Part shown: piece after piece, positions 1 through 64,000 of the stretch
Numbering within the stretch: the first letter of the stretch is position 1
Layout: each line of letters starts with the position of its first letter
Sequence record: PX880101.1
Direction: 5' to 3' (one strand)
DNA: 64,000 bases
DNA from: a phage
Program-made: the position numbers and the translations under genes
Notes under the pieces: model-generated
Database searches by the model: none
Seen by the model: only the letters and a program-made list of their open reading frames with translations
What the model was told of the DNA's origin: nothing

Positions 1-1
1 T

Positions 2-1141
2 GTGTGGCAAGGTAAGAAAATTGAGTCCAGCCACACCATCTCTTTACTGATTTCTGAACTGGATTCCTCTGATAACCTACTTCAAGGTGGTGAAGAAGTT
101 TGGATCAGTATGGGCGATAAGCTGCTTAAACCGGGTCATCAAGACTCTGTCTCTGTTAAAATTGATGACAAGTGGGAAACCGTAACGCCAGGATGGATCG
201 TAAATATCCCTTTGAAGGCAAACGAGCATAACGGTAAGACCTACTACAAAGGCTCACTGGCTAAGATGGTTAAGCTGGGTGCAGGAGAGACTCCAGCAGC
301 GACTCAGCAGCAAAAACCGCAACAAGGTGCACAATCACAAGGCCAGAAGCAGAAACCTCAGCAGAATGCCAATCAGGACGTTTTACGCATCTATGGTGAT
401 GTGACTCAGATTGTTGGCAACGTGGTTACTGTTAATGACCACAAGATTGGCGAAGGTGCTATGGTTGTAACTGATGAGCAGCTTAAAGACCTGGTGGTAG
501 GTGGTCGTGTTGCAGCCATTGTTGACAAAGACACCGGAAACATTATCAGTGGTTTCAAAGCCTATCCTCCTAAGGCAGAGAACGGTACTCAAGGCTCTGG
601 TGGCAAGCGTAAATCCTCTTACGACCCTATCGGTGTGGAAACGGGGCATAGCATCAATGCGTTGCAAATCATCCTGGATCGCGGGTTTAAGGTAGACGAC
701 CCACTAGGAGTGGCTAAAACACTACACGTAGTCACTATTGAGCTTAAGAAAGAGTATGCTCAAGCCACCAACCGAACTGAAGATGAAGTAGGTGCCAGTG
801 TCGGTAATGCGGTGTTGAACGCTTGTCGCCGTATTGACAAGAAAACGAAAGTTGATGATTTTGCAGCGGCAATTACTGCAGAAGCAAAAGATGTCTTGAC
901 TAATCTGGCTGAGCCGTTGTACGATTGGATCAAGAACGGTGCTGGGTCAACTGACCATCAAGAACCTCAGGCTGCCAAACAGGAAGCAGCTCCACAGCAA
1001 AACACTGTAGACGCTCCTCCTGTAAATGATGGGGAAGATGACCCGATGGATCAGAATCCAGCACAGTATGACTTCTGTGATGACATACCTTTCGCTCCGG
1101 TAGGTCTGCAATATGGTAAAAGTAGAATCTACGCATTGTAA
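2..1141 (+). CDS. hypothetical protein, probably 5'-truncated at window edge; Gln/Pro-rich linker in middle
   Basis: Long ORF open to the window start; no recognisable catalytic motif. Confidence 0.5.
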
Positions 1142-1736
1142 GAGGTGCATCAAGTGCGGAGAGGTGAAAAACCTCTCCGAGTTCTACAAACATCCAAAGA
1201 TGGCTGACGGTCATCTTAATAAGTGCAAAGAGTGCTGTAAGAAGGCCAGCAGAGAGGCTGACCAGTTTTCCCACGACTCTTCAGAAAAAGGTGTAATACG
1301 CGTGCTGTACAAGGCTCAAAAGTGCAACAGCAAGCAAAGAGGTCACCCTCCTCCGACTTACACCAAAAAAGAGTTTAAGGAGTGGCTATACCTGAACGGT
1401 TACAAAGAGTTGTATGATCAGTGGGTAGCCAGCGGATACGACAAAAGGAAAAAGCCTTCTTGTGACAGGATAGATGATTTCAAAGGGTACTCTTTTGATA
1501 ATATCCGTTTAACAACCTGGGGAGAAAATAAAGACAAGCAGACGGAGGATATTCTGTTGCATAGAAGCACCAGCGGTAGACGGTGTAAAAATGTAAGGAG
1601 GCTGGACATGAATGGCAACGTTCTTAAAGAATGGGTATCCCACAATTCTTGTAGAAGAGAAACCGGAATATGTGTTGATTACTACATTCATGAAAAAATT
1701 CCAGCTCCCGATGGATACCTCTATGAATACTTTTAG
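1113..1736 (+). CDS. Cys-rich (zinc-ribbon-like) basic protein; start codon uncertain
   Basis: N-terminal CxxC...CxxC pattern (CKRCIKCG...CKECC); overlaps end of upstream ORF. Confidence 0.4.
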
Positions 1737-1751
1737 CACCTAACTGACATA

Positions 1752-1779
1752 GCCCTGCCCGAAAGGGTGGGGCATTTTT
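1752..1779 (+). terminator. putative intrinsic terminator
   Basis: GC hairpin ccctgccc-gaaa-gggtgggg followed by T-run. Confidence 0.5.
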
Positions 1780-1798
1780 GTATAAGGAGATCTGAAAA

Positions 1799-2215
1799 AT
1801 GACATTAGAAGATATCATTGTTAAACCTGAGAACTATGACCAATACAACCTGTCAACTCAATCTGTAGACCTTGGATGCGCCACGGTCAGTGCGTGGATG
1901 GTTAACGGAAAAGAGCTGGATAAATGCTTAGAAGCTCACATGTCTATTAACAAGTTTCTGGATGAAAATACTCACTGGCTTGAGGGTGCAGGTGTATATG
2001 CTTCATGGTTGGAGAGTATGGGATTCGACTACCAATCTGAAGAGGGGTGGTGGAGCTATTTAGCTATCTGCCCAGAGACGCTGCAATGCTTCATGAAATA
2101 TTCTGAAGATTTGGAGTACCGGGCGGTGGTTGATAGTGCTATTGCCCGTTATAGCCGTAAACCTTTTTCCCACGACATTAAAACTGTGGAAGAATTTGTT
2201 GAAGTTTTCTGTTGA
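1799..2215 (+). CDS. hypothetical protein
   Basis: ORF preceded by aaggaga RBS. Confidence 0.5.
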   Translation: MTLEDIIVKPENYDQYNLSTQSVDLGCATVSAWMVNGKELDKCLEAHMSINKFLDENTHWLEGAGVYASWLESMGFDYQSEEGWWSYLAICPETLQCFMKYSEDLEYRAVVDSAIARYSRKPFSHDIKTVEEFVEVFC

Positions 2216-2311
2216 CACAAGTTGAAAGGTGTGCAATTATAACTTCATAGAACGGGAGGACGTGATGAACGAAGAAAACTGGGATGTATAACTAACAGGA
2301 GGCCACTGCCC

Positions 2312-2509
2312 ATGATTTATCGAATCCGTGTAAGAGAAGATGCACCAGGCTGTTACTTTGACTGGCGTGGGTGGTGGTTTCTCCACCCAATGGATGGACT
2401 CACAGATAGAATGCTGGAGGCTGCCCTTTATACAGATACCGACATAGAATATAATCTTTATCTGAAGGACGGTATAGATAACGGCCTGTTTGAAGCAATT
2501 CCTGTGTAA
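2312..2509 (+). CDS. hypothetical small protein
   Basis: ORF with aggagg RBS upstream. Confidence 0.4.
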   Translation: MIYRIRVREDAPGCYFDWRGWWFLHPMDGLTDRMLEAALYTDTDIEYNLYLKDGIDNGLFEAIPV

Positions 2510-2577
2510 GAGACTATGATAGCCATGTTTTATGATCTTCCTGTAGCACCACCACCTGTTGAACCCGGAGAACTAAG

Positions 2578-3003
2578 ATGATCTATGAAATGCCAAAACT
2601 GATTCGCGACGATGCCCAAAACGCCCACACCTTTATCATGGGCAAGCGCATGGATATTATTTGTCATAAAGACTTCTGGGAAGGGAGTTACTTCACAGAG
2701 TATTTTGGTAAACTGGACAATGGTCTGCTGATCCAGTTCTACACCGATGCGGAAAACAACATTCACTGGGAGTTCGAAACTGAAGATATCCATAAACTTT
2801 TCACCTTCCTCGGTATTAAGGTTGAGGCCAAGTTTGAAGAAGGTGAGTGCGACGATTGTGGATTCTATGAGGTAACAGATTTCTACCTTCCAAGTGGTAA
2901 AAATCTCTACTACGAAAGCCACTTCGGCAACTCAAATATGCCACAGTGTTGGGATGAGTTTTTGGAAATTGCAGAAGAGGAGCTGGAATACCGTGATTAT
3001 TGA
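2578..3003 (+). CDS. hypothetical acidic protein
   Basis: ORF; no motif recognised. Confidence 0.5.
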   Translation: MIYEMPKLIRDDAQNAHTFIMGKRMDIICHKDFWEGSYFTEYFGKLDNGLLIQFYTDAENNIHWEFETEDIHKLFTFLGIKVEAKFEEGECDDCGFYEVTDFYLPSGKNLYYESHFGNSNMPQCWDEFLEIAEEELEYRDY

Positions 3004-3451
3004 TACTGTAGAGGGAGATCTAATCTCCCTTTTCAAGAAAGGGGCAGGACACATGATCCACGGTTGCAACTGCTTTCACACAATGGGTGCAGGCATAGCG
3101 AAAGATATTGCCCGTGAGTTCCCTCAAGCATTGGCAGCAGACAAAGAGACTGCTTATGGTAATCTAGACAAGCTGGGTATGTTTTCTTGTTGGGAGCATT
3201 TTGCCAAGAACAAGGTTGTATATGGAATCAACCTATATACTCAGTTCTACCCAGGACCTAATGCTGAATACTTCTCAATCATGAAAGGCTTTGAGCGAGT
3301 CAACGAGGTATTCAAAGGTATGTCATTACCGTTCTACATTCCTAAAATCGGATGCGGTATTGGTGGTCTAAAGTGGGAACACGTGGAAGACGTCATTAAT
3401 CTTGCCACCACCGACATCGATGTGATCGTGGTGGAGTACAAAAAGTGTTGA
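2993..3451 (+). CDS. macro domain (ADP-ribose binding / processing) protein; proposed GTG start overlapping upstream stop
   Basis: N-terminal GDL...HGCNCFHTMGAGIAKDI resembles the macro-domain signature (GDIT...NAAN...GGGV..AI) from memory; GIGGL near C-terminus. Confidence 0.5.
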   Translation: MIIDTVEGDLISLFKKGAGHMIHGCNCFHTMGAGIAKDIAREFPQALAADKETAYGNLDKLGMFSCWEHFAKNKVVYGINLYTQFYPGPNAEYFSIMKGFERVNEVFKGMSLPFYIPKIGCGIGGLKWEHVEDVINLATTDIDVIVVEYKKC

Positions 3452-3702
3452 CGACCATCTTCTGAGGTGATATAGTTTCCACAACAACTAAGAGAGGAGA
3501 GCACTGTGGAGACTAAAATCTTAATTCTTGCTGTGGTAGATACAACCGAAGGAGCTATATTCGAATCTGCAGGAGGGTATTTCTACCTACCATACGGAAA
3601 AAGAACTTCCGAGCCAAGTAAAGATTCAATCCTCAAAGTGTTCCCGTGTGCTTTCTGGCTGGAGATTTTGGTATAAGATTGCAGAGGATTTTGGAGAGAA
3701 TT

Positions 3703-3897
3703 ATGAGAAACAAGAAAGAGCTTTACTCTGGCGAGTGGATTAACGATCAACAGATCGGAGAGGTAACCTGCTTCCGATGTTTTACCAGGTACAATATTAA
3801 AACTGCACCAAAAAGTGTTCCAAAGACTGACGGTTATTACATAAAAGAACCTCATTGCCCAAAATGTAAATGCCGATTGTACTGGAGCAATCTGTAA
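3703..3897 (+). CDS. small zinc-ribbon protein
   Basis: CFRC...CPKC pairs; ATG with ggagag RBS; the ORF-track start further upstream lacks an RBS. Confidence 0.4.
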   Translation: MRNKKELYSGEWINDQQIGEVTCFRCFTRYNIKTAPKSVPKTDGYYIKEPHCPKCKCRLYWSNL

Positions 3898-3901
3898 GAG
3901 G

Positions 3902-3929
3902 TTGACATCTGAAAACTGCAGTGTATAAT
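3902..3929 (+). promoter_or_regulatory. sigma70-like promoter (TTGACA-N16-TATAAT)
   Basis: Consensus -35 and -10 hexamers upstream of ORF 3961. Confidence 0.55.
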
Positions 3930-3960
3930 ATACGCATAAACTAACAGAGAGTGATGTATT

Positions 3961-4152
3961 ATGGTAATTTTTAACCGGGATGGTATCATAGTTAGACAGC
4001 ACCCGTTCCTTGAATACTATCAAATTGAGCAATGGTGCTACGGGGATTGCAGTCACTCCTATGGGCAAAGTTGGGGATATCGCACAGTTTTTGAATCAAC
4101 AGACCTTGACAAAGTAAGACAGAAAGTTTTAGAACTTATTAACAACAAGTGA
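3961..4152 (+). CDS. hypothetical small protein
   Basis: ORF downstream of consensus promoter. Confidence 0.4.
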   Translation: MVIFNRDGIIVRQHPFLEYYQIEQWCYGDCSHSYGQSWGYRTVFESTDLDKVRQKVLELINNK

Positions 4153-4161
4153 GTATGATAT

Positions 4162-4494
4162 ATGGTAACATTAGAAAGACGTAAAGCTATCGCCGCCACA
4201 CTGGCAGACATCTTTTGGGATTGCAACTTAAAAGATACCAGAAATTGTGGCGCATCTGTAGATGTATTATTCCCACGGCCCACCATTGTTGCAATGGGAA
4301 ACCTGTTAAACGTAGTGTACGGAGCATGGGACAAAGAAGGTGGATTCTATATCTGGCAACCTGACTACAGAGCCTGGAAAGAGGTAAGGGGTGCGGTTGA
4401 CTTTGGGCCTGCAAGTGCTAAGATGGATGGCTGGGAAATTTATGTTGGAAACGACATGAAGCTGAAAGGCGAGATTGTTTACTGGTTACCTTAA
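4162..4494 (+). CDS. hypothetical protein
   Basis: ORF. Confidence 0.45.
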   Translation: MVTLERRKAIAATLADIFWDCNLKDTRNCGASVDVLFPRPTIVAMGNLLNVVYGAWDKEGGFYIWQPDYRAWKEVRGAVDFGPASAKMDGWEIYVGNDMKLKGEIVYWLP

Positions 4495-4514
4495 GAAAGT
4501 GCAGGAGATAAAGT

Positions 4515-4760
4515 ATGAACAAAGGGTGGACATTTGTAGACGGAGTTAAAAACATGCCTCTAGGAAAGTATATCGTAGCCATGGCTGATGAGGATGGCAA
4601 TGTAGATTTCGGAGCTTGCGAGGTTGTTCTTGCAGGATCTGGTAACTATGTGAGTAAAACCGGGATAATTAACGGTCAGTTCTACTTTGATCACAACCCT
4701 GTTGTAGCGTATATGGCTATGCCAGAGTTCAAGTTCCCAAAGGAGGGTGCAGATGTTTAA
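4515..4760 (+). CDS. hypothetical protein
   Basis: ORF with ggagat RBS. Confidence 0.45.
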   Translation: MNKGWTFVDGVKNMPLGKYIVAMADEDGNVDFGACEVVLAGSGNYVSKTGIINGQFYFDHNPVVAYMAMPEFKFPKEGADV

Positions 4761-4950
4761 GCTTAAATCTGCATGGAACATCGCTGTGGGGGACGAGATC
4801 CGTATCCCAGGTGGAAAGACCATTATGAAGATATCTCGTATTGAGTACGAAGGTGACCGTGTATTCCACATCTTCGCAGAAGATGGTCGAGAAATTTATA
4901 TACAGGCAGGTTCTCACATTTATATCCGTAAGAAAGGGGACGACAAATGA
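4747..4950 (+). CDS. hypothetical protein
   Basis: ORF overlapping neighbours, consistent with translational coupling. Confidence 0.4.
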   Translation: MQMFKLKSAWNIAVGDEIRIPGGKTIMKISRIEYEGDRVFHIFAEDGREIYIQAGSHIYIRKKGDDK

Positions 4951-5276
4951 CAGAGATCATCATTTCAACTGCAGGGTATGTGTTCCTGACAATCATTGCA
5001 CTGACTATTTTGGTGACAGTGTATGGGTTTGTTATCCTTCCTATCCTTGAGACATTTAGTTTGTGTCGGTGTTGGAGAAAAGCTTACGGTCCACAACCAT
5101 GGAAGGACTGGCCCCACCTGGTGCGCTTAGCGTTCTCTTATGCTTACGATCACTCCAGTAGTGCATGCATAACCGGATACCACGCCCACAACTGGAGCTG
5201 GGAAGGATTGAGGAAATGGAATGTTACAAAGACCATACCTCTACGCATGTACAAACCTAAAAACAAAGACAGCTGA
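4947..5276 (+). CDS. putative membrane protein
   Basis: N-terminal hydrophobic stretch AGYVFLTIIALTILVTVYGFVILPIL. Confidence 0.4.
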   Translation: MTEIIISTAGYVFLTIIALTILVTVYGFVILPILETFSLCRCWRKAYGPQPWKDWPHLVRLAFSYAYDHSSSACITGYHAHNWSWEGLRKWNVTKTIPLRMYKPKNKDS

Positions 5277-5289
5277 TACTTGAAAATTC

Positions 5290-5790
5290 CTGGCATATCA
5301 AGTGTAAGGGGGATTTCTAAAATGGATTTCCTCCTTTTGATATTTCACCGGGCTGGATATTTTAAAATTCTTAGAAAATCAGAAAATGGATCGAAAACTA
5401 AAATGGATTTTTCAGAGTAGGCGCGACAAGCTGAATAACTCATCCTATCGTTTGCACCATATTCCAGGCCACCATTATAGATTTCCCACACATGCTAACC
5501 TCCCTCTACTAGAACTTCCTCCACTTGCCCTTAACCTTCTATGGTAACAATCTAACCACTATCTTGAAGTTGCGGTGCAGCTTTCCAAGTACTCGATCTA
5601 CTTTTCATTTCATGGCTTGGATTTTCTGAAAATTTTTCTCGATAAATTTCTCAGTACTCGATCTGTTTTTCGTTTTCTGAATCGGATTTTCTGGAAATCG
5701 TTCCGGATCTCGACCTGAAATTTTTGGGGACGAAATCGATTTTTCGTTTTCAGAAATGGATTTTTAAAATTTCTATATGGGAATATTTTA
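5290..5790. repeat. AT-rich iteron-like region (repeated aaaatggattt, ggattttctg, agtactcgatct, tttcgttttc units)
   Basis: Several short motifs each occur 2-4 times in direct orientation in an ORF-free stretch. Confidence 0.6.
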
Positions 5791-5879
5791 TGGGATACTG
5801 TTTTATAGGAAATTGTTACGGAGGGTAATTAGCATGCTAATTAAATTTATTAAATGCGAGGAGTTCTCATTTAGAATTT

Positions 5880-6100
5880 TGAATGATAATCATTCTCGTT
5901 TGCAGAATAACGGGCAGGCCCGGTGATTGTCTCCCGGCCCCTGTTGCCCCGGCTTGTTATTATAGTATCACACAGGACAAAGAAAGCAAGGATTTTTTGC
6001 ATAAATTTTTAAATGATAATGATAACCGTTCTCATTTTATGCAGCGCCCATCCCCGGTGGTTGTCTCCCCCGTCACCGGTGCCTGCCGTCCTTTCGATAG
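5880..6100. repeat. two tandem ~75 bp units sharing core GGTG(A/G)TTGTCTCCC
   Basis: Units beginning aatgataat...gcag...ccggtgattgtctccc occur twice in tandem; the ORF-track reading frame here is probably spurious. Confidence 0.6.
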
Positions 6101-6293
6101 GTATATTTTGCCACCTGGCGGGGCCGCTGTCAACACTTTTCAAAAAAAAATTTCTAACCTGATGCGCTGACCGCTGCAACCTGGCGGGGCCAGCCTGGCA
6201 GGGCCTAACTGACCAGGTAGGAGATAATGAAGGCTTGCAAACCTGGTGGGCCTATGCTATAGGATAGGTAACAATTGAAGAGGAGGTACAAAA

Positions 6294-6470
6294 ATGGAAG
6301 GTAATATGATCCCCCTGGAAAATGTAGCTATTAATGACACTGAGGCTATCGCCCTGGTTGAAAAGGCTATGGCGGGAGCGTTGGAACATAAAGAAGAGTA
6401 CGAAAAAATGATGGTTAACCTGGCAGGGGCGGCGGCTGGAGAATTCTACCCAAAAAATAATTTTAACTAA
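6294..6470 (+). CDS. hypothetical small protein (58 aa, below ORF-track cutoff)
   Basis: ATG 8 nt after gaggagg RBS; hand-translated MEGNMIPLENVAIN... to TAA at 6468. Confidence 0.4.
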   Translation: MEGNMIPLENVAINDTEAIALVEKAMAGALEHKEEYEKMMVNLAGAAAGEFYPKNNFN

Positions 6471-6555
6471 TGGTTGACAGCTCGGACAGTTCTTGTTATT
6501 CTTATCCTCGCAAGGTGAACAACACCACACCAATTAACAGAGAGGATAAAAAATC

Positions 6556-6753
6556 ATGAACGCCTACGGAATTAAAGTACGTCGCAACACTCGCCAGGTG
6601 GTCACCAATCAAGTGATTTGCCGGGTGGATGTAACCATCAACAACGGGCAAGGCCTTTATAAATTTCGTCGCGGTCATAGCTATACCCTGCAGCAGCTTA
6701 ACCGTTGCGCCCTGACAAAAGGTCAGATCAACCACTGGTTTAATAAAAAATAA
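6556..6753 (+). CDS. hypothetical small basic protein
   Basis: ORF with agagagg RBS. Confidence 0.5.
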   Translation: MNAYGIKVRRNTRQVVTNQVICRVDVTINNGQGLYKFRRGHSYTLQQLNRCALTKGQINHWFNKK

Positions 6754-6817
6754 ATATTGACACGTAGTCTGACACAAAATATACTTAAATCACAAAAGAC
6801 ACTAAGAGGATAAAATC

Positions 6818-7216
6818 ATGAAAACTACAACCTTTAATTTTGACAATGCCGACTTCTCTTTTTCTGATGTTAAGAATTGCCGCCGTGATCGTGGATTTTA
6901 CAAGGCTTATAATCTGGTTGGCCTAGACGATGATAATAATTTGCACGAAGTAGCGGAGATCCGGTACTATGCCGCCGCCAGCGGTAACACTAACTACTGC
7001 GTTTTTTGGATACACGACAACAAGAATAATAAGTACGGTTATACTGGTGGCAAGGCGAGCGGTCACGGTTATGATAAGGCCAATGCAGCACTTGAGAGCG
7101 CGTTAAATGCTATGGGGATCACTGCCAACGGCTGGATCTATGAAGATGAGTTTTTGTCAGCACTTGCTGCCCACCTGGGGTATAAAAAGCACATTGTGAC
7201 ATGCGCCCACGAATAA
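6818..7216 (+). CDS. hypothetical protein
   Basis: ORF with TTGACA-N17-TATACT promoter and aagagga RBS upstream. Confidence 0.55.
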   Translation: MKTTTFNFDNADFSFSDVKNCRRDRGFYKAYNLVGLDDDNNLHEVAEIRYYAAASGNTNYCVFWIHDNKNNKYGYTGGKASGHGYDKANAALESALNAMGITANGWIYEDEFLSALAAHLGYKKHIVTCAHE

Positions 7217-7226
7217 AAAAAAATTA

Positions 7227-7254
7227 TTGACACGCTGCAAAATTAAAGTAAACT
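7227..7254 (+). promoter_or_regulatory. sigma70-like promoter (TTGACA-N16-TAAACT)
   Basis: Hexamers read directly; followed by leader hairpin and RBS of ORF 7304. Confidence 0.55.
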
Positions 7255-7264
7255 AGACACAAAA

Positions 7265-7283
7265 GGCGGGAATGTTTCCCGCC
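7265..7283 (+). promoter_or_regulatory. 5' leader hairpin GGCGGGAA-tgt-TTCCCGCC (member of a recurring leader-hairpin family)
   Basis: Perfect 8 bp inverted repeat between promoter -10 and RBS. Confidence 0.5.
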
Positions 7284-7303
7284 AACACAAAGGAAAAAAG
7301 ATC

Positions 7304-7699
7304 ATGAATAAGAACGTACGCCGCATCATGAACGAACTGGCAAACGATGAAAAAATTATTGATATGCATTTGGTAAACATTTGCCGCCGTTGTGTAACAT
7401 ATAACAACCGCGCCGCAAAAGCGCGTGAGATGAACGCAAAAGGCACCTTAAAGCCCTTTCAGGTGGTTGTAAAATCTATAACCAGTGCAGCAGACCAGGC
7501 GCATGACCACAACAACGGGAGCACTAATATTGATCCGTCTTACGTAATGAAACGGATCCGGACTTGCAAGAATAAAGAGCAGGTGTATAACGTCATAGAT
7601 TGGTTGGACTCCCTGGGCGATGTGGTTTATAATAGGTTTTCTGCAGCTATCGAGATCCAGCTTGACAGACTGGACGGGAAAGTACTGAAAACTTACTAA
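7304..7699 (+). CDS. hypothetical protein
   Basis: ORF with promoter, leader hairpin and RBS. Confidence 0.55.
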   Translation: MNKNVRRIMNELANDEKIIDMHLVNICRRCVTYNNRAAKAREMNAKGTLKPFQVVVKSITSAADQAHDHNNGSTNIDPSYVMKRIRTCKNKEQVYNVIDWLDSLGDVVYNRFSAAIEIQLDRLDGKVLKTY

Positions 7700-7710
7700 G
7701 TTTATTTTTA

Positions 7711-7734
7711 GATGGCCTTGACGCCAGGGCCATC
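7711..7734 (+). promoter_or_regulatory. 24 bp palindrome GATGGCCTTGACGCCAGGGCCATC overlapping a -35 TTGAC (operator-like), copy 1
   Basis: 10 bp arms (9/10 match) around a 4 bp centre; near-identical 45 bp element repeated at 8330 and 12068. Confidence 0.5.
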
Positions 7735-7778
7735 AATAAAGTAAACTAATCCCAGTTAAGCTAAAAGGAGGCTTGAAG

Positions 7779-7898
7779 ATGAGCACTACACGCCAGCACA
7801 CAAAGGTAACTATTATCGTTTGCATCATTGGTTATATCCTGGCGCAAATGTTGATGGGTAGCGCCAACGGTGTCGCAAAATTTTTCTTAAACTTTTAA
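7779..7898 (+). CDS. small hydrophobic protein (39 aa)
   Basis: Strong aaaaggagg RBS; hand translation MSTTRQHTKVTIIVCIIGYILAQML... Confidence 0.35.
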   Translation: MSTTRQHTKVTIIVCIIGYILAQMLMGSANGVAKFFLNF

Positions 7899-7926
7899 TT
7901 GACAAGCTAACTTAGATCGGTATACT
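7899..7926 (+). promoter_or_regulatory. sigma70-like promoter (TTGACA-N16-TATACT)
   Basis: Consensus hexamers; followed by hairpin gggaa-aac-ttccc and RBS. Confidence 0.6.
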
Positions 7927-7976
7927 AAACACATCAACGGGAAAACTTCCCAGAACACACAAAAGGAGAAAACACC

Positions 7977-8318
7977 ATGACCACTATGACCGCCGCAGAA
8001 AAAGCTATTCAGATCGCTGCCCTGAAAAAACAGATCGCAGACCTTGAGAATAAGATCGATAACTTTGAAATCGACGAGGACAAGTACGACGAAAACTATG
8101 ATGAATGGTTAGACGAGATCTACGGCGAAATTATGATCGGAAACATTTCTTTTCTTCCGTCGCGTATCCTCAAGGAGCTAGATCCTATCGCTTACCGCTG
8201 CGGATTTAGCGACTACATCGACAGCCTGGATATTGAGGACGATGAAGAATACCAGGAATTACAGACAGAGTTGGAAGAAGCAAAAGAAGAGCTTGCGGAG
8301 CTGGAAGAAAACGAGTAA
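7977..8318 (+). CDS. hypothetical acidic coiled-coil protein
   Basis: ORF with aaaaggag RBS; Glu/Asp-rich. Confidence 0.55.
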   Translation: MTTMTAAEKAIQIAALKKQIADLENKIDNFEIDEDKYDENYDEWLDEIYGEIMIGNISFLPSRILKELDPIAYRCGFSDYIDSLDIEDDEEYQELQTELEEAKEELAELEENE

Positions 8319-8329
8319 GATTATTTTTA

Positions 8330-8353
8330 GATGGCCTTGACTCCAGGGCCATC
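8330..8353 (+). promoter_or_regulatory. 24 bp palindrome GATGGCCTTGACTCCAGGGCCATC, copy 2
   Basis: Same element as 7711, including the flanking ttatttttag...aataaagtaaact. Confidence 0.5.
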
Positions 8354-8407
8354 AATAAAGTAAACTTTATACTGTTAACACTGAACTAATGCATAGGAGT
8401 TAAAACC

Positions 8408-8653
8408 ATGGCAGCACTAATCACTAAATATTACGCCCCTACCAACACCAAAAGCGCCCGTATCATGGTAAAAGGCTTCGGACGTAAAAAGGTTTACACC
8501 TGGGATTATGCCTTAGACACGGAAGACAACTACACCAACGCGATGACAGATTTTATTAATGAGCTGAACACGCGGATCTTGACAAATTATAAAATTACCG
8601 ATATTGCCTATATAGGGGAAGGCGGGATCTGTTTTGTCGGTATCGTCAAATAA
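8408..8653 (+). CDS. hypothetical protein
   Basis: ORF with taggag RBS. Confidence 0.5.
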   Translation: MAALITKYYAPTNTKSARIMVKGFGRKKVYTWDYALDTEDNYTNAMTDFINELNTRILTNYKITDIAYIGEGGICFVGIVK

Positions 8654-8666
8654 ACTGTTTTTTCGG

Positions 8667-8688
8667 TGGTCCTGGTAGCAGGGCCATC
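8667..8688 (+). promoter_or_regulatory. divergent palindrome TGGTCCTGgtagCAGGGCCA, related to the GATGGCC element
   Basis: 8 bp inverted repeat, same position relative to the downstream gene. Confidence 0.4.
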
Positions 8689-8729
8689 TATAAAGATAGT
8701 TTATCAATACAATGAAAGGAGAAAGTAAC

Positions 8730-9083
8730 ATGATCAGTGGGGCAAGTTTTATTATTGGCGCTATTGCTACGGCTTTAATTGTAAACAAGATCCAATCTAA
8801 AAACGAAAAAGAGAGCAACGCGCTCACAGAATACCCATTTTGGATATTCAACGACAATGAAGACTACATTATCAAGTACAAGAATGAGAAGGGCGACCAG
8901 GTAACACCGCGACCGATCCCGGCCTACAAGATGCAAGAAACACTATACCGCCTAAAGGCTGGAGGCGCAAAAATCGTAGACTTTTGGGGATATGATTGCA
9001 AGGATCAGGAGGTTATAAAACGGCGTATCCGGGCTATTCAGGCCAATATTGAAGTTAGCAAGGGGGGAATATATGAAGATTAA
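8730..9083 (+). CDS. putative membrane protein
   Basis: ATG after aaaggag RBS; N-terminal hydrophobic segment ISGASFIIGAIATALIV; the earlier ORF-track ATG lies inside the RBS. Confidence 0.5.
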   Translation: MISGASFIIGAIATALIVNKIQSKNEKESNALTEYPFWIFNDNEDYIIKYKNEKGDQVTPRPIPAYKMQETLYRLKAGGAKIVDFWGYDCKDQEVIKRRIRAIQANIEVSKGGIYED

Positions 9084-9270
9084 TTTTGAGAAGATTGTAA
9101 AGCGATCTCATGATTCCGAAGAGCTGCCGGAACGCCGCCAGCGTAACAATAAACTGAATAAGCCAAAAAGATTTGGGAAGATCTGGCGGAATCATTATGA
9201 TCGTAAATTGCCGGGCCTCCTTTTGGAACGTGAACGGCAGGCGGAACGATACCGCCACAAAGGCAACTAA
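9073..9270 (+). CDS. small basic protein
   Basis: Internal ATG with aagggggg RBS; Arg/Lys-rich. Confidence 0.4.
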   Translation: MKINFEKIVKRSHDSEELPERRQRNNKLNKPKRFGKIWRNHYDRKLPGLLLERERQAERYRHKGN

Positions 9271-9277
9271 CAACCAA

Positions 9278-9307
9278 CGCCCCGCCATCGTGCGGGGCTT
9301 TTTATTT
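9278..9307 (+). terminator. intrinsic terminator
   Basis: Hairpin gccccgc-catcg-tgcgggg followed by ctttttatttc. Confidence 0.6.
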
Positions 9308-9510
9308 CTACCCTACGAATAGCGCCCCTGGTTGGCCCTGTAAGCGCCAAAAAGGCCCCACCTATGCAATCGCCCCCTTTAACCTGAAAACATCGCTTAG
9401 GGCCGTTTTATGGCGTTAAAAATATCATTGACAGTGATTTTATTTAAAGCTTGACATCTTAAACAGGTTAGCTATACTAACCACATCAAAGAGAGAAAGG
9501 AGTAAACGCC

Positions 9511-9771
9511 ATGCGTAAATTAAAAAATTTTGATAAAGTTGATGTTGTCCTGAATAATTTTTACTACTGCAACAACAAGGCCATTTGGTGGCGTGATAGT
9601 TCCACCGATAAAGTCAAGGCGCGCTTTCTCCAGGGGCACTGGCAAGGCCGCCCAGTGATTAAAATCATGGGGCAATTGGTAGCGTTTAAAAATTGCCGCC
9701 GTGTTGATGACGTTGAGGAGATTTTAAACATTTTGCGCCACAATAATTTAAAAAATAGTGTTGACAAGTAA
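9511..9771 (+). CDS. hypothetical protein
   Basis: ORF with TTGACA-N16-TATACT promoter and aaaggag RBS. Confidence 0.5.
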   Translation: MRKLKNFDKVDVVLNNFYYCNNKAIWWRDSSTDKVKARFLQGHWQGRPVIKIMGQLVAFKNCRRVDDVEEILNILRHNNLKNSVDK

Positions 9772-9788
9772 ATCTCAATAAGTATAAT
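9761..9788 (+). promoter_or_regulatory. sigma70-like promoter (TTGACA-N16-TATAAT)
   Basis: Consensus hexamers; followed by hairpin ggcgg-gaaaactta-ccgcc (9799-9817). Confidence 0.6.
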
Positions 9789-9845
9789 TAAACACACAGG
9801 CGGGAAAACTTACCGCCACTAACAAAGAAAACAGGAGAAAATATC

Positions 9846-10469
9846 ATGACCACCGTTAACATTACCACAGGTTACAATTTATCTTTCGACGTGCTGACCG
9901 ACGAACAAAAAGAAAAAGCCATTGAAATGGTACGCGAAAGAGAAGAACACAGCGGGGATGACTTTTTTGCAGAAAGTGTAATTGAACACTACAAAGAATA
10001 TATCTTTCCAGAGTACGGCCTTGAAGATACCGAAGTACATTGGTCCGGCTTTTGGTGCCAGGGTGACGGCGCGTCAATCAGTGCTGAAAACGTGGATTTA
10101 GAAAAATTTTTGCGTAAAGTAAAGGCCCTGACCAAGTTCCGATCAATTCGTCACTTGTTCGGCACAATGCACGATGGCGAGTTATCAGCCAGTGTTGAAC
10201 GCGACAAGTACAGCCATTACAGCCATGAAAACACTGTAAGCGGATACATTGATACCACCTGGCTAGATCTGACCGCCAAACAAGAAAACAAAGTGGAAGA
10301 CCTGGAAGAGCTGATCACCGAGACGGTACGGGAGCTATCCCGCAAGGTTTACGTAGACCTGGAGGAGGCCTATCTAGAACAGTTCACTACCGAAAACCTG
10401 ATCGGCCTTATTGAGGCCAATGATTGGCGGTTTGATGTGGATGAATATGGAGAGATGAGTTTTTCATAA
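9846..10469 (+). CDS. hypothetical protein
   Basis: ORF with promoter, leader hairpin and RBS. Confidence 0.55.
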   Translation: MTTVNITTGYNLSFDVLTDEQKEKAIEMVREREEHSGDDFFAESVIEHYKEYIFPEYGLEDTEVHWSGFWCQGDGASISAENVDLEKFLRKVKALTKFRSIRHLFGTMHDGELSASVERDKYSHYSHENTVSGYIDTTWLDLTAKQENKVEDLEELITETVRELSRKVYVDLEEAYLEQFTTENLIGLIEANDWRFDVDEYGEMSFS

Positions 10470-10560
10470 ATAAAGTGTTGCAATAATCTAAAAACCTGCT
10501 ATATTAAAACTCAAGGGGGGGCAAGACGTTTGCCCCACACAAAACAAAGAGGAAAACATT

Positions 10561-10941
10561 ATGAAAAACACTACTAAAGCTATTGACACCGTTATGTTTA
10601 ACCTGGTTACCTTTCGCGAGGATATGAAAGATCTTCCACGTGAAACAGTGTGCGATCACATTGAAAACTATCGCAAACTAATCAAAGAGTTGCCTTTAAA
10701 ACGTGACCAGTATGCGGCTAACGCTATGCTCAACGCCATGATCAAAAAGATGATTCAGTGTGATTTAACCCTGGCCTATGATTATGCAGGTGGTCGTTTT
10801 GCAGTATACAATCAGCCCGTGCCTGGTATGAGCACCACCGAAGAATTGCACGCGTTAAATCTGAAACAAGATGTATGGGATAACATGCCCCGCGTGGTGG
10901 TGTGGGCAGAAAGCGGAAAGATTTACGGCGATAATTTTTAA
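10561..10941 (+). CDS. hypothetical protein
   Basis: ORF with promoter, hairpin gggggcaagacgtttgcccc and aagagga RBS. Confidence 0.55.
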   Translation: MKNTTKAIDTVMFNLVTFREDMKDLPRETVCDHIENYRKLIKELPLKRDQYAANAMLNAMIKKMIQCDLTLAYDYAGGRFAVYNQPVPGMSTTEELHALNLKQDVWDNMPRVVVWAESGKIYGDNF

Positions 10942-10951
10942 TCAGGTAACA

Positions 10952-10978
10952 GGCGGCATATTTGCCGCCTTATTGTTA
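10952..10978 (+). terminator. intrinsic terminator
   Basis: Hairpin ggcggca-tat-ttgccgcc followed by ttattgtt. Confidence 0.5.
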
Positions 10979-11005
10979 AACAGAACTGCAAAAGAGGTAC
11001 ATAGA

Positions 11006-11377
11006 ATGGAATTTATTATTTTGGCTGTAGTAGTTGCCTTGTTCAACGCCTGGATCGCTGGCAAGATAGGTAGATCCGCTTTTCTATGGTTTGTTATATC
11101 TATTTTCCTGGGAGTGGTTGCAACTATTGTATTGGTTATCCTTGCAATTGTTGACAAGGGCGATAATAGAAAGGGTAAAGTGTTTTCCGACCTGTATGAC
11201 GCACAAACGTTTGTCAACGCCTATTATAGTGATCTTCCAGTCTCCCTACGCTGCAGCCTGGCACAACAGGTTTTTGATGAGGCTAAAACCAGAGACCAAG
11301 CCCATGAGATATGTTTAACTGAAGCGGATCGCCTATTTGAGAGGAATAGAAAATATGTGGACCAGCCGTTTAAATAA
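11006..11377 (+). CDS. membrane protein with two predicted TM helices
   Basis: ATG after aaagagg RBS; MEFIILAVVVALFNAWIAG and FLWFVISIFLGVVATIVLVILAIV. Confidence 0.5.
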   Translation: MEFIILAVVVALFNAWIAGKIGRSAFLWFVISIFLGVVATIVLVILAIVDKGDNRKGKVFSDLYDAQTFVNAYYSDLPVSLRCSLAQQVFDEAKTRDQAHEICLTEADRLFERNRKYVDQPFK

Positions 11378-11596
11378 CGCCACGTTAATTAATCCCTTTA
11401 GTGAAGATTTGAAGCCAGCCGCCTGGCGTGACGGATTCAATAACGAACGCTTTATTTTCAGGCCTGATCTTGAGGAATTTTATAACAATGGATCGAACAA
11501 CAGCGGAGATAATTTTTCTTGTGGTGTGCGTGGTGATAGGACTCCTGGGGGCCATTGTAAACCACGTCACTACTAACAGGAGGGAAGGGGGAGACG

Positions 11597-11716
11597 ATGA
11601 CAACCAAGGATAAGCCATGCGCTGATAAGGTGCGCCGTGTTATGGTATGGCTTGAGATTATCGCCCTTGAAATATTGTTAGGCGTAGGGATGTACTTTAT
11701 CGCTGTAAGTAACTAA
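11597..11716 (+). CDS. small membrane protein (39 aa)
   Basis: Strong aggagggaaggggg RBS; hydrophobic C-terminal half; terminator follows. Confidence 0.3.
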   Translation: MTTKDKPCADKVRRVMVWLEIIALEILLGVGMYFIAVSN

Positions 11717-11720
11717 GAGC

Positions 11721-11750
11721 GGCCCCCGATCATGGGGGCCTATCTTTTAA
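11721..11750 (+). terminator. intrinsic terminator
   Basis: Hairpin ggccccc-gatcat-gggggcc followed by tatcttttaaaaaattttt. Confidence 0.6.
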
Positions 11751-11854
11751 AAAATTTTTCTTCCGGGGTGTTGCAATCCGGTCCGGAATGTGGATAATAA
11801 CAATCAACGGGGAGCTAATCCCCACCACCACAAAAACCAGAAAGGAGAAACAAA

Positions 11855-12055
11855 ATGAGCAACAATATCCGCGTTATTAACTTCAAAAAAGAAGAAAAAA
11901 TTGCCGTGCTGATTGACGGTCAAGAAATCTTCAAGGGCGACTATGAAGATCATCAAACGGCGATTAGTATCACTCGCGTGATTGGTTATCATAATTTCTA
12001 CCCCCAAGGCGCTGAGGCAGCAGTTAAACGAATCAAAGAGATTGTAGGCCTGTAA
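11855..12055 (+). CDS. hypothetical small protein
   Basis: ORF with promoter, hairpin cggggagctaatccccacc and aaaggag RBS. Confidence 0.5.
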   Translation: MSNNIRVINFKKEEKIAVLIDGQEIFKGDYEDHQTAISITRVIGYHNFYPQGAEAAVKRIKEIVGL

Positions 12056-12067
12056 AATTTATTTTTA

Positions 12068-12091
12068 GATGGCCTTGACTTCAGGGCCATC
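12068..12091 (+). promoter_or_regulatory. 24 bp palindrome GATGGCCTTGACTTCAGGGCCATC, copy 3
   Basis: Third copy of the 45 bp element. Confidence 0.5.
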
Positions 12092-12148
12092 GATAAAGTA
12101 AATTTAAACCCTGTTAAAATACCACGCAGTTAACAAGGAGTGATAGAC

Positions 12149-12448
12149 ATGTTTATCCAGGCTAATAATCTTTATTTCTTTGATGGTCAGATCGTAGATG
12201 GTGTGGAAGTGGAGATCACCGGGTGCCCTGGCGGTCAGGCTATGACTTTTCGGAATAATGCCTTTGATGATTCTCATATCGTTATGAGAATGGAAGTTAC
12301 GAAGCTGGACGACAAGAAAACACTTATTGACTATTCTGTGAAAGATCATCCAGACTACCGCATGATCCATGGTGATTTGTGCATTGTTGACCGTGACAAG
12401 GTGGGCGGCATTGTGATCGCTATTGTGAACGATGTTTTCTCAAACTAA
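12149..12448 (+). CDS. hypothetical protein
   Basis: ATG 8 nt after aaggag RBS. Confidence 0.5.
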   Translation: MFIQANNLYFFDGQIVDGVEVEITGCPGGQAMTFRNNAFDDSHIVMRMEVTKLDDKKTLIDYSVKDHPDYRMIHGDLCIVDRDKVGGIVIAIVNDVFSN

Positions 12449-12840
12449 TTTCAGCAGGCGATTTTATGAAAGTCAAACTATATTACCTTAATGAGCTTAA
12501 CCCCCTTGCCCAGGTCCGCGCCCTAGCTAATACCTTGATTTGTGAGAAATCTGTATATTGTGTTGAGCTTAACACGTCTCAAAGGTGGTTACTTTGACAT
12601 CCATGCTGCAATCAACGGCCTGAATATGGAATTTATACGCTTACGTAACAGCCGCCGGAATCTGGCAAGAATGGAACAAGATCCGGCCCACCTTCGCAAG
12701 CTGGTTATTGAAAATCATCTGATGTTTAATGCCGAGGGGGATTATTACCATTTTCACCGCAAACGCTGGTACCGTGGCGGCAATACAGGCAAGAATGCAA
12801 AATAAGGCCCCTAGCAGGGCCTGCAGCAATATAATCACAT

Positions 12841-12875
12841 AAAGGCCATGCGGTTGCATGGCCTTTATTATTTTG
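12841..12875 (+). terminator. intrinsic terminator
   Basis: Hairpin aaaggccatgc-ggtt-gcatggccttt followed by attatttt. Confidence 0.6.
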
Positions 12876-13007
12876 GCGTTACAACGGCATACGGGGCGCT
12901 TAAAAAATTTTTAAAGAAGTACTTGCATCATTCCCGACAATATGGATAATAAGAGTTGTCGAGGGGGAGGCCCCCAATCGTTGACCAGATAGATAGGAGT
13001 TAAAATC

Positions 13008-13292
13008 ATGGCTATTGTTACCGCTGGCGATGTAGTAGAAATGGAAGCAAAATACTTAAAAGCGGGTATGCACATCCTACGGAATGATCAAGAGTTATTA
13101 TTAACGATGGTTGACTATAATCACGGCCAGGATTATCCAAGCATCGACTACTTTTTTGAGTATGTTGATGAAGAGTTGAAAGAGGATGAGGCCTATTGCG
13201 GTGAGTTCTGCAACTTCTTTTGTCCTGATGAGGTTGTAAAGGTTATTTATCAACCTGGCGTAGCTTTCCCGCTGCACGCTATCAATAAATAA
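13008..13292 (+). CDS. hypothetical acidic protein
   Basis: ORF with TTGCAT...GATAAT promoter, hairpin gggggaggccccc and taggag RBS. Confidence 0.5.
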   Translation: MAIVTAGDVVEMEAKYLKAGMHILRNDQELLLTMVDYNHGQDYPSIDYFFEYVDEELKEDEAYCGEFCNFFCPDEVVKVIYQPGVAFPLHAINK

Positions 13293-13347
13293 ACCTGGCG
13301 GGGCCGAAAAGGCCCCCAATTATGAAAATAAAGAGAGGCAAATCATC

Positions 13348-13581
13348 ATGATGGAACAAATTAAACGCGCCGAGGCTATTAATGGCAACGTGATCTATTT
13401 TGTCAGCAAAAACGAAAAAGGCGTACCATATGCGGCAGTAATAGTACAACCTGACGGCGATTATTGGTTTACTGTGTACGGCGCTTATTCTTTTGGGCGT
13501 CCAGTGCATGATAAAATTTTGAAAGTAGCGAACCCTACCGGGAAGAATATCACAGCAGAAAAATTTTTTGAAAATAGTTGA
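13348..13581 (+). CDS. hypothetical protein
   Basis: ORF with aaagagagg RBS. Confidence 0.5.
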   Translation: MMEQIKRAEAINGNVIYFVSKNEKGVPYAAVIVQPDGDYWFTVYGAYSFGRPVHDKILKVANPTGKNITAEKFFENS

Positions 13582-13605
13582 CATGACCATATAAGACTGT
13601 AATAT
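13578..13605 (+). promoter_or_regulatory. sigma70-like promoter (TTGACA-N16-TAATAT)
   Basis: Hexamers; followed by hairpin ggggcaacgaacccc and aagagga RBS. Confidence 0.55.
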
Positions 13606-13656
13606 ATAAATCAAAGGGGGCAACGAACCCCACCAACTACAAAGAGGATAAAAATC

Positions 13657-13836
13657 ATGGCTATTATTGCAAAGACTGAGATCGTAGGCTTAGATTCTAT
13701 TCTCCTCGCATATGAGGAAGCTATAGAAATGTATGTGGTTTCCTATGGTGAGTATATCCGTGAATATAAATCTATTGATCTGGCTTTTGAATGTTATATC
13801 CGCCAGGTTAATAAAGCGTACGATGATTATCGTTAA
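13657..13836 (+). CDS. hypothetical small protein (59 aa)
   Basis: ATG after aaagaggataaaaatc; hand translation MAIIAKTEIVGLDSILLAYEEAIEMYVVS... Confidence 0.4.
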   Translation: MAIIAKTEIVGLDSILLAYEEAIEMYVVSYGEYIREYKSIDLAFECYIRQVNKAYDDYR

Positions 13837-13923
13837 AATAGTTTGACAACAGCCATCTTACAAAGCATAATACATAAGGCGGTGGAATGGTCCGCCACCT
13901 GGAACAAAGAAGAGGTAAACACC

Positions 13924-14169
13924 ATGAAAAGCAATAAAGGTTATAACGGTTACAAAAACAAAACTCATTGGAATGTAAGCCTTTGGATTAATAACGATGA
14001 GTCATTGTACCGGTTGGCCCAAGGCTTTATTAACGCCAATGCTAATCGTAATGATGCGGCGCGGGATATGATGCTTTTTCTGGAGCTAACCGGACAAGAT
14101 AAGACCCCGGACGGCTTCAAGTACAGCACTACGGCGATCCGTGCCGCGATGGTTGGAATGAAACACTAA
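13924..14169 (+). CDS. hypothetical protein
   Basis: ATG after aagaagagg RBS, downstream of leader hairpin ggcgg-tggaatggt-ccgcc; the upstream ORF-track start would run through the hairpin. Confidence 0.5.
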   Translation: MKSNKGYNGYKNKTHWNVSLWINNDESLYRLAQGFINANANRNDAARDMMLFLELTGQDKTPDGFKYSTTAIRAAMVGMKH

Positions 14170-14360
14170 AAGCACATAGCTGCCTTACCCTGGGGCTGTG
14201 GTAGCGGCCCCATGAATAAGGTTACTAACAGAAGAGAATAAACACCGTGAAACAGAAATTAATCGATGCAGTGATCTTGGTTATTGCCCTGGGTATTGGC
14301 CTGATTGCAACCATGTCTAATATGATCTTGTCTTCCAACGGTATCTGGTGAGGTTGGCAA

Positions 14361-14576
14361 ATGATCACTAACAAAACAGGCAAAACGGAATTTTTACGCA
14401 ACTTACAGATCGGCAAGCCTGAGATCTGGTACTGCACTAAAACACCGCGTGACGAAATGAAAGACTTCACCGCCACGCTGCAACGGGTAAAGATATCTAT
14501 CACGCAGAAAAAGGCCTTACTAGTGGTGGAAGGGGAGATCCCCCAAACCGTTGTTATAGTTGAGCGTACAGCATAG
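14361..14576 (+). CDS. hypothetical small protein
   Basis: ORF. Confidence 0.4.
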   Translation: MITNKTGKTEFLRNLQIGKPEIWYCTKTPRDEMKDFTATLQRVKISITQKKALLVVEGEIPQTVVIVERTA

Positions 14577-14667
14577 TTTAATTTATACAGATACCTGAAA
14601 ATTAACCAACAAAGCATAAACAGGCGGTTACCGCCGCCTTAAACGTAGCAGAAAGAGGATAGACACA

Positions 14668-14952
14668 ATGAAAAAGATGATCGCAGTGGTTACCCTGGTT
14701 GTTGGACTTAATGCGCCTGTAATGGCTAAAGAGCTGGCAAAAGAGGTTAATCTAACGGATATTCATGCCGTCAATCAAATCGGGGTTACTTATCGCTTAT
14801 GCCTTGCCGCTAAAACTTTTAAGGACGGCACAACAGAGTACTACGGATTCGAGGGTATCCGGTGCGGTGAGCTTGCTCGCGACCTTAAGGAAGATCCAGA
14901 CCTGGAGGAACTGCCCATAACCGTGAACGGGAAAACTTACGTGAACCGTTAA
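14668..14952 (+). CDS. putative secreted or periplasmic small protein
   Basis: Signal-peptide-like MKKMIAVVTLVVGLNAPVMA; aagagga RBS; leader hairpin ggcgg-tta-ccgcc upstream. Confidence 0.5.
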   Translation: MKKMIAVVTLVVGLNAPVMAKELAKEVNLTDIHAVNQIGVTYRLCLAAKTFKDGTTEYYGFEGIRCGELARDLKEDPDLEELPITVNGKTYVNR

Positions 14953-14954
14953 CC

Positions 14955-15089
14955 ATGAGAAAGATAATTATTACCATGGGGATCGTGGCGGCAATGTTGG
15001 CGATCTTTCCCTTTATGGTTAGGTATGTGCTGATTAATGTTGTCCTGGTAGTCAGCGATCTGGTGTTATATATTAACTCATTGTTTTAG
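14955..15089 (+). CDS. small membrane protein (44 aa)
   Basis: ATG overlapping upstream stop; hydrophobic throughout. Confidence 0.3.
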   Translation: MRKIIITMGIVAAMLAIFPFMVRYVLINVVLVVSDLVLYINSLF

Positions 15090-15097
15090 GCGCGATA

Positions 15098-15289
15098 ATG
15101 ACAGCGGAAGAAGTTAAAAAAGTACTGGCGGTACTGCGTTATCATAATCATTGCAAGGTGAAGAATGATCCTGATTATCTTGATTCATCCCTTGAAGAGG
15201 ATACACTACAAGCCATAAGCAACATGCAAGAATTGCTTAAGCGTATGACAGAGAAAAACCGACCGGACTACATAGGGGGTAAAATATGA
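15098..15289 (+). CDS. hypothetical small protein
   Basis: ORF. Confidence 0.4.
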   Translation: MTAEEVKKVLAVLRYHNHCKVKNDPDYLDSSLEEDTLQAISNMQELLKRMTEKNRPDYIGGKI

Positions 15290-15597
15290 TCGCTATTACG
15301 CCAACCGTTTTAGATTGGTATCGGCAACGCATAGCGCCTCCGCTGGCTATCTTCAAAGATGCGGAAGCAAAACAACGCCGGATCTCAATACATGAGATCA
15401 TCAACCTTAACGCTGGAGGCACACCATACCGCCCAGGACCTGGCCGTGAGATGGACAATACATTGGCGATCCTGAAGATACGCCGTAAACGGTCCTCCCT
15501 TACGCTGGATTCATTACACACAATGCAGTCTCCGTTCCAGGTGACTGGGAAACGGATCGCCAGGTCCTGGACAAAGGCCAATGACCGGACCGTATAA
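15286..15597 (+). CDS. hypothetical protein
   Basis: ORF overlapping upstream stop by 4 nt. Confidence 0.4.
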   Translation: MIAITPTVLDWYRQRIAPPLAIFKDAEAKQRRISIHEIINLNAGGTPYRPGPGREMDNTLAILKIRRKRSSLTLDSLHTMQSPFQVTGKRIARSWTKANDRTV

Positions 15598-15651
15598 ATA
15601 AAAAGTGTTTTGGTACTGATTTTGGGGTTGACTTGTTCGGCCCCTTTTGCT

Positions 15652-15707
15652 ATTCTTATTAAACGGGCGGCACTTGGGAACAGGGGGAGACAATCACCAG
15701 GCCTGCC
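15652..15707 (-). repeat. inverted copy of the GGCAGGCC-GGTGATTGTCTCCC element seen at 5913-5958
   Basis: Reverse complement caggcaggcctggtgattgtctccccctgttccc closely matches gggcaggcccggtgattgtctcccggcccctgttgccc. Confidence 0.55.
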
Positions 15708-15816
15708 TGTCATATAAGAACTATAAAAACCGTTGACATCTGCCAGGGGGGTGGGGTAACATTTATCTTGAAGGGGCAAAGGTGCCCACACAACAACCAG
15801 AAGAGAGGAAAACACT

Positions 15817-16089
15817 ATGTCAAGCTGGATTAATCAAGAAGTCGAATCACGTTTTAATGCTATTTGGGATCTCATCGAAAAAGAAGACGGCACATCAAGC
15901 CCCTACCTCAACAATTTGGAATTCCATTTTGTGGAAGCGATGAACGCAGAACATGATCACGAAGGTGGTGCGGACGAGTTCGCTAAAGGGTATGGCTTCA
16001 ATAATGCCAACGAAATGATCGAGGCGGTTGTACTCCAGGCTGAGGAAGATTATCAATTAAAAACGCTTGAATTCTGCCGCCGTAAGTAA
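15817..16089 (+). CDS. hypothetical acidic protein
   Basis: ORF with promoter, hairpin ggggcaaaggtgccc and agagagg RBS. Confidence 0.5.
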   Translation: MSSWINQEVESRFNAIWDLIEKEDGTSSPYLNNLEFHFVEAMNAEHDHEGGADEFAKGYGFNNANEMIEAVVLQAEEDYQLKTLEFCRRK

Positions 16090-16149
16090 TAGGATAATGA
16101 CACGGGCCGGGAGGCCCACTAATCAGAACCACACAAAGAGGTAAACATC

Positions 16150-16413
16150 ATGAAACGTCTTGATCAGCTTAAACTAGTTCAGTACATGGCCTACAAAGTT
16201 CTTGAAGTCCAAAAAGGTAGCAAAAAAGAGGTTTGCGAGAAAGCATATAAGATCTTTACCCGTAAAAAAGATGATTGGATGTTACGCCAGACCAAAAAAG
16301 CCGATATCCTGGGATACCTGGAAGAAGAGATCCGACTTGAAGAACAAGAAGAGATCCGCCGTAGTGAGGCAGATTATCAGGCAGCTTGGGAAAACTGGAT
16401 GAGTAACAAATAA
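16150..16413 (+). CDS. hypothetical protein
   Basis: ORF with hairpin gggccgggaggccc and aaagagg RBS. Confidence 0.5.
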   Translation: MKRLDQLKLVQYMAYKVLEVQKGSKKEVCEKAYKIFTRKKDDWMLRQTKKADILGYLEEEIRLEEQEEIRRSEADYQAAWENWMSNK

Positions 16414-16480
16414 TACAACAAGTTACATGGTCAGGGGCAATAAAGCCCCTTGATCGCATAAAAAATTATGCTATCCTTGG

Positions 16481-16509
16481 TTGACAAGGATCGTCAGTTT
16501 TGCTATATT
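16481..16509 (+). promoter_or_regulatory. sigma70-like promoter (TTGACA-N17-TATATT)
   Basis: Hexamers upstream of ORF 16558. Confidence 0.55.
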
Positions 16510-16557
16510 CTTTTTGAAGGGAAGTTGTAAGAAAATTAACTAAGAGGTAAAAACACC

Positions 16558-16977
16558 ATGAACATTAAATCTAATAATCCGGCATATAGCTTTGATAACG
16601 CTTTTTGTCACGGTCCGGCGGCGAAAGGATTCGAAATCGATGGTAAACTAATTATTGTCAATGTTGACGGGGAAGAGGTTGCAGTATATCCGGTGGCAGA
16701 CGTAAAAAGCCGTTTACAATGCCGCATTGATGTTACCGCCTATCAGCTTGATCCGGTCCGCATAGTTGCCCTGGTCCTGGAAGAAGAAATTAAAGCCATG
16801 CACCATAGCAACAGATTTATTGGTGACGCGCAGGATAATATGAAAGTATGCCGCCATAAAGTTAATGAAGTGCTTAAAGAGTACGGCTATAAAGATCTTA
16901 TGATCAAACGTGAGGAAAAATTCCGCTACCGTAACGACCTGGCAAATCGAATCTATGAAATATACGAATCATTATAA
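16558..16977 (+). CDS. hypothetical protein
   Basis: ORF with aagagg RBS. Confidence 0.55.
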   Translation: MNIKSNNPAYSFDNAFCHGPAAKGFEIDGKLIIVNVDGEEVAVYPVADVKSRLQCRIDVTAYQLDPVRIVALVLEEEIKAMHHSNRFIGDAQDNMKVCRHKVNEVLKEYGYKDLMIKREEKFRYRNDLANRIYEIYESL

Positions 16978-16994
16978 TTTCTTAACTAAACTAT

Positions 16995-17024
16995 CAGGGG
17001 CTTTAAAAGGCCCCTTTCTTTTTG
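16995..17024 (+). terminator. intrinsic terminator ending the plus-strand small-gene array
   Basis: Hairpin aggggc-tttaaaa-gcccct followed by ttctttttg. Confidence 0.6.
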
Positions 17025-17599
17025 TCTGTATTTCTCCTACCACAAACGGCCCAGCCTGGCAAGTGGAATAATTGACTAGCCATCAATCCCACACACTGTA
17101 CAAATATACATGGAAAATAACTATTGCATAATTTTTCATTGTGTGGTAGCAAGTCCATTTTTACCCGTTTTCTCTCTCAAAATTGCACGTAATGCCGCTA
17201 TTGCACAAATTTTAACCTGATGCACATCTCCAATATCTTGTCAACAACTAAAAATCTTTATAAGTCATACACTTACACAGCATCGAAAGCGTGTTCTACG
17301 CGAAAAATCGAGTATAACTATAGCCGCCAGATCTCAGAATTCACGTACGCACGCCATTCTATAGCCTGCAAAGTATTTATTCCAACCACAGAATAACGGA
17401 ATAGTCAATACCTGCATAAAATAATTATTCGTGTAAACTGCATAACATAAATCAGCTCAGGTGTCAACATTTTTCGTAAACAGTCCGAAATTATCACGAT
17501 GAGTTATCATAAACAGAGAAATCTTTAGTCGTCTAATGTTTACTGTACATTACTATACTGACTGGAATCATTAGATGACTAAGAGAAAGATAAGAAATA

Positions 17600-18020
17600 A
17601 TTAATAATGTAATTATTTTACCTGTAACAATAAGGCAACTATGCAAACGAATGGCATGGCGCGACGGAGTCGCGACATAATATAAAAGCAGTAACCATCA
17701 CCCCCGTGATAGTTTGTCTGCAATCTATTAATCAGATCATAGTTGCCTTGTATTCAGTTAATCATGACATAATAAGCAAGGCAACTATAGATCTGCTAAT
17801 AGTTGCCCTGCTTTTATATTATGTCATAGAAACACCCGAAGGGGTGACCAAAGGTCACCTGGCATGGCCAGTGAAAGATTATTAACTTGTTAATTGTTAA
17901 CTTGCTAATTGTTTTCATGCAAACGAATGTCATGGCTTATCCTATCTGTGTAAACAGTTAAGGTGTAAACTATCCAGGCGTAAACAGTCTATGCGGGAAC
18001 AATCTATACGTGAACAGTGA
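17600..18020. repeat. cluster of direct and inverted repeats
   Basis: AGGCAACTAT x4 in both orientations; catgcaaacgaatg(g/t)catggc x2; palindrome ggtgacc-aaa-ggtcacc; five copies of a G(T/C)GTAAACAG-like iteron between 17945 and 18015. Confidence 0.6.
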
Positions 18021-18629
18021 AACATGAAATAATAACAATCGTTATTGTGTCGAAAGTGTATAAGGTGTCATAGTATGTCAGACAAGTTTTTCTCCTCTTT
18101 GTCAAGTGCTGCATGAAAATTTACAAACTGGTATGGTAGCATTTTTGCGGCCCTGTTTACATTCAGTTGTGTATGTATAACCCTTGTTGTGTGGGCGTTT
18201 AGACGTCTGGACGGTTGGAAGTCTACAGGTCAATATCTAATCTATTGGCTGCTAACTATATCCCACACAAATAGTAAGAAATACAATTGTTATGTGAGTA
18301 AACGGTAACTCATGTTATCAATCCCTGTATGGATCGCCAGTGGTGCGCATAATGGGTATTATGTTAAATTGCCCGTAATGATAACTATTCTCACAATGAT
18401 AGGTATTCTCATTCACTCCCACAAGATAGGTTGCAAATGTTGTGCCACTGTGTGAACGGCCTCACCTATTAATTTGCCTCACTGCCTCGATATTTGAGAA
18501 TTGTTATAAGAATGAGAAGTATTCCCATTTCGTCCGCCTGGCAGCACTCCAGTCGCTACCGCTCATGACAGGGCAGAACTGGGTCCATTCAGATATTTCT
18601 GGCTGACTCTTCAGGTCTGTGTGGGAAAA

Positions 18630-18810
18630 GCCAACCTCTCCGGCGGGGCAGGGGTAGGTCAATTAAAAAATTTACGTGGTGTATGAAGAGCCCTTCAGGT
18701 AAGGCATGTATTATGGGATGAAACACCCTTCAGGCAATGATATTTGTGGGTGGGATATTTGCTGGAAAGCCAGATATGACGGGACTCCTGGCGGGGCAGG
18801 GGTAGTACAG
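18630..18810. repeat. direct repeats (ggcggggcaggggtag x2; cccttcagg x2)
   Basis: Two ~17 bp units about 148 bp apart, plus a second repeated unit between them. Confidence 0.55.
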
Positions 18811-19500
18811 ACAGGGGAAATATGGTGGATGTAGTTGGGTGGATTGATCAGGCAGGTAGAGTATGGAATATGTTACAAGTATGTTAAATATGGAGGATGA
18901 ATATCTGTAGGATTTGTGTGTAAAATCAAAGACTTAAGTGGTGTTGTGGTATTTTCTATAAATAATTCAAGTTTAATAGGTAATATTTGTCTCTATCCGC
19001 TTTGTGTGGTAAACAAATTCAGATGGTGTTGGTTTACAAGTGTATACATAATATACAAATTAAAGATACAAGAAACCCCCCTCCCCCTTCGGCTACCATT
19101 CACCTTTTCCTCTGACTGGTACTTAAACACTTATTCAGACTCTTCAGGTTATCACCCATATATCATATGGCAGTGACTGGTGTCCTCCGGCCCCTCTTTC
19201 GTCACCCGTCCGCTTCGCCATGCTAATGCCATAGCCAACGGTTCGGTTGTTCACCCTGTTCACTCAGGTGTATCTCCATACCCCTTCAAACCGAAGAGAA
19301 CAGAAAACCCGAATTACTCGGTAAAAGAAAAGAGAAGAACTTAATTTTATCAGGATAGGCAAGAATGTCAAGGCATGACTGCTCACTAAACAAGCAAACA
19401 GTCATGTGTGGAAGGTAAGTGATTGTGGTGGTAGGAAATTTAGTTGAAAGATGTGTTATAGGTGCGCTTCCAGCACTTTAGCCGGGCAGCTAATTGTGTG

Positions 19501-19716
19501 TCAGTCCAGCGGTTCATCCTCTACTTCACTGAAATCAATGTTCATGGTCTCTTCCCAACCATCGATCTCAGCACAAGAGTGGAGTTCTTTAGGGTTTACT
19601 CCCAAAGCCTCAGCAACAGAGTCTATATTTAACACCTCTGGCAGGTATGATTCATCGAATTCAAGGTAAATCAGGCCACGAGTGTTGTCAGCTCCACCAA
19701 ATATTTCTATCTTCAT
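19501..19716 (-). CDS. small acidic protein (N-terminus MKIEIFG resembles paralog family A)
   Basis: ORF at the distal end of the minus-strand block. Confidence 0.4.
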   Translation of the reverse strand: MKIEIFGGADNTRGLIYLEFDESYLPEVLNIDSVAEALGVNPKELHSCAEIDGWEETMNIDFSEVEDEPLD

Positions 19717-19837
19717 AAAATCTCCTCTGGAAATGAGAGTGTGAACAGGGTTTTATACGTTCTAATGCACAGGAATTATACACGTTTTCCTCTTCAGGCC
19801 ATGCTTTAGCATGAGGAACCTGTGTGGGCTCGGTGCT

Positions 19838-20050
19838 TCATAGTCTACCACCCCTGAACTCTTCGTGCTCAGGCATAATAGAGAACCAGATATCTACGAT
19901 GTCTTCCCACGTTAGGTCATCAGCCTCAGGATCTACCTGGAGCGAAGATGGAGAATCTTCAGAATCGAAGTTTTCCTCTTTCACTGGCTCAGCCAAGGGA
20001 CATATAGTCACTCCTTTGGATGTCTCTTCAGATGCATGTGTGTTTATCAT
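19838..20050 (-). CDS. small acidic protein
   Basis: ORF, Asp/Glu-rich. Confidence 0.4.
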   Translation of the reverse strand: MINTHASEETSKGVTICPLAEPVKEENFDSEDSPSSLQVDPEADDLTWEDIVDIWFSIMPEHEEFRGGRL

Positions 20051-20354
20051 GTTCCACCCGTGAGTATTCCGGCAACAGCCGCTATGGACGTAATGATCAT
20101 CAGGATCACCACTAAAACTTCGGACAATGTTCTCATTGTGTACCTCATATTCTCCAAACTATGTGTGGATACTATCACGAGAGTGGCAATGTGTCAACAG
20201 AAACGCCGCGAGGGTTTGGTTAAAATCCGAGCGTATGGTGATTTGGGTCAAAACGGACGTGCGTTCTCGCTACGCTCGAAATATGGAGTTGTTTGTAGGA
20301 AGCTCTTAAACGCTCTGTAATGAGATTATCTGTCCAAGGTATGCAATCGTGCAC

Positions 20355-20387
20355 CAGATAAAGAAAAGGACGCCACAGAGCGTCCTA
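20355..20387 (-). terminator. putative intrinsic terminator on minus strand
   Basis: Palindrome aggacgccacagagcgtcct with a T-run on the minus strand. Confidence 0.45.
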
Positions 20388-20410
20388 GGTGTCTTAAATT
20401 TGATATTTTG

Positions 20411-20722
20411 CTATACCCATGAGGGCTTATCAAGGTTGGAGTAGCTGAAAGGTGTCAAAAGGTGACTGTCAAAATCCCTCAAACTATCCAAATCTTTTTC
20501 CTCGTCCTGACACCATCTGTGCCTACATTTATTGTTGTAGTGCATGGAATGCATGGCGTTCTGCAACTTAACAGGCACAAGTGATTCAGGAGTAGATAGT
20601 ATTGTTGGGTATGCCAGAACCACCTCAAACAGTGGAAACACATCGAAACTAAAGTCTACCTCTGCAGAGGTTGATGGCATATAGGAGTATTTAGCCGCCT
20701 TTGTAGACATAATCCACCTCAC
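20411..20722 (-). CDS. hypothetical protein
   Basis: ORF. Confidence 0.45.
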   Translation of the reverse strand: MRWIMSTKAAKYSYMPSTSAEVDFSFDVFPLFEVVLAYPTILSTPESLVPVKLQNAMHSMHYNNKCRHRWCQDEEKDLDSLRDFDSHLLTPFSYSNLDKPSWV

Positions 20723-21051
20723 ACAGGTTTGATAATACCTTTACCGAATAACTCTTCGTATCTAATCTTGTCCGGATCCCACTCCTGGATAATTTCGAAG
20801 ACAATATCCAACCCAGGAACAATCACTTCTCCAGTGTCAAGCTTAGCAAGAACAAAACCGGAAGGTTGAATGGTTTCCCAGTTACGGCGATCAGAATAAA
20901 ATACTTCGAAAATATCACCAACCTCAATCCGTTTCTGTTGCTCAAGATGCTCAAGGTTCTCTTTCATACGGATGCAACGGATTTTTCGTACAGGCCATAG
21001 ACCACCTGCATCACGTTCATTCAATTCTTTTACAGTGATCGGCATACCCAT
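20719..21051 (-). CDS. hypothetical protein
   Basis: ORF overlapping neighbour by 4 nt. Confidence 0.5.
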   Translation of the reverse strand: MGMPITVKELNERDAGGLWPVRKIRCIRMKENLEHLEQQKRIEVGDIFEVFYSDRRNWETIQPSGFVLAKLDTGEVIVPGLDIVFEIIQEWDPDKIRYEELFGKGIIKPV

Positions 21052-21106
21052 CTCAAATCTCCTTCATAGATAGTAAAAAGAGGGGCCTAAGCCCCCCTCT
21101 TTGTCA

Positions 21107-21412
21107 TTATTCTACAGAGCGTTTGAACAGAATGTCTGCCTCAGACATGTGCTCAACCTCTTCTTCGATTTTAGCTCGACGTTTTTCAGCCTCATATCGA
21201 ATATCGAACTCGGTAGCCACCAAAGATTTGATGAATTTAGGAGAATACAGATGATCCTGCTTCTCAACAAGAATGATATCCTTGATGGCATCTTTCAGAT
21301 CTTTAATCTGAAGCTGGAGTTCCACCAGTTCTTCGATTGTTTTGCGAAGGCGATCACGTTCTGCAGTGTCAGAAGGAAGAGAGGTGAACAGTTCAACTTT
21401 AGATTTAGCCAT
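21107..21412 (-). CDS. coiled-coil protein
   Basis: Heptad-like charged/hydrophobic pattern. Confidence 0.45.
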   Translation of the reverse strand: MAKSKVELFTSLPSDTAERDRLRKTIEELVELQLQIKDLKDAIKDIILVEKQDHLYSPKFIKSLVATEFDIRYEAEKRRAKIEEEVEHMSEADILFKRSVE

Positions 21413-21440
21413 AGTAAGAGTCTCCTTATGTTGTTTTAAA

Positions 21441-21758
21441 TTAACGTTCTACAAAAATACCGTTCAGTTCAATAACCAGGAATTTCTGGTCTTCACTATC
21501 GTCTCGTGCCAGCACCTCACAGACGTATCGGTCATCCCCATCATCATCGCAGTCAAATACAAGACTGAGGACTTTATCATGATAAACCTTCGCCACTACC
21601 GCCTCATAAGTATTGCCGATTGTGAATCCAAGATAATCTCCGATGCATTTGACAACAACATGGTCGCCAGCATTCAAGTCAATCTTCGTCATTACTGCGC
21701 TCCTTGGGTAATAATACTGTATGTAAAACTTTAACCAGAGATGTGAATAACGCCCCAA
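21441..21758 (-). CDS. hypothetical protein
   Basis: ORF. Confidence 0.45.
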   Translation of the reverse strand: MGRYSHLWLKFYIQYYYPRSAVMTKIDLNAGDHVVVKCIGDYLGFTIGNTYEAVVAKVYHDKVLSLVFDCDDDGDDRYVCEVLARDDSEDQKFLVIELNGIFVER

Positions 21759-21847
21759 AACACACCGATAGCGCTAAAACAGACAAGGCCATCATTAAAG
21801 CTTCAGTAAAATCAGTCACTCCTCACCTCTTGTTAGTCACTATACTG

Positions 21848-22111
21848 TCATTTATCCTTGCCGTCAAGAACTTTTTTAAATCTTTCAGGAATATCACCTG
21901 TTCTTAGATAGTTCATGACCTCACAAGGTTCCCACTTGAATTTCTTACAAAGCAGGGCGGCTGAGATTGTTTCATTGCGAAAAGAAAGGATATTAATATC
22001 CCATTCTGAGAACCCCAACTTCCGAAGGGTAGCTACAGAAATCCTCACCGCAACCCAGCAGCAAAAACATGCAACAAACGCCACTGCTATAACCCACATC
22101 AGGATGTTCAT
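21848..22111 (-). CDS. small membrane protein
   Basis: N-terminal TM segment ILMWVIAVAFVACFCCWVAV. Confidence 0.45.
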   Translation of the reverse strand: MNILMWVIAVAFVACFCCWVAVRISVATLRKLGFSEWDINILSFRNETISAALLCKKFKWEPCEVMNYLRTGDIPERFKKVLDGKDK

Positions 22112-22200
22112 ACAAGCACCTCACTGAAATACAAGACACAGTGTTAAGGTTACTGACCAGCAAATAATTAACAGTACCGTTGCAACCTTGGCAAGATTTA

Positions 22201-22488
22201 TCATAGTGCCTCTAAGATTTCATATCCTTCGGGTCGGAATACAAGCCACTCCGTGGCTCCGTTTGGTCGATACGCTTTATACAGAACAACCTGGTCTCGG
22301 CACATGCACATGGCTACATAGTTTTCATCCACACCTGCAGCCTGCATTGCATCTTCTTCTCCGGCAACTGCTTTGCTTACAACTTCCTTGGTAGGCAGGT
22401 GTGCGATCAGCTCGTCACCATCATTAATTCCAAAATGGCTGAGTTCGCCGTTGGTATCTTTAATCTTAATCTTAACCAGATCTTTCAT
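22201..22488 (-). CDS. hypothetical protein
   Basis: ORF; start overlaps upstream stop. Confidence 0.5.
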   Translation of the reverse strand: MKDLVKIKIKDTNGELSHFGINDGDELIAHLPTKEVVSKAVAGEEDAMQAAGVDENYVAMCMCRDQVVLYKAYRPNGATEWLVFRPEGYEILEAL

Positions 22489-22817
22489 TAGTCTTCCCCC
22501 AGGTTCAAAGGTCCTAAGATTTCATATGCCAGATTAGAAGTTACAAGAGGGTCTTCTGCGTCTTTAGTATTATACCACCCGTGAATAACCAGAGTCCCAC
22601 TTTGTTTCATGTCCAACTGGAACTCTTCTGCCGTTTCCTCATCCAGCTCCAAGATTTCCATAAGGTATTTGATGTTAGGGAGGTATGCAGCTGTTACAGT
22701 CCCCTCTACCAGACCTTCAGGCCAACCTACATCTGGATGACAAGTAGGAACCAGGTTGGTCAGCTTAATGGTGTACGCTTTTTCTGCACGAGCCTTCAGT
22801 AACGGGTCAATCTTCAT
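22488..22817 (-). CDS. hypothetical protein
   Basis: ORF; coupled to neighbours. Confidence 0.5.
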   Translation of the reverse strand: MKIDPLLKARAEKAYTIKLTNLVPTCHPDVGWPEGLVEGTVTAAYLPNIKYLMEILELDEETAEEFQLDMKQSGTLVIHGWYNTKDAEDPLVTSNLAYEILGPLNLGED

Positions 22818-23167
22818 TATTCGTCCTCCTCTTCGGTACCTGCTTCCAGTAATAAGTTAAGAATATCTTCTGCACAAGGCTCATAGAACTCTTGGCCTTC
22901 ATTATCGATGATTTTATAGTCATCTCCACGAATAATCAGGGGATCACTCTCAAAATTATCGAGACCTTTAACAACGACAACACGATCGATTGCCATCATT
23001 GTAAGAACTTTATCGACATCTTCCTCTGCTACACCATACTGCAGCAGAATGTCTTTGGTAGGAGGAACAGCATCCACCACAACACCGTTACCAAAACCTT
23101 CCGGGAGTTTAGCTAAAATATCTTCCGGAACCACATTCACATCAAAACCAGTAATTTCTACTTTCAT
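22817..23167 (-). CDS. small acidic protein (family A-like MKVEITG N-terminus)
   Basis: ORF; acidic C-terminus. Confidence 0.5.
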   Translation of the reverse strand: MKVEITGFDVNVVPEDILAKLPEGFGNGVVVDAVPPTKDILLQYGVAEEDVDKVLTMMAIDRVVVVKGLDNFESDPLIIRGDDYKIIDNEGQEFYEPCAEDILNLLLEAGTEEEDE

Positions 23168-23428
23168 TTACAGCACCTCTTCGTCAACTACTTCATAAAA
23201 ATGGCTTGGGATTGCAATAGCGTTCTCACCTTCACCCAAGAACACTGTCCCACTAACGATTAACATTAGAAGAACGTCTGCGATACCTTCCTCGGGGACG
23301 TTGCCAAAACCTTTGATCAGCTCGTAGGTTGGAATATTTACCTCTAAGATGTCACCATCTTTAGAACGGAAATCAACACCGTCCTGAATCTCTGCCGTTT
23401 CAAGGTTTTTCAATTTAATCTTCATCAA
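23168..23428 (-). CDS. paralog family A small acidic protein
   Basis: N-terminus MMKIKLKNL and C-terminus YEVVDEEVL shared with other family members. Confidence 0.5.
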   Translation of the reverse strand: MMKIKLKNLETAEIQDGVDFRSKDGDILEVNIPTYELIKGFGNVPEEGIADVLLMLIVSGTVFLGEGENAIAIPSHFYEVVDEEVL

Positions 23429-23504
23429 TCGGTCTCCTGTCTTGTTAAGATGAAGGTATTATTTCACACAGGGTTGGCGTTGTCAACACCTGTGTGCAAG
23501 AAAA

Positions 23505-23900
23505 TTACTGAAACAGTGCAGATAAATTACCTTCTGGTGGGAACTTATCTGCCAAAAACGGTGTTAGCACAGTAGCCTTCTGAAGATCTGGGGTCCACTC
23601 GTTGTTCAGAACATCCCAGTAGTACGCAATATTGCTGTGTGGGTGCCGCATTACGAACTTTTTCCCTTCGTAGTCATCTGAAACCTCTACAGAAGAAATA
23701 ACAACAGAATCTTCAAGGGTTTCTTCATAGAAAGATCCACCTTCAAATTTCCAACGAGATGCAAGAGCCCCTGCCTTGAACGCTGCAGATAACGGACTGT
23801 CGGCAAGAACATACATTTCTTGCACTCTGTCGCTGCGATCTTTGCTTCTTACGTTGTATACAGTATCTGAGCTATACTCAACACGGTATAGGCTTACCAT
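23505..23900 (-). CDS. paralog family B protein
   Basis: Shares AFKAGALASRWKFEGG and HPHSNIAYYWDVLNNEWTP with ORF 25712-26110. Confidence 0.5.
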   Translation of the reverse strand: MVSLYRVEYSSDTVYNVRSKDRSDRVQEMYVLADSPLSAAFKAGALASRWKFEGGSFYEETLEDSVVISSVEVSDDYEGKKFVMRHPHSNIAYYWDVLNNEWTPDLQKATVLTPFLADKFPPEGNLSALFQ

Positions 23901-24259
23901 TACCGCACCTCCTCAATAACTTCCACATCTGAACCTACCACAAATGCAAAAGGACAGGTTTCATGAAAGATATCCGGATCGCCGCCAAGCTTGCTAACAA
24001 TTTCTCCACCACTAATAAACACAAGCTCACCGATATTCATCAGATTGCTGAAATAGTACCCATAATGATTAAAGAATGCAGCAGGGTCAGGTAGACTAGT
24101 AGCCTCAAGCACTACATCGGTTGAGGTTACTTTCTTATCATAACCTCTCGCCTTTTGAGATGCAAGATCTGCAGAATCCTCAGGAGACCGGAGATGCACA
24201 GGAATTGTTTCACCAATAAAGCGTACTTTCATATTATCACCCAACAACCATAGCTTCAA
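23900..24259 (-). CDS. hypothetical protein with family A-like C-terminus (VGSDVEVIEEVR)
   Basis: ORF; C-terminal motif shared. Confidence 0.5.
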   Translation of the reverse strand: MKLWLLGDNMKVRFIGETIPVHLRSPEDSADLASQKARGYDKKVTSTDVVLEATSLPDPAAFFNHYGYYFSNLMNIGELVFISGGEIVSKLGGDPDIFHETCPFAFVVGSDVEVIEEVR

Positions 24260-24500
24260 AAGGAGTCATGAACGAATAAACGGCATCATCATCTGCTTCA
24301 GGGAATGCTCCCAAAGACTTCATGTCTGAGCCCTTGACAAATACAAGGTTTTGATCAAAAGCTTCTTGGGGGTCAATCCGATACATATTTCGTAGAATAT
24401 CGCTTACCTCCTCATCAAGAGGTGAGTATGCTGTGCACGTTTTTCCGATCAAGCTTTGAGAATCAGGGTAGCCACCTGAAGTTTTAAAATAAACAATCAT
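24237..24500 (-). CDS. hypothetical protein
   Basis: ORF. Confidence 0.45.
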   Translation of the reverse strand: MIVYFKTSGGYPDSQSLIGKTCTAYSPLDEEVSDILRNMYRIDPQEAFDQNLVFVKGSDMKSLGAFPEADDDAVYSFMTPFEAMVVG

Positions 24501-24591
24501 ATAGTATCACCTCTGGTAAGAGATTGGGATTCCTTTCCCATAAATAATTACAAATCTTCCTTAGCGAGGAAGTATGCTAATCCAAGCAGGA

Positions 24592-24861
24592 TTATTCCTC
24601 TACAATCTCATACACATCAGGAGTTACAATCAACTCTTCTCCATTACCAGGTGCAACAAACACCACCAAACCCTCAGGTGTGTGCTTTTTAGCCATCTCG
24701 ATAACATCTTCTCGCAGAGCTGGCTCCATCAGATCAAAACCTTCACCCAGGGCATCACGAACCACCTTCATATAGTCCACTGGTTGTGCTTCAACAATCA
24801 TGCCTTCAACCAGACCACAATTTTTGTCTGCCAGCTCAGTTTTGAATAATTTAATTTTCAT
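24592..24861 (-). CDS. paralog family A small acidic protein
   Basis: MKIKLFKTEL...PDVYEIVEE. Confidence 0.5.
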   Translation of the reverse strand: MKIKLFKTELADKNCGLVEGMIVEAQPVDYMKVVRDALGEGFDLMEPALREDVIEMAKKHTPEGLVVFVAPGNGEELIVTPDVYEIVEE

Positions 24862-24998
24862 TTAGAGGTCTCCTCAATTATTTGATATTAATAGCCGTAA
24901 CCTAACACATTAACTACAACTGCGATTGCAAACATAATTTCAAAGCATGCAATCTCTACATTTGGGACTAATTTCTTAATCACACCCATTGTAGCACC

Positions 24999-25319
24999 TC
25001 ATTCTCCAAAGTCAATCTTTACTTTGCCTTTCCCCTTACCTTTCTTTCCACCGCATTTAGCCAGCTGACGTGCTGCAACATCTACCATACGGTCAGTTGC
25101 CTCGTAAGCATCACTGCCTTTAGCCTTGGCAATAACTTCTTTTCCAGAATTGTCAAAAATGAACGCCATAACTTCCTGGTGATCATTTTCAACTTTTACA
25201 CTCACACGTGCATAGTTAACAGAGGGATGTAAACGCTCCAGCTTGGACATTTTGCGGGAAATAAAAGATACCATACCTTCTGTGATTTCTACATTGTTGC
25301 CAGTGATTTCAATTTGCAT
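24999..25319 (-). CDS. hpf: ribosome hibernation promoting factor / RaiA-like protein
   Basis: MQIEITGNNVEITEG...KLE...VSVKVE...AKG.DAYEA.D...ARQL closely resembles the E. coli HPF N-terminal signature as recalled from memory; Lys/Gly-rich tail. Confidence 0.65.
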   Translation of the reverse strand: MQIEITGNNVEITEGMVSFISRKMSKLERLHPSVNYARVSVKVENDHQEVMAFIFDNSGKEVIAKAKGSDAYEATDRMVDVAARQLAKCGGKKGKGKGKVKIDFGE

Positions 25320-25403
25320 AACGTGTTCCTTTTAAGGAAGAGGGAATAACTATCTCTCTTTGAAAACAATGATACTAAATCTGAAGCGTTGTGTCAACAG
25401 TTT

Positions 25404-25694
25404 TTACAGCTTGTTGTCGATAGTTTTTAAAATATCCACAGCAAGATCTGCCATTTTTCGAACATACTCTGCAAACTCAACAGGATCCTTGATCAAAGAA
25501 TTCACAGGGTCGTACCCTAGAGCGTTTAAAATGGCTGCAGCATCTACAACCTTCTCATCATTTGCGAAGATCTCTCCGTCAAACTTGTAGGTCCATTTTG
25601 AGTCAACCTTAGCAGAGCAGGGTTTGTCCATGCTTGTTACACCATCGTCTTTAAACTCTCCTGCGTTATCAATATTTAGAATTAAATCCATCAT
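25404..25694 (-). CDS. hypothetical protein
   Basis: ORF. Confidence 0.45.
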   Translation of the reverse strand: MMDLILNIDNAGEFKDDGVTSMDKPCSAKVDSKWTYKFDGEIFANDEKVVDAAAILNALGYDPVNSLIKDPVEFAEYVRKMADLAVDILKTIDNKL

Positions 25695-25711
25695 GGTGAC
25701 ACCTCACTGTT

Positions 25712-26110
25712 TCAGTTTAGCTTTTCTTCAACAACCCCATAACTTGGGGCAGAGTCAAGAGCTTTCTGGTTTAAAAGTGGCGTAGCAGAATCTGCAAACG
25801 GTGTCCAAGTTTTTGTTCTGGCATTCCAGTAATGCTTCACTCTGGAATCTGGATGCACTATAACAAAAACTTTTTCACTTGTCAACACATTAATTTCTTC
25901 TACACCCTTGCTGATAATTTCTCCGTCATAGCCCCCAGTCTGGTATCCTTCGTACCAGGTTCTTGCATAGGCATAGCCAGCCTGCCAGCATGCAGCCTCC
26001 TCCGAGGTGGAGACTACGTAGAAGTCTTTCTCAAATTCCGGAATACGCCCTTGCTTTACGCTCCAAGCTCCGCGAATTTTCATTGTTACTTTGAAAAGCT
26101 TGTTCTTCAT
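25712..26110 (-). CDS. paralog family B protein
   Basis: Shares CWQAGYAYARTWYEGY and HPDSRVKHYWNARTKTWTP with ORF 23505-23900. Confidence 0.5.
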   Translation of the reverse strand: MKNKLFKVTMKIRGAWSVKQGRIPEFEKDFYVVSTSEEAACWQAGYAYARTWYEGYQTGGYDGEIISKGVEEINVLTSEKVFVIVHPDSRVKHYWNARTKTWTPFADSATPLLNQKALDSAPSYGVVEEKLN

Positions 26111-26111
26111 A

Positions 26112-26366
26112 CTACCGCTCTACAATCTCTACGTCTGTTCCTACACCGAAGGCATAGTAATGTTCTTCCCCAAAGTAATACTTGGGGACACCCGCTTTGA
26201 TCAGATCTAACCCGCGAATAAATACCACACCGTGTGATACAGTGGAATGCTTCTGACGCACAGGATCGTTGTCAGGCAACCATTCAAAGTACACCGCAGG
26301 TACAACCTTTCCCTTCAGGAAGGATTGTCCCAAGTAGACGTTAGAATCAAGAATTTTAACCTTCAT
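26112..26366 (-). CDS. paralog family A small acidic protein
   Basis: MKVKILDSNVYLGQ...GTDVEIVER. Confidence 0.55.
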   Translation of the reverse strand: MKVKILDSNVYLGQSFLKGKVVPAVYFEWLPDNDPVRQKHSTVSHGVVFIRGLDLIKAGVPKYYFGEEHYYAFGVGTDVEIVER

Positions 26367-26583
26367 TCTCGTCCTCCACTATCTCTACATCCTCACCAAG
26401 GGCAAAGTTGTAGGTCCACTGGCTGTCAAAGCAGTCCTGAGATGCACCAGCGGCAATAAGATCTGCACCTTTTATTTTTAAAAGGTCAGGATAATCTTCG
26501 TTAGGGATAGCGGTAAACACTTTCCCCACTAAGGGCTCCTGACCAATATAGAAGCTTGAATCTAAAACTTTAACTTTCATCAA
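26356..26583 (-). CDS. paralog family A small acidic protein
   Basis: MMKVKVLDSSFYIGQ...GEDVEIVEDENEG; tandem with 26112-26366. Confidence 0.55.
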   Translation of the reverse strand: MMKVKVLDSSFYIGQEPLVGKVFTAIPNEDYPDLLKIKGADLIAAGASQDCFDSQWTYNFALGEDVEIVEDENEG

Positions 26584-26867
26584 CGGTCTCCCTCAGGCGG
26601 TTGTGGGACGTAAACACTGTTACGAATATCGTCAGCAGTGTAGTAATAAGTGGTTCCAACCCTATCTCGGGCTGCAATGTACTCTGCTATACCAACAAGT
26701 GCCATTGATTTGGTGGCGTATCTTCCCCACTCGTTAGCTCCCCAGTAGAATTTAGACCAGTAGGGAATAAGACCGAACAAATATACCTTTTGACGAACTT
26801 CCCAGTAAGTGCCTTTTCCGACAAGTTTAAACTCTACTTCACTACTGTTAATCTTTTTCATTATCAA
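26580..26867 (-). CDS. hypothetical protein
   Basis: ORF; 4 nt overlap with neighbours. Confidence 0.45.
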   Translation of the reverse strand: MIMKKINSSEVEFKLVGKGTYWEVRQKVYLFGLIPYWSKFYWGANEWGRYATKSMALVGIAEYIAARDRVGTTYYYTADDIRNSVYVPQPPEGDR

Positions 26868-27160
26868 TCTCCCTCTACCGTGGTCGGATTGTCAGTAAGA
26901 AATTGAGCATTGGCTGGAGGCACGCCTGACATTTTCCACACAACCATAAGTTTATAACCAGGCACTCTATTAAGTGCAGATCGAGTAGAGTTTGTGCACG
27001 TATACTTTCGCTTTCCAAACCCGTTCTCCATCATAATCCAGTACCCAGTATCTTTGTCACCAGGTATCGGTAGACCACCTTCATCAACCCACTGAATTGA
27101 CCACGGCACGATGGCTACAGCTTTATATTTAAACTTTTTAAACCACTCAAAAAGTTTCAT
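26864..27160 (-). CDS. hypothetical protein
   Basis: ORF. Confidence 0.45.
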   Translation of the reverse strand: MKLFEWFKKFKYKAVAIVPWSIQWVDEGGLPIPGDKDTGYWIMMENGFGKRKYTCTNSTRSALNRVPGYKLMVVWKMSGVPPANAQFLTDNPTTVEGD

Positions 27161-27255
27161 AATTCAGCCCCGCATAGACATAATCACTATAAACAGGCAA
27201 ACAATGAATCCGAATGCCACGCCACCCATAAACGTTAATATTGATGCAATCATAG

Positions 27256-27519
27256 TCAATCAGCCTCGCCTGGCAACTCTTCTACCTTAACATGCCGAAA
27301 AGTGTTACCGTAATGGTTGATCCATGACATCAGCTCACTTTCTTGCTCTTCCTCTGGGATGAACTCTCGAATACTGACAAGTTTTAAGAAAACCCAATCA
27401 CAATCTGCACCCATTCTACCAGACAGACAATAGTGCTTCATAAAAACCCTCCCGCCCGGTTTAGAATATTGCTTCTTCCATTGCGCCTGAGAGCAACAAA
27501 GAGGCAATCTGGCTAACAT
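27256..27519 (-). CDS. hypothetical protein
   Basis: ORF. Confidence 0.4.
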   Translation of the reverse strand: MLARLPLCCSQAQWKKQYSKPGGRVFMKHYCLSGRMGADCDWVFLKLVSIREFIPEEEQESELMSWINHYGNTFRHVKVEELPGEAD

Positions 27520-27651
27520 TCATCTCAGACTCTACTTCCTCCCCTTTGAAAGGTTCGCGGCAGAATAGGACTGTTTCAGGACTTTTACTTCGAACAATAT
27601 AATACAAATCATTCAATGTGTTGTAGTAATAAGTGTTAAAACGTAAGTTTT

Positions 27652-27939
27652 TCATTTTCTAGTCCCCTTCTTAGATTTTTGTGCAGAAACGCTTTCTGCA
27701 ATACGAGACAGGCGTTCTTCTGAAGCTTTACCTATCCCAGGTTTCTTGAGCGGGTTATCTTTATGACCGCAATCCAATTGGATATTGGATACCTCCCCAA
27801 TCTTGTAAGTCAATTCTAGCAAAAGGTTGTCGTCCTTGTCAAATGTTTTTACGATAAATTTTTTATCGTTCTCCTGAACTTCATATCTGGTACCTGCAGT
27901 ATACAGCATGGTGCCATCAGCATAGGATATCCAGATCAT
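27652..27939 (-). CDS. hypothetical protein
   Basis: ORF. Confidence 0.45.
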   Translation of the reverse strand: MIWISYADGTMLYTAGTRYEVQENDKKFIVKTFDKDDNLLLELTYKIGEVSNIQLDCGHKDNPLKKPGIGKASEERLSRIAESVSAQKSKKGTRK

Positions 27940-28283
27940 TGAGCCTCCTTTTGCTGCAACAGCATTAACTCTTTGTTAGAGATCTTTACTGCTGTTTTTA
28001 TTGTTCCATCTTCACGAAACCACGACCAGAACTCTACAGTGTCACCACTATCAAGTAAAGCATACCCATGGTAAAAATCTTTGTCCTTAGACAGTTTCTC
28101 ATCGATATCTGCATCGACACATTCGTGATCCATAGCATTTTGCCTGAACGCATCGGTTATGCCAATGCACGCCTTGCTCTCAAGACTGGTATATCCGATA
28201 TCTTTTAATTCAGTTTCCCAAGTCCAGTACCCTATAAAAGCTAAAACAGCTACCCACAGTAATAACGTTTTAATCTTTGGCAT
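27936..28283 (-). CDS. membrane-anchored or secreted protein
   Basis: N-terminal signal/anchor IKTLLLWVAVLAFIGYW. Confidence 0.45.
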   Translation of the reverse strand: MPKIKTLLLWVAVLAFIGYWTWETELKDIGYTSLESKACIGITDAFRQNAMDHECVDADIDEKLSKDKDFYHGYALLDSGDTVEFWSWFREDGTIKTAVKISNKELMLLQQKEAQ

Positions 28284-28345
28284 TCTCTCTACCTCTTTCT
28301 TAGTTTATTTCACTATGGCACATCCTTTGTGCCATATCTCAACTA

Positions 28346-28816
28346 CTACTTAAATAGTAGTTCAAAATAGTGCAAAATTAACAGAAGTTGAACTACACCT
28401 AGTGCAACGGCGAGTATGTTAATCTTAGAATCGAAAAACTTCTTAACTTTTACTCTAAAAGGTTCCTTAATGTCCTTTACGATCCTATCTATAGATGACC
28501 TCATATCCCTGATTACCATCCTGAACATTAAAGACGGATGCTCCCCCATCTCTGTAACGGAATCGAAAACATACTCTCTTCGGTCATAAGGGCCGCCAGC
28601 TCTGCGTATTAACCTCTCCACAGAGACCTCGAACGTCACACCTGTAACGTAATCATCTATAACAAGTCGTGACGGGTCTTTACCTTTACTATCAAGAGGT
28701 ATCAAAGTTATCTTTCCAGATTTTGTTAAAATTTCCCCTTTTTCAAGCAAGGTGTACCAATGCTCTCTGCCAAGACTGTTGAGGCACGTTTTTACATATT
28801 TAACAAACATCGTCAC
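28346..28816 (-). CDS. hypothetical protein with C-terminal TM segment
   Basis: ORF; hydrophobic C-terminus NILAVALGVVQLLLILHYF. Confidence 0.45.
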   Translation of the reverse strand: MTMFVKYVKTCLNSLGREHWYTLLEKGEILTKSGKITLIPLDSKGKDPSRLVIDDYVTGVTFEVSVERLIRRAGGPYDRREYVFDSVTEMGEHPSLMFRMVIRDMRSSIDRIVKDIKEPFRVKVKKFFDSKINILAVALGVVQLLLILHYFELLFK

Positions 28817-29016
28817 CCCTCATCGCACGTCTGATATAACCACTCTATAAAATCTTGATACCATTCGCCCTCTGAGCGCTCCGTAGGCCAATAATCTTCA
28901 CCCTCTCGTGCATTAAAATCTGAGTATTCAACTTTCCACTCCTTTACCAGCTCGTGGAGAAGGTTTTCAGCCTGCTCTAAAGATTTATTTTTTACCATTG
29001 CTGTCTCCTTTTTCAA
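28813..29016 (-). CDS. hypothetical small protein
   Basis: ORF. Confidence 0.4.
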   Translation of the reverse strand: MKKETAMVKNKSLEQAENLLHELVKEWKVEYSDFNAREGEDYWPTERSEGEWYQDFIEWLYQTCDEG

Positions 29017-29217
29017 GATAGTTATACATCAGAACTGCACCACCTAAGATGGCTACCAGTAACAATATCCCAGATAGCATCTCAATAAACATGGCTTGAA
29101 ACACTGGAAGGTCTCCCTAAATTAACGCACCATTTTAAATACATGCTCTTTTCCCATAAAGGTGCCTGGCTAAGATCTGCGTAGAACGCAATCTCTTTAA
29201 GAACAGTATAGATAGTT

Positions 29218-29445
29218 TTAGGTGCGGTCTCCATCCCTACTCTCCTTCCTGATATTCTTGTAGTAATCAACTAGGCACATTATTACGATGAAGATAACAA
29301 CAGGCCAAAAAGGTGCAGCAGTGATGATGGTGATAAAATCATCAAACTTCACCCTTCGTCTGGACACGATGCATACACCTGTCAAGAATACCGCTGTTAT
29401 AACGGACATTACCAGGTAACCTATTAGCACAACATTTATACTCAT
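29218..29445 (-). CDS. small membrane protein (two TM segments)
   Basis: VVLIGYLVMSVITAVFLTGVCIV and ITAAPFWPVVIFIVIMCLV. Confidence 0.4.
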   Translation of the reverse strand: MSINVVLIGYLVMSVITAVFLTGVCIVSRRRVKFDDFITIITAAPFWPVVIFIVIMCLVDYYKNIRKESRDGDRT

Positions 29446-29475
29446 TGGTCCTCCCTTTGTAGGTTAAATTGTATA

Positions 29476-30009
29476 CTACAAATGGTCGCTGAGGGTGTCA
29501 AGAAAATTATCCCGTTCTTTCTCAGAGTTTTCATGTGTGTAGCTGAAAAACATATCGAGAATAACCTTATTGATATATTCCAGCTCCTCTGTGTTCAGAT
29601 GCTTAGCAGGATCTACAATGACATCCCAAATATCATACAGACCACACTCATGATACCCATAACGCCACTCAATTGTCAAGCTGAGCGGCAAATCTTTACC
29701 TTCACAAACAACCTTCCATCTACATATGTTGGTATCTGGTCGTACCTGTGCACGGTACACCTGCACAAAATCCAATTTGAATTTGAGGTACTCGTCATAC
29801 AATTTAAGCACAAAGCTCTCGATTTGTGGAGACACTTTTGCAGCAAACTGTGCGTATTTGTACTTGCACTGGATGATCTTTCTGCGTTTTGCAGTTAAAT
29901 TTTTTGCCGCCAGTTGTTCTTCAGTGTATCTCCACCTACGATCAACAAACGCAACAGGGTCTTTGTCCCCATATAGGTCTTCCCAGTTAATCAGAAGCAT
30001 ACCTGTCAC
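29476..30009 (-). CDS. hypothetical protein
   Basis: ORF. Confidence 0.5.
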   Translation of the reverse strand: MTGMLLINWEDLYGDKDPVAFVDRRWRYTEEQLAAKNLTAKRRKIIQCKYKYAQFAAKVSPQIESFVLKLYDEYLKFKLDFVQVYRAQVRPDTNICRWKVVCEGKDLPLSLTIEWRYGYHECGLYDIWDVIVDPAKHLNTEELEYINKVILDMFFSYTHENSEKERDNFLDTLSDHL

Positions 30010-30239
30010 TCCTCCACAACTTCAAGGCCTTTACCGCCTCGCTCTGGCAGATTACTTAAAGATAGGTAATACATATAATCAGGAGAGATCCTGCCAGACT
30101 CTGCACCTGCAGCTAGTAAATCCTTCCCTTTAACCAGGACAACATTCTCGTTTGCAGATAGCCGTTTTGCTTCCACAATTTTACCAACACAGTCAACCAA
30201 GGAAGGGTACCCTAAATCTGTAAGAAATTTAACTTTCAT
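30006..30239 (-). CDS. paralog family A small acidic protein
   Basis: MKVKFLTDLGY...GLEVVEE. Confidence 0.5.
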   Translation of the reverse strand: MKVKFLTDLGYPSLVDCVGKIVEAKRLSANENVVLVKGKDLLAAGAESGRISPDYMYYLSLSNLPERGGKGLEVVEE

Positions 30240-30276
30240 GCTACCTCCTACCTACCGTCCCTGGTAAGATAAATTA

Positions 30277-30675
30277 TTACTGAACAGAGCGCGGTGCTGG
30301 GAAGGATAACTCTTCTAAAGAGAAGATTTCATTTCCTACCACCCAAGTTGCTGGGTCATCTGGATCAACAGGTTGGATAATCATTACCTCATCCGCCTCG
30401 CACACACGTTTCCCACCCATAGTAGCGTCAGCCACTAACATACGCGGCTCTTCAGAAATGCACAGGTAGCCACCTCGGCCCACTGTTCCTTCCACGGGAT
30501 CCTGCCCTTTGACCACAATGAATACCTTCTCTCCTGTGGCGATATTACTTTTCACACTAACAGTTTGACCAACTTTAGATGTACCGATCTTGGTGGCTTC
30601 AAACATTAAATCCCGAATTACTGTTGCATAGTTGCCGGACACTTTCTTACCTTCTTTAGTAATCTCAATCTTCAT
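30277..30675 (-). CDS. hypothetical protein
   Basis: ORF. Confidence 0.45.
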   Translation of the reverse strand: MKIEITKEGKKVSGNYATVIRDLMFEATKIGTSKVGQTVSVKSNIATGEKVFIVVKGQDPVEGTVGRGGYLCISEEPRMLVADATMGGKRVCEADEVMIIQPVDPDDPATWVVGNEIFSLEELSFPAPRSVQ

Positions 30676-30947
30676 AATCTAGGCTCCTTAAATGAATCTA
30701 TGTAATCAATTAAATCCCAAGCATCGCGATGGGCTGTCAGAGGGTATACTTCTCCGAGAGGGATCATAGCAATAAGTCTATCAAAAACCCAGTCTGGACG
30801 CAACATTTTATGGTGATATTCCCACTCACCTTCCACAGATTTTTTCTCAGTGATCAGGATCTCTGTGTAGTGTTTCGCCTGTCTTGAGTAGATTGAAAAT
30901 GACTTGTACATAAATGACCCCCTCTTGTTGAAAACAACAATACACAA
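30672..30947 (-). CDS. hypothetical protein
   Basis: ORF. Confidence 0.45.
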   Translation of the reverse strand: MCIVVFNKRGSFMYKSFSIYSRQAKHYTEILITEKKSVEGEWEYHHKMLRPDWVFDRLIAMIPLGEVYPLTAHRDAWDLIDYIDSFKEPRL

Positions 30948-31262
30948 CTACCAGGTTACTGTCAAGTAGGCAACCGTATTATTTTTCTCTGGGGAGATGC
31001 CAACAACATCTACCTGCAGACCTCCTGCCCTTAAATCTCCAACAATGTGCGGGAAGTAATCTGAGAGATGCGAGGGTAGATTTATCGAAAATCCGCACCC
31101 CAGAAAGCCTGCTAACGCTTTATTTTGTATCTCCCCTACAATCGCATCATAAATGGAGTTAAGCTCGTCAGGGAGCGTTACAGGACGTTTTAGCGCTAAC
31201 TGGTGTAATTTGTCCTTAGCACTCATTTTCATTTCAGGTCTACCTCTGGTGGTGCCAACCAC
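30948..31262 (-). CDS. hypothetical protein
   Basis: ORF. Confidence 0.45.
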   Translation of the reverse strand: MVGTTRGRPEMKMSAKDKLHQLALKRPVTLPDELNSIYDAIVGEIQNKALAGFLGCGFSINLPSHLSDYFPHIVGDLRAGGLQVDVVGISPEKNNTVAYLTVTW

Positions 31263-31762
31263 ATAAATGGCGGCAAGCCTAAACGGTTTTTCTTATCCCA
31301 CACAAAATATGCATATGCTTGCCCGTCAGTTCTGCCATTTGATTGAAAAGATGGACGCTTAGATATTGTGATCACAGTGGTAGGTGCATTATCAAGCCAC
31401 CATTCAAATCTGGCTTTGCTTTCCAGAAAATTAAGACGCAAAAGCATAATAACTACGTCAGCATCTTTCAACGCCTTGTCTACAAACTCACGAGCCAAAC
31501 TGTATGGTGGGTTGGTGATAATACAGTCAACATGGTTGTATTCTGTATTCAGATAGTCAACACCTTCTTGGATTTCTCCCCATGCAGATCCTAACGGCAT
31601 ACGGGAGTAGAACACACCTGAGGCACTATTCCTGCAAGGCTCTAAGTAGGTCCAGTCTTCTGGGAACGGAATAAGGTCATACAGCCCTTCTGCACACCAC
31701 TCCGGTGTCACATACTCATCGTAGGCGTTACGTTGTTCATCAGGTTTTCGAGCACAAGTCAT
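31229..31762 (-). CDS. putative small DNA N6-adenine methyltransferase
   Basis: NPPY tetrapeptide (IITNPPYSLAREF), the catalytic motif IV of amino-methyltransferases. Confidence 0.5.
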   Translation of the reverse strand: MTCARKPDEQRNAYDEYVTPEWCAEGLYDLIPFPEDWTYLEPCRNSASGVFYSRMPLGSAWGEIQEGVDYLNTEYNHVDCIITNPPYSLAREFVDKALKDADVVIMLLRLNFLESKARFEWWLDNAPTTVITISKRPSFQSNGRTDGQAYAYFVWDKKNRLGLPPFMWLAPPEVDLK

Positions 31763-31775
31763 GCAAATCTCCAGA

Positions 31776-31802
31776 TCATAAAAGCCCTCCGAAGAGGGCT
31801 TT
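31776..31802 (-). terminator. putative intrinsic terminator or attenuator on minus strand
   Basis: Hairpin agccctc-cgaa-gagggct with flanking T/A runs. Confidence 0.45.
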
Positions 31803-31813
31803 AGAATTAATGT

Positions 31814-32863
31814 TTAAGCTTCTTCGACAATCCCTGCACCCAGGATTTTTTCATTGAGCTCTTTTGCTGTTTTAATAATATTGTCCACCAGACGCTTGCG
31901 AGTCTTATCTTTTACCTTAACCTCTTCACCGCCGTTCAGGGTTGTCTTCAATTGGGACAGAATGTCTTGAAGTTCAACGACAGAGAATCGCTGCAGATCT
32001 TCTGAGGTAATCTCGCCTAAGGCAATCTTAACGGTCTCACCACTTTCCATCTGCAGGTTCAGGAACACAGTGTGAACATCACCTTTCGAACCACCCGCTT
32101 TTGCAGATTCAACAGCATGAACTAGCTCATCTAAAGAGGTGCACTGGTGAATCTCCGGAAGACCTGCTTCACCTAGCACACCTTCTTCATCACCTTTTGC
32201 CAAAAGCTTTTTAGGTTTTTGTCCGTTCTGGATGCGTTGTATGTTGCCTTCATCCAGAATGATAGCTCCAGTTCGAGCTGCCAGCTCCTCTCCGTCCAAC
32301 CACACTTCGCCACCAGCTGTGATGGATGCGATCTCATCTTCTGTCAGCACCCAACCGTAGTATTTTTCGATCAGGCGTTCGAAACGTTTTTTCCAGTAGC
32401 TGACCTGAGTATTCATGTTCACACCATTGCCATAAGTGCCGCCTTGATAGTAGTGGAACATAAACTCTGTGTCCGGAGCCACAGTGCGTTCTTTGCAACC
32501 CAGCCATAGGATTGTTCCAGCAGAGCAGCACATCCCTTCAGCATGTGCAACAACGCTTGCCTGAGACTCGCGGAATGCCTGTAGATAAGCCATTGCAATG
32601 TGCACGCAACCCCCAGGGCTATTGATGATCACACGAATGCTTTCTTCCGGCTGAGCCATACGGATCGTCTGCAGACGAGACATATGATCCTGCAGGTCCT
32701 CCAAATCGTCGATATAAAGAACGTGGTCAACAACAGGTGTTGGGTAGCTGTATGTTTCCATAATACCACCCGGCATACCAAACATTTTATTACTCATAGG
32801 TTCGAAACCGTTCTGTTTTTCTTTCATGCCGTGTACCATGGTGCTGCGAGGTGTTAAATTCAT
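31814..32863 (-). CDS. ClpP-family (S14) serine protease homolog with ~150 aa C-terminal extension
   Basis: INSPGG motif and GMCCSAG active-site-serine context typical of ClpP and prohead proteases; C-terminal region charged, predicted helical. Confidence 0.6.
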   Translation of the reverse strand: MNLTPRSTMVHGMKEKQNGFEPMSNKMFGMPGGIMETYSYPTPVVDHVLYIDDLEDLQDHMSRLQTIRMAQPEESIRVIINSPGGCVHIAMAYLQAFRESQASVVAHAEGMCCSAGTILWLGCKERTVAPDTEFMFHYYQGGTYGNGVNMNTQVSYWKKRFERLIEKYYGWVLTEDEIASITAGGEVWLDGEELAARTGAIILDEGNIQRIQNGQKPKKLLAKGDEEGVLGEAGLPEIHQCTSLDELVHAVESAKAGGSKGDVHTVFLNLQMESGETVKIALGEITSEDLQRFSVVELQDILSQLKTTLNGGEEVKVKDKTRKRLVDNIIKTAKELNEKILGAGIVEEA

Positions 32864-32923
32864 GAGAAATCCTTAATATTGGAAGTTGAAAGCTATTTAT
32901 TTAAACCTGATTCACATTTACCT

Positions 32924-33235
32924 TTATTTAGCAATCACTATGGAATACTTACGATTGTCAGAAGCATCACAACTCAATGATTGCCAGTCTACCACATACC
33001 ACGTATCATTGTCAACAATTACTTTATCGCCTGTTCTGTAGCAGATGCTGCTTTCAATAATTCGAGACTCGATAAAGAATCTGTGTCGGCGCTCACGTAG
33101 CAACGCTAAGTTGATTATGTTACCACCGCTGTCCTTGATCCACACATTCTTGGATCCTTTATTTGCCAAAATTGTCTCGCCGTTATAGACAAACAGGCAG
33201 TATATTTTATTCAGTTTCTCTTGTATTGTAGCCAT
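32924..33235 (-). CDS. hypothetical protein
   Basis: ORF. Confidence 0.45.
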   Translation of the reverse strand: MATIQEKLNKIYCLFVYNGETILANKGSKNVWIKDSGGNIINLALLRERRHRFFIESRIIESSICYRTGDKVIVDNDTWYVVDWQSLSCDASDNRKYSIVIAK

Positions 33236-33336
33236 ACTGTCCTTCTCTCTGTTTTGTCCGATAATAATATCTAAAGTTTACCTATTTGTCAACAACTGTT
33301 TTAGATATTTAAGGGTGGAATAACCACCCTTCTGTA

Positions 33337-34125
33337 TTACTCGGAAACAGGGGTCCAAATATGATTTGCACGATCCTCAATAAGATTGAGTGCGATCTGA
33401 CGACCCAACCCAGAACGAACGACATCGTCTGGACTATCAAAGCTGATCATTCCAACCTCAGGATCTGGATGACGAGTAAAGAAATCCGTCACCCATGCAA
33501 GGCCAGATTTACCAGGGATGTCACGTTGGCTATTATCACCCATAATTACAAGGGTGGCTTGATCAGAGATCCTTGTGATAATTGACAACATTTCTTCAGG
33601 GTTAGTTTGCTGTGCCTCGTCAATCAGGACAAAGCATCGCTCATCGAAACTACGACCACGAATGCTTTCAACTTCACAAATCTCGATACGGCTGTTCTGA
33701 CCGTCTCCCAGCATTGCGGCAAAAGCACCTTTGCCAACACGACGACAAATCGTGTCCATCATGCTTCGAAGATAGGGCCACAGTTTCTGCATTGCATTTC
33801 CAGGTTTAAATCCTGAAGTCTTTCCTGTCTGAACGTAAGGACGTGCAACAATAATCTTATCAATCTCGTTCTTACGCAGAAGATCACCTGCATATGCAGA
33901 TGCCATGAATGTCTTACCGGATCCAAACACACCGTTTACAATAATAATCTTACGTGACCCTAGATAATCAAGATACTTTTGCTGCTTCTTATTCATTGGT
34001 CGGAGAGCTGGAGCGGTGTGCTCTCTTTCGTCAGCAAATTTCTCAGCAGCCTTACGCAGGCGATCAGATTTGCGAGCCTCTCTAGCTTCATCACGCATGC
34101 GCTTTGTTTCTTTAGCTCGACCCAT
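33337..34125 (-). CDS. phoH: PhoH-like ATPase
   Basis: Walker A GVFGSGKTF, Walker B VLIDEAQ, overall PhoH-like arrangement. Confidence 0.8.
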   Translation of the reverse strand: MGRAKETKRMRDEAREARKSDRLRKAAEKFADEREHTAPALRPMNKKQQKYLDYLGSRKIIIVNGVFGSGKTFMASAYAGDLLRKNEIDKIIVARPYVQTGKTSGFKPGNAMQKLWPYLRSMMDTICRRVGKGAFAAMLGDGQNSRIEICEVESIRGRSFDERCFVLIDEAQQTNPEEMLSIITRISDQATLVIMGDNSQRDIPGKSGLAWVTDFFTRHPDPEVGMISFDSPDDVVRSGLGRQIALNLIEDRANHIWTPVSE

Positions 34126-34163
34126 GTTGGGACTCCTTTCAGATTGAGATGTGCCAAGTACTT

Positions 34164-34514
34164 TTACTGCAACAGTTTTTCAATAGCCGCTTCCATGCTG
34201 CTTGCAACAGCCTGAACTCGGATATTCATCTCTTCTTGGTGGATCAGCTCCTTAAGCTCTTTAATGGTAAATTCTTTAGAGAAACCTTCCACCATAATCT
34301 TGTGCAAGGCTTCTTGCGTGTCTACTTGCAAGAACTTTTCCAGTTTGTTGGCAGAGGCTTCTAAATCAGCCCGAATACGAGGGTCATCTGTGCGATTCAG
34401 CATTAGGCGTAAGCCATCAAGATTAGTAGAAATAGCATCTGCATGTTGAGTAACTAACCGTGGCAAAATGAGATCTACAAACTTATTAGCCAAATCGATA
34501 CGTTCTTGTGTCAC
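34164..34514 (-). CDS. hypothetical protein
   Basis: ORF. Confidence 0.45.
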   Translation of the reverse strand: MTQERIDLANKFVDLILPRLVTQHADAISTNLDGLRLMLNRTDDPRIRADLEASANKLEKFLQVDTQEALHKIMVEGFSKEFTIKELKELIHQEEMNIRVQAVASSMEAAIEKLLQ

Positions 34515-34686
34515 TGTTGCACCCCCTCTTCATCTTCATGATGTTTCTTTTCACGCTTGTGTTTTTTCTTAAGCTCAAGCGCAATCTCTTTCTTGTACGC
34601 CTTCTTCAAGGCTTTTTTAGCCATTTGGCACCTCCTCTGCTTTCATTACGGCAATTATAACCAACTCAACAAAGCTTTGTCAACAA

Positions 34687-35160
34687 CTAGTCTACCTGAA
34701 CCCAACCGCCTGATACTTTTTTAAACATTCTTTGGTTATCACTGCCTCGGAACGGTTTCTTGGTTGGTAAATCTTTTACATACTTACCGTCAATGATGAT
34801 ATCAGCCAGTTTAAGAACATCACTAGAGATATGGTCAAATGTGAACCCAGTATATACAAGAATAGTTTTCTTGTCACCAAATTTTTCCTTAATTTTCTCC
34901 ATCAGGCTAATAATATCTGGCTCATTATAGTATGCTAAGGGTTCTCCACCCAGTAGAGAGATACCGCACACAGACGGGTTATCTAAATCTGACAAGATTT
35001 TTTGCAAGTCTTCTTCAGTGAACTTCCTCCCCTTATCTTTTGACCAAAATGCCTGATTAAAGCAACCAGGGCAAGCGTGTGGGCACCCAGATACCCACAA
35101 GGCAGTTCTAATACCTGGTCCTTCGGTGTAAGATATTTCTGTGTATCCAGCAATGTTCAT
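34687..35160 (-). CDS. nrdG: anaerobic ribonucleotide reductase activating protein (radical SAM)
   Basis: Cys cluster GCPHACPGC near N-terminus, size ~157 aa, adjacent to nrdD. Confidence 0.8.
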   Translation of the reverse strand: MNIAGYTEISYTEGPGIRTALWVSGCPHACPGCFNQAFWSKDKGRKFTEEDLQKILSDLDNPSVCGISLLGGEPLAYYNEPDIISLMEKIKEKFGDKKTILVYTGFTFDHISSDVLKLADIIIDGKYVKDLPTKKPFRGSDNQRMFKKVSGGWVQVD

Positions 35161-35273
35161 AGATACTCCGCATCACATTTAGGGCAATGCCAAATAAAAT
35201 CGTCTAGTGCCTTGCACCAACGAAGATTACAACTACAGCCGCACTTGCAAATTTTATAAATACCTGATGACAT
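35157..35273 (-). CDS. small Cys-rich zinc-ribbon protein (38 codons) between nrdD and nrdG
   Basis: Hand translation MSSGIYKICKCGCSCNLRWCKALDDFIWHCPKCDAEYL; stop overlaps nrdG start (ATGA). Confidence 0.35.
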   Translation of the reverse strand: MSSGIYKICKCGCSCNLRWCKALDDFIWHCPKCDAEYL

Positions 35274-35336
35274 ACTGCACCTCCTAGCTCACTGTGTGTC
35301 AATAATATGCCACATCCTTGTGGCTTTTGTCAAGAA

Positions 35337-37460
35337 TCAGCAACCACAACTTCCGTAGTGCTTAACTCGCTCGATAACTTCCGCTTGCTTACCTTTATTG
35401 TAAGGACGGGAGTTAGGACTGGAAAGGTATCCAGACACACGTCGAATTACACTGATCGTTCCCTCTTCATGGTTTCCACACTCTGGGCATACAAAGCCTT
35501 TAGCTGTTGCACTGAACTCACCAGAGAAACCACACTTGAGACATTTATCCACAGGTTGGTTAATACCAAAATACATAATGTGTTTATACCCGAAGTCAAC
35601 AAGAGCCTCTAAAGCATCCAGGTTGTTTTTCAGGTTAGGTGTTTCTACGTATCCGATGTTGCCACCAGAGGAGATCATAGCAAAACCTTCCTCATACTCC
35701 CACTTATCAAAAGGAGAGCTATTTATCCATACTGGCTGATGGAAACTGTTGGTGAGATATTCATGCTCGTGCTTCAACACTTCCGGATATTCACGATCCA
35801 GACAGGTTGCAGCTTTATAGCATAGACTCTCAGAAGGAGTGCCGTACAAGCTAAATGCTAGTCTACTTTCCTTCTTGTATCGCTCACAAGCATCTCTCAT
35901 GTGCTGAAGGATTCCAAGAGCTAAAGCCTTGTCACCCTCTCTGCCCAAAATCTGACAGGTTTCATACACACCGATATACCCAATACTGATGGAAGCGTAC
36001 CCGTCATAGAAGAGTTTATCAATACTCTCTTCAGGATCCAGGCGAGCAAGAGCGCCTTCACACCACATGATGGGGTTCTGCCCTGCCTTTGTTCCTTTTA
36101 GACGATTAACCCTTACAAGGTGAGCCTCGTATGCAAGATCCAAGTATTCGTCAAGAACTGCAAAGAAATCAACACCTTCCGTCTTGGCTTTTGCCGCAAT
36201 CATTGGCAGGTTAAGGCTAACAACGCCTAAGTTAAATCTGCCAAGGTATTTCTCCTCGCCTGTTTCCAAGTCATTGTATTTGCTAAGAAAACTCCTGCAA
36301 CCCATGCTAGTTACTTTGCCATCTGTCGAGCCTGTCACTTTTCTATTTAGTGGTACAGATACGAAGTCAGGATAGATACGTTCTGCACAGCATTCCAGAG
36401 CTAATCGTTTCAAATCATAGTTAGGATCCCCAGGGTTCATGTTGACACCCTCTTCCAGGAAGAACAGCACTTTAGGGAACACAGGTGTGATACGTTCTTC
36501 ACCAAGACCCATTTTGTGGACTTTCAGGTAGTTTTTGGTAATCATTCTACCAAAGACCGAGGTATCCAGTCCTAAACTCAATGTGATGAATGGAGTTTGC
36601 CCGTTGACAGAAGTTAACGTGTTGATTTGATAGAGCAAAGTCTGCATGCTGTCAAATACGTCTTTATCTGTCATTTGCATTGCAACAGTTTCAGCATCCG
36701 GCAACCAATGTTCCTGGCAAAATTTAAGGTTCTTCTCATAGGTTGCTTCAGCATACTGTGCCAGATAATGATCAATATGGCTCATAGTCTGACCACCATA
36801 TTGAGCACTAGCTACCGCACTAGAGATTTGGCTAAGGATTGTTGTTGCAACCCCTATTGACTTCGGCTTACTGACATAGGCGTTACCAATGTTGAATCCG
36901 TTTTCCAACATATCTGGATAATTTACCAAACAACAGTTTGTTAACGGACTGATCAAGTAGTCAAGATCATGCACATGGATGAATCCTTTATTGTGCTCTT
37001 CGGAGACACGGTCTGGCAGGATCTGTGTTGATGCAAGGTGTTTGCTAAGAATACCTGCAAGCAGGTCGCGATGAGTGTGTACATGATTAGTAGGCTTATT
37101 TGCGTTTTCTTTTGTAAATTCATCACAAGTTCGATCCAAGAAGCCACTAATATCTGCAAGCAGTTTTCCACCTGCCTCTCTGTTATTATCTCTTGTCTGT
37201 CTATACTGGATGTATTCTCTGGCTGCACATTTTAAACCCATATCCATAAGAGCATCTTCAACAAGGATATGGATATTTTTTACAGAGATCGTGCACTGGT
37301 CGGTTGGTAGATTGTTAGCAACAACTTCATTAACCGCGCAGGCGATCCGGTAAGCTTCTTCTTCAGTATGTCCAGACTCAAGTAAGGCGGACTCTGCCGC
37401 CTTGATCACCTTAATTCCGTTATAGAACTCTTCTCTACCGTCCCGTTTTACAACTTTCAC
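35337..37460 (-). CDS. nrdD: anaerobic ribonucleoside-triphosphate reductase (class III)
   Basis: C-terminal glycyl-radical motif RRVSGYL, zinc ribbon CLKCG...CPECG, N-terminal ATP-cone, 707 aa. Confidence 0.9.
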   Translation of the reverse strand: MKVVKRDGREEFYNGIKVIKAAESALLESGHTEEEAYRIACAVNEVVANNLPTDQCTISVKNIHILVEDALMDMGLKCAAREYIQYRQTRDNNREAGGKLLADISGFLDRTCDEFTKENANKPTNHVHTHRDLLAGILSKHLASTQILPDRVSEEHNKGFIHVHDLDYLISPLTNCCLVNYPDMLENGFNIGNAYVSKPKSIGVATTILSQISSAVASAQYGGQTMSHIDHYLAQYAEATYEKNLKFCQEHWLPDAETVAMQMTDKDVFDSMQTLLYQINTLTSVNGQTPFITLSLGLDTSVFGRMITKNYLKVHKMGLGEERITPVFPKVLFFLEEGVNMNPGDPNYDLKRLALECCAERIYPDFVSVPLNRKVTGSTDGKVTSMGCRSFLSKYNDLETGEEKYLGRFNLGVVSLNLPMIAAKAKTEGVDFFAVLDEYLDLAYEAHLVRVNRLKGTKAGQNPIMWCEGALARLDPEESIDKLFYDGYASISIGYIGVYETCQILGREGDKALALGILQHMRDACERYKKESRLAFSLYGTPSESLCYKAATCLDREYPEVLKHEHEYLTNSFHQPVWINSSPFDKWEYEEGFAMISSGGNIGYVETPNLKNNLDALEALVDFGYKHIMYFGINQPVDKCLKCGFSGEFSATAKGFVCPECGNHEEGTISVIRRVSGYLSSPNSRPYNKGKQAEVIERVKHYGSCGC

Positions 37461-37735
37461 TTTTTCTCTCCAAAACCATTCTTAACAAAAGAGATGAAAT
37501 CGTCGGCACCGCCTATATGGACACTGTCAAGATCGCTTTCTAAGAAGATCTGCGGCAACGTTCTGGGGACAATTGGACTGCACTTCTCAATAAGCTCTTC
37601 TTTTGTGTAGCCCTCGCCAAGTGTCTTATATACAAAAGGCAGACCTTTGCTGATTGCAAATTCTTTTGCTCTGACACAATGTGGGCAGTTATCCTTACCG
37701 TAAATGATGATGAAAAAAGATTTTTCGCAGCTCAT
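37457..37735 (-). CDS. glutaredoxin / NrdH-like redoxin
   Basis: CPHC active site in thioredoxin-fold context (IIIYGKDNCPHCVRAK); overlaps nrdD start by 4 nt. Confidence 0.7.
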   Translation of the reverse strand: MSCEKSFFIIIYGKDNCPHCVRAKEFAISKGLPFVYKTLGEGYTKEELIEKCSPIVPRTLPQIFLESDLDSVHIGGADDFISFVKNGFGEKK

Positions 37736-37738
37736 ATA

Positions 37739-38827
37739 TTAAAACTCCCAAATTTCTTCTTCAGCGTCGTTAACAGTTGTGTTGACGCGGTAGTCAGTGT
37801 TCGACATTTCTTGGTTCGCCGTCTGTTGTAATGAAGGTTTCATCCACACCTGCATGAACGGTAGCGGGTCCTTTGTTGGCGGCACAAAGTCTTTGTCGAT
37901 GTCGTAGTAATCATAAATCGGTGAGCAGTTATAGTCAACCCACTCTTTAAGCAACGGTGAGTTAAGACCTATAATCGCTCTTCCTTCGCTGAAAATATAG
38001 TCACTCCAACCGTACTCTTTGGTTCGTACTTCATCAAAAATCTCTTTTAACTCCCCCTTTATCTCAAGGAAGCTTTTCTCCCATGCGGGATCATTAAGCA
38101 AGATATCAATGATGGCAAAATCACCTTTCGAATGTAGCATTTCGTCAAGCATGATTTTTTGAACAAGCTGCGCCACCTGAACAAAGATACCCTGTTCAGC
38201 TACTGCGAAAGTGCATGCAAAACTTGCAATAAACTCAATACTTTCCAGAGCTAAAAGCGCAAAAAGCGCTCTAAGAATGCATTTCCGCACAATATCTTCT
38301 TCAACACTAGAAGGATCCAAGCGGTATTTTGCACCAATAACCTCAAGCTCTTGCATGTATTTGACAATAACGCCGGATCTGCTCAGAACGTTTTGGTTTT
38401 CCTGAATCTCTTCTATAATCTCACGGGCATTGGGGAGGCATTGTCTAACAATCTCTGAGTAAGTTAGTGCGTGAAGAACTTCAATCTCTGACTGTTTCAT
38501 CAATAGAGTGAAAAGCTCACTATTAGTGATGAATGGTGAAAAGAGGCAGATGATCGATCTTGCCGCAACGCTATCAGCCTCCCATTGCCACATCAAGGTC
38601 TGCACCATCACGTCATAAGTTGACTTTGAGCATGTTACAAAATCTGAAATAGATTGCGACAAATCCACTTCATCCTCTGCCCAATCTTGCTCTTTTTGTT
38701 TTTTGTATAGTTCAAACAGTTGTGGATATTTTTTGTTGATAGAGTCGTACATACCCATTTGCTGTCCCAGAAACAGCGGATAGTCACCAGTTTTATGAGC
38801 GGTGTTCTCAGCATTAAATACAGCCAT
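37739..38827 (-). CDS. nrdB: ribonucleotide reductase class Ia small subunit
   Basis: Ferritin-like R2 pattern with conserved E/H residues; start set at ATG after agaggtag RBS rather than the upstream M that would overlap nrdA. Confidence 0.85.
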   Translation of the reverse strand: MAVFNAENTAHKTGDYPLFLGQQMGMYDSINKKYPQLFELYKKQKEQDWAEDEVDLSQSISDFVTCSKSTYDVMVQTLMWQWEADSVAARSIICLFSPFITNSELFTLLMKQSEIEVLHALTYSEIVRQCLPNAREIIEEIQENQNVLSRSGVIVKYMQELEVIGAKYRLDPSSVEEDIVRKCILRALFALLALESIEFIASFACTFAVAEQGIFVQVAQLVQKIMLDEMLHSKGDFAIIDILLNDPAWEKSFLEIKGELKEIFDEVRTKEYGWSDYIFSEGRAIIGLNSPLLKEWVDYNCSPIYDYYDIDKDFVPPTKDPLPFMQVWMKPSLQQTANQEMSNTDYRVNTTVNDAEEEIWEF

Positions 38828-38844
38828 TATTCTACCTCTAAAAT

Positions 38845-38858
38845 GGGGCCGAAGCCCC
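38845..38858 (-). promoter_or_regulatory. intergenic hairpin between nrdA stop and nrdB start
   Basis: ggggccgaagcccc perfect stem-loop. Confidence 0.4.
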
Positions 38859-38865
38859 TTTAAAA

Positions 38866-41181
38866 TTATAGTGCACAGCTTTCGCAATACGGATCTTCAA
38901 CTGAACTATCTGCAATCAAAGGATAGTTCTTTCTGGTTTCATCTTCAGCCTGTTTCTTGGCATGAAGTTCCTCTGCCAAGGAGTCACCAGCACCAACCCT
39001 AGAGTTTAAATAATACCATGTCTTCATCCCGAATTTAGTGGCACGGATAAGGTACCCTAACTGCTCCTTCATTGAAATTTTACCATCTTTCAACTTGGTG
39101 TAGTCTATGTATAAATCCGCGCTGATTGCCTGACCTGTGAATTTTTGAATCACGGCATACATATCGATCATGTCGTTAGTATCAACGTCCCAAGCCGAGG
39201 TGTAATACTCTTTCAACTCATCATAGTCAGGAACGATAAACAGCACCTGCCCTTGTGGCGACTTTTTAAAGATAATGTGCTCACGGACAGGATAAACCCC
39301 GTTAGTGGTGTTTGTTGCCAGCGAAGAGCTTTCATTAGGCATATATGCTTCAAGAACGCTATTACGTAGCCCACCATTCTCAATGATTTCTTTACGTAAC
39401 CCTTCCCAATCCTGTTTAAGAGAAGGATCTTTCACCACGCTATCGACCTCTTTGTTATAGGTGTCGATTGGTAACCAACCTTCTGGATATTTTGTTTTAT
39501 GCATCCACTCGCAGACACCACGCTCTTTTGCCAACCGTAAACTTGCCTTATGCAAGCTGTAGCTGTGAAGTTCTGCAAGATCGTGAACGAGCTGTTTACT
39601 TTCAGGAGACCCGTAAGTAACCTTGTGGCTGGCAATAAAATGTGCAACATTGGTAAGGCCAACCCCGATGGATCTGCGTTTTTTAACTGTGCTTTCCATA
39701 TTTTCATACGGATATGTCATGATTTCCATAACATTGTCAATCATAAGCACCGTATAGTATGCAACATCCTCATACTCCTCTGGAGTAACCCTCCCAGCTA
39801 CAAGAGATGACAGGAAGCACAATGCAACCTCTCCATCATCAGCATCGTACTTGAAGATATTACGCATATCTGAATAGCCTTTTGTCGGGAGGGCTATTTC
39901 TGCACACAGGTTGCTTGAATAGATCACATCTTTAAAAGGTGTATGTCTATTCATCTCATCTGTCCAGTATACGTACAGCCTTCCCACCTCAGTGCGCTGC
40001 GTGATCAGTTCAACAGCAAGATCTCTAGCTCGGATCCATGTTTTAGGAATACTGTCATCTTTAGCAATACGATCAACCTCTGCATCAAACTCCTCCATAG
40101 ACATGGTGAAGATACCCTCATGCAGTTGAGGCGCGTGCTTATAAGAAACAAGCATCCAATCTAAATTCTTAGCCACACGGTTGATAAACGACCTATTAAT
40201 ACCGATGGAGTAGTCCATGGTGTTGATTCTTTTTGAAGCAACAGTCATAGGGTTTCTCAAACGGATTAGCTCATCAATCTGCGGGTCCAGTGCAAGGAAT
40301 GATACTGTTGCAGAACCACCACGTGATTGTTGTCTGTTCTCCTTAACCCCAGCATCAATACCTCGATAATATGGAATCTTACCCATATGTTTAATAGTGT
40401 TACCACGAACACCATCGCCTGCAGATCTTGAGGATAAGTAGTAGCCGATACCTGCTTGGTTAACCGTCATTGTGTACGCAACTTCACGTGCCACACCAAT
40501 AGATTTTGCTGTATCGTCAGCTTTTATTACACAACAAGATGCATACCCTGTCTTACCTGTGCGCAGCCCGTTTAAGTACGGTGTTGGGGCATTGATCTTT
40601 AAGTCGGACAGATAAGTGTATAATTTTACAACATCGTTGATACGACGTTCTTTCGGCATATTCTTCATGACAGCCATTGCTATCCCCATAAACATCATCT
40701 GGGGAGATTCAAACAAGGTGTCTTTAAGAGTATCCTTGATCCCGTATTTGTCGCGAAACTGTTTAAGGACTGCATAGCCATAACCGAGATCTTTACTGTG
40801 GTCAATAACAGCGTCTAAAGTGTTTAGCTCGGTAAAGCTATAACCCATATCCTCCCAATAACCTTTCTCAACCATGTCATTGTAAAATGATGGTAAGGAA
40901 GGGATCTTTGTAAACCCTCCAAAAGCCTCTTTATAGATCTGACCAATAAGAACACGACCAGCCATACGGGAATGTGCTTCGTCTTTACGGCTAACACAAG
41001 AGTCTATAATAGCTTGGTTAACTTCTTTGGTTGTACATCCATCATACAACCGCTTGTAGGCATCCAGTGCAATATGTGACCAATTGCCGTTACCATCGTC
41101 ACCGAAAATAGCTGCCTTATTTAAACGTTCTGGATCGAATGCCACTTCACATCCGTTGCTTTTAATTACCTTGGTGATCAA
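38866..41181 (-). CDS. nrdA: ribonucleotide reductase class Ia large subunit
   Basis: N-terminal ATP-cone, active-site NLCAEIALPT motif, 771 aa. Confidence 0.9.
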   Translation of the reverse strand: MITKVIKSNGCEVAFDPERLNKAAIFGDDGNGNWSHIALDAYKRLYDGCTTKEVNQAIIDSCVSRKDEAHSRMAGRVLIGQIYKEAFGGFTKIPSLPSFYNDMVEKGYWEDMGYSFTELNTLDAVIDHSKDLGYGYAVLKQFRDKYGIKDTLKDTLFESPQMMFMGIAMAVMKNMPKERRINDVVKLYTYLSDLKINAPTPYLNGLRTGKTGYASCCVIKADDTAKSIGVAREVAYTMTVNQAGIGYYLSSRSAGDGVRGNTIKHMGKIPYYRGIDAGVKENRQQSRGGSATVSFLALDPQIDELIRLRNPMTVASKRINTMDYSIGINRSFINRVAKNLDWMLVSYKHAPQLHEGIFTMSMEEFDAEVDRIAKDDSIPKTWIRARDLAVELITQRTEVGRLYVYWTDEMNRHTPFKDVIYSSNLCAEIALPTKGYSDMRNIFKYDADDGEVALCFLSSLVAGRVTPEEYEDVAYYTVLMIDNVMEIMTYPYENMESTVKKRRSIGVGLTNVAHFIASHKVTYGSPESKQLVHDLAELHSYSLHKASLRLAKERGVCEWMHKTKYPEGWLPIDTYNKEVDSVVKDPSLKQDWEGLRKEIIENGGLRNSVLEAYMPNESSSLATNTTNGVYPVREHIIFKKSPQGQVLFIVPDYDELKEYYTSAWDVDTNDMIDMYAVIQKFTGQAISADLYIDYTKLKDGKISMKEQLGYLIRATKFGMKTWYYLNSRVGAGDSLAEELHAKKQAEDETRKNYPLIADSSVEDPYCESCAL

Positions 41182-41486
41182 TTTGCTTCCTCCACTTCAC
41201 TAACGTATTTATCAAGGCAGGTATCAGTATCTTGCTGGATAAAAGTATCCTCTTCTACAGAGATATTTATAATTTTACCTGTATACTCGTCATAATAGAC
41301 ATCATCATACATTTTAATATCGTTTGTCAGGCCATTGAACCAAAGCCAACCAACATACTCTGCCCGACTTGCAAAACCAAGATCCTTCCACTTGGAGTTA
41401 TGACTCATCTTCACCACCTTAGCTTTCAATACCGAATAATTTTTCCAGGCGATGCAGATCTTCAAAATTGAAAGGTTCATCAACAA
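41178..41486 (-). CDS. hypothetical protein
   Basis: ORF; 4 nt overlap with nrdA. Confidence 0.4.
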   Translation of the reverse strand: MLMNLSILKICIAWKNYSVLKAKVVKMSHNSKWKDLGFASRAEYVGWLWFNGLTNDIKMYDDVYYDEYTGKIINISVEEDTFIQQDTDTCLDKYVSEVEEAN

Positions 41487-41919
41487 TATGAATATCTTCA
41501 GCCTTTTCAGATTGTTTTGTATACTTTCTTACATTAACACGATCCTCTACAGGGATATCATACGGGAGATCTTGAACAAGCATTGCCTCACCAGGTGCTT
41601 TATCTACATCTAAAATATCTACACCGTTATACATTTGTGGGTATCTAAAGTCTGCACGCATGACACCAGCAAATACATCTGCCTTTCGATAATGTGTTGG
41701 CTTATTTTTGCATCGAACGTTTTTTCCACGAAGAACATCAATACTTTTTAAATCAAACCCTACGGCAAAGAGTGCAGCTCGGAGACCGTTTCGTGTGCGA
41801 ACGTTAAACCCGGGGACGGTAGATAGAAAATCTAAAGTAACTGAAATAAATGTCTTTTTAGGAATCATAACATTACTCATATCTGTCTCCATTTCTGGCT
41901 CACCAACAAAGTGAGCCAT
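41419..41919 (-). CDS. hypothetical protein
   Basis: ORF. Confidence 0.45.
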   Translation of the reverse strand: MAHFVGEPEMETDMSNVMIPKKTFISVTLDFLSTVPGFNVRTRNGLRAALFAVGFDLKSIDVLRGKNVRCKNKPTHYRKADVFAGVMRADFRYPQMYNGVDILDVDKAPGEAMLVQDLPYDIPVEDRVNVRKYTKQSEKAEDIHIVDEPFNFEDLHRLEKLFGIES

Positions 41920-41978
41920 TATTATAGATTATCTAATACTATTAGTCAACACAAAAGTTACCTATCGCTGTGATAGGA

Positions 41979-42962
41979 TTAACCTTTCACGAAGTGGTTA
42001 TTAAGCAGTTGTCTGTGCTGAACCCACCCACAAAAGTTGGCAGACCAGAATTTACCATCACGGTCTTGATGGGTTACACCTTCCTGCCAAGTACTGATGT
42101 CTTGTGTGATTTCACATGAAGACAGGTAGTAGTTTAAACGTTCCATTGCGTTATCGTGATCCATAGGTGTTGCCTGGTGCTCGTAAGGGCTTGCATGAAT
42201 ACGATCCCCACCAATCAATTTTTTAGCCACACTATCTGCCTTTTCAAACGTGCTGTCAATATTTCGATAAGATACTTGTGCACAGCAACTAGCACTGATA
42301 GACAGAGCTTCTTTAGTATCGAGAATGCAGAGCTTTCCTTCTGTGTCACGTACAGCGTAGTTAAACTCTCCGTCCAAATAAACGTGCTCTACATATGGGG
42401 TGTGCCATTGACCCGGTTTAAGGATTTCAGGAGTGCTATTCTCAAGAGCCTCCCACATACAATTAGCTAACATCTGAATCGTAGGATCCGCATCGTGCCA
42501 GCAACGGAGGTGGAAAAAATTATTCCACTCGGTGCTTGTTACAACTGTTTTCATGCGCTGGAACGGCTCCACTAAGCGGTTACATACTTGCTTATGGTAA
42601 CCAGCAAGGGCGAACTTCTCTGCATGCCAAGCGGCGTTTTTTGCAGCTTCTTTCCAAAACTCTTCAGGAGTTAGCTCCATGTCAGTGTACTCTACACGGA
42701 TCTTTTGATCGTGTTCCCCACCATCTTCCATTCCTCGCTTATTTACACCGAAGCGAACTGGCATTGCCGGATTCTCCACAATCTGTTGCAGCATCTTGCC
42801 GACAGGTACTGCACGGGAAGACATGGCGTTTCGGCTGAACACTCGGTGCGTCATAAGCTCTGAGTGAATAATTCGAGGGTACTCTAGTTCAAAAGTGGTG
42901 ATACGCTTACCTTTCTCGGAAATGCTGTCAGCAATAATCTTTGCAGTGCACAGTTTTAGCAT
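41979..42962 (-). CDS. putative flavin-dependent thymidylate synthase (ThyX-like, divergent)
   Basis: THRVFSRNAMSS fits the ThyX RHR-x7-S signature with T in place of the first R; longer than typical ThyX. Confidence 0.4.
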   Translation of the reverse strand: MLKLCTAKIIADSISEKGKRITTFELEYPRIIHSELMTHRVFSRNAMSSRAVPVGKMLQQIVENPAMPVRFGVNKRGMEDGGEHDQKIRVEYTDMELTPEEFWKEAAKNAAWHAEKFALAGYHKQVCNRLVEPFQRMKTVVTSTEWNNFFHLRCWHDADPTIQMLANCMWEALENSTPEILKPGQWHTPYVEHVYLDGEFNYAVRDTEGKLCILDTKEALSISASCCAQVSYRNIDSTFEKADSVAKKLIGGDRIHASPYEHQATPMDHDNAMERLNYYLSSCEITQDISTWQEGVTHQDRDGKFWSANFCGWVQHRQLLNNHFVKG

Positions 42963-43162
42963 TATTTAGCTCTCCTTGTTTTAATTTTGGAAATTTCGTC
43001 TGGGTTTATGTTGGCCTTAAATGCAAGGTATCTGTTGAACATGTCAGAGCACATATCTTGGGTGATCCTAGAGGCATACACTAGCTTACCTCCTAGATCA
43101 TACACCTCTAGCCAGTCACCGTATCTGACTACAGGATCGCCACCTTTAGAACATCTGCCCAT
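42962..43162 (-). CDS. hypothetical small protein
   Basis: ORF. Confidence 0.4.
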   Translation of the reverse strand: MGRCSKGGDPVVRYGDWLEVYDLGGKLVYASRITQDMCSDMFNRYLAFKANINPDEISKIKTRRAK

Positions 43163-43163
43163 T

Positions 43164-43757
43164 TCAAATACCTTCTAAAAATTTTCCTATTTTATACCAG
43201 CTATTAGCGGTATAGTCAACACTGACCTTTAACTCCTCGAATTGCTCATAAGGCGTATCTTTTAGGATTTTAATAACTTCAGGTCGTGAAGCGAATTGGT
43301 TCAGGTATTCATGCCTGTCGTCAATTATAACATCTACAGCCACATTCCCTTTGAAATGTGTGGCGTAGAAGCCGTGGCCCTGGGTGTGATCGTCCAGATC
43401 CATAAAATCACTGGTCCAACGCTTTAAGAACCTTGATTTAGATGCAAGGTGACCTTTCTTGCATACCGAGATAAATGCAAGCTTGTGACCACGAGCCACC
43501 AAATCTTTCATAACCTCAATAGCCCCCTCTTCAGGCTTAAGGAAGTCGTAGAGGAACGGATCACTCCAGAAATCAAAAGGTCCTATGATGTTTTCTTTGG
43601 GACGATCAGGCCAATACTTTGACAGATCGTAATACATTAGCCCATTAGAAGGTTTAGCCACTGTCTTACTGGCTGGACCATACAAACGCTCCAACCACTC
43701 CCACCATGCTGTTCCTGAATCTACCAGTGTCAGATCTACATCAATTCCGATTAACAT
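43164..43757 (-). CDS. HAD-superfamily 5'(3')-deoxyribonucleotidase-like protein
   Basis: N-terminal DxDxT motif (IGIDVDLTLVD). Confidence 0.55.
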   Translation of the reverse strand: MLIGIDVDLTLVDSGTAWWEWLERLYGPASKTVAKPSNGLMYYDLSKYWPDRPKENIIGPFDFWSDPFLYDFLKPEEGAIEVMKDLVARGHKLAFISVCKKGHLASKSRFLKRWTSDFMDLDDHTQGHGFYATHFKGNVAVDVIIDDRHEYLNQFASRPEVIKILKDTPYEQFEELKVSVDYTANSWYKIGKFLEGI

Positions 43758-44368
43758 TCTTCTTGGGCCTCTTTAGCATCAATATACTTGCACACAATCT
43801 CCGATGCACACTCCCAAGGTGCACCTTCAGGGTTTACAACATCAAACTCAACCCCTTTTATTCCGTTCTTTTCCAGACTTAGATAGGTTCTGGAATCATT
43901 TCCCCAGTCATATCCTACACGGTGAATACGGAACAACAACAGATCTCCACCTGTGCTGTATGCGTACTCGCTAAGGCATGCCAGCTCCTCTTTGAATCCC
44001 CCATCGGAGTAAACAATAACCCCTTTACCTTCAGGGAAATCTTTCTTCAAAGATGCGACTGCGGCTTTACCGAAAGCATCTTCACCAAAGATAGGTTTAA
44101 TCAGATTTTCACTACAATGGATCATCCATTCTCGCGGAGAAACATGCTTGCCGTCTATCATTAAGAAAGGGCAAGGCTCTTCTTTGTAGTGGCGGTCATA
44201 AAGTGCATTCCAGAGTTGAGGAGTTACACCAGCTGCCTTAATTGCCACGCTGAAGAGCATCTCCTTAACCTCACGGTGGTGTGAGTTAGGAATAGCTTCC
44301 AACAAGAGATCTGCAATGTGATCCTTACCACTGCTGGGTGGGGCGTTAAGAACAATAATATCCATCAA
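43751..44368 (-). CDS. P-loop nucleotide (dNMP) kinase-like protein
   Basis: Walker A NAPPSSGKD at N-terminus; located within the nucleotide metabolism cluster. Confidence 0.5.
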   Translation of the reverse strand: MMDIIVLNAPPSSGKDHIADLLLEAIPNSHHREVKEMLFSVAIKAAGVTPQLWNALYDRHYKEEPCPFLMIDGKHVSPREWMIHCSENLIKPIFGEDAFGKAAVASLKKDFPEGKGVIVYSDGGFKEELACLSEYAYSTGGDLLLFRIHRVGYDWGNDSRTYLSLEKNGIKGVEFDVVNPEGAPWECASEIVCKYIDAKEAQEEC

Positions 44369-44568
44369 AAACCTCCGTGGTATTCTTCAACTGCATCAAT
44401 AATACTTTTACACTTATCTACCAGCTCGTTAGCCACTACAGCATCGTCTTCCCAAACAGCTTCCTCAATCTGATCAAGCAATGATCGCATCTTACCCATC
44501 ATTTCTGGGATAAAGTTTTCTGAAAAGCTGTCTGGAATTGTTAACTTTAGTGTCATTGCGGTCTCCAA
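44365..44568 (-). CDS. hypothetical small protein
   Basis: ORF. Confidence 0.4.
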   Translation of the reverse strand: METAMTLKLTIPDSFSENFIPEMMGKMRSLLDQIEEAVWEDDAVVANELVDKCKSIIDAVEEYHGGF

Positions 44569-44583
44569 TCATACTATGCGTTA

Positions 44584-45042
44584 TTAGAAGTTTGTTTTTA
44601 CACGTCCCTTTTCATCAACTTCGTTGTTAGCTAAAAGCGTTACAAAGTCTGTGAAACGGACATGAAGAACTCTTTTCTTGTCAAGGTATCCTAAAGCCAC
44701 CCCTGAGAAATTTAGCATCAAAGGGGCTAAAGAAGCTCTAGCACTGAAATGCTGTTGTTCTACCCTTCCAACACCCTTAGTATAGGATGGGTTGAGATTG
44801 TAAGTTCTGAATCCAAGTTTTGTTGGAGCTTTAGAATTAAAAACAACTTTGTAGCGTTTCTTACTCAACTTATGCTCCAGGATAAGCATTCCCTTATCGC
44901 CCTTGATAAGTTGAAAATCTGTAAAGTGCTCTTTTAAGACGAAAGGTAGTGCCAGTCCCATCGCCTGCCCCCTTTGTACCGCTGTCTCACCAAAAGCTTT
45001 TGCATCAGTAAGTTCTTTGGTCAAGTCTATGCTTTTGATCAT
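44584..45042 (-). CDS. hypothetical protein
   Basis: ORF. Confidence 0.45.
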   Translation of the reverse strand: MIKSIDLTKELTDAKAFGETAVQRGQAMGLALPFVLKEHFTDFQLIKGDKGMLILEHKLSKKRYKVVFNSKAPTKLGFRTYNLNPSYTKGVGRVEQQHFSARASLAPLMLNFSGVALGYLDKKRVLHVRFTDFVTLLANNEVDEKGRVKTNF

Positions 45043-45853
45043 ACCTAGTCTCCAAAATGTATTGTAGTTCTTTCTTACCTATACTCTTCATTCCGGCAGT
45101 CTTACCTGCTTCTTCTTGAAAGGAAGAATAGCATTCAGCAAACACTCTGTCAACACCGTCAACTAAAGATTTTATGAAATATGTTGATTCTTCAGATTTT
45201 GGGTCATCCTCCCCCAATACTTTTCCAGCATTATACCCAACACGTCTTACACAGAAGTCGTAGTCATCTGGAGTGCTAAAAGAAAATAACCTATTCTCCC
45301 CAATCTCTACAGGATCCCTATTGCACTCCTTTTTCTCCCAAATTTGGAAAACACATGGCACGTCATAAGGTTTGCCATTAAGTAAAAACGAATTCTTAGG
45401 GCACCTTTCGCTGTAGACAAGGTGCATCGACATGTCCAGTTTGTTTGCAAAAAATATTTTTTCAAATGTCCGTGGCAAGATGAAGGCTATAGCCCCTCCA
45501 AGCTCTAGCAATGATGCACAATGGTTGAAGAATTTGCAAGCTAAAGATGAATTCTTGCCAAATGGTGGGTTACCTATGAAGACATCTGCCTTGGGATGAA
45601 CCTCCAAGAAGTTTGCCTGAATGCACGGTGTTGGTCCTTCAAATTCAGGATCTGGTACTAAATCGTACGACAGTATCTCTGAAAATAGTTTTGAAAAAGA
45701 ACCCCTTCCAGCAGAAGGCTCAACGTATGCACAATTCCCATACTTATCTTTTACTTTACCAACAAGATATTCTGCATACTCAGGGTTTGTGTAATATTTG
45801 TCGTTGGACTCTTTCTTGCTCAAAGTGCCTCCAAAAGGAAAAGGGAGGCGCAA
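45005..45853 (-). CDS. DNA N6-adenine methyltransferase
   Basis: SAM-binding-like EPSAGRGSF and catalytic NPPF (FIGNPPFGKN). Confidence 0.6.
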   Translation of the reverse strand: MRLPFPFGGTLSKKESNDKYYTNPEYAEYLVGKVKDKYGNCAYVEPSAGRGSFSKLFSEILSYDLVPDPEFEGPTPCIQANFLEVHPKADVFIGNPPFGKNSSLACKFFNHCASLLELGGAIAFILPRTFEKIFFANKLDMSMHLVYSERCPKNSFLLNGKPYDVPCVFQIWEKKECNRDPVEIGENRLFSFSTPDDYDFCVRRVGYNAGKVLGEDDPKSEESTYFIKSLVDGVDRVFAECYSSFQEEAGKTAGMKSIGKKELQYILETRYDQKHRLDQRTY

Positions 45854-45868
45854 GCCTCCCTATAATTG

Positions 45869-46852
45869 TTAGATTATCTGAATCAGGGTGTTTTTCATTT
45901 CTTCTCTGGTACGGATGTTGTTACGGTCACGAACAACAGATCCACAACCTTCGCAGCGGTATGTTTTAAATGCACTCAGCTGAGTATATGCCAAAGCTTC
46001 TTCCTCGTGAAGGTGTTCTCCACCACAGCGTGGGCAACGAACCTTTGGCTCCTCGTCCTGGTAGTACAATGACATGTTTGGGTGCTGCTTAGCAAACGGG
46101 CGAGCCAGCAAATACAGTCCTTCCAGAGACAGGATATCACCAACATTATACTCCCGCATCTGTTTAAATGCCTCAAGATCGCCATGGACACACTTGATCC
46201 ACATTTCAAATGTGTGATCAATCAGTTTCTGTCTGGCCAGTTGGAAGTATTTGCATGCATACTCCAAAGTGTTTGCATTCAAACGGAATGCCTTCTTGAT
46301 CATTTTAAGGGTGTCAACCTCTTTGTAGGGGCTTGTTGGAGGCAACCCGTGAAATGCAAATCGTTGGTTGGCCCACCCGCAGTCAAAACCTGAATTGTGG
46401 GCTACTGCGACATCGCATTTATCCAGATAATACCACAAATCCTGAATCAATTCGAGATCATTGTGAATATCCTCATCCCACATTTTGTAATCGGGAAGAG
46501 CGCAGTCAACCACACTAGGGCTGTCTAACCACTTACCTGCGAAAGTTAGCATATAAGGCATAACTTCAATACCACAGGTTTGAATGTTGGTCTTATAGTG
46601 CCCAAAGAACCAGCCGTTTGTTGGGGATGTCTCTGTATCATACACCCAAACTTTAGCGCCTTTGTGCTCTTCAAGGAAGCGCTCCGTTGCTTCTCCTACA
46701 ATCTCTGACATATTCTCTTGTGCACGTTTAAGCTGTAGTCGGATCCAGCTCTCACGTGACTCACGGCCTAAAAATTCACGAGCAATTTGTCTATTAGTGT
46801 ATCCCTGTTGCTTTAGTGTTAAAATTTGCTCAAGAGTTAACTTTGTCATCAT
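45869..46852 (-). CDS. DnaQ-like (DEDD) 3'-5' exonuclease with N-terminal HTH and C-terminal zinc ribbon
   Basis: Exo I VWVYDTETS, Exo II HNSGFDCGW, N-terminal LTLEQILTLKQQGYTNRQIAREF, C-terminal CPRCGG...CEGCG. Confidence 0.5.
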   Translation of the reverse strand: MMTKLTLEQILTLKQQGYTNRQIAREFLGRESRESWIRLQLKRAQENMSEIVGEATERFLEEHKGAKVWVYDTETSPTNGWFFGHYKTNIQTCGIEVMPYMLTFAGKWLDSPSVVDCALPDYKMWDEDIHNDLELIQDLWYYLDKCDVAVAHNSGFDCGWANQRFAFHGLPPTSPYKEVDTLKMIKKAFRLNANTLEYACKYFQLARQKLIDHTFEMWIKCVHGDLEAFKQMREYNVGDILSLEGLYLLARPFAKQHPNMSLYYQDEEPKVRCPRCGGEHLHEEEALAYTQLSAFKTYRCEGCGSVVRDRNNIRTREEMKNTLIQII

Positions 46853-46864
46853 CGTTAAGATTCC

Positions 46865-47086
46865 TTAGTAAAACTGAAGAATGTCTTTTAAAGCGAAGTC
46901 ACGATATTCGCCCTTGTCTACATCGAAGGCACGCATCAACCACTGCTCTTCTTTATGATACTCTGTAGAGCCAAACCATAAATTAGGCTCAGTAACGCAG
47001 CGATCTGCAACAACACCTTTCCAGTTACGGTATTTCATCCTGATCAGGACTGAGTCGCAAGGATTGAATACCTTTTTCATCCCCAT
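46865..47086 (-). CDS. hypothetical small protein
   Basis: ORF. Confidence 0.4.
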   Translation of the reverse strand: MGMKKVFNPCDSVLIRMKYRNWKGVVADRCVTEPNLWFGSTEYHKEEQWLMRAFDVDKGEYRDFALKDILQFY

Positions 47087-47630
47087 AGAAATCTCTCTCC
47101 TCAGTTTTCTTTATAAACTCCTGCATGTAGAACTCAATAGCCTCATGCTTGGTGCACTCCGGATTAATGACAAGATTGAGATCTGATTCTGCTCGTGCAA
47201 TGATCGTAGCTTTAGAGCATCTCCTCAAGAACTTTGTCATATCATCTCTGTAGTTTTTGTGGAGCGGGAAGTCGCTGTAGTCTTTCTCCAAATAGTCAGC
47301 CATCCGGCGCAACGCCTCTGATAAACTGCAATCTGTATACTCGTTACAGTATTTCATCCAGTATTTAAGCACATACCCCTCAAAGGTATTAGTGCATTGA
47401 GACAAAACACCCCTGCAACGACCAGTCAGATGATCATGATCTAAACAAGGCTTACGAAGTGGCTCGCACAAGATTGGATCAAGACCATCCTGCTCCTCTG
47501 ACAATTCTTTTCGAAAGTTGGCTATGTCCTTAGAATCTTTTAACCACCCGTTATGAACGGGAGCTTTGACAGCTTTCTTTCTTATTTTACGCTTTGCGAT
47601 AATCCCTCCAGATGCGCCCTGCCTATCCAA
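47025..47630 (-). CDS. endonuclease VII-like (T4 gp49 family) junction-resolving nuclease
   Basis: CLDHDHLTGRCRGVLSQCTNTFEG resembles the endo VII HNH-type core (C..C...DHDH..G..RG.LC..CN..EG) as recalled. Confidence 0.6.
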   Translation of the reverse strand: MDRQGASGGIIAKRKIRKKAVKAPVHNGWLKDSKDIANFRKELSEEQDGLDPILCEPLRKPCLDHDHLTGRCRGVLSQCTNTFEGYVLKYWMKYCNEYTDCSLSEALRRMADYLEKDYSDFPLHKNYRDDMTKFLRRCSKATIIARAESDLNLVINPECTKHEAIEFYMQEFIKKTEERDFYGDEKGIQSLRLSPDQDEIP

Positions 47631-48211
47631 TAAGCATCTGCAAGATCGGCCTTACCTTGTACCAAATTGATCCCATCTAGGAACCCAGGTTCAGATACTT
47701 CGCAGGCCTTAACCATCAACTTTTTATCCATCGTAACAGGTTTCTTCACAGTATGCTCTTTACCTGTCCTTTTGTCAAGCTTTTTCTTCTCCTCAAAAGC
47801 AAGTTCCTCAGGAAGATGACTACGAGCAAACTTTTTGGCAGTTGTTGGTGTCACTGTGTGAACCTTAAACAGGCCGTCATTTTCACAATCAGCTAAAGCA
47901 TCCCAAAGCATAACTTCGAGACCGTAAAACAACCCAGCCAGTTCACGTGTGGCATCCCCGCGTGATCCAAAGGAAAGCCCTTCCATAACCACGGTGTCAA
48001 CGTGGTGCGTGTGGATATAATATCTGACCTGTTTGCAGATCCAGTCAATACGCTCAGCAGCTGTTGCAAAAGAAACCGTCCCTGGTTTCTTCTCTTTTGC
48101 AGATGAGCTTTGAGTTCGTAACACAACCTTGTGAACAGGCTTTCCATCGTCCCATACAACGCAAGCTGTGTGTGTCAACGACTGGTCTATGGATAATAGA
48201 CGCTCTCTCAT
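47582..48211 (-). CDS. putative RuvC-like Holliday junction resolvase
   Basis: N-terminal LLSIDQSLTHTACVVW resembles the RuvC start ILGIDPG..TG.GV; candidate acidic residues VVMEGLSFG and ADLADAYW. Confidence 0.4.
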   Translation of the reverse strand: MRERLLSIDQSLTHTACVVWDDGKPVHKVVLRTQSSSAKEKKPGTVSFATAAERIDWICKQVRYYIHTHHVDTVVMEGLSFGSRGDATRELAGLFYGLEVMLWDALADCENDGLFKVHTVTPTTAKKFARSHLPEELAFEEKKKLDKRTGKEHTVKKPVTMDKKLMVKACEVSEPGFLDGINLVQGKADLADAYWIGRAHLEGLSQSVK

Positions 48212-48543
48212 GCTTCCTCATCCTCCTCTCCTTCATCAGGAGCATAAGCCTTATCTTTGAACAGGACGAGAGAGCAAAGCTTAACATCTGTTTCCACACT
48301 GGTGAACATGCATAACCGCTCGCCCTCAATCAGCTCACAATCCTCTTTTAAAACAGCAGACCATACACGGTCATCTGCGTAATCATCCGTGTACAGGATG
48401 TATGAAATGGTGTCATCTTCGTACAACCGCCACATACCTGTGGCAACAATAAATGTATTTTTTGTTTTAATGGTCCCTGTTGTATGATCATCCTCAAAAA
48501 CAGCTTCCATAATTGCATTATCTACAGAATTTTTAGTCATCAA
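48208..48543 (-). CDS. hypothetical protein
   Basis: ORF. Confidence 0.45.
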   Translation of the reverse strand: MMTKNSVDNAIMEAVFEDDHTTGTIKTKNTFIVATGMWRLYEDDTISYILYTDDYADDRVWSAVLKEDCELIEGERLCMFTSVETDVKLCSLVLFKDKAYAPDEGEEDEEA

Positions 48544-49679
48544 ATTGCTCCAACATTTCTAAGAACGTTAACAAGTTTTGTTTGATCATTGAATGTTCGC
48601 TTCATATACAAACAGTCAAAAATTATACTCATCCATTGACCTACGGAAATTCTACGATCAACACCATTGAAGTCAGTATACTTAACAACACCTTTCGGGA
48701 ACCACTTCTTGTACTGATCAATAATAGCCACCCACATCTCCTTTGGAGTGCTGCACTGAGACAGTAGGTAGAATGCTGAGGCATCCCCGAACTTACCCTT
48801 ACCGATAAGTCCTTGATACGGCTTGATATTGTCAGCAGAGTCACCACACAGCATTTGGTATCCGAAGAACAGCATTCCGTAACCACCAACCTCTCCATTA
48901 GGCTTCATGAAGATGTTCCCCATACCGTTATCGATCAGCATAGGGGTTTCCCTTACAAAATCTCCCTTATCGTTTCGCATGGGATCGAACACAAGCCCCG
49001 GTAGTGTTCTTTGGTCCTTATCAATAGAGATAATAAACTTGTTGAACTTACCTGTTTTTTGGTAGTGGTTCCAACCTTCAAATTGCTGAATAGCTAACCA
49101 GTCGTCAGCCTCGATACCGTTGATCACTTGAGCATTATACTGCTTTTGGAGATACTGTCTTGCATCTCCAAGCAGCAGTGGTCGAAGAGTATTGTTACGG
49201 TTGGCCTTGTATCTTTCCGGCATTGGAAGATCTAGTCTGAAGTTACCTGTGCCTCCCAACACCCCGACACATCGCTCTTCCGGAATACCCAGATAGTTAA
49301 GAACTGCATTAGCTTTACACTTAATTGTGTGTAAGCAGTTCTCTACAGGATCAGGGGTTTGGATATCCAAGACATCGAAATCTTCTCGTGTCCACGGAAT
49401 AAACTCCTTGCCAGCCTTTTTACATGCAGCTTCACGGTTGGTATTCTCAGCTTTTAACCAACCACCAACGGTGTTCTTCTGCCGCCCCCAGAACTCTGTT
49501 CGTGTTTTAAACATCTTCTTACGTCCGGAGGCTTTGTGTGTTACCTCAATTGTCCTTTTTTCACAACTTGCTGCAGCTTGATATGCAACCTGATCGAAGT
49601 CATAATAAACTATAGCGTCAGGTTCAAGAAGATCAGCCAGACAATCTATGGACTCAATAAGTGGATATTCTCTACTCAA
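48540..49679 (-). CDS. 5'-3' exonuclease / flap endonuclease (FEN / RNase H family)
   Basis: GIEADDWLAIQ and SIDKDQRTL motifs characteristic of the 5' nuclease family. Confidence 0.6.
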   Translation of the reverse strand: MSREYPLIESIDCLADLLEPDAIVYYDFDQVAYQAAASCEKRTIEVTHKASGRKKMFKTRTEFWGRQKNTVGGWLKAENTNREAACKKAGKEFIPWTREDFDVLDIQTPDPVENCLHTIKCKANAVLNYLGIPEERCVGVLGGTGNFRLDLPMPERYKANRNNTLRPLLLGDARQYLQKQYNAQVINGIEADDWLAIQQFEGWNHYQKTGKFNKFIISIDKDQRTLPGLVFDPMRNDKGDFVRETPMLIDNGMGNIFMKPNGEVGGYGMLFFGYQMLCGDSADNIKPYQGLIGKGKFGDASAFYLLSQCSTPKEMWVAIIDQYKKWFPKGVVKYTDFNGVDRRISVGQWMSIIFDCLYMKRTFNDQTKLVNVLRNVGAI

Positions 49680-49980
49680 AGACCCTCCTGTTAGTTATTC
49701 TGCAAGATGGTTGGATGCTGTAATGGAATGCATCATCACTCTCTGCAATAAGTGACTCAACATCCCAATACTTTTCAAAAAGGAACGGATTAGACCCCCA
49801 GTGGTGGGTTATTTTCATCAAGGAGTCTGGTATCATATAACCACAGATCTTAATTACATCGCCAGGTTGAATTGTGTTTTCATGAAGGTTGCTTGCCTTC
49901 TTCAGAATCATACCTTTATGATTCTCGTTTGCATACAACTGGACAATATCTTTATCTTCAACAATAAAAATTTTAAGCAT
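49672..49980 (-). CDS. hypothetical protein
   Basis: ORF. Confidence 0.4.
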   Translation of the reverse strand: MLKIFIVEDKDIVQLYANENHKGMILKKASNLHENTIQPGDVIKICGYMIPDSLMKITHHWGSNPFLFEKYWDVESLIAESDDAFHYSIQPSCRITNRRVFE

Positions 49981-50039
49981 ATCTAGTTCTCCTAGTTTAT
50001 AGATATCTGACCGATAATATCAGATTAATAACACTTTTG

Positions 50040-50333
50040 TCAAGACTTTTTAGTCTTTCTTGGAGAGCTTTTTGTTGATCTTTTCCTTTTGTGGTAGATT
50101 CCAAGTGCAGCGTTTTCTTGGGCGCACGTTTTAACAGTTCTCAGACAAGAACTTTCAGCTTTAGGCAGGTTTAACTCCCACCAACCAAGCCAGTAAAGTT
50201 CTGATTCAGACAACTGCTCAGATTCAGCCTTCCGATACAGGGCTTGCATACCTCTGATGATATCGTCCAGAGGTGTATCGAATACAAAAGCTGTCTTATC
50301 AAATTTCTCTTTTGCAGGTTTCTTAGCCATCAA
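50040..50333 (-). CDS. small basic protein
   Basis: Lys/Arg-rich termini. Confidence 0.4.
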   Translation of the reverse strand: MMAKKPAKEKFDKTAFVFDTPLDDIIRGMQALYRKAESEQLSESELYWLGWWELNLPKAESSCLRTVKTCAQENAALGIYHKRKRSTKSSPRKTKKS

Positions 50334-50787
50334 GGTAACCCTCTATCCACGAAAAGTCAGTCTTCCATTCTGGAACTTTACTAAGCTCACGCCACTCTGC
50401 AAAGCAGTCTCGGTAATACGCCTCTGCCATACCTTTGGTGATCTTATTCACCTTAGCCAACTGATTAACTGCTTGAGCATACTTTCCACGGATATTTGCT
50501 AACCCAGGATGCACAGATGTGTGACAATCTGGGCACAACGCTATCAGTCCGACAAGCCGGATCACTCCCTCTTCGAAAGTGTAAAGTTCATGACACTCCA
50601 CTGGATGTTTGCTGCCTTTACCTCCGCACACCTCACAAGTGTAGTTGGCTTCTCTGTAGCACTTCTTACGGATCTTATCCCACTCACTCTTCTTCACAGC
50701 GTTTCGTAGGTTATTATACCAAGCTGTTTCTGGGATCAGTTGCACAATAAGCCTGCGTTCAGACTTCATTAAACGTCCGTCTTCCAC
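50323..50787 (-). CDS. Cys/His-rich putative zinc-binding protein (HNH-like assignment not supported)
   Basis: CEVCGG...ECHEL...CPDCH cluster. Confidence 0.4.
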   Translation of the reverse strand: MEDGRLMKSERRLIVQLIPETAWYNNLRNAVKKSEWDKIRKKCYREANYTCEVCGGKGSKHPVECHELYTFEEGVIRLVGLIALCPDCHTSVHPGLANIRGKYAQAVNQLAKVNKITKGMAEAYYRDCFAEWRELSKVPEWKTDFSWIEGYLDG

Positions 50788-50796
50788 GTATTCTCC

Positions 50797-51003
50797 TCAT
50801 TCAAAGAAATGGGTGCGAGGACAAGATCCAGCCTCGCCTTGTTTCACAAGCTCGTAGAGCTCACCTTGACTTGTCTCATAAAGGCAAATACGTTTACCAT
50901 TGTCCCGATATACATCGACAAGATACGCTGTTTCACCTGCAAACACGACACCACAGGCCAGACATGCTGCCATGAACAAAATTGCCAACAGAAAATCTTT
51001 CAT
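50797..51003 (-). CDS. small secreted or lipoprotein-like protein adjacent to endolysin
   Basis: N-terminal signal-like LLAILFMAACLACGVVFAG. Confidence 0.4.
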   Translation of the reverse strand: MKDFLLAILFMAACLACGVVFAGETAYLVDVYRDNGKRICLYETSQGELYELVKQGEAGSCPRTHFFE

Positions 51004-51066
51004 GGTTAAACCCTCCTAAACATTTTATGAGGCAACAATACCACGTCCGTGTGGTTATGTCAATGA

Positions 51067-51537
51067 TCAATCAAGGACAACACCGCCTGCCTTTTTAAAC
51101 ACCTCGATCAACTTCTCAATCTTCTGTTCATGCTGACCATATCCAGCACCAGGTAACGAAGCCCAGCGGGAACGGCATTTATGGATAGCCTCGTGGATAC
51201 GCCCTTCGTCAATGTCGGCGAGAGCCTTGCACTCACGGATCAGTTGCAACGCAATCTTGTCCTGACTGGCAGGGCCAAAATCTGGCAATCCTAACTGTTC
51301 CATGTAGTGTTTAGCAAACTTCTCCAAAACCTGGTAACGCCCAGCAGCGGAGGAGGTAAGTTTAGCATTTAGCTTAACGTACACACCTGGATGCTTGCTG
51401 TAATCGCTAAACAGCTTGCCACCAACTATGACATCATAGCCCCGATCCTTGGTGGGTTGTCTACCATTATCTGTGCCTTCTGAATATGCGATCATATCCA
51501 AGAAAGCTTTTCGTTGAACATTTTTATCAAGTTTCAT
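51067..51537 (-). CDS. endolysin, lambda R-like lytic transglycosylase
   Basis: MIAYSEGTDNGRQPTKDRGYDVIVGG...ASLPGAGYGQHEQ matches phage lambda R sequence recalled from memory. Confidence 0.8.
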   Translation of the reverse strand: MKLDKNVQRKAFLDMIAYSEGTDNGRQPTKDRGYDVIVGGKLFSDYSKHPGVYVKLNAKLTSSAAGRYQVLEKFAKHYMEQLGLPDFGPASQDKIALQLIRECKALADIDEGRIHEAIHKCRSRWASLPGAGYGQHEQKIEKLIEVFKKAGGVVLD

Positions 51538-51661
51538 TTTTCATACTCTCCAGTTTACTCATAACTAACCAGATCAACAACACTACACAGTGTGGTTATG
51601 TAGGTGCCAATTGAAAAACCATCATTCGATTGGCTACCGTTACCTACTAAACCTTCCTACA

Positions 51662-52945
51662 TCATTCCAGAACCTCCCAAGTGTCTGGGTCAACATTTCG
51701 GACGCATATACCGACAGGGAATTGGTAGTTGTTGTCTTCTGTCCTTGATTGATATTTGAAGGTGACAAACTTGCCGATCATTTCCTGCATCCTGTCATAG
51801 CTACGCTCCTCGTGCGTGCCTTTCATCTTCATTTTAACAATAACACCTTCCTTGTCAACACAGATAAGAACACCTTCATCATTCTTATCTTTCTCAACGT
51901 CAATAACTTTCACCTCTGCGTCGTTGAACTTTTTCCATTTCAATGCTTCAGATGTTCGCTGACCGTACTCGTATTTACCGCAGAAATTACGCATGATAGT
52001 ACCTTCATATCCTTCGGACATGAATATACCAACAGATTCTTCGCAATGATCAACTGTGTACGCAAGCTCTGCGTCAACAACCTTGATATGGTCAAGCATC
52101 AGAGTGGTAACGGTATCCTCTGCATCCATAAGATCCTTGCAGCGTCCAGACTCTGTTTCTGGATCCCACCACACCTTGTCGCTAGGAATATCAAAAATGT
52201 GATACTCCAGATCGTAGCTACAGTACCCACCGTAACGCAAATCATCACGAACAGGCTCAACATCGACAGGAATATCTACCTTGTTGAAGTTTTTGTATGT
52301 TGATAAGCCTGCCTTAATTGCTGCATGACGGCGTTTTTTATCTGCCTCATAGTCTTTATCGATCTCGGCCTGAATCTCTTCCTGTGTGCGCCACCGTTTA
52401 GCAAGAGACACTATTTTCTGCAAAGGAAGACCATGAATGTATAGTTCCCCATCAAGTTGTTTAATCCCAGTGGTAGAATGGAAAGAACGAAGTTGCTCTA
52501 AAAGCTTTCCTTGAATAGGGTAGGACTTATTACCACGGGAAATAAATTTAGGCTCACCATTTTGGAAAACAACAAGCAGACGAAGGCCATCTAACTTACG
52601 CAAGATCCAGCAAGGTAATTTAAGTGCCTTGCCACGCTTCAGGTAGTCATGCACCAGCATGGGTAAAAGATCAACACCCTGCTCGCAATCTTCCATGTTT
52701 TCAACATACCCCAGACGGACTTGTTTTTCCCACTTGCTGATAGCCTCAAGCTCGGCCTGTTGCTCAGCTGTAGTCTCGTTGGCACGACCTACGTTCTTAG
52801 GTGTGCATACCGTCTCTTTGTACTGCAGTTTACCATCAAGCTTGCCAAACTCTACGATAACCTTATCACCATCCGTGAATACTTTCCACTGTTGGTAGCT
52901 GCCATCTTTATTCAGTGCGTACAGTGTTGTTTTGATCTGATGCAT
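51662..52945 (-). CDS. ATP-dependent DNA ligase
   Basis: Nucleotidyltransferase motifs: I LRKLDG, III LDGELYIHG, IV EGYEGTIMRN, V LKWKKF. Confidence 0.6.
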   Translation of the reverse strand: MHQIKTTLYALNKDGSYQQWKVFTDGDKVIVEFGKLDGKLQYKETVCTPKNVGRANETTAEQQAELEAISKWEKQVRLGYVENMEDCEQGVDLLPMLVHDYLKRGKALKLPCWILRKLDGLRLLVVFQNGEPKFISRGNKSYPIQGKLLEQLRSFHSTTGIKQLDGELYIHGLPLQKIVSLAKRWRTQEEIQAEIDKDYEADKKRRHAAIKAGLSTYKNFNKVDIPVDVEPVRDDLRYGGYCSYDLEYHIFDIPSDKVWWDPETESGRCKDLMDAEDTVTTLMLDHIKVVDAELAYTVDHCEESVGIFMSEGYEGTIMRNFCGKYEYGQRTSEALKWKKFNDAEVKVIDVEKDKNDEGVLICVDKEGVIVKMKMKGTHEERSYDRMQEMIGKFVTFKYQSRTEDNNYQFPVGICVRNVDPDTWEVLE

Positions 52946-53214
52946 TACTCGGTCTCTTCCTTAAAAATTTTAAACATCTCTTCTTTACTCATTACCAACC
53001 AGTCTCCCATAAAGTCAACTAGCCAATCTCCCTGGTACAAGACAAGGTTACCAAAAGGCTCGACAAGCTCACACATGCGACGAAGATCTCTGGTCCGAAC
53101 AGGTGACGATGTAAACACACCTGTATCAATCCACCGTTGCAGATCAGATACTGATGAAGAGCTTCCGTCAAACTGATGTGCTTCTACAGGTTTAGCAAGA
53201 TTAAATAACGGCAT
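52945..53214 (-). CDS. hypothetical small protein
   Basis: ORF. Confidence 0.4.
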   Translation of the reverse strand: MPLFNLAKPVEAHQFDGSSSSVSDLQRWIDTGVFTSSPVRTRDLRRMCELVEPFGNLVLYQGDWLVDFMGDWLVMSKEEMFKIFKEETE

Positions 53215-53509
53215 TGCAGTCCTCCTTCTGTAGTAGGTCTTTTATAGGATAAACAAGTAAGTGTGGGTCGTAATAACGTATAGTCCTATTCTGCCACACT
53301 ATGAACTTTATTACAACCAAATTTACAATATCTTTATCACCATGTAGCCCAACACACACATTTGTCCATATTTTGTGGTTGAAGACCTTGCTATCGATGT
53401 AGATTTTAGTGTCAAACTTATCTTCCATTCTACCAATAAGTTTGATCAGCTCCTTCATCTGGTCGCCAAACACAGCATCTTTTTCAAGATCTCTGGAATG
53501 CTTGTACAT
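53201..53509 (-). CDS. hypothetical protein
   Basis: ORF. Confidence 0.4.
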   Translation of the reverse strand: MYKHSRDLEKDAVFGDQMKELIKLIGRMEDKFDTKIYIDSKVFNHKIWTNVCVGLHGDKDIVNLVVIKFIVWQNRTIRYYDPHLLVYPIKDLLQKEDCNAVI

Positions 53510-53571
53510 AACTGACTACCTCACTGCATACTTTCCATAATAAGTAAAGCCGGGTAATCCCGGCTATGTTG

Positions 53572-54285
53572 TTAAATATACTCTGTTACATCCTTGAAGC
53601 TCGAAGGCTTCATAATCTTACCTTTACTGTCAAGGAATATAATAACTTTATTGCCGTTGTAGAACTCCTCTTTAGCAACGAAACCTTCGTAGCGACCACC
53701 AAAACGACGCTCAAGATCTTTAATCTCCAACTCGATGAGTTGTTCAGCAGGCATATCTGCACTGGCACCGTGTGAATGCCGTAGATGGTTGATCCGTGCA
53801 AACTTACTGTCATTAGATTTTAGAACCTTCCGCATCATCCCACACACATCCCCGCTAAGCTGGAACAGCAAAGCTGTTGATAACTCCGCTAGTCGGTAAG
53901 ATGACGCTCTTTGCTTGGATGTGTTTTTCGCAGCGATCAGTGTATCATAGAACTCACCGATCTTGAACTTAAGACCTCGCGGATTATCAAACAGGTTTGA
54001 CCACTTTTCGTGGTTATCATTAACAAGATAAGCTGCATAACTTGTGACAACGTGAAGATCGCAGGCCTCTTTTAGCAGGTGATCTCCACCATCACCTTTC
54101 TCCAGCTCTTCCAAAACCTCATTGAACTCTTCCTCAATGAAGCTAAGCTGTAATTCGAATGGTGTGTATGATTTTTTCACTTTAGCTGCCACACGGTTCC
54201 AGTTTTCCACCCAGTTGGCAGACCAAAGGTAGTTTTCAGGCTGGGACAGTTTTTCCAGGTTGTCGATCAGTTTAGTATTCAGCAT
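53572..54285 (-). CDS. hypothetical protein, possibly MazG-like NTP pyrophosphohydrolase
   Basis: EEEFNEVLEELEKGD...LLKEACDL resembles the MazG EExxE...D pattern; weak. Confidence 0.3.
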   Translation of the reverse strand: MLNTKLIDNLEKLSQPENYLWSANWVENWNRVAAKVKKSYTPFELQLSFIEEEFNEVLEELEKGDGGDHLLKEACDLHVVTSYAAYLVNDNHEKWSNLFDNPRGLKFKIGEFYDTLIAAKNTSKQRASSYRLAELSTALLFQLSGDVCGMMRKVLKSNDSKFARINHLRHSHGASADMPAEQLIELEIKDLERRFGGRYEGFVAKEEFYNGNKVIIFLDSKGKIMKPSSFKDVTEYI

Positions 54286-54298
54286 TAAAGGTCTCCTT

Positions 54299-55060
54299 TT
54301 AAAGTTCCATAAAGTTTTCTACAGTTTCAATAAATGCTTTATCAGAGAAAGCGTCAACAGCACCGTTAAACCATACAGGGATCCCGCGATCCTCATATTG
54401 ATAAAGGTCGCTACGTGAAATGCCACTTCCATCTGCACTCTGCGAATCATACTTGTTTACAATCAGCAGTTTTGTGCCTTTACAAGTAGCAGGAAACAAT
54501 TCCCAGTTAAAATTAATAACTGTGTTAGAACAACCTACCAGGATCACCATATCATTGCTTGTGAGAGATGTCAACAGGTCATACATGTCTGTATACTTAG
54601 GAGCAACCTCACCGAAGAACACTACATTGGGCTTAACCCAGGTATACTTGCCTGTATCTACCTCCGTGTATCCGATATTTTTAATTACATCATTACCTTC
54701 AGCATCTTCGTAGGTGATTTCAGGCAAATACCCGTGGACATGTAAAATATCTTCATGTTTTACACCAGCACGCTCCAGCAAATCATCTACATTGGTAGTA
54801 AGGTTGATCACACGACCAGACCAGCGGGAATACCACTCAGCGATCCGAAGATGTGCAAGGTTAGGATCAACACTGCCCAGAGCTACACGACGTGCATTGT
54901 AAAAGTCATGCACCTTATAGTAGTTCTTGGCAAAGGTGTGGATGTTGCACACCTCATCGATGCTGAAATTCTCCCACATTGCAGTGCTACCAGATCGGAA
55001 AGTGGGAATACCAGATTCAGCGCTCAAACCAGCACCGGAGATAATAATCAGTCGTCGCAT
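54299..55060 (-). CDS. Sir2-family (sirtuin-like) NAD-dependent enzyme
   Basis: GAGLSAESGIPTFRS and NVVFFGE match sirtuin signatures; no CxxC zinc ribbon seen. Confidence 0.7.
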   Translation of the reverse strand: MRRLIIISGAGLSAESGIPTFRSGSTAMWENFSIDEVCNIHTFAKNYYKVHDFYNARRVALGSVDPNLAHLRIAEWYSRWSGRVINLTTNVDDLLERAGVKHEDILHVHGYLPEITYEDAEGNDVIKNIGYTEVDTGKYTWVKPNVVFFGEVAPKYTDMYDLLTSLTSNDMVILVGCSNTVINFNWELFPATCKGTKLLIVNKYDSQSADGSGISRSDLYQYEDRGIPVWFNGAVDAFSDKAFIETVENFMEL

Positions 55061-55068
55061 AAGTGTCC

Positions 55069-55449
55069 TCAGTAGATGTTTTGTTTAATCTCTATTCCAA
55101 ACTTCTTGAATGAGTCAGCAGCAAGCATAAATTTACGAGCTGCCGATGGATTAGAAGTATGCACGAAAATAATCACGTTGTCAATAAGTGGTGGCTTTCC
55201 GAATACAAGTTTCTCCTCTAGCGCAGAGAAGCAGTCGTACCCTTCAAGCACTTCACCTAGATCATTGTCAAAATGCCACTCAGAAACGCGCCTGTAGAGC
55301 TTTCTATTATCGTTAATAAAATCCATGAACTCAGAAGAGTTCTTCAGCCAAAGAGCATCTTGGATTCCGTAATTTGACGGATCTCTCAAGTCATCTAGCC
55401 ACACAATCAACTTCTTCATTGCATATAGTCCTCGTTGTGAAAATAGCAA
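55069..55449 (-). CDS. hypothetical protein
   Basis: ORF. Confidence 0.4.
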   Translation of the reverse strand: MLFSQRGLYAMKKLIVWLDDLRDPSNYGIQDALWLKNSSEFMDFINDNRKLYRRVSEWHFDNDLGEVLEGYDCFSALEEKLVFGKPPLIDNVIIFVHTSNPSAARKFMLAADSFKKFGIEIKQNIY

Positions 55450-56333
55450 TCAAGTATCTCACGGCGTTCCTGCTCCAGGAGGCAGTTCCACACATCTTCT
55501 GTGTAATTGCTACGAATGAAGTTTACCATGCCATAAAACTCTTCGTCAATACGTTTAAAGATATCATCATCCCAAATCTTCCAAGCTTTACCCCTCATTA
55601 CGGCCTTCCGTGCCAAATAGTATGGAGACTTGATCTTCAGCTGCAGGTCATAAGGGTAGTAAGGCTTACGGATCATATACCCTTCGCCCCTTGTTTCTGC
55701 AGCTAATTCTTTTGCATAGCTGAACGGGATTTCACGCACAGTGTGAGGACGTTTTGCACCAAGGTATTTGGCAATCCCATCTAAAGCTGCTTCTGGTAGC
55801 ATTATTCCAGAATCATTATATCTGCAACCTATCAAATATGCGCCATGGTCTTCTTGAACAATATGCGGATCTGAAGGGTGACAAATTTCAAACATGAATG
55901 TCATGTTTTCATTGCCCATAACCTTCTTGATAAGATCTAAATTACCACATTGCTCTTGGATGGTTTCCTTTGCAAGGTTACAATATGGAGAATCAAGAGA
56001 CCCGGTTGTTGAGAACAATAGGTCACCTTTATGAGATGATACCACACCAAGGAATCCGTTCTTTTTCTCTACCGCAGTCACAAGCTTATTGTCAGGCAGG
56101 TTGGTGGAGTTTTCTCCCAAGTTAAACACTTTTGTGAAGGGCCATGCCACAACATTTCCTTCATTACCTACAACAATGCCTCGGCACTCCAGTAAACGAG
56201 GGGACAAATGCCATAAATTGTTGTAAAATACTTTTCTAGCATATTTATAGATCTTTAACCCGAGATCTGGGTAATACCTACTGGTTACAAGACCTTTGTC
56301 AACTAGGTCGTCTGCATTAAAATACTTCATCAT
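55416..56333 (-). CDS. putative RNA ligase (Rnl2-like nucleotidyltransferase)
   Basis: Candidate motifs I EKKNG, III FMFEI, IV EGYMIRKP, V LKIKS; no DNA-ligase OB fold evident. Confidence 0.45.
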   Translation of the reverse strand: MMKYFNADDLVDKGLVTSRYYPDLGLKIYKYARKVFYNNLWHLSPRLLECRGIVVGNEGNVVAWPFTKVFNLGENSTNLPDNKLVTAVEKKNGFLGVVSSHKGDLLFSTTGSLDSPYCNLAKETIQEQCGNLDLIKKVMGNENMTFMFEICHPSDPHIVQEDHGAYLIGCRYNDSGIMLPEAALDGIAKYLGAKRPHTVREIPFSYAKELAAETRGEGYMIRKPYYPYDLQLKIKSPYYLARKAVMRGKAWKIWDDDIFKRIDEEFYGMVNFIRSNYTEDVWNCLLEQERREILDCYFHNEDYMQ

Positions 56334-56395
56334 ACGTTCCTCATTTGTCGTTTTGTCAGTCTATCCTGTCACACAAATAACCTAGTGTCAACACT

Positions 56396-56424
56396 TGAAA
56401 TTAACAAAACAGTTAGATATACTA
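56396..56424 (+). promoter_or_regulatory. sigma70-like promoter (TTGAAA-N17-TATACT)
   Basis: Hexamers upstream of the kinase gene. Confidence 0.45.
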
Positions 56425-56451
56425 TCGTTGAAATTAAAACGGAGGGTCACT

Positions 56452-56862
56452 ATGTCTAAAATGCTATATATCGTGCGTGGTCTACCAAGGTCTGGCAAAT
56501 CAACACTGGCAAATGCGCTATCTTTAGAGGGTCTGTATCCACATTTTGAGAACGACATGTTCTGGTATGACGATGACGGCAATTACAACTGGGATGCAAG
56601 TAAAGTAACACTCGCAGCGAAATGGTGCAAAGATAACGTAGAAGATATGATGCGTATGGGATACGACCGTATCGTGGTAAGTAATACGTTTACAAAAGAA
56701 AAACATGTGCAGGAATATGTTGACATGGCAATCAGTCATGGGTATAGTTATACCGTGATCGTGGTTGAAAACCGCCACGGTAATAAAAGCATTCATGATG
56801 TTCCAGACAAGGTTGTGGATCGTATGGAACGCCAGCTTAAAAACTGCATTAAACTTAAATGA
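56452..56862 (+). CDS. P-loop polynucleotide-kinase-like protein
   Basis: Walker A GLPRSGKST at N-terminus; start set at ATG after ggaggg RBS. Confidence 0.5.
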   Translation: MSKMLYIVRGLPRSGKSTLANALSLEGLYPHFENDMFWYDDDGNYNWDASKVTLAAKWCKDNVEDMMRMGYDRIVVSNTFTKEKHVQEYVDMAISHGYSYTVIVVENRHGNKSIHDVPDKVVDRMERQLKNCIKLK

Positions 56863-56869
56863 GGAATGT

Positions 56870-57424
56870 ATGAAATACTTTGTAACAAGCGACACACACT
56901 TTCTCCACCAGCGGGTCATGGAGTTTGATTCATGTCAAAAACACAGATCTCAGTATGATCACAATCTTGACAGTATGAATGCGGGAATCATCGCCGAATG
57001 GAACTCTGTTGTGTCACCTGCAGACACTGTGTTCCACTTGGGAGATATTGCGTGCACTAATGATAAGAATATCAACAACTTACTTCCAGATATTCTAAAT
57101 ATGTTGAACGGACATATTATTCTTGTTCGTGGCAACCATGACACAAGGACGACTGTCAGAATTATGAAAGAGTTCGGTCATGAGGTTGTAGATTATTACG
57201 AGCTTCGCCACAACAAGAATTTGATCTGTATGAGCCATTACCAATTTGCAAAGTGGAACAGAAAGCCTCACGGATCAGTCCAACTGTTCGGTCATGCTCA
57301 CGGAACCACACAACAGTTGTTTGGCAGGCAGCTTGATGTCGGTTGGGATGTGTGGGGGAGACTCTTACCATTAGAAGAGGCATACCGTATTGCAATGAGT
57401 TTTGCTATTGACAGCGGGGAGTAA
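56870..57424 (+). CDS. calcineurin-like metallophosphoesterase
   Basis: SDTHF, GDIA and GNHD motifs; start set at MKYFVTSDTHF rather than the upstream in-frame M inside the kinase gene. Confidence 0.6.
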   Translation: MKYFVTSDTHFLHQRVMEFDSCQKHRSQYDHNLDSMNAGIIAEWNSVVSPADTVFHLGDIACTNDKNINNLLPDILNMLNGHIILVRGNHDTRTTVRIMKEFGHEVVDYYELRHNKNLICMSHYQFAKWNRKPHGSVQLFGHAHGTTQQLFGRQLDVGWDVWGRLLPLEEAYRIAMSFAIDSGE

Positions 57425-57471
57425 TCCCTGCTATTTTAAAGAAAATTGCCACACAAGGAGAATCAGGAGAT

Positions 57472-57822
57472 ATGAAAGATGGGGATAAGCTGCTATATCT
57501 TAAAGTCCCCCTTGAAATACTGTCTATGTCAAAAGTTTTGAATGACACAACTGGAGAGGTTGTTGTTCTTGACTTGTATGACAAGATCGTATACTGCTAC
57601 CTGCACAACTGGTATAAGCTTGGAGGAAATTCACGCTTCACACCCAGCACAAGGAAAATTGCAGCAGATGTTGGGATAAAGAAAACAAAAGCAGCAGCGT
57701 GCGTTAAAACTTTAGAGTGTGCAGGGGTGGTTGAAATATCCACACAAGGGAGAGGTAAAAGATGCACATTTTCCAAAGTTTTGCCACCAGAAGAAGTTAT
57801 TCGGATGTCAACAACTGGTTAG
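57472..57822 (+). CDS. hypothetical protein, possible HTH DNA-binding
   Basis: C-terminal STRKIAADVGIKKTKAAACVKTLECAGVV resembles a helix-turn-helix; lies just upstream of the palindromic iteron array. Confidence 0.4.
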   Translation: MKDGDKLLYLKVPLEILSMSKVLNDTTGEVVVLDLYDKIVYCYLHNWYKLGGNSRFTPSTRKIAADVGIKKTKAAACVKTLECAGVVEISTQGRGKRCTFSKVLPPEEVIRMSTTG

Positions 57823-57896
57823 ACCAGTAAAAACTTAAATATCTGTACTATAAGGATTCGTATGTTTTATGTTCGCTCTAGAATAGAGGTCAGTAA

Positions 57897-57979
57897 CTGT
57901 CCGTGATACGGACACTACTGTCCGTCACGCGGACACATCTGCCCGTAATACGGACACTAACTGTCCGTGATACGGACAC
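57897..57979. repeat. four tandem ~19 bp units each containing inverted repeat GTCCGT-N-ACGGAC, ~21 bp period
   Basis: ctgtccgtgatacggacac at 57897, 57918 (variant), 57938 (variant), 57961. Confidence 0.7.
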
Positions 57980-58120
57980 ATAAAGAATATAACTAAAATA
58001 ACTAAATAATAAAAAAATAAAAGATCTAGTACTTATGGTACTAAAGTACATATACTTAACTTATGTAGAATATACCAGATCCTAAGTACCATGTTTTAAA
58101 TTTATTACTTACTATAGGTA

Positions 58121-58370
58121 GTGTCGGCCCTTCATTGGCACTCGCCTACGAGGGGCGAGATGCCGGGCCTCCATAGTGCACACATGCAGGTCTGTTAACA
58201 TGTGTGGGAGCGAAGCGATAGAGCAGGCCAAAGGCCGAGCACTAATGTGGACCACCGACGAAAGCTTGCCAGCGCCGTAAGGAGTCGGTTGAGAGCCTCC
58301 CGCGCGAGTTTGGATAAAGTTTATGTGTGGAAACGGACAATGAGGCCCCTAAATCGCTCCACAGCCATAT
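58121..58370 (+). other. GC-rich ORF-free island, candidate structured non-coding RNA
   Basis: Sharp GC-rich island without a long ORF between an AT-rich stretch and gene 58467; several local inverted repeats. Confidence 0.3.
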
Positions 58371-58466
58371 AAACTATACCAAGTAAGGCAATCGCACCAG
58401 TTCGATAGAAAAGCTCGTTACAAAGCGATACAGTGAGTTTTTCTATAACTTGAAGAGGAGGCAGCT

Positions 58467-59045
58467 ATGAGTCCACGCAAAGATGACCGTGAAAAGATTG
58501 CAAAACGTTATCAGAATGAAGAACAGATGGAGAAAACTTTCAAGTGGAAGCCAGGTTTCCAGCGTAATCATTCTAACGCTCGTGATCGTAAGCATCCGGA
58601 TAAGTGGCTAACACCGCCAAATGATGGCATACAGGTTGGTAATGAGAAGGAGCTGTCACCAGGAAAAGATGGCAACTACATTCGCACTAAGGAAGCAGGT
58701 CCAAAGGATGACAGCTATCTTGTAGATAAGGTTCTTGATGGTATTGATGTAGATGTTGACACTTCACGAAACCTTTTTCTTGGTTGGTATCGTACAGGGT
58801 TTTTCGACATCAAGGCTATTCGTCGTGTTTGTGATATTAAAAAGTCTGCCTATGATGATGACTCTCTACATCGCACTCTGAGACAATACTCAGAGAGATA
58901 CGGTCATCCAGTTATCACTCTTGACGATATTAACGAAGTGATGTATCATGCAGAGGTTGTTGCAGGTAGATTCGGTGATGCATATCTCGGTATTCTTTCT
59001 GCAAAAGATGAGGTAATGTTAAATAAAATTTACTATGAACGCTGA
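58467..59045 (+). CDS. hypothetical protein
   Basis: ORF with gaggagg RBS. Confidence 0.5.
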   Translation: MSPRKDDREKIAKRYQNEEQMEKTFKWKPGFQRNHSNARDRKHPDKWLTPPNDGIQVGNEKELSPGKDGNYIRTKEAGPKDDSYLVDKVLDGIDVDVDTSRNLFLGWYRTGFFDIKAIRRVCDIKKSAYDDDSLHRTLRQYSERYGHPVITLDDINEVMYHAEVVAGRFGDAYLGILSAKDEVMLNKIYYER

Positions 59046-59244
59046 GGGGCGCTTAATGAACAACCCGGTAGCAAAGAACTGTAATAAGTTCAACAAGTCT
59101 GCAATTCACACTGACAGGAAAAAGAGCTGGTCTCCTGACATTGACGAGGAGCTTGAGAGTTACTTTGAAGACCTGGTCACCAATGCAGATGAGGTTGCGA
59201 TTAAAGAATACGCAGACAGGAAGGATAAGGCCGGAATCTGTTGA
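59035..59244 (+). CDS. hypothetical small protein
   Basis: ORF; start uncertain. Confidence 0.35.
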   Translation: MNAEGRLMNNPVAKNCNKFNKSAIHTDRKKSWSPDIDEELESYFEDLVTNADEVAIKEYADRKDKAGIC

Positions 59245-59320
59245 CAAAAATAGTGTTACCTGATAAGATCTGCAATATGATGTGATGCAATTTTAACTTA
59301 CGAGGTCTACAGGTAATGCT

Positions 59321-59563
59321 ATGTTTAAGGTTAAGCTCGTTTTTCGTTCCATGAATGAGGATTATTTAGAAGATGAAGGTGAATTTCGTGCACTGGATGA
59401 TGCAATAGATTTTGCCAACGACTTAGCTTGTATGAATACAGGTTATGGGCTATGTTGTTGGGATGGTGGTGTTCAGATCGGTGATAGCAAGATCTTCTAC
59501 TTCTACCCTGAGCCTGATAACAAACAAATTAAGTATGTTTTATTTATTTGTGCTTTACAATGA
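59321..59563 (+). CDS. hypothetical protein
   Basis: ORF with TTGACA...-10 promoter-like sequence upstream. Confidence 0.45.
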   Translation: MFKVKLVFRSMNEDYLEDEGEFRALDDAIDFANDLACMNTGYGLCCWDGGVQIGDSKIFYFYPEPDNKQIKYVLFICALQ

Positions 59564-59852
59564 GGTTGTTTTCGTGTATCATGATGAATATCCAATTTAA
59601 AGATGAATTTGATGGCTTTATCTCTGGATGCTTTGAAACAGGGTTCAGAGAAGACTGAGTTCCCCTTAGAGGGCTTGATAGTGCACCACACTTAAAATGG
59701 TAGGGGCAGCCAGCACATGACGATGTGACCCCAGCCAACCTGTAACAAGGTCGAGCCGAAGCGCGGGTAATAGGCCTCTGGTAACCCACTTGTTGGGTCT
59801 TGCTGGTCCAGGACGCTGGACAAGTCGCAGGGAATACCACCCTGCGGCGAAC

Positions 59853-59881
59853 TTGACAATCAGTATTTGCTATGATAAAAT
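59853..59881 (+). promoter_or_regulatory. sigma70-like promoter (TTGACA-N17-TAAAAT)
   Basis: Hexamers upstream of ORF 59910. Confidence 0.5.
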
Positions 59882-59909
59882 CCACCTATCACGTGATAAT
59901 GGAGGAAAC

Positions 59910-60248
59910 ATGGCGGATACAACTAAAAAGCGTCGCCGTAGAGGCAGACCTCTGAAAGAGGAGTCCAACGCCATTCAGCTAGAGAAGAACATCCTTGATA
60001 TGAAGGAATCTTTTATAGCGATGGTTCCAGAAGCTCACAAAGTTTTAAGAGAGCTGATGTTGGACCCGAAAACCAAACAAAATATTCGTCAAAGCATTGC
60101 AGAGTATGTTCTTGATAAGGCAGACCGAATGCAGGAAGAATATGATGAGATGTTTGGTGAAGAGGAAGAGGTGGTAGTGGAAGAGGCTGAAAAACCAGCA
60201 CCTTTTATGCCATTTACTACAGAAATACAGCCTGTTAGCAATAGCTAA
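59910..60248 (+). CDS. small DNA-binding-like protein (RRRRGRP N-terminus, acidic C-terminus); possibly terminase small subunit
   Basis: ATG after ggagga RBS; KKRRRRGRPLKEE; the ORF-track start further upstream lacks an RBS. Confidence 0.4.
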   Translation: MADTTKKRRRRGRPLKEESNAIQLEKNILDMKESFIAMVPEAHKVLRELMLDPKTKQNIRQSIAEYVLDKADRMQEEYDEMFGEEEEVVVEEAEKPAPFMPFTTEIQPVSNS

Positions 60249-60257
60249 AATATTTTC

Positions 60258-60286
60258 TTGACAAACTTTGCTTAACAGTGTAATAT
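60258..60286 (+). promoter_or_regulatory. sigma70-like promoter (TTGACA-N17-TAATAT) for the tRNA cluster
   Basis: Consensus hexamers ~60 bp upstream of the first tRNA. Confidence 0.55.
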
Positions 60287-60344
60287 TGTAAACATGGTCT
60301 CCCACCTTTTCTGGCGGCTAAGGTGTAAAAGAAAGCCACCCAGT

Positions 60345-60419
60345 GCCCTGTTAGCTTAGTGGATAAAGCAGCGGCCTTCTAAGCCGTTGACACTGGTTCG
60401 AGTCCAGTACGGGGTGCCA
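60345..60419 (+). tRNA. tRNA-Arg (anticodon TCT)
   Basis: Hand-folded cloverleaf: acceptor GCCCTGT/ACGGGGT with G-U pairs, loop CTTCTAA, T-loop TTCGAGT, encoded CCA. Confidence 0.75.
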
Positions 60420-60423
60420 AATT

Positions 60424-60510
60424 GGGGAGTTATCCCGTAGAGGTAGCGGTGTAGACTGTAAATCTATTGTCATTGCGACTCGGGTGGTTCGACTCCACCA
60501 CTCCCCACCA
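60424..60510 (+). tRNA. tRNA-Tyr (anticodon GTA)
   Basis: Acceptor GGGGAGT/ACTCCCC, loop CTGTAAA, long variable arm, T-loop TTCGACT, CCA. Confidence 0.8.
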
Positions 60511-60624
60511 AATTTATATTTTTAGATGCATAAATAATACAGATAATGGCATTGATATTTATCGTCGTTTATACTAGTCACTAACTGCTCGAAAATCAGT
60601 GTCATTATCAGTATAATTTATAAA

Positions 60625-60715
60625 GGAGGGTAGGGAGCAATGGTGCTCAAGCGGTCTTGAAAACCGTCCCGTTGGGTATGACTCGATGATGGTTCGATTC
60701 CATTACTCTCCGCCA
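60625..60715 (+). tRNA. tRNA-Ser (anticodon TGA)
   Basis: Acceptor GGAGGGT/ACTCTCC, loop CTTGAAA, long variable arm, T-loop TTCGATT, CCA. Confidence 0.7.
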
Positions 60716-60813
60716 CATTGTTGACCTTGTAATTAAGCGAAAGCCGGAAGCAGAACCGGATTATCAAATGTTACAGTCGTCATCGCCGACTAGCAACATG
60801 GTCAACATACTGA

Positions 60814-60912
60814 GCTAGGTAAGCCCTTTGGCAAGGGCGAGGATTTTTAATCCTGAAAATAGACGAGGTAGTAGTTGAATACATAGGTGGTTCGATTCCA
60901 TCACCTAGCACC
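60814..60912 (+). tRNA. aberrant tRNA-like element (possible Lys-TTT loop) with ~29 nt insertion before the T-arm
   Basis: Perfect acceptor GCTAGGT/ACCTAGC, D-arm GCCC-TTTGGCAA-GGGC, T-loop GGTTCGATTCC, but oversized variable region and imperfect anticodon stem; no encoded CCA. Confidence 0.35.
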
Positions 60913-60917
60913 TTTTT

Positions 60918-60993
60918 GCTGATGTAGCACAATCGGTAGTGCAATTGATTTGTAATCAATAGGTTGTAGGTTCAAGTCCTGCCATCAGCACCA
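60918..60993 (+). tRNA. tRNA-Thr (anticodon TGT)
   Basis: Acceptor GCTGATG/CATCAGC, D-arm GCAC/GTGC, loop TTTGTAA, T-loop TTCAAGT, CCA. Confidence 0.8.
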
Positions 60994-60994
60994 A

Positions 60995-61069
60995 GGCCCT
61001 GTAGCTGGAAGGTTCAAGCAAGCGACTCATAATCGCCAGACGGTGGTTCAATTCCACCCAGGGCCACCA
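60995..61069 (+). tRNA. tRNA-Met (anticodon CAT; could be Ile-lysidine type)
   Basis: Acceptor GGCCCTG/CAGGGCC, loop CTCATAA, T-loop TTCAATT, CCA; no initiator-type features. Confidence 0.7.
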
Positions 61070-61080
61070 AATAATAAATA

Positions 61081-61157
61081 CTCCGCGTAGCTCAGCTTGG
61101 TAGAGCGCCTGATTTGGGATCAGGAGGTCGAGTGTTCGAATCACTCCGTGGAGACCA
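61081..61157 (+). tRNA. tRNA-Pro (anticodon TGG)
   Basis: Acceptor CTCCGCG/CGTGGAG (C1:G72), D-arm GCTC/GAGC, loop TTTGGGA, T-loop TTCGAAT, CCA. Confidence 0.75.
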
Positions 61158-61205
61158 CTTTCAGTTATACTTTAAACATATATATAAACAAAAGGAACCT
61201 TTAAA

Positions 61206-61475
61206 ATGTATACACTTAAAATTGTAGAGCGTGTAAATCCAACCCATACCGTAGATTTTCGTGACGATTTCAATCCTCTGGCTGTAAATCTTCGAGAGTC
61301 ATATCATGAACTCAGCTGCGATGCAGTGGTGGTCTTTTTTGAAGACAACTCTGAAGGGGCGGTAGCTTGTGTTGTTGATAGTGAGCAGAAGTTTTATATT
61401 TACAGAGATGTAGATGCATACTTGATGAATGAAAACGCAGTTACTGTTAGAATCATCCACCGAGTGCCTCGATAA
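61206..61475 (+). CDS. hypothetical protein
   Basis: ORF with aaggaa RBS just after the tRNA cluster. Confidence 0.45.
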   Translation: MYTLKIVERVNPTHTVDFRDDFNPLAVNLRESYHELSCDAVVVFFEDNSEGAVACVVDSEQKFYIYRDVDAYLMNENAVTVRIIHRVPR

Positions 61476-61580
61476 GTATTAGTCTCCTTTTAGTTAGTTT
61501 CGATCTATTTAGGTTACTCAATTTTAACCCGCCCCGTTAGCTGTATAGCTGCGGGGTTTTTTCGTTTCTGGAGCCTTAAA

Positions 61581-61979
61581 ATGATTTCAGGTTTAACATG
61601 GCTGAGTAGGTATAGAGGGATCATAAAAGGTTTAGTTTTTGCAGCGGCTATAGGTACAGCTTATCTTGGGGCCGTGTATTGGTTTAACTCTAAGCTTAAT
61701 GAAGCCTACCAAGAAGGTGTGTTAGCAACAGAGTTGAAGTGGGAACGGATCCTTGATCAGCAACAAAAGCAGGCCGACAAAATTAAAATGGGCCACGCAG
61801 AGGAGGTTAAAAACCTTGAAAAATCCCTTTCTGATCTACAGGATAAATTAAATATAGCTGAGAGGGCAGGTAGAGAAAAGCAGATTATCTACCTCCAATC
61901 ACCTGAAGGTAAGAAGTCAACACTTCCTGATCAGCTTATAGATATTTATAATGAGAGTATCAATCAGGAGGATCGATGA
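61581..61979 (+). CDS. putative i-spanin (Rz-like)
   Basis: N-terminal TM segment GLVFAAAIGTAYLGAVYWF followed by charged coiled-coil; next gene is a Pro-rich lipoprotein. Confidence 0.5.
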   Translation: MISGLTWLSRYRGIIKGLVFAAAIGTAYLGAVYWFNSKLNEAYQEGVLATELKWERILDQQQKQADKIKMGHAEEVKNLEKSLSDLQDKLNIAERAGREKQIIYLQSPEGKKSTLPDQLIDIYNESINQEDR

Positions 61980-62263
61980 GAGTTGCCACACTGTTTATTG
62001 CGTGCTTGTTATTATGTGGGTGTGCAACCAGCGTTGAGAGAGAATACAAGATTGACCCTCCGGATGTAGGAAGGTTGATTGTTAAACCCCCAGAAGGTGC
62101 CATGAAACCACCTGCTAAAGCTATGCCTTTGAAGAAAGGTGCGCCAGATGCAGTGAATTCTGGCATTATGAGGGATAATAATCTGTCTTGTAGCAATGAT
62201 AGAGCTAAATTGATCATTTTGCAAGACTATATTAGAACACTGTTTCCAAAGGAGAGAGGTTAA
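61976..62263 (+). CDS. putative o-spanin (Rz1-like outer-membrane lipoprotein)
   Basis: Signal peptide with lipobox-like LLCGC, proline-rich mature part; start overlaps upstream stop. Confidence 0.5.
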   Translation: MRVATLFIACLLLCGCATSVEREYKIDPPDVGRLIVKPPEGAMKPPAKAMPLKKGAPDAVNSGIMRDNNLSCSNDRAKLIILQDYIRTLFPKERG

Positions 62264-63810
62264 TGTCTAAGATTTACGGACCGTGTTCTGAAAAGCAGAA
62301 GATGATCCTCGAAAACGATGCAGATATCTTGGTAATCGGCGGTGCCGCAGGGTCTGGCAAGTCGTTCCTCTTGCAGTTGATGCCACTTAAAATTATTGAT
62401 GACCCCCACAGCTCTGTGGTTATGTTCCGAAGAACAACCCCACAGTTGGAAGGTGAGGGTGGACTATGGCCTAAAGCAGTAGCTATTTATAGTGATCTGC
62501 CTGAAAACATTAAGCCAAAGTTCAGAGAGAAGGATCATAAGTTCATTTTTCCACGGTTTGATCCGAACACTGGTAAGTGGGATAGAAGCAAAAAGGGAGC
62601 TGTTGTAAAATACTGCCATATGGAGTATGTGCAAGATAAGCTTAACCATCAGGGGCTTGAGTACACCATGGTTTGCTTCGATGAGGGCACGCAGTTCGAA
62701 TGGGAGCAGATAGACTACCTGATGTCTCGTCTGCGATCTCAGTCAAAGTATCCATCAAGAATGGTTATCAGCTGTAACCCCGATTCAGAACACATGCTTG
62801 CCAAACTGGTTAGATGGTGGTTGGACGATGAAGGGTATCCAGATCCGGAGAAATGCGGTAAGAAAAGATATTTTATCCGACGCGACGGGGAATTTATCTG
62901 GGGAGATTCTAAAGAAGAGTTGATAGAGAAATACACCACGGTTAACGGACTTGGTGTAGAGATCAAGCCAAGACCGTTGTCATTCTCGTTCATAGGCGCA
63001 ACAATATTCGATAATCCTGTCTGTTTGAGAGACAACCCAGAATACCTTGCTTTCCTCGAAGGTCTACCAGAGCTGGAAAAAGCTCAGCTTCTCCATGGTA
63101 ACTGGTTTGCAAAGCCTGAGGGTGCAAACTATTTTCAAAGATCTTTCCTTCGTGATGCCGATAGAGTACCTCTTGGGTCAGTATCTTGCAGGGCATGGGA
63201 TAAGGCAGGAACCGAGAGAACTTCCGGTAATAAATTTCCTGACTTTACTGCCAGTATTAAGGTAAGTAAAGATAGCGACGGCTTTTATTACCTGTCCGGT
63301 GATTATTGTCCTGAGAACGTGGATGACGGGAGGTATTCCACAGGTCTGGAAGGCAAGTTCTGTAAAAAGGCTGGTGAACGAGATGTGATCATCAGGAAAC
63401 AGGCGCAGTTCGATGGTGATGATTGCATAATCGTCTTCTCTGTAGACCCAGGGCAGGCAGGTAAGAGTGAGTTCTTAACCTCCTCCAGATCCTTGCTTGC
63501 CGAAGGGTTCAGGGTTGAAGAAGACCCAATGCCTTCCAACAAGTCTAAACTGACAAGGTTCTCACCTTTTGCCAATCTTGCCCAACAAGGAATGGTGAGG
63601 ATTGTAAAATCCAGTTTCCATCCTGATACTCTGGAAGCATTTCTGACTGAACTTGAAAAATTCAACGGGGAAAGATCAACATTTAACAGAAAAGACGACT
63701 GGGCCGACTGCGTAGCTTCTGCGATTAATTTCCTGGAGAAAGAGGAGGTAGCACTTCCTTGTGTGATTCCATCAATCTCATCACCTTCTATGTTCAAGCG
63801 TTTTATCTAA
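62263..63810 (+). CDS. terminase large subunit
   Basis: Walker A ILVIGGAAGSGKS, Walker B MVCFDEGTQ, C-terminal nuclease-like acidic residues, 515 aa. Confidence 0.8.
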   Translation: MSKIYGPCSEKQKMILENDADILVIGGAAGSGKSFLLQLMPLKIIDDPHSSVVMFRRTTPQLEGEGGLWPKAVAIYSDLPENIKPKFREKDHKFIFPRFDPNTGKWDRSKKGAVVKYCHMEYVQDKLNHQGLEYTMVCFDEGTQFEWEQIDYLMSRLRSQSKYPSRMVISCNPDSEHMLAKLVRWWLDDEGYPDPEKCGKKRYFIRRDGEFIWGDSKEELIEKYTTVNGLGVEIKPRPLSFSFIGATIFDNPVCLRDNPEYLAFLEGLPELEKAQLLHGNWFAKPEGANYFQRSFLRDADRVPLGSVSCRAWDKAGTERTSGNKFPDFTASIKVSKDSDGFYYLSGDYCPENVDDGRYSTGLEGKFCKKAGERDVIIRKQAQFDGDDCIIVFSVDPGQAGKSEFLTSSRSLLAEGFRVEEDPMPSNKSKLTRFSPFANLAQQGMVRIVKSSFHPDTLEAFLTELEKFNGERSTFNRKDDWADCVASAINFLEKEEVALPCVIPSISSPSMFKRFI

Positions 63811-63910
63811 GTGTTGCCAATCTTAATTAGATGTGGTACAATAAAGTAATTGGAGATACTAGCCCTCTGACGAGGGCTATTTTGTTATACTGTTTTGAGG
63901 GGTAAAGCTT

Positions 63911-64000
63911 GTGTCCAAAAAGAACCGCAGGAAACACAACGCCACAGCCAAAACTGTGAATAAATCTGGGAACGCAGGCGCACCAACTCATAATGTTCGT
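63911..64000 (+). CDS. start of downstream gene, 3'-truncated (possibly portal)
   Basis: GTG after gagggg RBS; open to window end. Confidence 0.3.
   Translation, partial: MSKKNRRKHNATAKTVNKSGNAGAPTHNVR

Follow-up and report, generated by a model that had tools for sequence, protein, structure and literature searches.

The window analysed here, 64,000 nt of phage DNA, derives from a Vequintavirus, an rV5-like lytic E. coli myovirus with 99.5% identity to one sequenced phage. Two of its genes, here called A and B, are real open reading frames on the minus strand, within a block of genes for nucleotide metabolism and replication (NrdAB, NrdDG, ThyX, dNMP kinase and exonuclease). A third gene, P, overlaps B. 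The features of the two loci are as follows.

30948..31232, minus strand: 94-aa ORF (phrog_12158), the immediate neighbour of A, overlapping its stop by 4 nt
31229..31762, minus strand: gene A, 177 aa, predicted minimal gamma-class SAM-dependent N6-adenine methyltransferase
31783..31800, minus strand: hairpin AGCCCTC-TTCG-GAGGGCT, then TTTTAT, read from the sequence, between a ClpP-like protease gene and A
44584..45042, minus strand: gene P, 152 aa, phrog_9938, sharing 38 nt with the 3' end of B
45005..45823, minus strand: gene B, 272 aa, predicted methyltransferase, with a TTG start after GGAGG (45828-45832)
45842..45861, minus strand: terminator-like hairpin AGGGAGGC-TTGC-GCCTCCCT, then TTTCCTTTTG, after a DnaQ-like exonuclease gene

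The initial annotation had B run from 45005 to 45853. We moved its start to TTG 45823, which agrees with the public annotation (272 aa) and with homologs beginning MSKK; the TTG at 45853 was a mechanical ORF start in the loop of the terminator-like hairpin (8 pairs, 6 of them G-C) and was rejected. P has its own ribosome-binding site, GGAG at 45050-45053 with a 7-nt spacer. At the other locus, the candidate hairpin at 31783..31800, which received no terminator score from a hairpin scan, is followed on its 3' side by GGAG, 7 nt and the ATG of A. The 94-aa ORF had no match in Pfam, NCBIfam or PADLOC and is unlike the ORF downstream of the A homolog in one related phage contig, hence not conserved there; we list it as a neighbour of A and claim no functional link.

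The annotation of A and B as methyltransferases is not new, since public records from rV5 onward label both "putative DNA N6-adenine methyltransferase", the label being carried by rV5 (NC_011041), slur16 and the BASEL phages. In those records P is "hypothetical" and the two methyltransferases are treated as solitary. We found no methylome or biochemical data on rV5-like phages in the literature. What is new in this analysis is P, a conserved restriction-enzyme relative with replaced cutting residues that overlaps B.

A and B are gamma-class SAM-dependent amino-methyltransferases, most likely acting on N6 of adenine in DNA, as profile, structure and genomic context jointly indicate, and to that extent the initial annotation was right. 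Both have a class I Rossmann-like methyltransferase fold and the motif order of the gamma class, with X ahead of I, II, III and IV. In A these read DEYVTP (X), LEPCRNSASG (I), WGEI (II, E60), DYL (III) and TNPPYS (IV), with RPSF and then TD..YAYFVW downstream of motif IV; all of its cofactor and catalytic motifs are intact. In B they read DKYYT (X), EPSAGRGSF (I), SYDL (II, D54), ANFL (III, with Asn where the rest of the family has Asp) and GNPPFG (IV). The catalytic tetrapeptide is invariant in each family: NPPY in 31/31 A-family members and NPPF in 30/30 B-family members. N4-cytosine had been left open as the target, but N6-adenine is favoured because of the NPPY/NPPF motifs and because all closest structures are N6-adenine enzymes. 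Both proteins match methyltransferase PHROGs, and profile matches extend to M.TaqI, ErmC' and type I M subunits. Neither A nor B itself passes a curated Pfam or NCBIfam cut-off, models of M.TaqI-type families included; B scores 15.5 against Eco57I (PF07669; cut-off 25.3) and A 20.0 against EcoRI_methylase (PF13651; cut-off 26.4), and N6_Mtase (PF02384) is likewise not passed.

The two enzymes are homologous over their cores and differ in what lies beyond. The catalytic core occupies 144 of the 177 residues of A, which aligns to residues 1-169 of B only and lacks a target-recognition domain. B carries an additional TaqI/BseCI-like domain at its C-terminus, which at about 100 aa is far smaller than that of TaqI and aligns with the recognition domains of TaqI, BseCI, CamA and MmeI. 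The motif order X, I-IV (NPPY/F) and the Rossmann core of A and B recur in M.TaqI, M.BseCI, CamA and the methyltransferase part of MmeI, at only 14-20% sequence identity. B superimposes on these DNA enzymes over 227-253 residues, C-terminal domain included, versus about 150 for RNA methyltransferases; A differs from them in having no recognition domain.

Gene A belongs to a family of small phage enzymes. Its size, noted initially as unusual, is so only against typical type II enzymes, as its own family spans 157-226 aa (309 homologs). The family is almost confined to phages and to prophage replication/recombination modules, where cellular homologs are flanked by helicase, DnaC-like, DnaD-like, RusA, primase, integrase and PD-(D/E)XK genes. 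In this phage group A always lies beside the ClpP-like protease and nucleotide-metabolism genes, and the ClpP-methyltransferase synteny persists in distant phages. The closest parallel in size (~170 aa) and replication-module location is the phage and prophage Dam enzymes of PF05869/TIGR01712, which share with A the N-terminal D-x-(Y/W)-x-TP, NPPY and a downstream R-x-S/K-F. Sub-threshold matches to PF05869, a model of 169 positions, occur in 8/31 A-family members, the best being nearly full-length (best E 1.6e-5; best score 25.1 bits, cut-off 28.1). A itself scores 19.2 bits against PF05869 and 16.1 against TIGR01712 (phage_N6A_met; cut-off 97.05), and by these curated tests it falls outside both families. 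Against PADLOC it reaches only 1e-3, short of a full-length match and to a different MTase_II model from that of B. No neighbour of A matched a nuclease, and among 24 cellular loci and several from phages no neighbour family recurred. A is a true orphan methyltransferase, as first proposed, and it most likely places N6-methyl groups on adenines of phage DNA during replication.

Gene B resembles the methyltransferases of type II restriction-modification (R-M) systems. It matches the PADLOC MTase_II models (PDLC03255 group) essentially end to end at 1.1e-33, its residues 8-253 covering profile positions 2-249 of 269. Every B relative tested matched the same models at 1e-33 to 8e-74. The full-length match places B with the methyltransferases of viral type II R-M cassettes (MTase_II PDLC03255/03256/03274 with REase_II PDLC03550). 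Judged from its sequence, B most likely methylates adenine within one specific short DNA site.

P is most likely homologous, though diverged, to a family of PD-(D/E)XK type II restriction endonucleases, a relationship suggested by one profile-profile match and by synteny. When the family of P (P1) was compared with the endonuclease family (P2), hhalign gave 95.4% with E 1.8e-8, against 8.6% and 0.1% for the controls, and the P2 HMM separately matched one P1 member at 8e-4. All 14 aligned P2 members match PADLOC REase_II PDLC03550. P itself, unlike the endonucleases of viral cassettes, has no direct match to nuclease models, REase_II PDLC03550 included, and none to PDB sequences. An invariant PSxxxGxGR, at the same spacing, is common to P1 and P2 and is kept in P as PSYTKGVGR.

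The residues that would cut DNA have been replaced. Neither P nor any P1 member retains an intact PD-(D/E)XK catalytic signature. Where the endonucleases have catalytic E, D, (D/E) and K, P has Pro33, Leu53, Lys65 and Val67, a mapping reproduced by joint MAFFT alignments. Across the P1 set (P and 10 others), the helix Glu is Pro in 10/11 sequences and Tyr in the other, Lys or Arg replaces the beta-3 acid in 11/11, reversing the charge, and the beta-3 Lys is hydrophobic or His and in no case Lys (0/11). The beta-2 Asp is hydrophobic or Ser in 9/11, the register around this position being uncertain; three residues after it P1 conserves an acid, Glu56 or Asp. The 11 sequences share no invariant acidic residue. 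The initial view that no nuclease is apparent thus holds for a recognisable active nuclease, but it overlooked a diverged type II endonuclease homolog next to B.

B and P form a conserved cassette. They are adjacent in at least five phage lineages, among Vequintavirus, Phapecoctavirus and uncultured phages, and the adjacency survives swapped gene order and changed neighbours between lineages whose B proteins are 39-55% identical. Of 80 viral loci with a B homolog, 18 have a member of the P2-type family directly beside it, three different orientations being represented, and like these 18 intact cassettes the B-P pair is adjacent and overlapping; for about 57 of the 80 no partner was detected. 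In a neighbour-joining tree without bootstrap support, the P1-linked B proteins form one clade nested among P2-linked B proteins. Purifying selection on both genes is strong (dN/dS 0.04-0.07 for P, 0.04-0.06 for B), despite the loss of catalytic residues from P. B had been taken for a free-standing orphan; in the strict sense it is not one, being half of a conserved cassette of two genes whose other member derives from a restriction endonuclease.

The initial annotation suggested self-protection against host restriction for both methyltransferases, a reading weakened by published phenotypes. Maffei et al. 2021 (PMC8594841) describe the Vequintavirinae as "exceptionally susceptible" to RM systems, seemingly without "any effective protection". 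Because the BASEL data show vequintaviruses to be so restriction-sensitive, broad self-protection is unlikely, and any protection would be limited to particular sites outside the BASEL tests. GATC is abundant in the window and not avoided, with 357 sites in 64 kb (O/E 1.07).

The sequence evidence probably reflects the capture and disarming of a type II R-M cassette, in which B would methylate and P would not cut, with A a separate orphan core enzyme and any protection narrow. The ancestor of P would be the PD-(D/E)XK endonuclease found alongside B-type methyltransferases in other viruses. P of the rV5/phAPEC8 clade has Pro, a hydrophobic residue, Lys and a hydrophobic residue in place of the catalytic Glu, Asp, Asp/Glu and Lys, while it keeps the fold-wide similarity to the endonuclease family and PSxxxGxGR. 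B of such a cassette would still methylate. P would most likely still bind DNA, probably at the site of B, with no canonical cutting, and might serve as a regulator, a specificity helper or a site-occluding factor. Protection of phage DNA by A or B, if any, would be narrow and site-specific rather than general.

Two other readings turn on what P is. P could be an unrelated small phage protein beside B merely through inherited gene order, the methyltransferases being two independent orphans with an anti-restriction role. Orphan phage methyltransferases of R-M origin are common, most viral B homologs are partnerless, no nuclease model matches P directly, and public annotation takes this view. 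We nevertheless give it little credence, because it leaves unexplained the P1-P2 profile match so far above its controls, the equally spaced PSxxxGxGR, an adjacency that outlasts rearrangement among divergent B proteins, and the nesting of the P1-linked clade among P2-linked ones. Conversely, B and P could be an active R-M system in which P cuts unmethylated host or competitor-phage DNA through a rearranged site and B protects, as in the chlorovirus R-M systems that are the classic viral example. PD-(D/E)XK enzymes tolerate migrated catalytic residues, and P offers semi-conserved acids (Glu38; Glu56 or Asp) and an invariant Lys89 and Arg93; the acid three residues past the beta-2 position leaves room for a non-canonical active site. 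Strong purifying selection on P and the frequency of intact P2 partners in viral contigs, giant-virus MAGs included, point the same way. An active nuclease is nonetheless improbable given a helix Glu that is nearly always Pro, a beta-3 acid that is always basic, a beta-3 Lys that is never Lys, and a family devoid of any invariant acid.

Two further alternatives to a disarmed cassette concern what A and B do. The methyltransferases, A especially, may serve replication, packaging or gene regulation, for example through Dam-like full methylation of fast-replicating phage DNA, rather than counter restriction. We regard this as unlikely, though it deserves some weight: A-family genes sit in replication modules, in this phage group A keeps its place by the protease and nucleotide-metabolism genes, and A is distant kin of the small phage Dam family PF05869. 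The sensitivity of Vequintavirinae to every RM type tested (PMC8594841) also fits, but the BASEL panel covers a handful of RM specificities and leaves room for site-specific protection. The non-avoidance of GATC fits too, but would be expected from host Dam alone. That A, B or both methylate RNA (an adenine or other amino group in rRNA, tRNA or mRNA) is also very unlikely, A being the likelier candidate because it lacks a DNA-recognition domain. NPPY is common to RNA and protein amino-methyltransferases; the best structural matches include METTL5, PH1948, ErmC' and KsgA/DIMT1, one A-family profile (A1) matches ErmC' at 5e-5 and another (A2) matches Ta1320 and METTL5, JGI names some B homologs "predicted RNA methylase", and the phage carries its own tRNA genes. 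Alignment to the METTL5/PH1948/Ta1320 rRNA m6A enzymes and to Erm/KsgA is, however, confined to the core of about 150 residues, and a TRMT112-type partner is absent here. In the case of B, the match to type II DNA methyltransferase models is full-length, its relatives have restriction enzymes as partners, and its C-terminal domain aligns solely with DNA methyltransferase recognition domains. For A, homology to B runs along its whole length, Pfam matches of family members are to DNA-adenine families only, and the family has its place in prophage DNA replication/recombination modules. Genomic context and PADLOC matches likewise favour DNA.

B homologs also touch one eukaryotic domain family. Many of them (40-50% identity), P0129 and P0133 included, have precomputed matches to PF26055 (Mtase_EDM2), the plant EDM2-type domain being related to them by domain family only.

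B does not appear to stand alone in this phage. The initial annotation described two orphan methyltransferases, which is correct in substance, but profile alignments suggest that the 152-aa ORF overlapping the 3' end of B derives from an endonuclease, so B is not a simple orphan. With this partner, the locus reads as a variant of a type II restriction-modification (R-M) cassette rather than as a pair of simple orphans. New here are a corrected start for B, the placement of A in its family, and the unannotated, putatively endonuclease-derived partner of B. The genes concerned are:

31229-31762, minus strand: A, methyltransferase of 177 aa, carrying TNPPYS
43164-44368, minus strand: dNMP-kinase-like protein (phrog_139) and NT5C-type 5'-nucleotidase-like protein, downstream of the B-P pair
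44584-45042, minus strand: P, 152 aa, 'hypothetical' (phrog_9938), overlapping the 3' end of B by 38 nt, with its own GGAG ribosome-binding site
45005-45823, minus strand: B, methyltransferase of 272 aa, carrying EPSAGRGSF and GNPPFG

Nucleotide identity places the window in the genome of a Vequintavirus, a lytic E. coli myovirus of ~136 kb. Around A and B, a 17-kb stretch shares 99.5% identity with Escherichia phage ECO111 5-P and 98-99% with phages of the rV5 type, among them slur16 and BASEL phages such as Bas53. Between and around A and B lies a minus-strand block of nucleotide metabolism and replication genes, encoding a ClpP-like protease, PhoH, NrdG, NrdD, glutaredoxin, NrdB, NrdA and ThyX together with 5'-nucleotidase-like, dNMP kinase-like and DnaQ-like exonuclease proteins. 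The anaerobic ribonucleotide reductase gene nrdD (35337-37460, minus strand) is intact at 707 aa. An HNH homing endonuclease gene has inserted into it in slur16 and several other vequintaviruses, where the megablast match falls in two pieces. Elsewhere in the syntenic genome, Bas53 is annotated with a ribosome hibernation factor, a sirtuin-domain protein, an RNA ligase and a polynucleotide kinase.

That A and B are annotated as methyltransferases is already known and has been public since the rV5 genome was deposited. Methyltransferases have been noted in all vequintaviruses (Olsen et al., bioRxiv 10.1101/2020.01.19.911818), and the rV5 genome paper makes no mention of them, reporting an XbaI digest only (PMC3606486). 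The rV5 record NC_011041 carries a 'putative DNA N6-adenine methyltransferase', the Bas53 record labels both A and B 'putative N6 adenine methyltransferase', and RefSeq slur16 has 'DNA methyltransferase' and 'SAM-dependent methyltransferase'. We found no experimental work on either gene in the literature, and nothing on methylation or methylomes of rV5-like phages. Because the genes have long been annotated and orphan phage methyltransferases are commonplace, the observation is ordinary in content and, as first written, matters little.

Both proteins have strong methyltransferase homology in PHROG profile searches, A to phrog_799 'DNA methyltransferase' (5.5e-67) and B to phrog_5172 (2.5e-129). 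Matches to curated Pfam and NCBIfam models stayed below threshold (EcoRI_methylase, 20 bits, and Dam, 19 bits, for A; Eco57I in Pfam, 15.5 bits, for B), so the annotation needed independent support. Alignments of 31 A and 30 B homologs at ~35-70% identity keep the gamma-class motif order, with little or no variation in X, I (EPxxGxG), the acid of motif II, III and NPPY/NPPF. AlphaFold models are confident for both (pLDDT 88.5 for A, 92.2 for B). No close PDB sequence relative was found for A, B, P or P2, the endonuclease family discussed below; only A and B gave marginal profile matches, A to M.TaqI (1.2e-5), ErmC' and type I M subunits, B weakly to Ta1320 and METTL5. The two proteins are themselves homologous (hhalign 98%, E 2.3e-13), and since the whole of A maps to B residues 1-169, A in effect corresponds to the B core alone, lacking the C-terminal domain.

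DNA is the favored substrate of both enzymes, with adenine N6 the favored target. The case for B is good: its match to the PADLOC type II methyltransferase model PDLC03255 runs the full length (1.1e-33), every relative tested matches the same model group (1e-33 to 8e-74), and its relatives pair with type II endonucleases. For A the evidence is circumstantial but consistent. Pfam matches in its family are to DNA-adenine families only (EcoRI_methylase in 10 of 31 members, Dam in 8 and Eco57I in 8), and its cellular homologs sit in prophage-like replication and recombination modules beside genes for a DEAD/ResIII helicase, a PD-(D/E)XK protein, a DnaC-like loader, a DnaD-like initiator, RusA, a primase, an integrase and another DNA methylase. 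The ClpP-methyltransferase gene order of the window is kept in distant phages. Against this background an RNA substrate for A is improbable. As general motif knowledge, NPP(Y/F) rather than SPP(Y/F) points to adenine, and both proteins carry the former; their close structural neighbors are all adenine enzymes, and we judged N4-cytosine specificity less likely. A and B would methylate adenine N6 in phage DNA, B presumably at a single short site that its TaqI-like domain specifies.

The B reading frame is real, but the start first assigned to it, TTG at 45853, is wrong, being merely the mechanical first TTG. The exonuclease gene is followed by a terminator-like hairpin (45842-45861; eight pairs, then a T-rich tail), and that codon lies in its loop. 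The true start is TTG at 45823, four bases after GGAGG, in agreement with public annotation and with homologs beginning MSKK. Motif III of B (residue 71) reads ANFL, with Asn for the Asp of DFL seen in ~90% of the family, a change shared by 2 of 29 other aligned homologs. Members of the B family occur in phages, giant viruses and bacteria, and the family extends to eukaryote-type domains. Many members lie in IMG/VR giant-virus contigs named GVMAG (loci L059-L125), several with intact P2-type endonucleases, and homologs also carry a Pfam domain named after plant EDM2 (PF26055).

A, whose reading frame was confirmed, belongs to a family of minimal phage methyltransferases and is typical of it. 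Its description as unusually small holds against typical type II enzymes, which are larger, but not within its own family, whose 309 homologs all measure 157-226 aa. About one third of the family owes a length of ~226 aa to a highly basic, RKRRK-rich C-terminal tail that A of the window lacks, and the distantly related Pfam Dam model has 169 positions. A has no recognizable target-recognition domain, and at 177 aa offers a compact model for how a methyltransferase without one chooses its target. Its orphan status was borne out: no nuclease match lies beside it, and no neighbor family recurs next to its homologs across 24 cellular loci. A 94-aa ORF overlapping the A stop codon was rejected as a partner, having no family match and no relation to the ORF that follows an A homolog. 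In one prophage (L035/L036, 8519-8899) the gene for a 126-aa PDDEXK_15 protein overlaps the end of an A homolog by 1 nt. A hairpin and T-run precede A, after the ClpP-like gene; the scan tool did not score them as a terminator.

Self-protection of phage DNA, the role first proposed for the two enzymes, survives only in a narrow form. BASEL vequintaviruses challenged with type I, II and III RM systems were 'exceptionally susceptible', seemingly without 'any effective protection' (Maffei et al. 2021, PMC8594841). This susceptibility rules out broad or non-specific methylation; what is left is narrow protection confined to particular sites, or a function in replication or regulation. Palindrome statistics are not diagnostic of the target sites: GATC (357 sites in the window, O/E 1.07), TCGA, TGCA and AGCT show no avoidance, and CTAG, GTAC and ACGT are underrepresented. 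Among viral structures, Foldseek found no enzyme whose specificity is known. Phages of the rV5 type rank among the foremost candidates for biocontrol and therapy of E. coli O157. Given that use and their vulnerability to restriction, it is worth knowing what two conserved methyltransferases target and why they do not protect.

Some B relatives are found beside a recognizable endonuclease. Among viral contigs we identified 565 B relatives and inspected the neighborhoods of the best 80 loci. In 18 of these 80 the B homolog abuts P2, a divergent family of 148-173 aa that lies on the same strand, either upstream or downstream, or else downstream in convergent orientation. P2 carries a textbook PD-(D/E)XK signature (KDGR..SHFiE, (Y/H)D(H/F)(I/V)D, Y(D/E)xK and PSxMxGxGR), and all 14 aligned members match the PADLOC type II restriction enzyme model PDLC03550 (best 7.5e-13). 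By this pairing, B-type methyltransferases are the modification component of a bona fide type II R-M system, which occurs in phage and giant-virus contigs.

P resembles P2 with its catalytic residues replaced. No nuclease family in Pfam, PHROGs, NCBIfam or PADLOC matches beside A or B, and the nucleases annotated in the rest of the syntenic region serve replication, recombination or homing; the absence of a partner nuclease stands as far as a recognizable active enzyme goes, but not for a putatively derived one. The 11-sequence P alignment matches the P2 alignment over 102 columns in profile-profile comparison (hhalign, 95.4% probability, E 1.8e-8), against 8.6% and 0.1% for two methyltransferase alignments used as controls, and the P2 HMM independently matches one P-type member (8e-4). 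Residue mapping is identical in hhalign and two joint MAFFT alignments.

Signature positions of P2 (14 aligned members) and their equivalents in the P clade (11 sequences)
Helix Glu: Glu in 12/14 of P2; Pro in 10/11 of the P clade
Beta-2 Asp: Asp in 13/14 of P2; hydrophobic or Ser in 9/11 of the P clade
Beta-3 acid: Asp/Glu in 13/14 of P2; Lys/Arg in 11/11 of the P clade
Beta-3 Lys: Lys in 13/14 of P2; never Lys in the P clade
P, S, G and R of PSxxxGxGR: invariant in P2; invariant in the P clade save one Ala for Ser

The P clade alignment contains no invariant acidic residue. An active site read by eye in P, D42-x13-E56-x-K58 after an E19 helix, was dropped because K58, E19 and D42 are not conserved in Phapecoctavirus and metagenomic homologs; the profile alignment sets the true catalytic equivalents elsewhere, and these are substituted. 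Sequence profiles and synteny thus mark P as a probable disarmed relative of the P2 endonuclease, one that would keep the fold of its parent enzyme and bind DNA without cutting it. Among P2-type endonucleases nearest the disarmed clade, one has Q-x-K (L049), another lacks the helix Glu and has E-x-R (L050), and a third has Asp for the helix Glu (L065); these may be intermediates toward loss of activity.

Linkage of P to B persists through changes in gene order and neighbors, and P is not decaying. Annotated as 'hypothetical protein' in >180 phage records, P is 98-100% conserved in Vequintavirus. Four lineages among the 80 best loci have a P-type ORF directly beside B. More divergent rV5-like contigs keep the B-then-P order and the overlap with a different upstream neighbor; the Phapecoctavirus homolog (30% identity) adjoins B on its upstream side, between primase/helicase and DNA polymerase I; and two metagenomic phage lineages also have P then B. 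Measured against relatives 80-84% identical, dN/dS is 0.04-0.07 for P and 0.04-0.06 for B. In a neighbor-joining tree of B proteins, built without bootstrap, the four P-linked lineages form one clade with P2-linked successive outgroups, which fits a single loss of catalytic residues within a virus-borne cassette. P showed no significant direct similarity to ORFs flanking cellular B homologs (a 199-aa ORF in Poseidonibacter, the neighbors at L005). The Poseidonibacter ORF has a weak REase_II match (6e-4); a 262-aa Mycoplasmopsis ORF with a PD..ExK string by eye has no PADLOC match and was set aside.

The B-P pair looks like an R-M cassette whose nuclease has lost its catalytic residues and which selection has kept in several phage genera, a concrete, testable case of a defense module repurposed by a virus. 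That P is a domesticated, catalytically dead endonuclease, kept with its methyltransferase in several kinds of large E. coli phage for a new purpose, is a tentative reading to which we give rather low odds. Under it, P could be a sequence-specific DNA binder that shields or marks cognate sites on new phage DNA, a poison subunit that inactivates a homologous endonuclease of the host or a rival phage by forming heterodimers, or a specificity or regulatory partner of B. Any of the three, if true, would be a previously undescribed reuse of an R-M cassette by a phage.

Other parts of the window also bear features of note. A gene-poor stretch of ~2.5 kb (~17000-19500) with no ORF >86 aa, at the junction of plus- and minus-strand gene blocks, contains short direct repeats clustered in AT-rich sequence (34-37% GC), as well as repeated ATAGTTGCC(T/C)TG motifs and a perfect 18-nt inverted repeat (17674-17691 / 17808-17825). 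Its equivalent in Bas53 (91000-93521) is unannotated, and it could be an origin or regulatory region. A plus-strand cluster at 60345-61157 holds seven tRNA genes, Arg-TCT, Tyr, Ser-TGA, Thr, Met and Pro among them, and includes a 99-nt tRNA-like gene (60814-60912) to which ARAGORN gives a four-base anticodon and no amino acid and Rfam only 35.5 bits; the Bas53 equivalent is annotated tRNA-Lys. In public databases, ~21 GenBank records named 'Campylobacter phage' (e.g. MG065635) are ~99% identical to this E. coli phage, and the PLSDB 'E. coli plasmid' CP057073.1 (137.5 kb, the size of an rV5-like genome) carries the B gene at 98% identity; mislabelling or contamination by phage genomes probably explains these entries.

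Follow-up and report, generated by a model that had tools for sequence, protein, structure and literature searches.

Do the two small elements that lie within the ribonucleotide reductase block studied here, a hairpin between nrdA and nrdB and a 38-codon Cys-rich open reading frame (ORF) between nrdD and nrdG, add something to a familiar enzyme system? The block is part of a stretch of 64,000 nucleotides (record PX880101.1; here, the window) from an rV5-like E. coli phage (Vequintavirus), with 99.9% identity to deposited genomes. Its genes, all encoded on the minus strand, run nrdA, nrdB, glutaredoxin, nrdD, 38-aa ORF, and nrdG (Table 1), and positions 34687-41181 extend exactly from the stop codon of nrdG to the start codon of nrdA. 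As such, the block is what an rV5-like myovirus ordinarily carries among its early genes for dNTP supply. The class Ia reductase NrdA/NrdB, together with a reductant of glutaredoxin fold, would serve aerobic growth, and the class III reductase NrdD, with NrdG as its radical-SAM activase, would serve anaerobic growth in the gut host. Taking all parts together, we consider it probable that this ordinary block contains a hairpin acting as a leaky terminator and/or a barrier to 3' exonucleases, plus a genuine cassette gene for a 7-Cys protein that stands outside the obligatory class III set.

Table 1. Positions in the window of the genes, promoters, and hairpin of the reductase block
Feature	Position	Strand	Description
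nrdA	41181..38866	(-)	Class Ia ribonucleotide reductase alpha subunit, 771 aa, TTG start
Hairpin and U-tract	38840..38858	(-)	C(UUCG)G tetraloop, stem-loop 38858..38845, then AUUUU
nrdB	38827..37739	(-)	Class Ia ribonucleotide reductase beta subunit, 362 aa, ATG start
Glutaredoxin-fold redoxin gene	37735..37457	(-)	92 aa, CPHC active site
nrdD	37460..35337	(-)	Class III (anaerobic) ribonucleotide reductase, 707 aa, GTG start
Sigma-70-like promoter match	35304..35333	(-)	TTGACA, 18-nt spacer, CATATT, TG before -10
38-codon micro-protein gene	35273..35157	(-)	MSSGIYKICKCGCSCNLRWCKALDDFIWHCPKCDAEYL, 7 Cys, PHROG 20137
nrdG	35160..34687	(-)	Radical-SAM activase of NrdD, 157 aa
Consensus promoter	34654..34683	(-)	TTGACA-N18-TATAAT, directly past nrdG, 12/12 consensus positions

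The gene identities proposed in the initial annotation are borne out by profile searches against Pfam and NCBIfam, and all five large genes pass the Pfam gathering thresholds. NrdA has the barrel and all-alpha domains of class Ia (Ribonuc_red_lgC, PF02867, E=2e-100, 337 bits; Ribonuc_red_lgN, PF00317, E=7e-14, 52 bits), and its TTG start shares a TTGA with the stop of the ORF upstream. NrdB is the ferritin-like small chain (Ribonuc_red_sm, PF00268, E=7e-30, 104.7 bits), with a start that relatives annotate identically. In class Ia enzymes, a Cys pair at the C terminus of the alpha subunit shuttles reducing equivalents from the redoxin, and the tail of NrdA, YCESCAL, carries a CxxC motif. The redoxin itself scores 34.1 bits against Pfam Glutaredoxin (PF00462; cut-off, 22.9); it is GrxA-like in NCBIfam but falls below the equivalog cut-off (52.9 versus 84), so the fold is assigned and the subfamily is not. 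NrdD matches NRDD (PF13597, E=1e-160, 536 bits), Gly_radical (PF01228, 82.9 bits), and the ATP-cone (50 bits), and at its C terminus reads CLKCG...CPECG...RRVSGYL, the CxxC...CxxC metal site and RVxGY of class III. Its gene is whole in the window; in many relatives, nrdD is split by homing-endonuclease genes. NrdG is an equivalog match to TIGR02491 (149.3 bits; cut-off, 126.1), also matches Fer4_12 (Pfam, E=1e-42), and has the CxxxCxxC cluster motif of an activase at residues 26-33 (CPHACPGC).

The genes had been described as contiguous and translationally coupled, which is true of three junctions out of five: the redoxin gene begins 3 nt past the nrdB stop, a GTGA overlap joins its own stop to the nrdD start, and an ATGA overlap joins the stop of the small ORF to the start of nrdG. 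It does not hold for nrdA/nrdB, where a 38-nt spacer contains the hairpin and nrdB has a Shine-Dalgarno sequence of its own (GAGG), or for nrdD and the small ORF, which are separated by 63 nt containing a sigma-70-like promoter match and a palindrome. This predicted promoter agrees with the consensus at 10 of 12 positions and is kept in all Vequintavirus copies examined; it is absent from the promoter list of the rV5 paper (PMC3606486), and promoter-like sites are not enriched in the region (27 found, 25.4 expected). The palindrome, GCCACA-AGGA-TGTGGC (35324..35309), lies inside the 18-nt promoter spacer. As a repeated operator, GCCACA-N4-TGTGGC was rejected, being not enriched in the window (3 matches versus 2.0 expected). 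The RNA fold across the nrdD/small-ORF spacer is not significant (z = -0.10), and an Rfam search over the region at E<=1 returned nothing usable. The consensus promoter past nrdG is P118 of rV5, in both the record and the paper, and marks the end of the module.

The hairpin between nrdA and nrdB is real and strictly conserved. Its 14-mer, GGGGCCGAAGCCCC at 38845-38858 (GGGGCUUCGGCCCC on the coding strand), has 0.00 matches expected in shuffled sequence; in the mRNA it reads GGGGC-UUCG-GCCCC, with a folding energy of -11.1 kcal/mol, and stands directly upstream of the nrdB Shine-Dalgarno sequence, about 18 nt from the start codon. It is identical in two Vequintavirinae genera, Vequintavirus and Seunavirus (three phages of the latter), and in the unclassified Klebsiella phage K54_rec3, always followed by 4-5 T, while the flanks have diverged. 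This is invariance with no covariation, and the conservation could thus have a cause other than RNA structure. The phi92-like phage PD114 has a near-identical GGGC-UUCG-GCCC with T6 ahead of nrdB, and a different hairpin with T6 is found at the nrdA/nrdB junction of Erwinia phage SunLIRen. Further hairpin-plus-T-run elements occur on the same strand of the window, such as the UUCG-loop element at 31781-31802.

The rV5 genome paper of 2013 lists the hairpin as a predicted rho-independent terminator, t109 (Table S4, ARNold; PMC3606486). The stem is only 5 bp long and the U-tract in the window has only 4 U, and our in-house terminator scan, with a threshold of at least 5 T in 8, made no call at this site. 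The initial annotation had suggested that the hairpin might set subunit stoichiometry; what can be read from the sequence is the need for read-through. Since there is no room for an nrdB promoter past the hairpin, nrdB would be transcribed by read-through only, and the hairpin must then be leaky. We infer that the hairpin acts as an intrinsic terminator of the leaky kind and/or blocks 3' exonucleases; in either role, it would leave the nrdA message more abundant or longer lived than the nrdB message. Alternatively, the hairpin may never terminate and may serve RNA stability or folding alone, by protecting the processed 3' end of nrdA or insulating the nrdB ribosome-binding site. The very short stem, the few U residues, and the dependence of nrdB on read-through would all suit such an element, as would the exceptional stability of C(UUCG)G hairpins, which were first noticed in T4 mRNA (PMC4371310), and the situation in PD114, where the gene upstream of the same hairpin is not nrdA. 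However, a T-run is present in every phage that has the hairpin, reaching T5-T6 in some, and a T-run is what an intrinsic terminator needs and a pure stabilizer does not. The ARNold call points the same way, and the more extended fold, in which the Shine-Dalgarno sequence would be masked, lacks significance (z = -1.66). We therefore regard a hairpin that never terminates as possible but doubtful, and prefer the leaky terminator and/or exonuclease barrier.

The small Cys-rich ORF is present where the initial annotation had placed it, and the conservation in related phages that it had proposed to check is pronounced. To judge from its pattern of substitution, the 38-codon ORF is a genuine protein-coding gene. 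A tblastn search yields 121 full-length copies, and in the alignment all 7 Cys are invariant, in the pattern Cx(1-2)CxCxC-x4-C-x9-CxxC. The ORF is under strong purifying selection, with pN/pS values of 0.05-0.16 for all cross-lineage pairs at near-saturated synonymous sites; over 26 codons, the window and L006 differ by 11 synonymous and 3 non-synonymous changes (pS 0.85, pN 0.046). The core of the micro-protein is about 88% identical where NrdG is 52-55% and NrdD 70% identical. A strong Shine-Dalgarno sequence (AGGAGG) lies 6 nt ahead of the ATG, and one is found 6-8 nt ahead of it in four unrelated upstream contexts. The ORF remains intact in rV5 and L096 (as a 41-aa form in the latter), even though extra ORFs part it from nrdG; in Alma, the ORF is longer and only its last three codons have been exchanged. 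PHROG 20137, a family of 38 positions labeled "ribonucleotide reductase," is matched over the full length (E=4.7e-30). The ORF is already annotated as a coding sequence ("hypothetical protein") in many relatives' genomes, so that this element, like the hairpin, is found in public annotations. Its expression probably depends on a sigma-70-type promoter of its own and on the strong ribosome-binding site, and the ATGA overlap may pass ribosomes on to nrdG; the last codons of the ORF contain the nrdG Shine-Dalgarno sequence (GGAG).

The fold of the micro-protein had been given as a zinc ribbon. This is plausible, and part of the evidence agrees with it: the AF2 model has three beta strands, and the top Foldseek matches are zinc ribbons. 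On the other side, the pLDDT is 64, every Foldseek match has E>=1 and was used as a hint only, and the window protein has no match in Pfam (E<=10) or in NCBIfam, although one variant of it matches Zn_ribbon_NUD (E=0.003). Of the two knuckles, the second is CPKC without exception; the first reads CKC in the window (CxC, not CxxC) and CKDC or CKHC in sister lineages, and seven Cys exceed the need of one Zn(Cys)4 site. A PDB sequence search with the micro-protein gave nothing usable. We also considered other families. Derivation from the C-terminal zinc ribbon of NrdD was discarded, as profile-profile comparison aligned only 9 columns around CPxC. Likewise, a rubredoxin or ferredoxin carrier was dropped, as no such family appeared in Pfam at E<=10, in NCBIfam at E<=0.1, or in the PDB sequence search. 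A SCIFF/ranthipeptide RiPP precursor was rejected as well: the neighboring gene encodes the 157-aa NrdG equivalog, matches to RiPP-maturase/SPASM families are far below cut-offs, and in podovirus ACG-C91 the peptide has no radical-SAM neighbor at all. Most likely, the 7-Cys mini-protein folds around a metal ion in a zinc-ribbon-like manner and acts by binding another protein.

Which protein this might be is suggested at first sight by the position of the gene. Every carrier lineage of about 140 kb (Vequintavirus types A and B, L006/L014/L007, and L096) has it between nrdD and nrdG, three arrangements show coupling to nrdG through an overlap (ATGA or GTGA), and the encoded sequence is far better conserved than NrdG. 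The micro-protein could thus belong to the phage class III reductase as a third component dedicated to it, either as a metal or redox partner that helps to load or reduce the [4Fe-4S] cluster of NrdG or as one that docks to NrdD/NrdG during glycyl-radical generation. This functional link to NrdG is a positional one, however, and several observations weaken it. In SSE121, nrdD and nrdG are joined directly by an ATGA overlap with no micro-gene. L017 and L019 lack the micro-gene too, yet their NrdG (63-65% identical) is nearer to that of the window than is the NrdG of carriers such as L006. When 80 phage nrdG loci were surveyed for small upstream ORFs rich in Cys, 76 had none, and the exceptions comprised two homologues, an unrelated 40-aa CxxC...CxxC ORF (L048), and a 114-aa protein (L030, L031, L033). 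With homologues at two loci only, the notion of a general "nrdG-associated micro-protein" was abandoned. One or two other ORFs part the micro-gene from nrdG in rV5, Alma, and L096, and the failed comparisons with the NrdD zinc ribbon and with rubredoxins and ferredoxins add to the case against. We therefore consider a dedicated third component unlikely. Still less likely, in our estimate, is that the micro-protein is an unrecognized phage-specific accessory of anaerobic ribonucleotide reduction, whether a miniature metal or redox protein that would supply or protect the iron-sulfur cluster of NrdG or a docking protein that would bind where the NrdD zinc-ribbon domain meets the activase. If this were true, the micro-protein would act on host enzymes in phages that, like ACG-C91, have no nrdDG of their own.

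The distribution of the gene fits an exchangeable cassette better than a fixed enzyme component. An exhaustive HMMER search of 1.84 billion representative proteins, for which the query was the 38-aa protein, returned close relatives only; two long matches (P0010, P0012) were discarded as low-complexity repeat proteins. The family is tiny, consisting of Vequintavirus, two sister lineages of about 140 kb, and one transferred copy in ACG-C91. That copy precedes a DNA ligase gene, in a phage without nrdDG, which also speaks against a dedicated class III component. The corresponding Vectrevirus slot, between identical flanks, is occupied by the micro-protein gene in ACG-C91, by an unrelated CxxC...CxxC mini-ORF in K1E, and by a non-Cys ORF in Mt1B1_P10. 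The micro-protein gene thus behaves as an exchangeable one-ORF cassette of nucleotide-metabolism clusters and not as an obligatory class III part.

That the ORF encodes no functional protein, and is instead a regulatory RNA or DNA element (an internal terminator) or a leader ORF delivering ribosomes to nrdG, is very improbable: the annotators of phage Murica placed a terminator at a hairpin, UUGGUGCAAGGCACUAG then ACGAUUUUAU, and left the ORF uncalled, our terminator scan also lists a site within it, and its 3' end carries a Shine-Dalgarno sequence and overlaps the next start codon, but the substitutions are protein-like, with Cys, Trp, and Pro residues invariant, the internal hairpin decays to G-U pairs or mismatches in L006 and L007 and its T-run is gone in ACG-C91, the full ORF is kept in rV5 and L096 despite uncoupling from nrdG, and the RNA fold z-score of the ORF is only -1.26 (not significant). 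A leader-peptide attenuator was rejected on similar grounds, the peptide being strongly constrained and the internal hairpin with its T-run not being conserved in L007 or ACG-C91.

In conclusion, the block, a module that the initial annotation had called well known, is nothing new, being the well-described dNTP-supply module of rV5-like phages, and the 38-aa protein poses a modest question within it. Few products of the block are as strongly conserved as the micro-protein, which has no detectable relatives beyond a narrow group of phages. Were it to act with NrdG or NrdD, it would be a new component of a textbook enzyme system; more likely, its partner is another protein, of host or phage, and it would then join the phage micro-proteins, a large class that is poorly explored. 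The "ribonucleotide reductase" label that it carries in PHROG 20137 and in several GenBank records should not be propagated. Despite the full-length match to PHROG 20137, we found no homology to any reductase by HMMER, Pfam, NCBIfam, or NrdD profile comparison, and the label probably reflects only neighborhood or GenBank names, such as ORF108 of JES2013.

Among known systems, the closest is rV5 (DQ832317), whose cluster gp109-117 has the same genes in the same order (Kropinski et al. 2013, PMC3606486). Its hairpin, GGGGCTTCG-GCCCC-ATTTT, is identical to that of the window and is t109, P118 differs from the post-nrdG promoter of the window in one spacer base, and its small ORF is 92% identical. 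Unlike the window, rV5 has another nrdG allele and two extra ORFs (one of 34 aa, basic, and gp116, of 78 aa) between the small ORF and nrdG, and in its record the small ORF lies under an annotation in another frame (ORF114, "membrane protein"). Small stand-alone zinc-ribbon micro-proteins such as HVO_0758 of Haloferax, ZifS of Thermus, and the 38-aa ORF of K1E share with the micro-protein a similar size, a CPxC knuckle, and three predicted beta strands, and the K1E ORF fills the very slot that the homologue occupies in ACG-C91. These three are among its best sequence or fold matches, all non-significant, and, with seven invariant Cys instead of four, its membership in this group is unproven. 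The nrdAB and nrdDG genes of E. coli and phage T4 encode the same enzyme families and follow the same logic of an aerobic class Ia and an anaerobic class III enzyme, with a redoxin and with a radical-SAM activase immediately past nrdD, a comparison also drawn in the rV5 paper (PMC3606486). In the window, by contrast, all five genes form one block and the micro-gene is inserted between nrdD and nrdG, which overlap directly in most phages of our 80-locus survey. Finally, the hairpin resembles the C(UUCG)G hairpins of T4 mRNA (PMC4371310), which have the same loop and closing base pair and likewise lie between cistrons; in the window, the 5-bp stem is followed by a short U-tract, as in a weak intrinsic terminator.

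On comparative sequence evidence, the 38-codon ORF between nrdD and nrdG is a real gene that encodes a constrained protein. The initial annotation had singled out this Cys-rich ORF, and it is indeed conserved in related phages, with a full-length copy recovered by tblastn from 121 phage records. It belongs to PHROG 20137 (E=4.7e-30) and carries a CDS annotation in many genomes; searches of 5.8 billion proteins (word-indexed) and of 1.84 billion representative proteins (exhaustive) both returned nothing beyond its close relatives. Forms of 53 to 54 amino acids with a Lys/Glu-rich N-terminal extension occur in sister phages of ~136 kb (L006, L014, and L007), a 41-amino-acid form in a 140-kb contig (L096), and a single copy in the unrelated podovirus vB_EcoP_ACG-C91. 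The alignment shows no variation at the seven Cys or at N16-L-R-W19, L23-D-D25, I27, W28, and P31. The 26 codons shared by the window and L006 show 11 synonymous and 3 non-synonymous differences (pS 0.85, pN 0.046), and pN/pS lies between 0.05 and 0.16 in every cross-lineage pair. Between lineages the protein core is ~88% identical, while their NrdG is only 52 to 55% and their NrdD 70% identical. Finally, a Shine-Dalgarno sequence precedes the ATG by 6 to 8 nt in four otherwise unrelated upstream sequences.

Features of the nrd block in the window, in order of transcription; every gene of the block is on the minus strand
Feature	Position or length	Strand	Remark
nrdA	41181..38866	minus	TTG start; first in transcription order
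nrdA-nrdB spacer	38 nt	minus	
nrdB	38827..37739	minus	
Glutaredoxin-fold gene	37735..37457	minus	
nrdD	37460..35337	minus	GTG start
nrdD-small ORF spacer	63 nt	minus	
Sigma-70-like match TTGACA-N18-CATATT	nrdD-small ORF spacer	minus	predicted promoter, 35333..35304; 10/12 positions; TG before -10 element
Small ORF, 38 codons	35273..35157	minus	
nrdG	35160..34687	minus	last in transcription order

Two published annotations read this stretch differently. In the rV5 record, ORF114 (L015 1136-1363) is a 75-amino-acid "membrane protein" that runs across the small ORF in another frame. As the window does not keep this frame open, rV5 was probably mis-annotated here. For phage Murica, a "terminator" is annotated inside the small ORF, but in L006, L007, and ACG-C91 the peptide persists although hairpin and T-run have degenerated. 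We therefore regard this hairpin as incidental to the codons that spell RWCKALDDFIW. A natural deletion variant of the gene was found in a 1473-nt ENA contig (P0009), in which the reading frame passes from the first 20 residues straight into the C-terminal half of a gp116-like protein; at least one sampled genome has thus lost the intact micro-protein.

The window protein had no Pfam or NCBIfam match; weak matches to zinc-ribbon families were obtained with variants of it only. A sequence search of the PDB gave only a small CPxCG zinc-finger micro-protein (E=0.15). AlphaFold2, run on a 10-sequence alignment, modeled three beta strands (pLDDT 64), for which the best Foldseek matches were zinc ribbons (Rpb9, the NUDIX N-terminal ribbon, and ZifS), all with E>=1. 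The Cys follow the pattern Cx(1-2)CxCxC-x4-C-x9-CPxC; the sister lineages have CKDC or CKHC as the first knuckle, and both Vequintavirus and ACG-C91 have CKC. The most economical reading would be a metal-binding, zinc-ribbon-like mini-protein, with seven Cys that are compatible with more than one metal stoichiometry. Readings as a SCIFF-like RiPP, a rubredoxin, or a leader peptide fail their defining tests.

A role as a dedicated accessory of NrdG/NrdD would fit the location of the ORF, which all large phages with a copy keep between nrdD and nrdG, frequently with its stop and the nrdG start overlapping so as to couple the two genes. We nevertheless consider this role unlikely. In Seunavirus SSE121, nrdD directly overlaps nrdG without a small ORF. 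Likewise, two other compared phages (L017 and L019) lack it, and their NrdG is 63 to 65% identical to that of the window and hence closer than the NrdG of carriers such as L006. Among 80 diverse phage nrdG loci, 76 lack any small Cys-rich ORF upstream. A basic 34-amino-acid ORF stands between the small ORF and a different nrdG allele in rV5, Alma, and L096, with an additional 78-amino-acid ORF there in rV5 and Alma, and ACG-C91 carries a homologue yet has no nrdDG. The sharper version, a phage-specific accessory of anaerobic ribonucleotide reduction, strikes us as more doubtful still. At the level of sequence, the "ribonucleotide reductase" label attached to the family has no detectable basis.

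Rather than as such an accessory, the small gene behaves as a cassette of one ORF that can be exchanged within clusters for nucleotide metabolism. This is suggested by its patchy association with nrdDG, by its location in ACG-C91, and by the interchangeable ORFs found in the corresponding slot of Vectrevirus phages. In the podovirus ACG-C91, the homologue is flanked by genes for a gp1.7-like nucleotide kinase and DNA ligase, with an ATGA overlap. The same kinase-ligase slot, with identical flanks, holds three alternative mini-ORFs (L003 3998-4108, L101 599-715, and L102 600-770), namely, the 7-Cys homologue in ACG-C91, an unrelated 38-amino-acid CxxC...CxxC ORF with an acidic tail in K1E, and a 57-amino-acid ORF without Cys in Mt1B1_P10; in each case an ATGA overlap joins the mini-ORF to the ligase start. 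On an unrelated phage contig (L048 1336-1458), a 40-amino-acid CxxC...CxxC ORF with an acidic tail ends 6 nt before nrdG; its architecture, though not its sequence, resembles that of the K1E mini-ORF.

The neighboring nrdG occurs as two alleles in Vequintavirus-like phages, type A (MNIAGYTE..., window 34687-35160) and type B (MNVVNIIEC..., elsewhere), which we compared at L015 1318-2175, L004 1615-2400, and L096 4142-4789. In the Vequintavirus copies (rV5 and Alma) the two types converge only over the C-terminal ~25 residues, and in L096 type B differs from type A at the C terminus too. Type B is accompanied by the basic 34-amino-acid ORF; the 78-amino-acid ORF of rV5 and Alma is gp116 in rV5. 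We see in these alignments evidence of mosaic recombination inside nrdG.

The five large genes were confirmed as members of the expected families, with scores well above Pfam gathering thresholds: Ribonuc_red_lgC/lgN for NrdA, Ribonuc_red_sm for NrdB, Glutaredoxin for the redoxin, NRDD, Gly_radical, and ATP-cone for NrdD, and Fer4_12/Radical_SAM for NrdG. At 149.3 bits, NrdG is in addition above the NCBIfam NrdG equivalog cut-off (126.1 bits). The redoxin falls below the NCBIfam GrxA equivalog cut-off, so that its fold but not its subfamily is assigned. The phage is rV5-like, a member of the genus Vequintavirus. Deposited genomes match the 6.7-kb block at 99.9% identity, and at least 80% of it is spanned by 118 records. 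Translational coupling, proposed for the entire block, holds for the redoxin gene and nrdD (GTGA), for the small ORF and nrdG (ATGA), and for nrdB and the redoxin gene (3-nt gap), but not across the 38-nt gap with its hairpin between nrdA and nrdB or the 63-nt gap between nrdD and the small ORF. On its upstream side, nrdA is coupled to an ORF by a TTGA overlap.

Some features of the block vary among relatives. In many, homing-endonuclease genes of the HNH, GIY-YIG, or DUF723 type interrupt nrdD (e.g., slur12, magaca, SophiaRose, L006, and L096), whereas it is intact in the window (35337-37460). Past the conserved RVKH, NrdD of the window (35337-35360) and of L014, L017, L021, and L023 has additional Cys/His-rich residues (tails HYGSCGC, HTNNGDCCSIY, HVGCCSDNDHCSI, and HVGNVDHCPLSK) that are absent from most other phage NrdDs. 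Several "Campylobacter phage" records (MG065635, MG065646, and others; C12, D1, C15, etc.) match rV5-like phages of E. coli at 97 to 99.9% identity across the block, and their host label looks doubtful.

Besides the promoter-like match, the spacer upstream of the small ORF holds a 6-bp palindrome, GCCACA-AGGA-TGTGGC (35309-35324), which falls within the N18 stretch of that match. At the equivalent place (~3960-3980), L096, a distant relative, reads GAGCACA-AGGA-TGTGCTC, with outer pairs altered on both sides. Look-alikes occur at two more minus-strand intergenic sites (28314-28336 and 48429-48444); the motif is not statistically enriched within the window.

The hairpin noted between nrdA and nrdB is present as a 14-mer at 38845-38858 (0.00 expected in shuffles). 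On the mRNA strand it reads GGGGC-UUCG-GCCCC, with a C(UUCG)G tetraloop (-11.1 kcal/mol), and is followed by AUUUU and then by nrdB's own Shine-Dalgarno sequence. Vequintavirus, three Seunavirus phages (GAP31, SSE121, and 4MG), and Klebsiella phage K54_rec3 share the hairpin without a change, always with 4 to 5 T after it, even though the nrdA/nrdB DNA of the Seunavirus and Klebsiella phages is only ~74% identical to the window and the bases flanking the hairpin differ. The hairpin is hence old and maintained, on the basis of invariance, not covariation. The phi92-like phage PD114 has GGGC-UUCG-GCCC and T6 before nrdB, where the gene upstream is not nrdA, and the nrdA/nrdB junction of Erwinia phage SunLIRen has an unrelated hairpin and T6; ICP1 and Felix-O1-like phages have no such hairpin. 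With just ~18 nt between the hairpin and the nrdB start, a promoter would not fit, so nrdB transcription must run through the hairpin. The hairpin may act as a leaky terminator and/or as a 3' stabilizer of the nrdA message, and the earlier suggestion that it might tune the reductase subunit ratio is a reasonable one.

Further elements were noted elsewhere in the window. A second UUCG-loop terminator-like hairpin on the minus strand (31781-31802, AAAGCCCUC-UUCG-GAGGGCUUUU; -14.7 kcal/mol, z = -3.06) equals rV5 t122, and the nrdA/nrdB 14-mer recurs with one mismatch (GGGGCCTAAGCCCC) at 21082-21095, near the strand switch at ~21 kb. Near the strand switch at ~56 kb, dense overlapping inverted repeats of TGTCCGT/ACGGACA form at least 5 hairpin-forming copies in 80 nt (57898-57978), which could be an iteron-like or regulatory region. 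Six tRNA genes are clustered on the plus strand at 60345-61154.

In conclusion, the initial observation is borne out, and its interpretation in part. The nrd block is a textbook module that has been sequenced many times before, and the small ORF already has its place in genome annotations and in a family catalogue. The function of its product is a modest question; what we add is the comparative proof that this product is constrained, the bounds of the gene's distribution, its mobility as a cassette, and the lack of a detectable basis for its family label. The nrdA-nrdB hairpin is not new either: its prediction as a rho-independent terminator dates from 2013, when Table S4 of the rV5 genome paper listed it as "t109 GGGGCTTCG GCCCC ATTTT, -14.2" (PMC3606486), and hairpins with a UUCG loop were first described in T4 mRNA (PMC4371310).

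Follow-up and report, generated by a model that had tools for sequence, protein, structure and literature searches.

The open reading frame (ORF) at 41979..42962 (minus strand) of the window, a 64,000-nucleotide stretch of phage DNA (PX880101.1), encodes a 327-residue protein with the three-dimensional fold of ThyX, in which a segment that is N-terminal in the canonical enzyme is found C-terminal to the core. This order, and the pattern of residue conservation that goes with it, are shared by a large class of phage and cellular proteins. The phage protein is likely to be a working dTMP synthase of this rearranged class. The reaction would be flavin-dependent, with dUMP, methylene-tetrahydrofolate and NAD(P)H converted to dTMP and tetrahydrofolate.

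The ORF is uninterrupted from an ATG at 42962 to a stop at 41979-41981. A strong Shine-Dalgarno sequence, AAGGAG (42972..42977, minus strand), is read 9 nt 5' of the ATG, and the start codon overlaps the stop codon of a preceding small ORF (TAATG). Around the gene, the sequence shares 99.8% identity with Escherichia phage EmilHeitz (Bas49) and with further Vequintavirus genomes of the rV5-like group. The ORF was assigned as a ThyX-type homologue of rV5 gp106 from profile matches, from model and fold, and from public names. The identical protein is found on 243 public contigs under the name “FAD-dependent thymidylate synthase / ThyX,” and the rV5 genome paper lists gp106 as a thymidylate synthase without further comment (PMC3606486). 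The thymidylate synthase label of this gene is not new and is already in databases.

A ThyX fold with a non-collinear chain order

A Thy1 profile search, suggested in the initial annotation, was run here and finds homology to ThyX. Pfam PF02511 (Thy1) matches the protein at 38.1 bits, which exceeds the gathering score of 24.8, and the match covers only profile positions 60-191 and residues 23-179. PHROG 85 (“thymidylate synthase”) matches at 380 bits (5e-113). The NCBIfam thyX equivalog, TIGR02170, scores 39.5 bits and falls below its cut-off of 87.9. The top structural matches are ThyX throughout, and no ThyA (Thymidylat_synt) domain or fold is present among the Pfam/NCBIfam matches or the structural matches. 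A search of the PDB sequences with the single sequence gave no match, and a 60-sequence family profile searched against the same sequences reached ThyX at E ~0.5, with the T. maritima match split into three out-of-order pieces.

The order of these pieces was established by hhalign comparison of two profiles. The canonical profile contained T. maritima ThyX, whose sequence and numbering were checked against 1kq4, and ten phage ThyX sequences, and the family profile contained 130 diverse members. Residues 8-196 of the phage protein align with T. maritima residues 46-211 at a probability of 96.8%. The ThyX core within this alignment, residues 20-180 (42423..42905, minus strand), corresponds to T. 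maritima residues ~59-211 and includes beta3, alpha3, the ThyX motif and alpha4-alpha7. In a separate alignment, residues 216-267 match T. maritima residues 15-64 with a probability of 93.3% and an E-value of 2.8e-7. This portion of the canonical enzyme holds alpha1 (“AARVS(F/Y)”, compared with “CA(Q/R)VSY” in the family), alpha2 and the “H-x-(S/T)-P-F-E-H” loop (compared with “HASP(F/Y)EH”). The relocated N-terminal segment of the phage protein spans residues 216-266 (42165..42317, minus strand), where alpha1 reads “CAQVSY” and alpha2 is followed by “HASPYEH”, all of it C-terminal to the core. Its alignment scored 43.5, against 11.0 +/- 1.9 for a column-shuffle control of 100 shuffles. The N-terminus of the protein retains a beta2-like strand that is joined directly to beta3; thus, the unit composed of alpha1, alpha2 and the H53 loop is gone from its usual place and is present instead past the core. 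The collinear order of ThyX (beta1/2-alpha1-alpha2-H53 loop-beta3-ThyX motif-alpha4..alpha8) is not found in this protein.

A second conserved element follows the relocated segment, after a variable linker. This terminal motif occupies residues 305-319 (FWSANFCGWVQHRQL; 42006..42050, minus strand), and the family consensus for residues 305-317 is FWS(G/A)N(F/L)xGWxQxR. Three of its residues, N309, Q315 and R317, are each conserved in at least 90% of 130 representatives, and R317 is unchanged in the distant phage members Karma, FoX4 and R7L. The tail has a weak likeness to beta4-alpha6 of ThyX: it aligns with T. maritima residues 159-170 (“FWTxN...N”), and some canonical ThyX sequences read “WTGSL” there. 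The alignment score of the tail is 20.3, compared with 9.4 +/- 2.2 for shuffled columns, and none of 300 shuffles scored as high, although the tail taken alone reaches a probability of just 14%. Taken together, the elements of the C-terminal module run in canonical order from alpha1 and alpha2 through the H53 loop and a beta3-like “QATP” to the beta4-alpha6-like motif, and their joint alignment reaches a probability of 90%.

These features account for two peculiarities of the protein. The eleven canonical comparison sequences are 216-275 aa long, so the phage protein is longer by ~90-110 aa, in agreement with the excess of about 100 residues that had been pointed out initially. Family members are 283-340 aa long, inteins aside. 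The non-collinear rearrangement of ThyX, together with the conserved C-terminal module, explains why the protein is so long and why it matches the profile so weakly; neither feature had been recognized in the initial annotation.

Residues 1-185 make up a ThyX core that runs from the beta2-like strand through beta3 and the ThyX motif to alpha4-alpha7, carries R129, N148 and R153, and lacks alpha1, alpha2 and the H53 loop. Residues 216-266 carry S231, H256, S258 and E261, and the WSxN..Q.R motif follows at 305-317. If the architecture arose by duplication, as considered below, the C-terminal module would supply, in cis, elements that canonical ThyX takes partly from a neighbouring subunit. The relocated segment would be placed at the active site, as judged from sequence; in both AF2 models this segment has the lowest confidence.

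Two origins for this architecture were considered. The most economical would begin with two ThyX copies, joined by tandem duplication or by fusion, that then underwent complementary loss, a proposal drawn from short motifs. The other is a circular permutation or transposition of alpha1-alpha2-H53 within a single ThyX domain, with the terminal motif newly added, which we consider possible but somewhat doubtful; it would leave the proposed function unchanged. A comparison of the N-terminal half with the C-terminal half by hhalign was negative for an internal repeat. The beta2-like strand left at the N-terminus against beta3, the canonical order of the C-terminal module and a tail that outscores all of its shuffles argue against permutation, since remnants of this pattern at both ends are what would be expected from two copies with complementary deletions.

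Active-site residues and the variant ThyX motif

Conservation was counted in 130 representatives of clusters at 50% identity, and residue equivalences were taken from the profile alignment. The residues that form the dUMP site of T. maritima ThyX, S88, R90, R147 and R174, are all present in the core of the phage protein as S48 (128/130), R50 (129/130), R129 (129/130) and R153 (130/130). Also in the core are the equivalents of H79 (H39, 129/130), R80 (R40, 109/130), N85 (N45, 121/130) and N169 (N148, 129/130). Residues 129-153 (42504..42578, minus strand) form a substrate- and flavin-site stretch, identified by alignment and conservation, which contains R129, N148 and R153 and corresponds to alpha5 and beta4-alpha6. 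The N-terminal elements of the canonical flavin site, S30 and H53-x-T55-P-F-E58-H59, are found as S231 and H256-A-S258-P-Y-E261-H262, but C-terminal to the core. These are near-invariant as well: S231 and H256 in all 130 representatives, S258 (T. maritima T55) in 125, E261 (E58) in 126 and H262 (H59) in 129. Overall, ~45 positions are at least 90% conserved across the 130 representatives, and every mapped substrate-site residue is among them.

The ThyX motif itself is a variant. Residues 38-49 (THRVFSRNAMSS; nt 42816-42851, minus strand) read T-H-R-x7-S, and the spacing T38-H39-R40-x7-S48 is the same as that of R78-H79-R80-x7-S88 in T. maritima ThyX. Of the (R/K)-H-R-x7-S signature, the histidine, the serine and the spacing are retained and the basic first residue is not, as the initial annotation had observed from the departure from RHR-x7-S. 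The wider motif, residues 35-51 (ELMTHRVFSRNAMSSRA; 42810..42860, minus strand), was defined by alignment and conservation, and its equivalences from T. maritima to the phage protein are Q75 to E35, R78 to T38, H79 to H39, R80 to R40, N85 to N45, E86 to A46, S88 to S48, R90 to R50 and Y91 to A51. T38-H39-R40 is unchanged in 60 of 60 relatives, and among the cluster representatives position 38 is T in 124 of 130, K in 3 and R in 2. The threonine is therefore fixed across relatives and is neither a sequencing error nor an oddity of one strain. By comparison, each of the 11 canonical sequences has R or K at the first position, and KHQ and KHK variants also occur.

Two further residues of canonical ThyX are replaced throughout the family. 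The tyrosine at position 91 is invariant in the canonical set and is replaced by alanine (A51) in 129 of 130 representatives, and E86, for which conservation among canonical sequences is 90% or higher, is replaced by A or S (or T) at position 46. Neither the lid tyrosine nor this glutamate is found in the phage protein. A review of canonical ThyX describes the first arginine of the motif as a hydrogen-bonding partner of both isoalloxazine and dUMP, and the tyrosine as a lid that covers C5 of dUMP and N5 of the flavin (PMC6514825). With R/K78, E86 and Y91 replaced, the family must manage its flavin and substrate contacts in another way, and it probably departs from canonical ThyX in the finer points of how flavin and substrate are handled. 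Three conserved basic residues, R30, K124 and R317, have no canonical counterparts and are candidates for compensating the replaced residues. The replacements R165 to T144 and N163 to T142 were dropped from consideration as meaningful losses, since canonical phage ThyX sequences themselves differ at these two positions.

Inteins in the relatives mark the same motifs. Among the 150 best cluster representatives, 16 have lengths of 520-680 aa and carry intein splicing, HNH or LAGLIDADG domains, and their junctions are canonical, with a C at the start of the intein and HN or GN at its end, before a C or S. Six insertion sites were found: after H33, after R40 (just past T-H-R), after F42, after S48, after position 155 (two residues beyond R153) and after H256. 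The last of these interrupts the relocated HASPxEH motif and is occupied in five relatives. All six sites lie within active-site motifs. Inteins are typically inserted where essential replication enzymes have conserved catalytic motifs. Their presence in these motifs supports the catalytic competence of the class, and also supports, from sequence, a relocated segment that would belong to the active site.

The conservation bears on whether the protein could be a relic of ThyX that has lost catalysis and retains a structural or regulatory role, which we regard as extremely improbable. Such a relic could fall below the thyX equivalog cut-off and have three canonical residues replaced, as seen here, and E. 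coli has its own ThyA, so that the phage gene is not strictly needed. Against this stand the ~45 conserved positions with all mapped substrate-site residues among them, the inteins at six active-site positions as at conserved catalytic sites, a family of 5,050 clusters at 50% identity with more than 1,000 phage records, and purifying selection reported for the roseophage members (PMC11934525).

Gene context and distribution of the family

The gene is part of a same-strand block for deoxynucleotide supply, in which the order is dNMP kinase-like, NT5C-like, a 66-aa ORF, the ThyX-like gene, two small ORFs, NrdA, NrdB, glutaredoxin, NrdD and NrdG (all coordinates below are on the minus strand). 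The dNMP kinase-like P-loop protein (205 aa; 43751..44368) matches PHROG 139, “deoxynucleoside monophosphate kinase,” at 4.6e-45. The HAD-type, NT5C-like 5'(3')-deoxyribonucleotidase (197 aa; 43164..43757) matches Pfam NT5C at 27.1 bits, against a cut-off of 24.8. Directly downstream of the ThyX-like gene is a 166-aa protein (41419..41919) with a profile match to PHROG 5557. The class I ribonucleotide reductase genes, NrdA at 38866-41181 and NrdB at 37739-38827, together span 37739..41181. In this setting the enzyme would raise the supply of dTTP during phage replication, together with the products of the RNR, dNMP kinase and nucleotidase genes.

A similar context was found in relatives. In 80 diverse viral loci, the most common neighbours were RNR genes (NrdA in 49, NrdB in 45); an NT5C-like nucleotidase was present in 33, a dNMP kinase in 18, and the PHROG 5557 protein was immediately 3' of the ThyX-like gene in 30. 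For example, the phiCbK-like phage Karma has a dNMP kinase directly upstream of its homologue, and the N4-like phage R7L has a dCMP deaminase three genes upstream. In the Rhodovirinae, dcd and thyX are co-distributed and thyX has a dN/dS of 0.18, as reported in an analysis of R7L (PMC11934525). The complete, curated annotation of the EmilHeitz genome contains no ThyA, DHFR, dCMP deaminase, dUTPase or second thymidylate synthase. According to this annotation of a 99.8%-identical phage, the ThyX-like gene is the only thymidylate synthase of the phage.

The rearranged class is widespread among lytic phages of many hosts, with 1,036 phage records compared with 2,142 for canonical ThyX. A scan of prokaryotes with one genome per species identified 109 loci with family members, among them ~25 in Eremiobacterota/Vulcanimicrobiota metagenome assemblies (MAGs), including complete chromosomes of 3-5.5 Mb, and ~15 in Verrucomicrobiota/Kiritimatiellia. 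Only Pfam-confirmed clusters were used as neighbours in the MAG loci, because ORF calls in high-GC loci gave antisense artefacts. In Eremiobacterota the gene is found in a conserved order, gltX-glmU-MFS-msrA-[ThyX-like gene], with no phage genes alongside. The cellular members are 283-300 aa long and share MTHR...SSRA, the relocated H(A/W)SPxEH and a GNxxGWxQ(Y/F)RK tail, with the terminal motif ~10 residues past HxSPxEH. They also repeat the partial Thy1 match of the phage protein. A chromosomal gene that is syntenic across a lineage looks like a housekeeping thymidylate synthase, which is its putative role.

The context is also informative for the two functions offered initially, a divergent thymidylate synthase or an enzyme of DNA hypermodification. 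The first is upheld as a prediction by the Thy1 and PHROG 85 matches, the ThyX structural matches, the dUMP-site residues and the dNTP context. The second is disfavoured. It would have ThyX-type chemistry produce a non-canonical pyrimidine (e.g., 5-hydroxymethyl or C5-modified dUMP/dCMP) for phage DNA. Tyr91, E86 and the basic residue that begins the ThyX motif contact or shield the reacting C5/N5 atoms (PMC6514825), so that their loss could open the site to water or another nucleophile, and ThyA-type folds have been repurposed repeatedly in phages (PMC8989533, PMC13326640). The repurposed phage enzymes known so far are, however, homologues of ThyA and not of ThyX. In addition, the BASEL study described the Vequintavirinae, which include the 99.8%-identical Bas49, as “exceptionally susceptible” to restriction-modification and without effective protection (PMC8594841), and bulk hypermodification of thymidine would fit poorly with this susceptibility. 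The EmilHeitz annotation lists no kinase, glycosyltransferase or aminoacyl-transferase genes of the hypermodification type, and its methyltransferases are ordinary adenine and cytosine types only. Judged from this annotation and from restriction sensitivity, neither a non-canonical base with restriction resistance nor linked kinase/transferase genes are indicated. The same architecture is encoded in Eremiobacterota by a syntenic chromosomal gene that lies among housekeeping genes, and the co-distribution with dCMP deaminase in N4-like roseophages (PMC11934525) also argues against production of a modified pyrimidine. For these reasons the modified-pyrimidine reading appears very improbable, and a role in hypermodification, judged indirectly as to DNA composition, is unlikely.

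The phage-encoded ThyA homologues that modify pyrimidines, namely the dUMP/dCMP hydroxymethylases and the 5-hydroxy-dCMP synthases of RB69 and DLP3, likewise act on pyrimidine mononucleotides (PMC8989533, PMC13326640), and the earlier suggestion of hypermodification has its precedent in them. These enzymes have the unrelated ThyA fold and are accompanied by downstream modification genes and restriction-resistant DNA, whereas no such genes are annotated in the EmilHeitz genome and the Vequintavirinae are sensitive to restriction-modification.

Comparison with known enzymes and significance of the class

The class differs from canonical ThyX in several respects. First, T. maritima TM0449, PBCV-1 A674R and M. 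tuberculosis ThyX are collinear, whereas the phage protein has alpha1, alpha2 and the H53 loop past the core. Secondly, it has an additional conserved terminal motif with N309, Q315 and R317. Third, the changes of R/K78 to T, E86 to A/S and Y91 to A are family-wide. Lastly, canonical proteins are ~216-275 aa, and members of the rearranged class are 283-340 aa and fall below the thyX equivalog cut-off.

PolB (PDB 4p5a) is a C5-methylase of UMP and dUMP with the ThyX fold that acts in polyoxin biosynthesis. It is collinear with ThyX, and its match to T. maritima ThyX is found by sequence at 3.7e-34. The gene for PolB lies in an antibiotic gene cluster, whereas the phage gene is found in a dNTP-supply block. 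A structural match to PolB is the sole hint that the phage protein might methylate another substrate in the manner of PolB, such as UMP, CMP/dCMP or a precursor of the nucleoside-antibiotic type. This seems very unlikely to us: the surrounding genes (RNR, dNMP kinase and deoxynucleotidase) serve deoxynucleotide supply and form no biosynthetic cluster, the equivalents of the dUMP-binding residues S88, R90, R147 and R174 are near-invariant, and the family is widely spread in lytic phages of many hosts. Synthesis of dTMP thus continues to be the preferred function.

The literature on circular permutation of ThyX, or on a clade present in rV5, ICP1, N4-like phages and Eremiobacterota, gave only routine annotations as “thymidylate synthase.” A search that covered subscription journals poorly turned up no account of the non-collinear chain order, of the T-H-R/A51 signature, of the terminal motif or of the chromosomal occurrence in Eremiobacterota, and no assay of any member. 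We tentatively suggest that these proteins could represent a third architecture among thymidylate synthases, a rearranged or “one-and-a-half” ThyX, in which elements of the neighbouring subunit would be fused in cis and three residues dispensed with. If this is true, the oligomeric state (perhaps a dimer), the handling of flavin and substrate, and the inhibitor profile would differ from those of canonical ThyX, a homotetramer with composite active sites. The class would then be in use in more than 1,000 sequenced phages and would be a housekeeping enzyme of Eremiobacterota and some Verrucomicrobiota that has not been described as such.

ThyX serves as a model of how flavins mediate methyl transfer and is also a target for antibacterial drugs, and its mechanism has been built on R78, E86, Y91 and the N-terminal H53 loop as fixed features. 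A clade of ~5,000 clusters in which the substrate-binding arginines and serine are kept, the H53 loop is moved and three “invariant” residues are dropped would show which features are truly required. It may also be viewed as a natural experiment in the rearrangement of a fold through duplication and complementary loss. Because curated equivalog models miss the class, dTMP synthesis may be mis-scored in metabolic reconstructions of phages and Eremiobacterota. For this phage, the ThyX-like gene should not be taken to indicate modified DNA.

Gene neighbourhood and chromosomal relatives

The ThyX-like gene (41979-42962, minus strand) lies directly upstream of a gene for a 166-aa protein (41419-41919, minus strand), which belongs to PHROG 5557 and had no match in Pfam. 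A homologue of this protein is encoded by the next gene downstream in 30 of the 80 related viral loci. The 166-aa protein could be a functional partner of the ThyX-like enzyme; alternatively, its position could merely represent conserved synteny across related myoviruses. Just upstream of the ThyX-like gene, there are two mutually overlapping genes on the minus strand (43164-44368); one encodes an NT5C-like HAD 5'(3')-deoxynucleotidase, the other a protein that resembles dNMP kinases. Since the nucleotidase adjoins a kinase, this arrangement suggests that dNMP pools are actively reshaped, for example by production of dUMP or by recycling of host dNMPs.

The region from 41000 to 44500, which is of the E. 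coli rV5-like type, was also matched at 90% identity or higher by 19 records titled "Campylobacter phage" (host C. jejuni). These records look like mislabelling or contamination rather than true Campylobacter phages.

The rearranged ThyX class, in which the alpha1-alpha2-H53 segment follows the core, is also found as a chromosomal gene of whole bacterial lineages, with its loci in genome contigs. These lineages include the Eremiobacterota (loci L117-L167) and the Verrucomicrobiota/Kiritimatiellia (loci L155-L177). In Eremiobacterota the rearranged thyX is located in a conserved gltX-glmU-MFS-msrA synteny, and the minimal form of the protein, at 283 aa, is found in this lineage.

tRNA cluster and ORF-poor stretch

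Seven tRNA genes are clustered on the plus strand (60345-61157) and were compared with those of Escherichia phage EmilHeitz (Bas49), the closest annotated relative. For the tRNA at 60814-60912, ARAGORN reported a length of 99 nt and an anticodon of four bases; its apparent counterpart in EmilHeitz, judged by cluster order, is a 97-nt gene that carries the annotation tRNA-Lys. The apparent counterpart of the CAT-anticodon tRNA is annotated there as tRNA-Ile (ATA), and the tRNA-Ser at 60625-60715 is missing from the EmilHeitz annotation.

The stretch at about 17000-19400 contains no ORF above about 60 aa, matched no Rfam family at the gathering threshold, and surrounds the point at which gene blocks on the plus strand give way to those on the minus strand. 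The corresponding 2.4 kb of EmilHeitz carries no annotation. This stretch may have a regulatory function or serve as an origin.

Inteins and homing endonucleases

Inteins of HNH or LAGLIDADG types were identified in 16 of the 150 best family representatives (P0126, P0131, P0137, P0146, P0150, P0155, P0161, P0180, P0200, P0209, P0214, P0215, P0217, P0230, P0249 and P0266), and the ThyX-like gene of the window has none. The inteins occupy six separate sites, behind residues 33, 40, 42, 48, 155 and 256 of the window's enzyme, and all six are within active-site motifs. The ThyX-like enzyme is accordingly a hot spot for inteins, on a par with RNR or DNA polymerase. The EmilHeitz annotation presents nrdD and the DNA polymerase gene (L001, 2541-5248, and L013, 20613-24232) as a join of two pieces each, with homing-endonuclease genes between the pieces. 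Replication and nucleotide-metabolism genes are targeted by mobile elements throughout this phage group.
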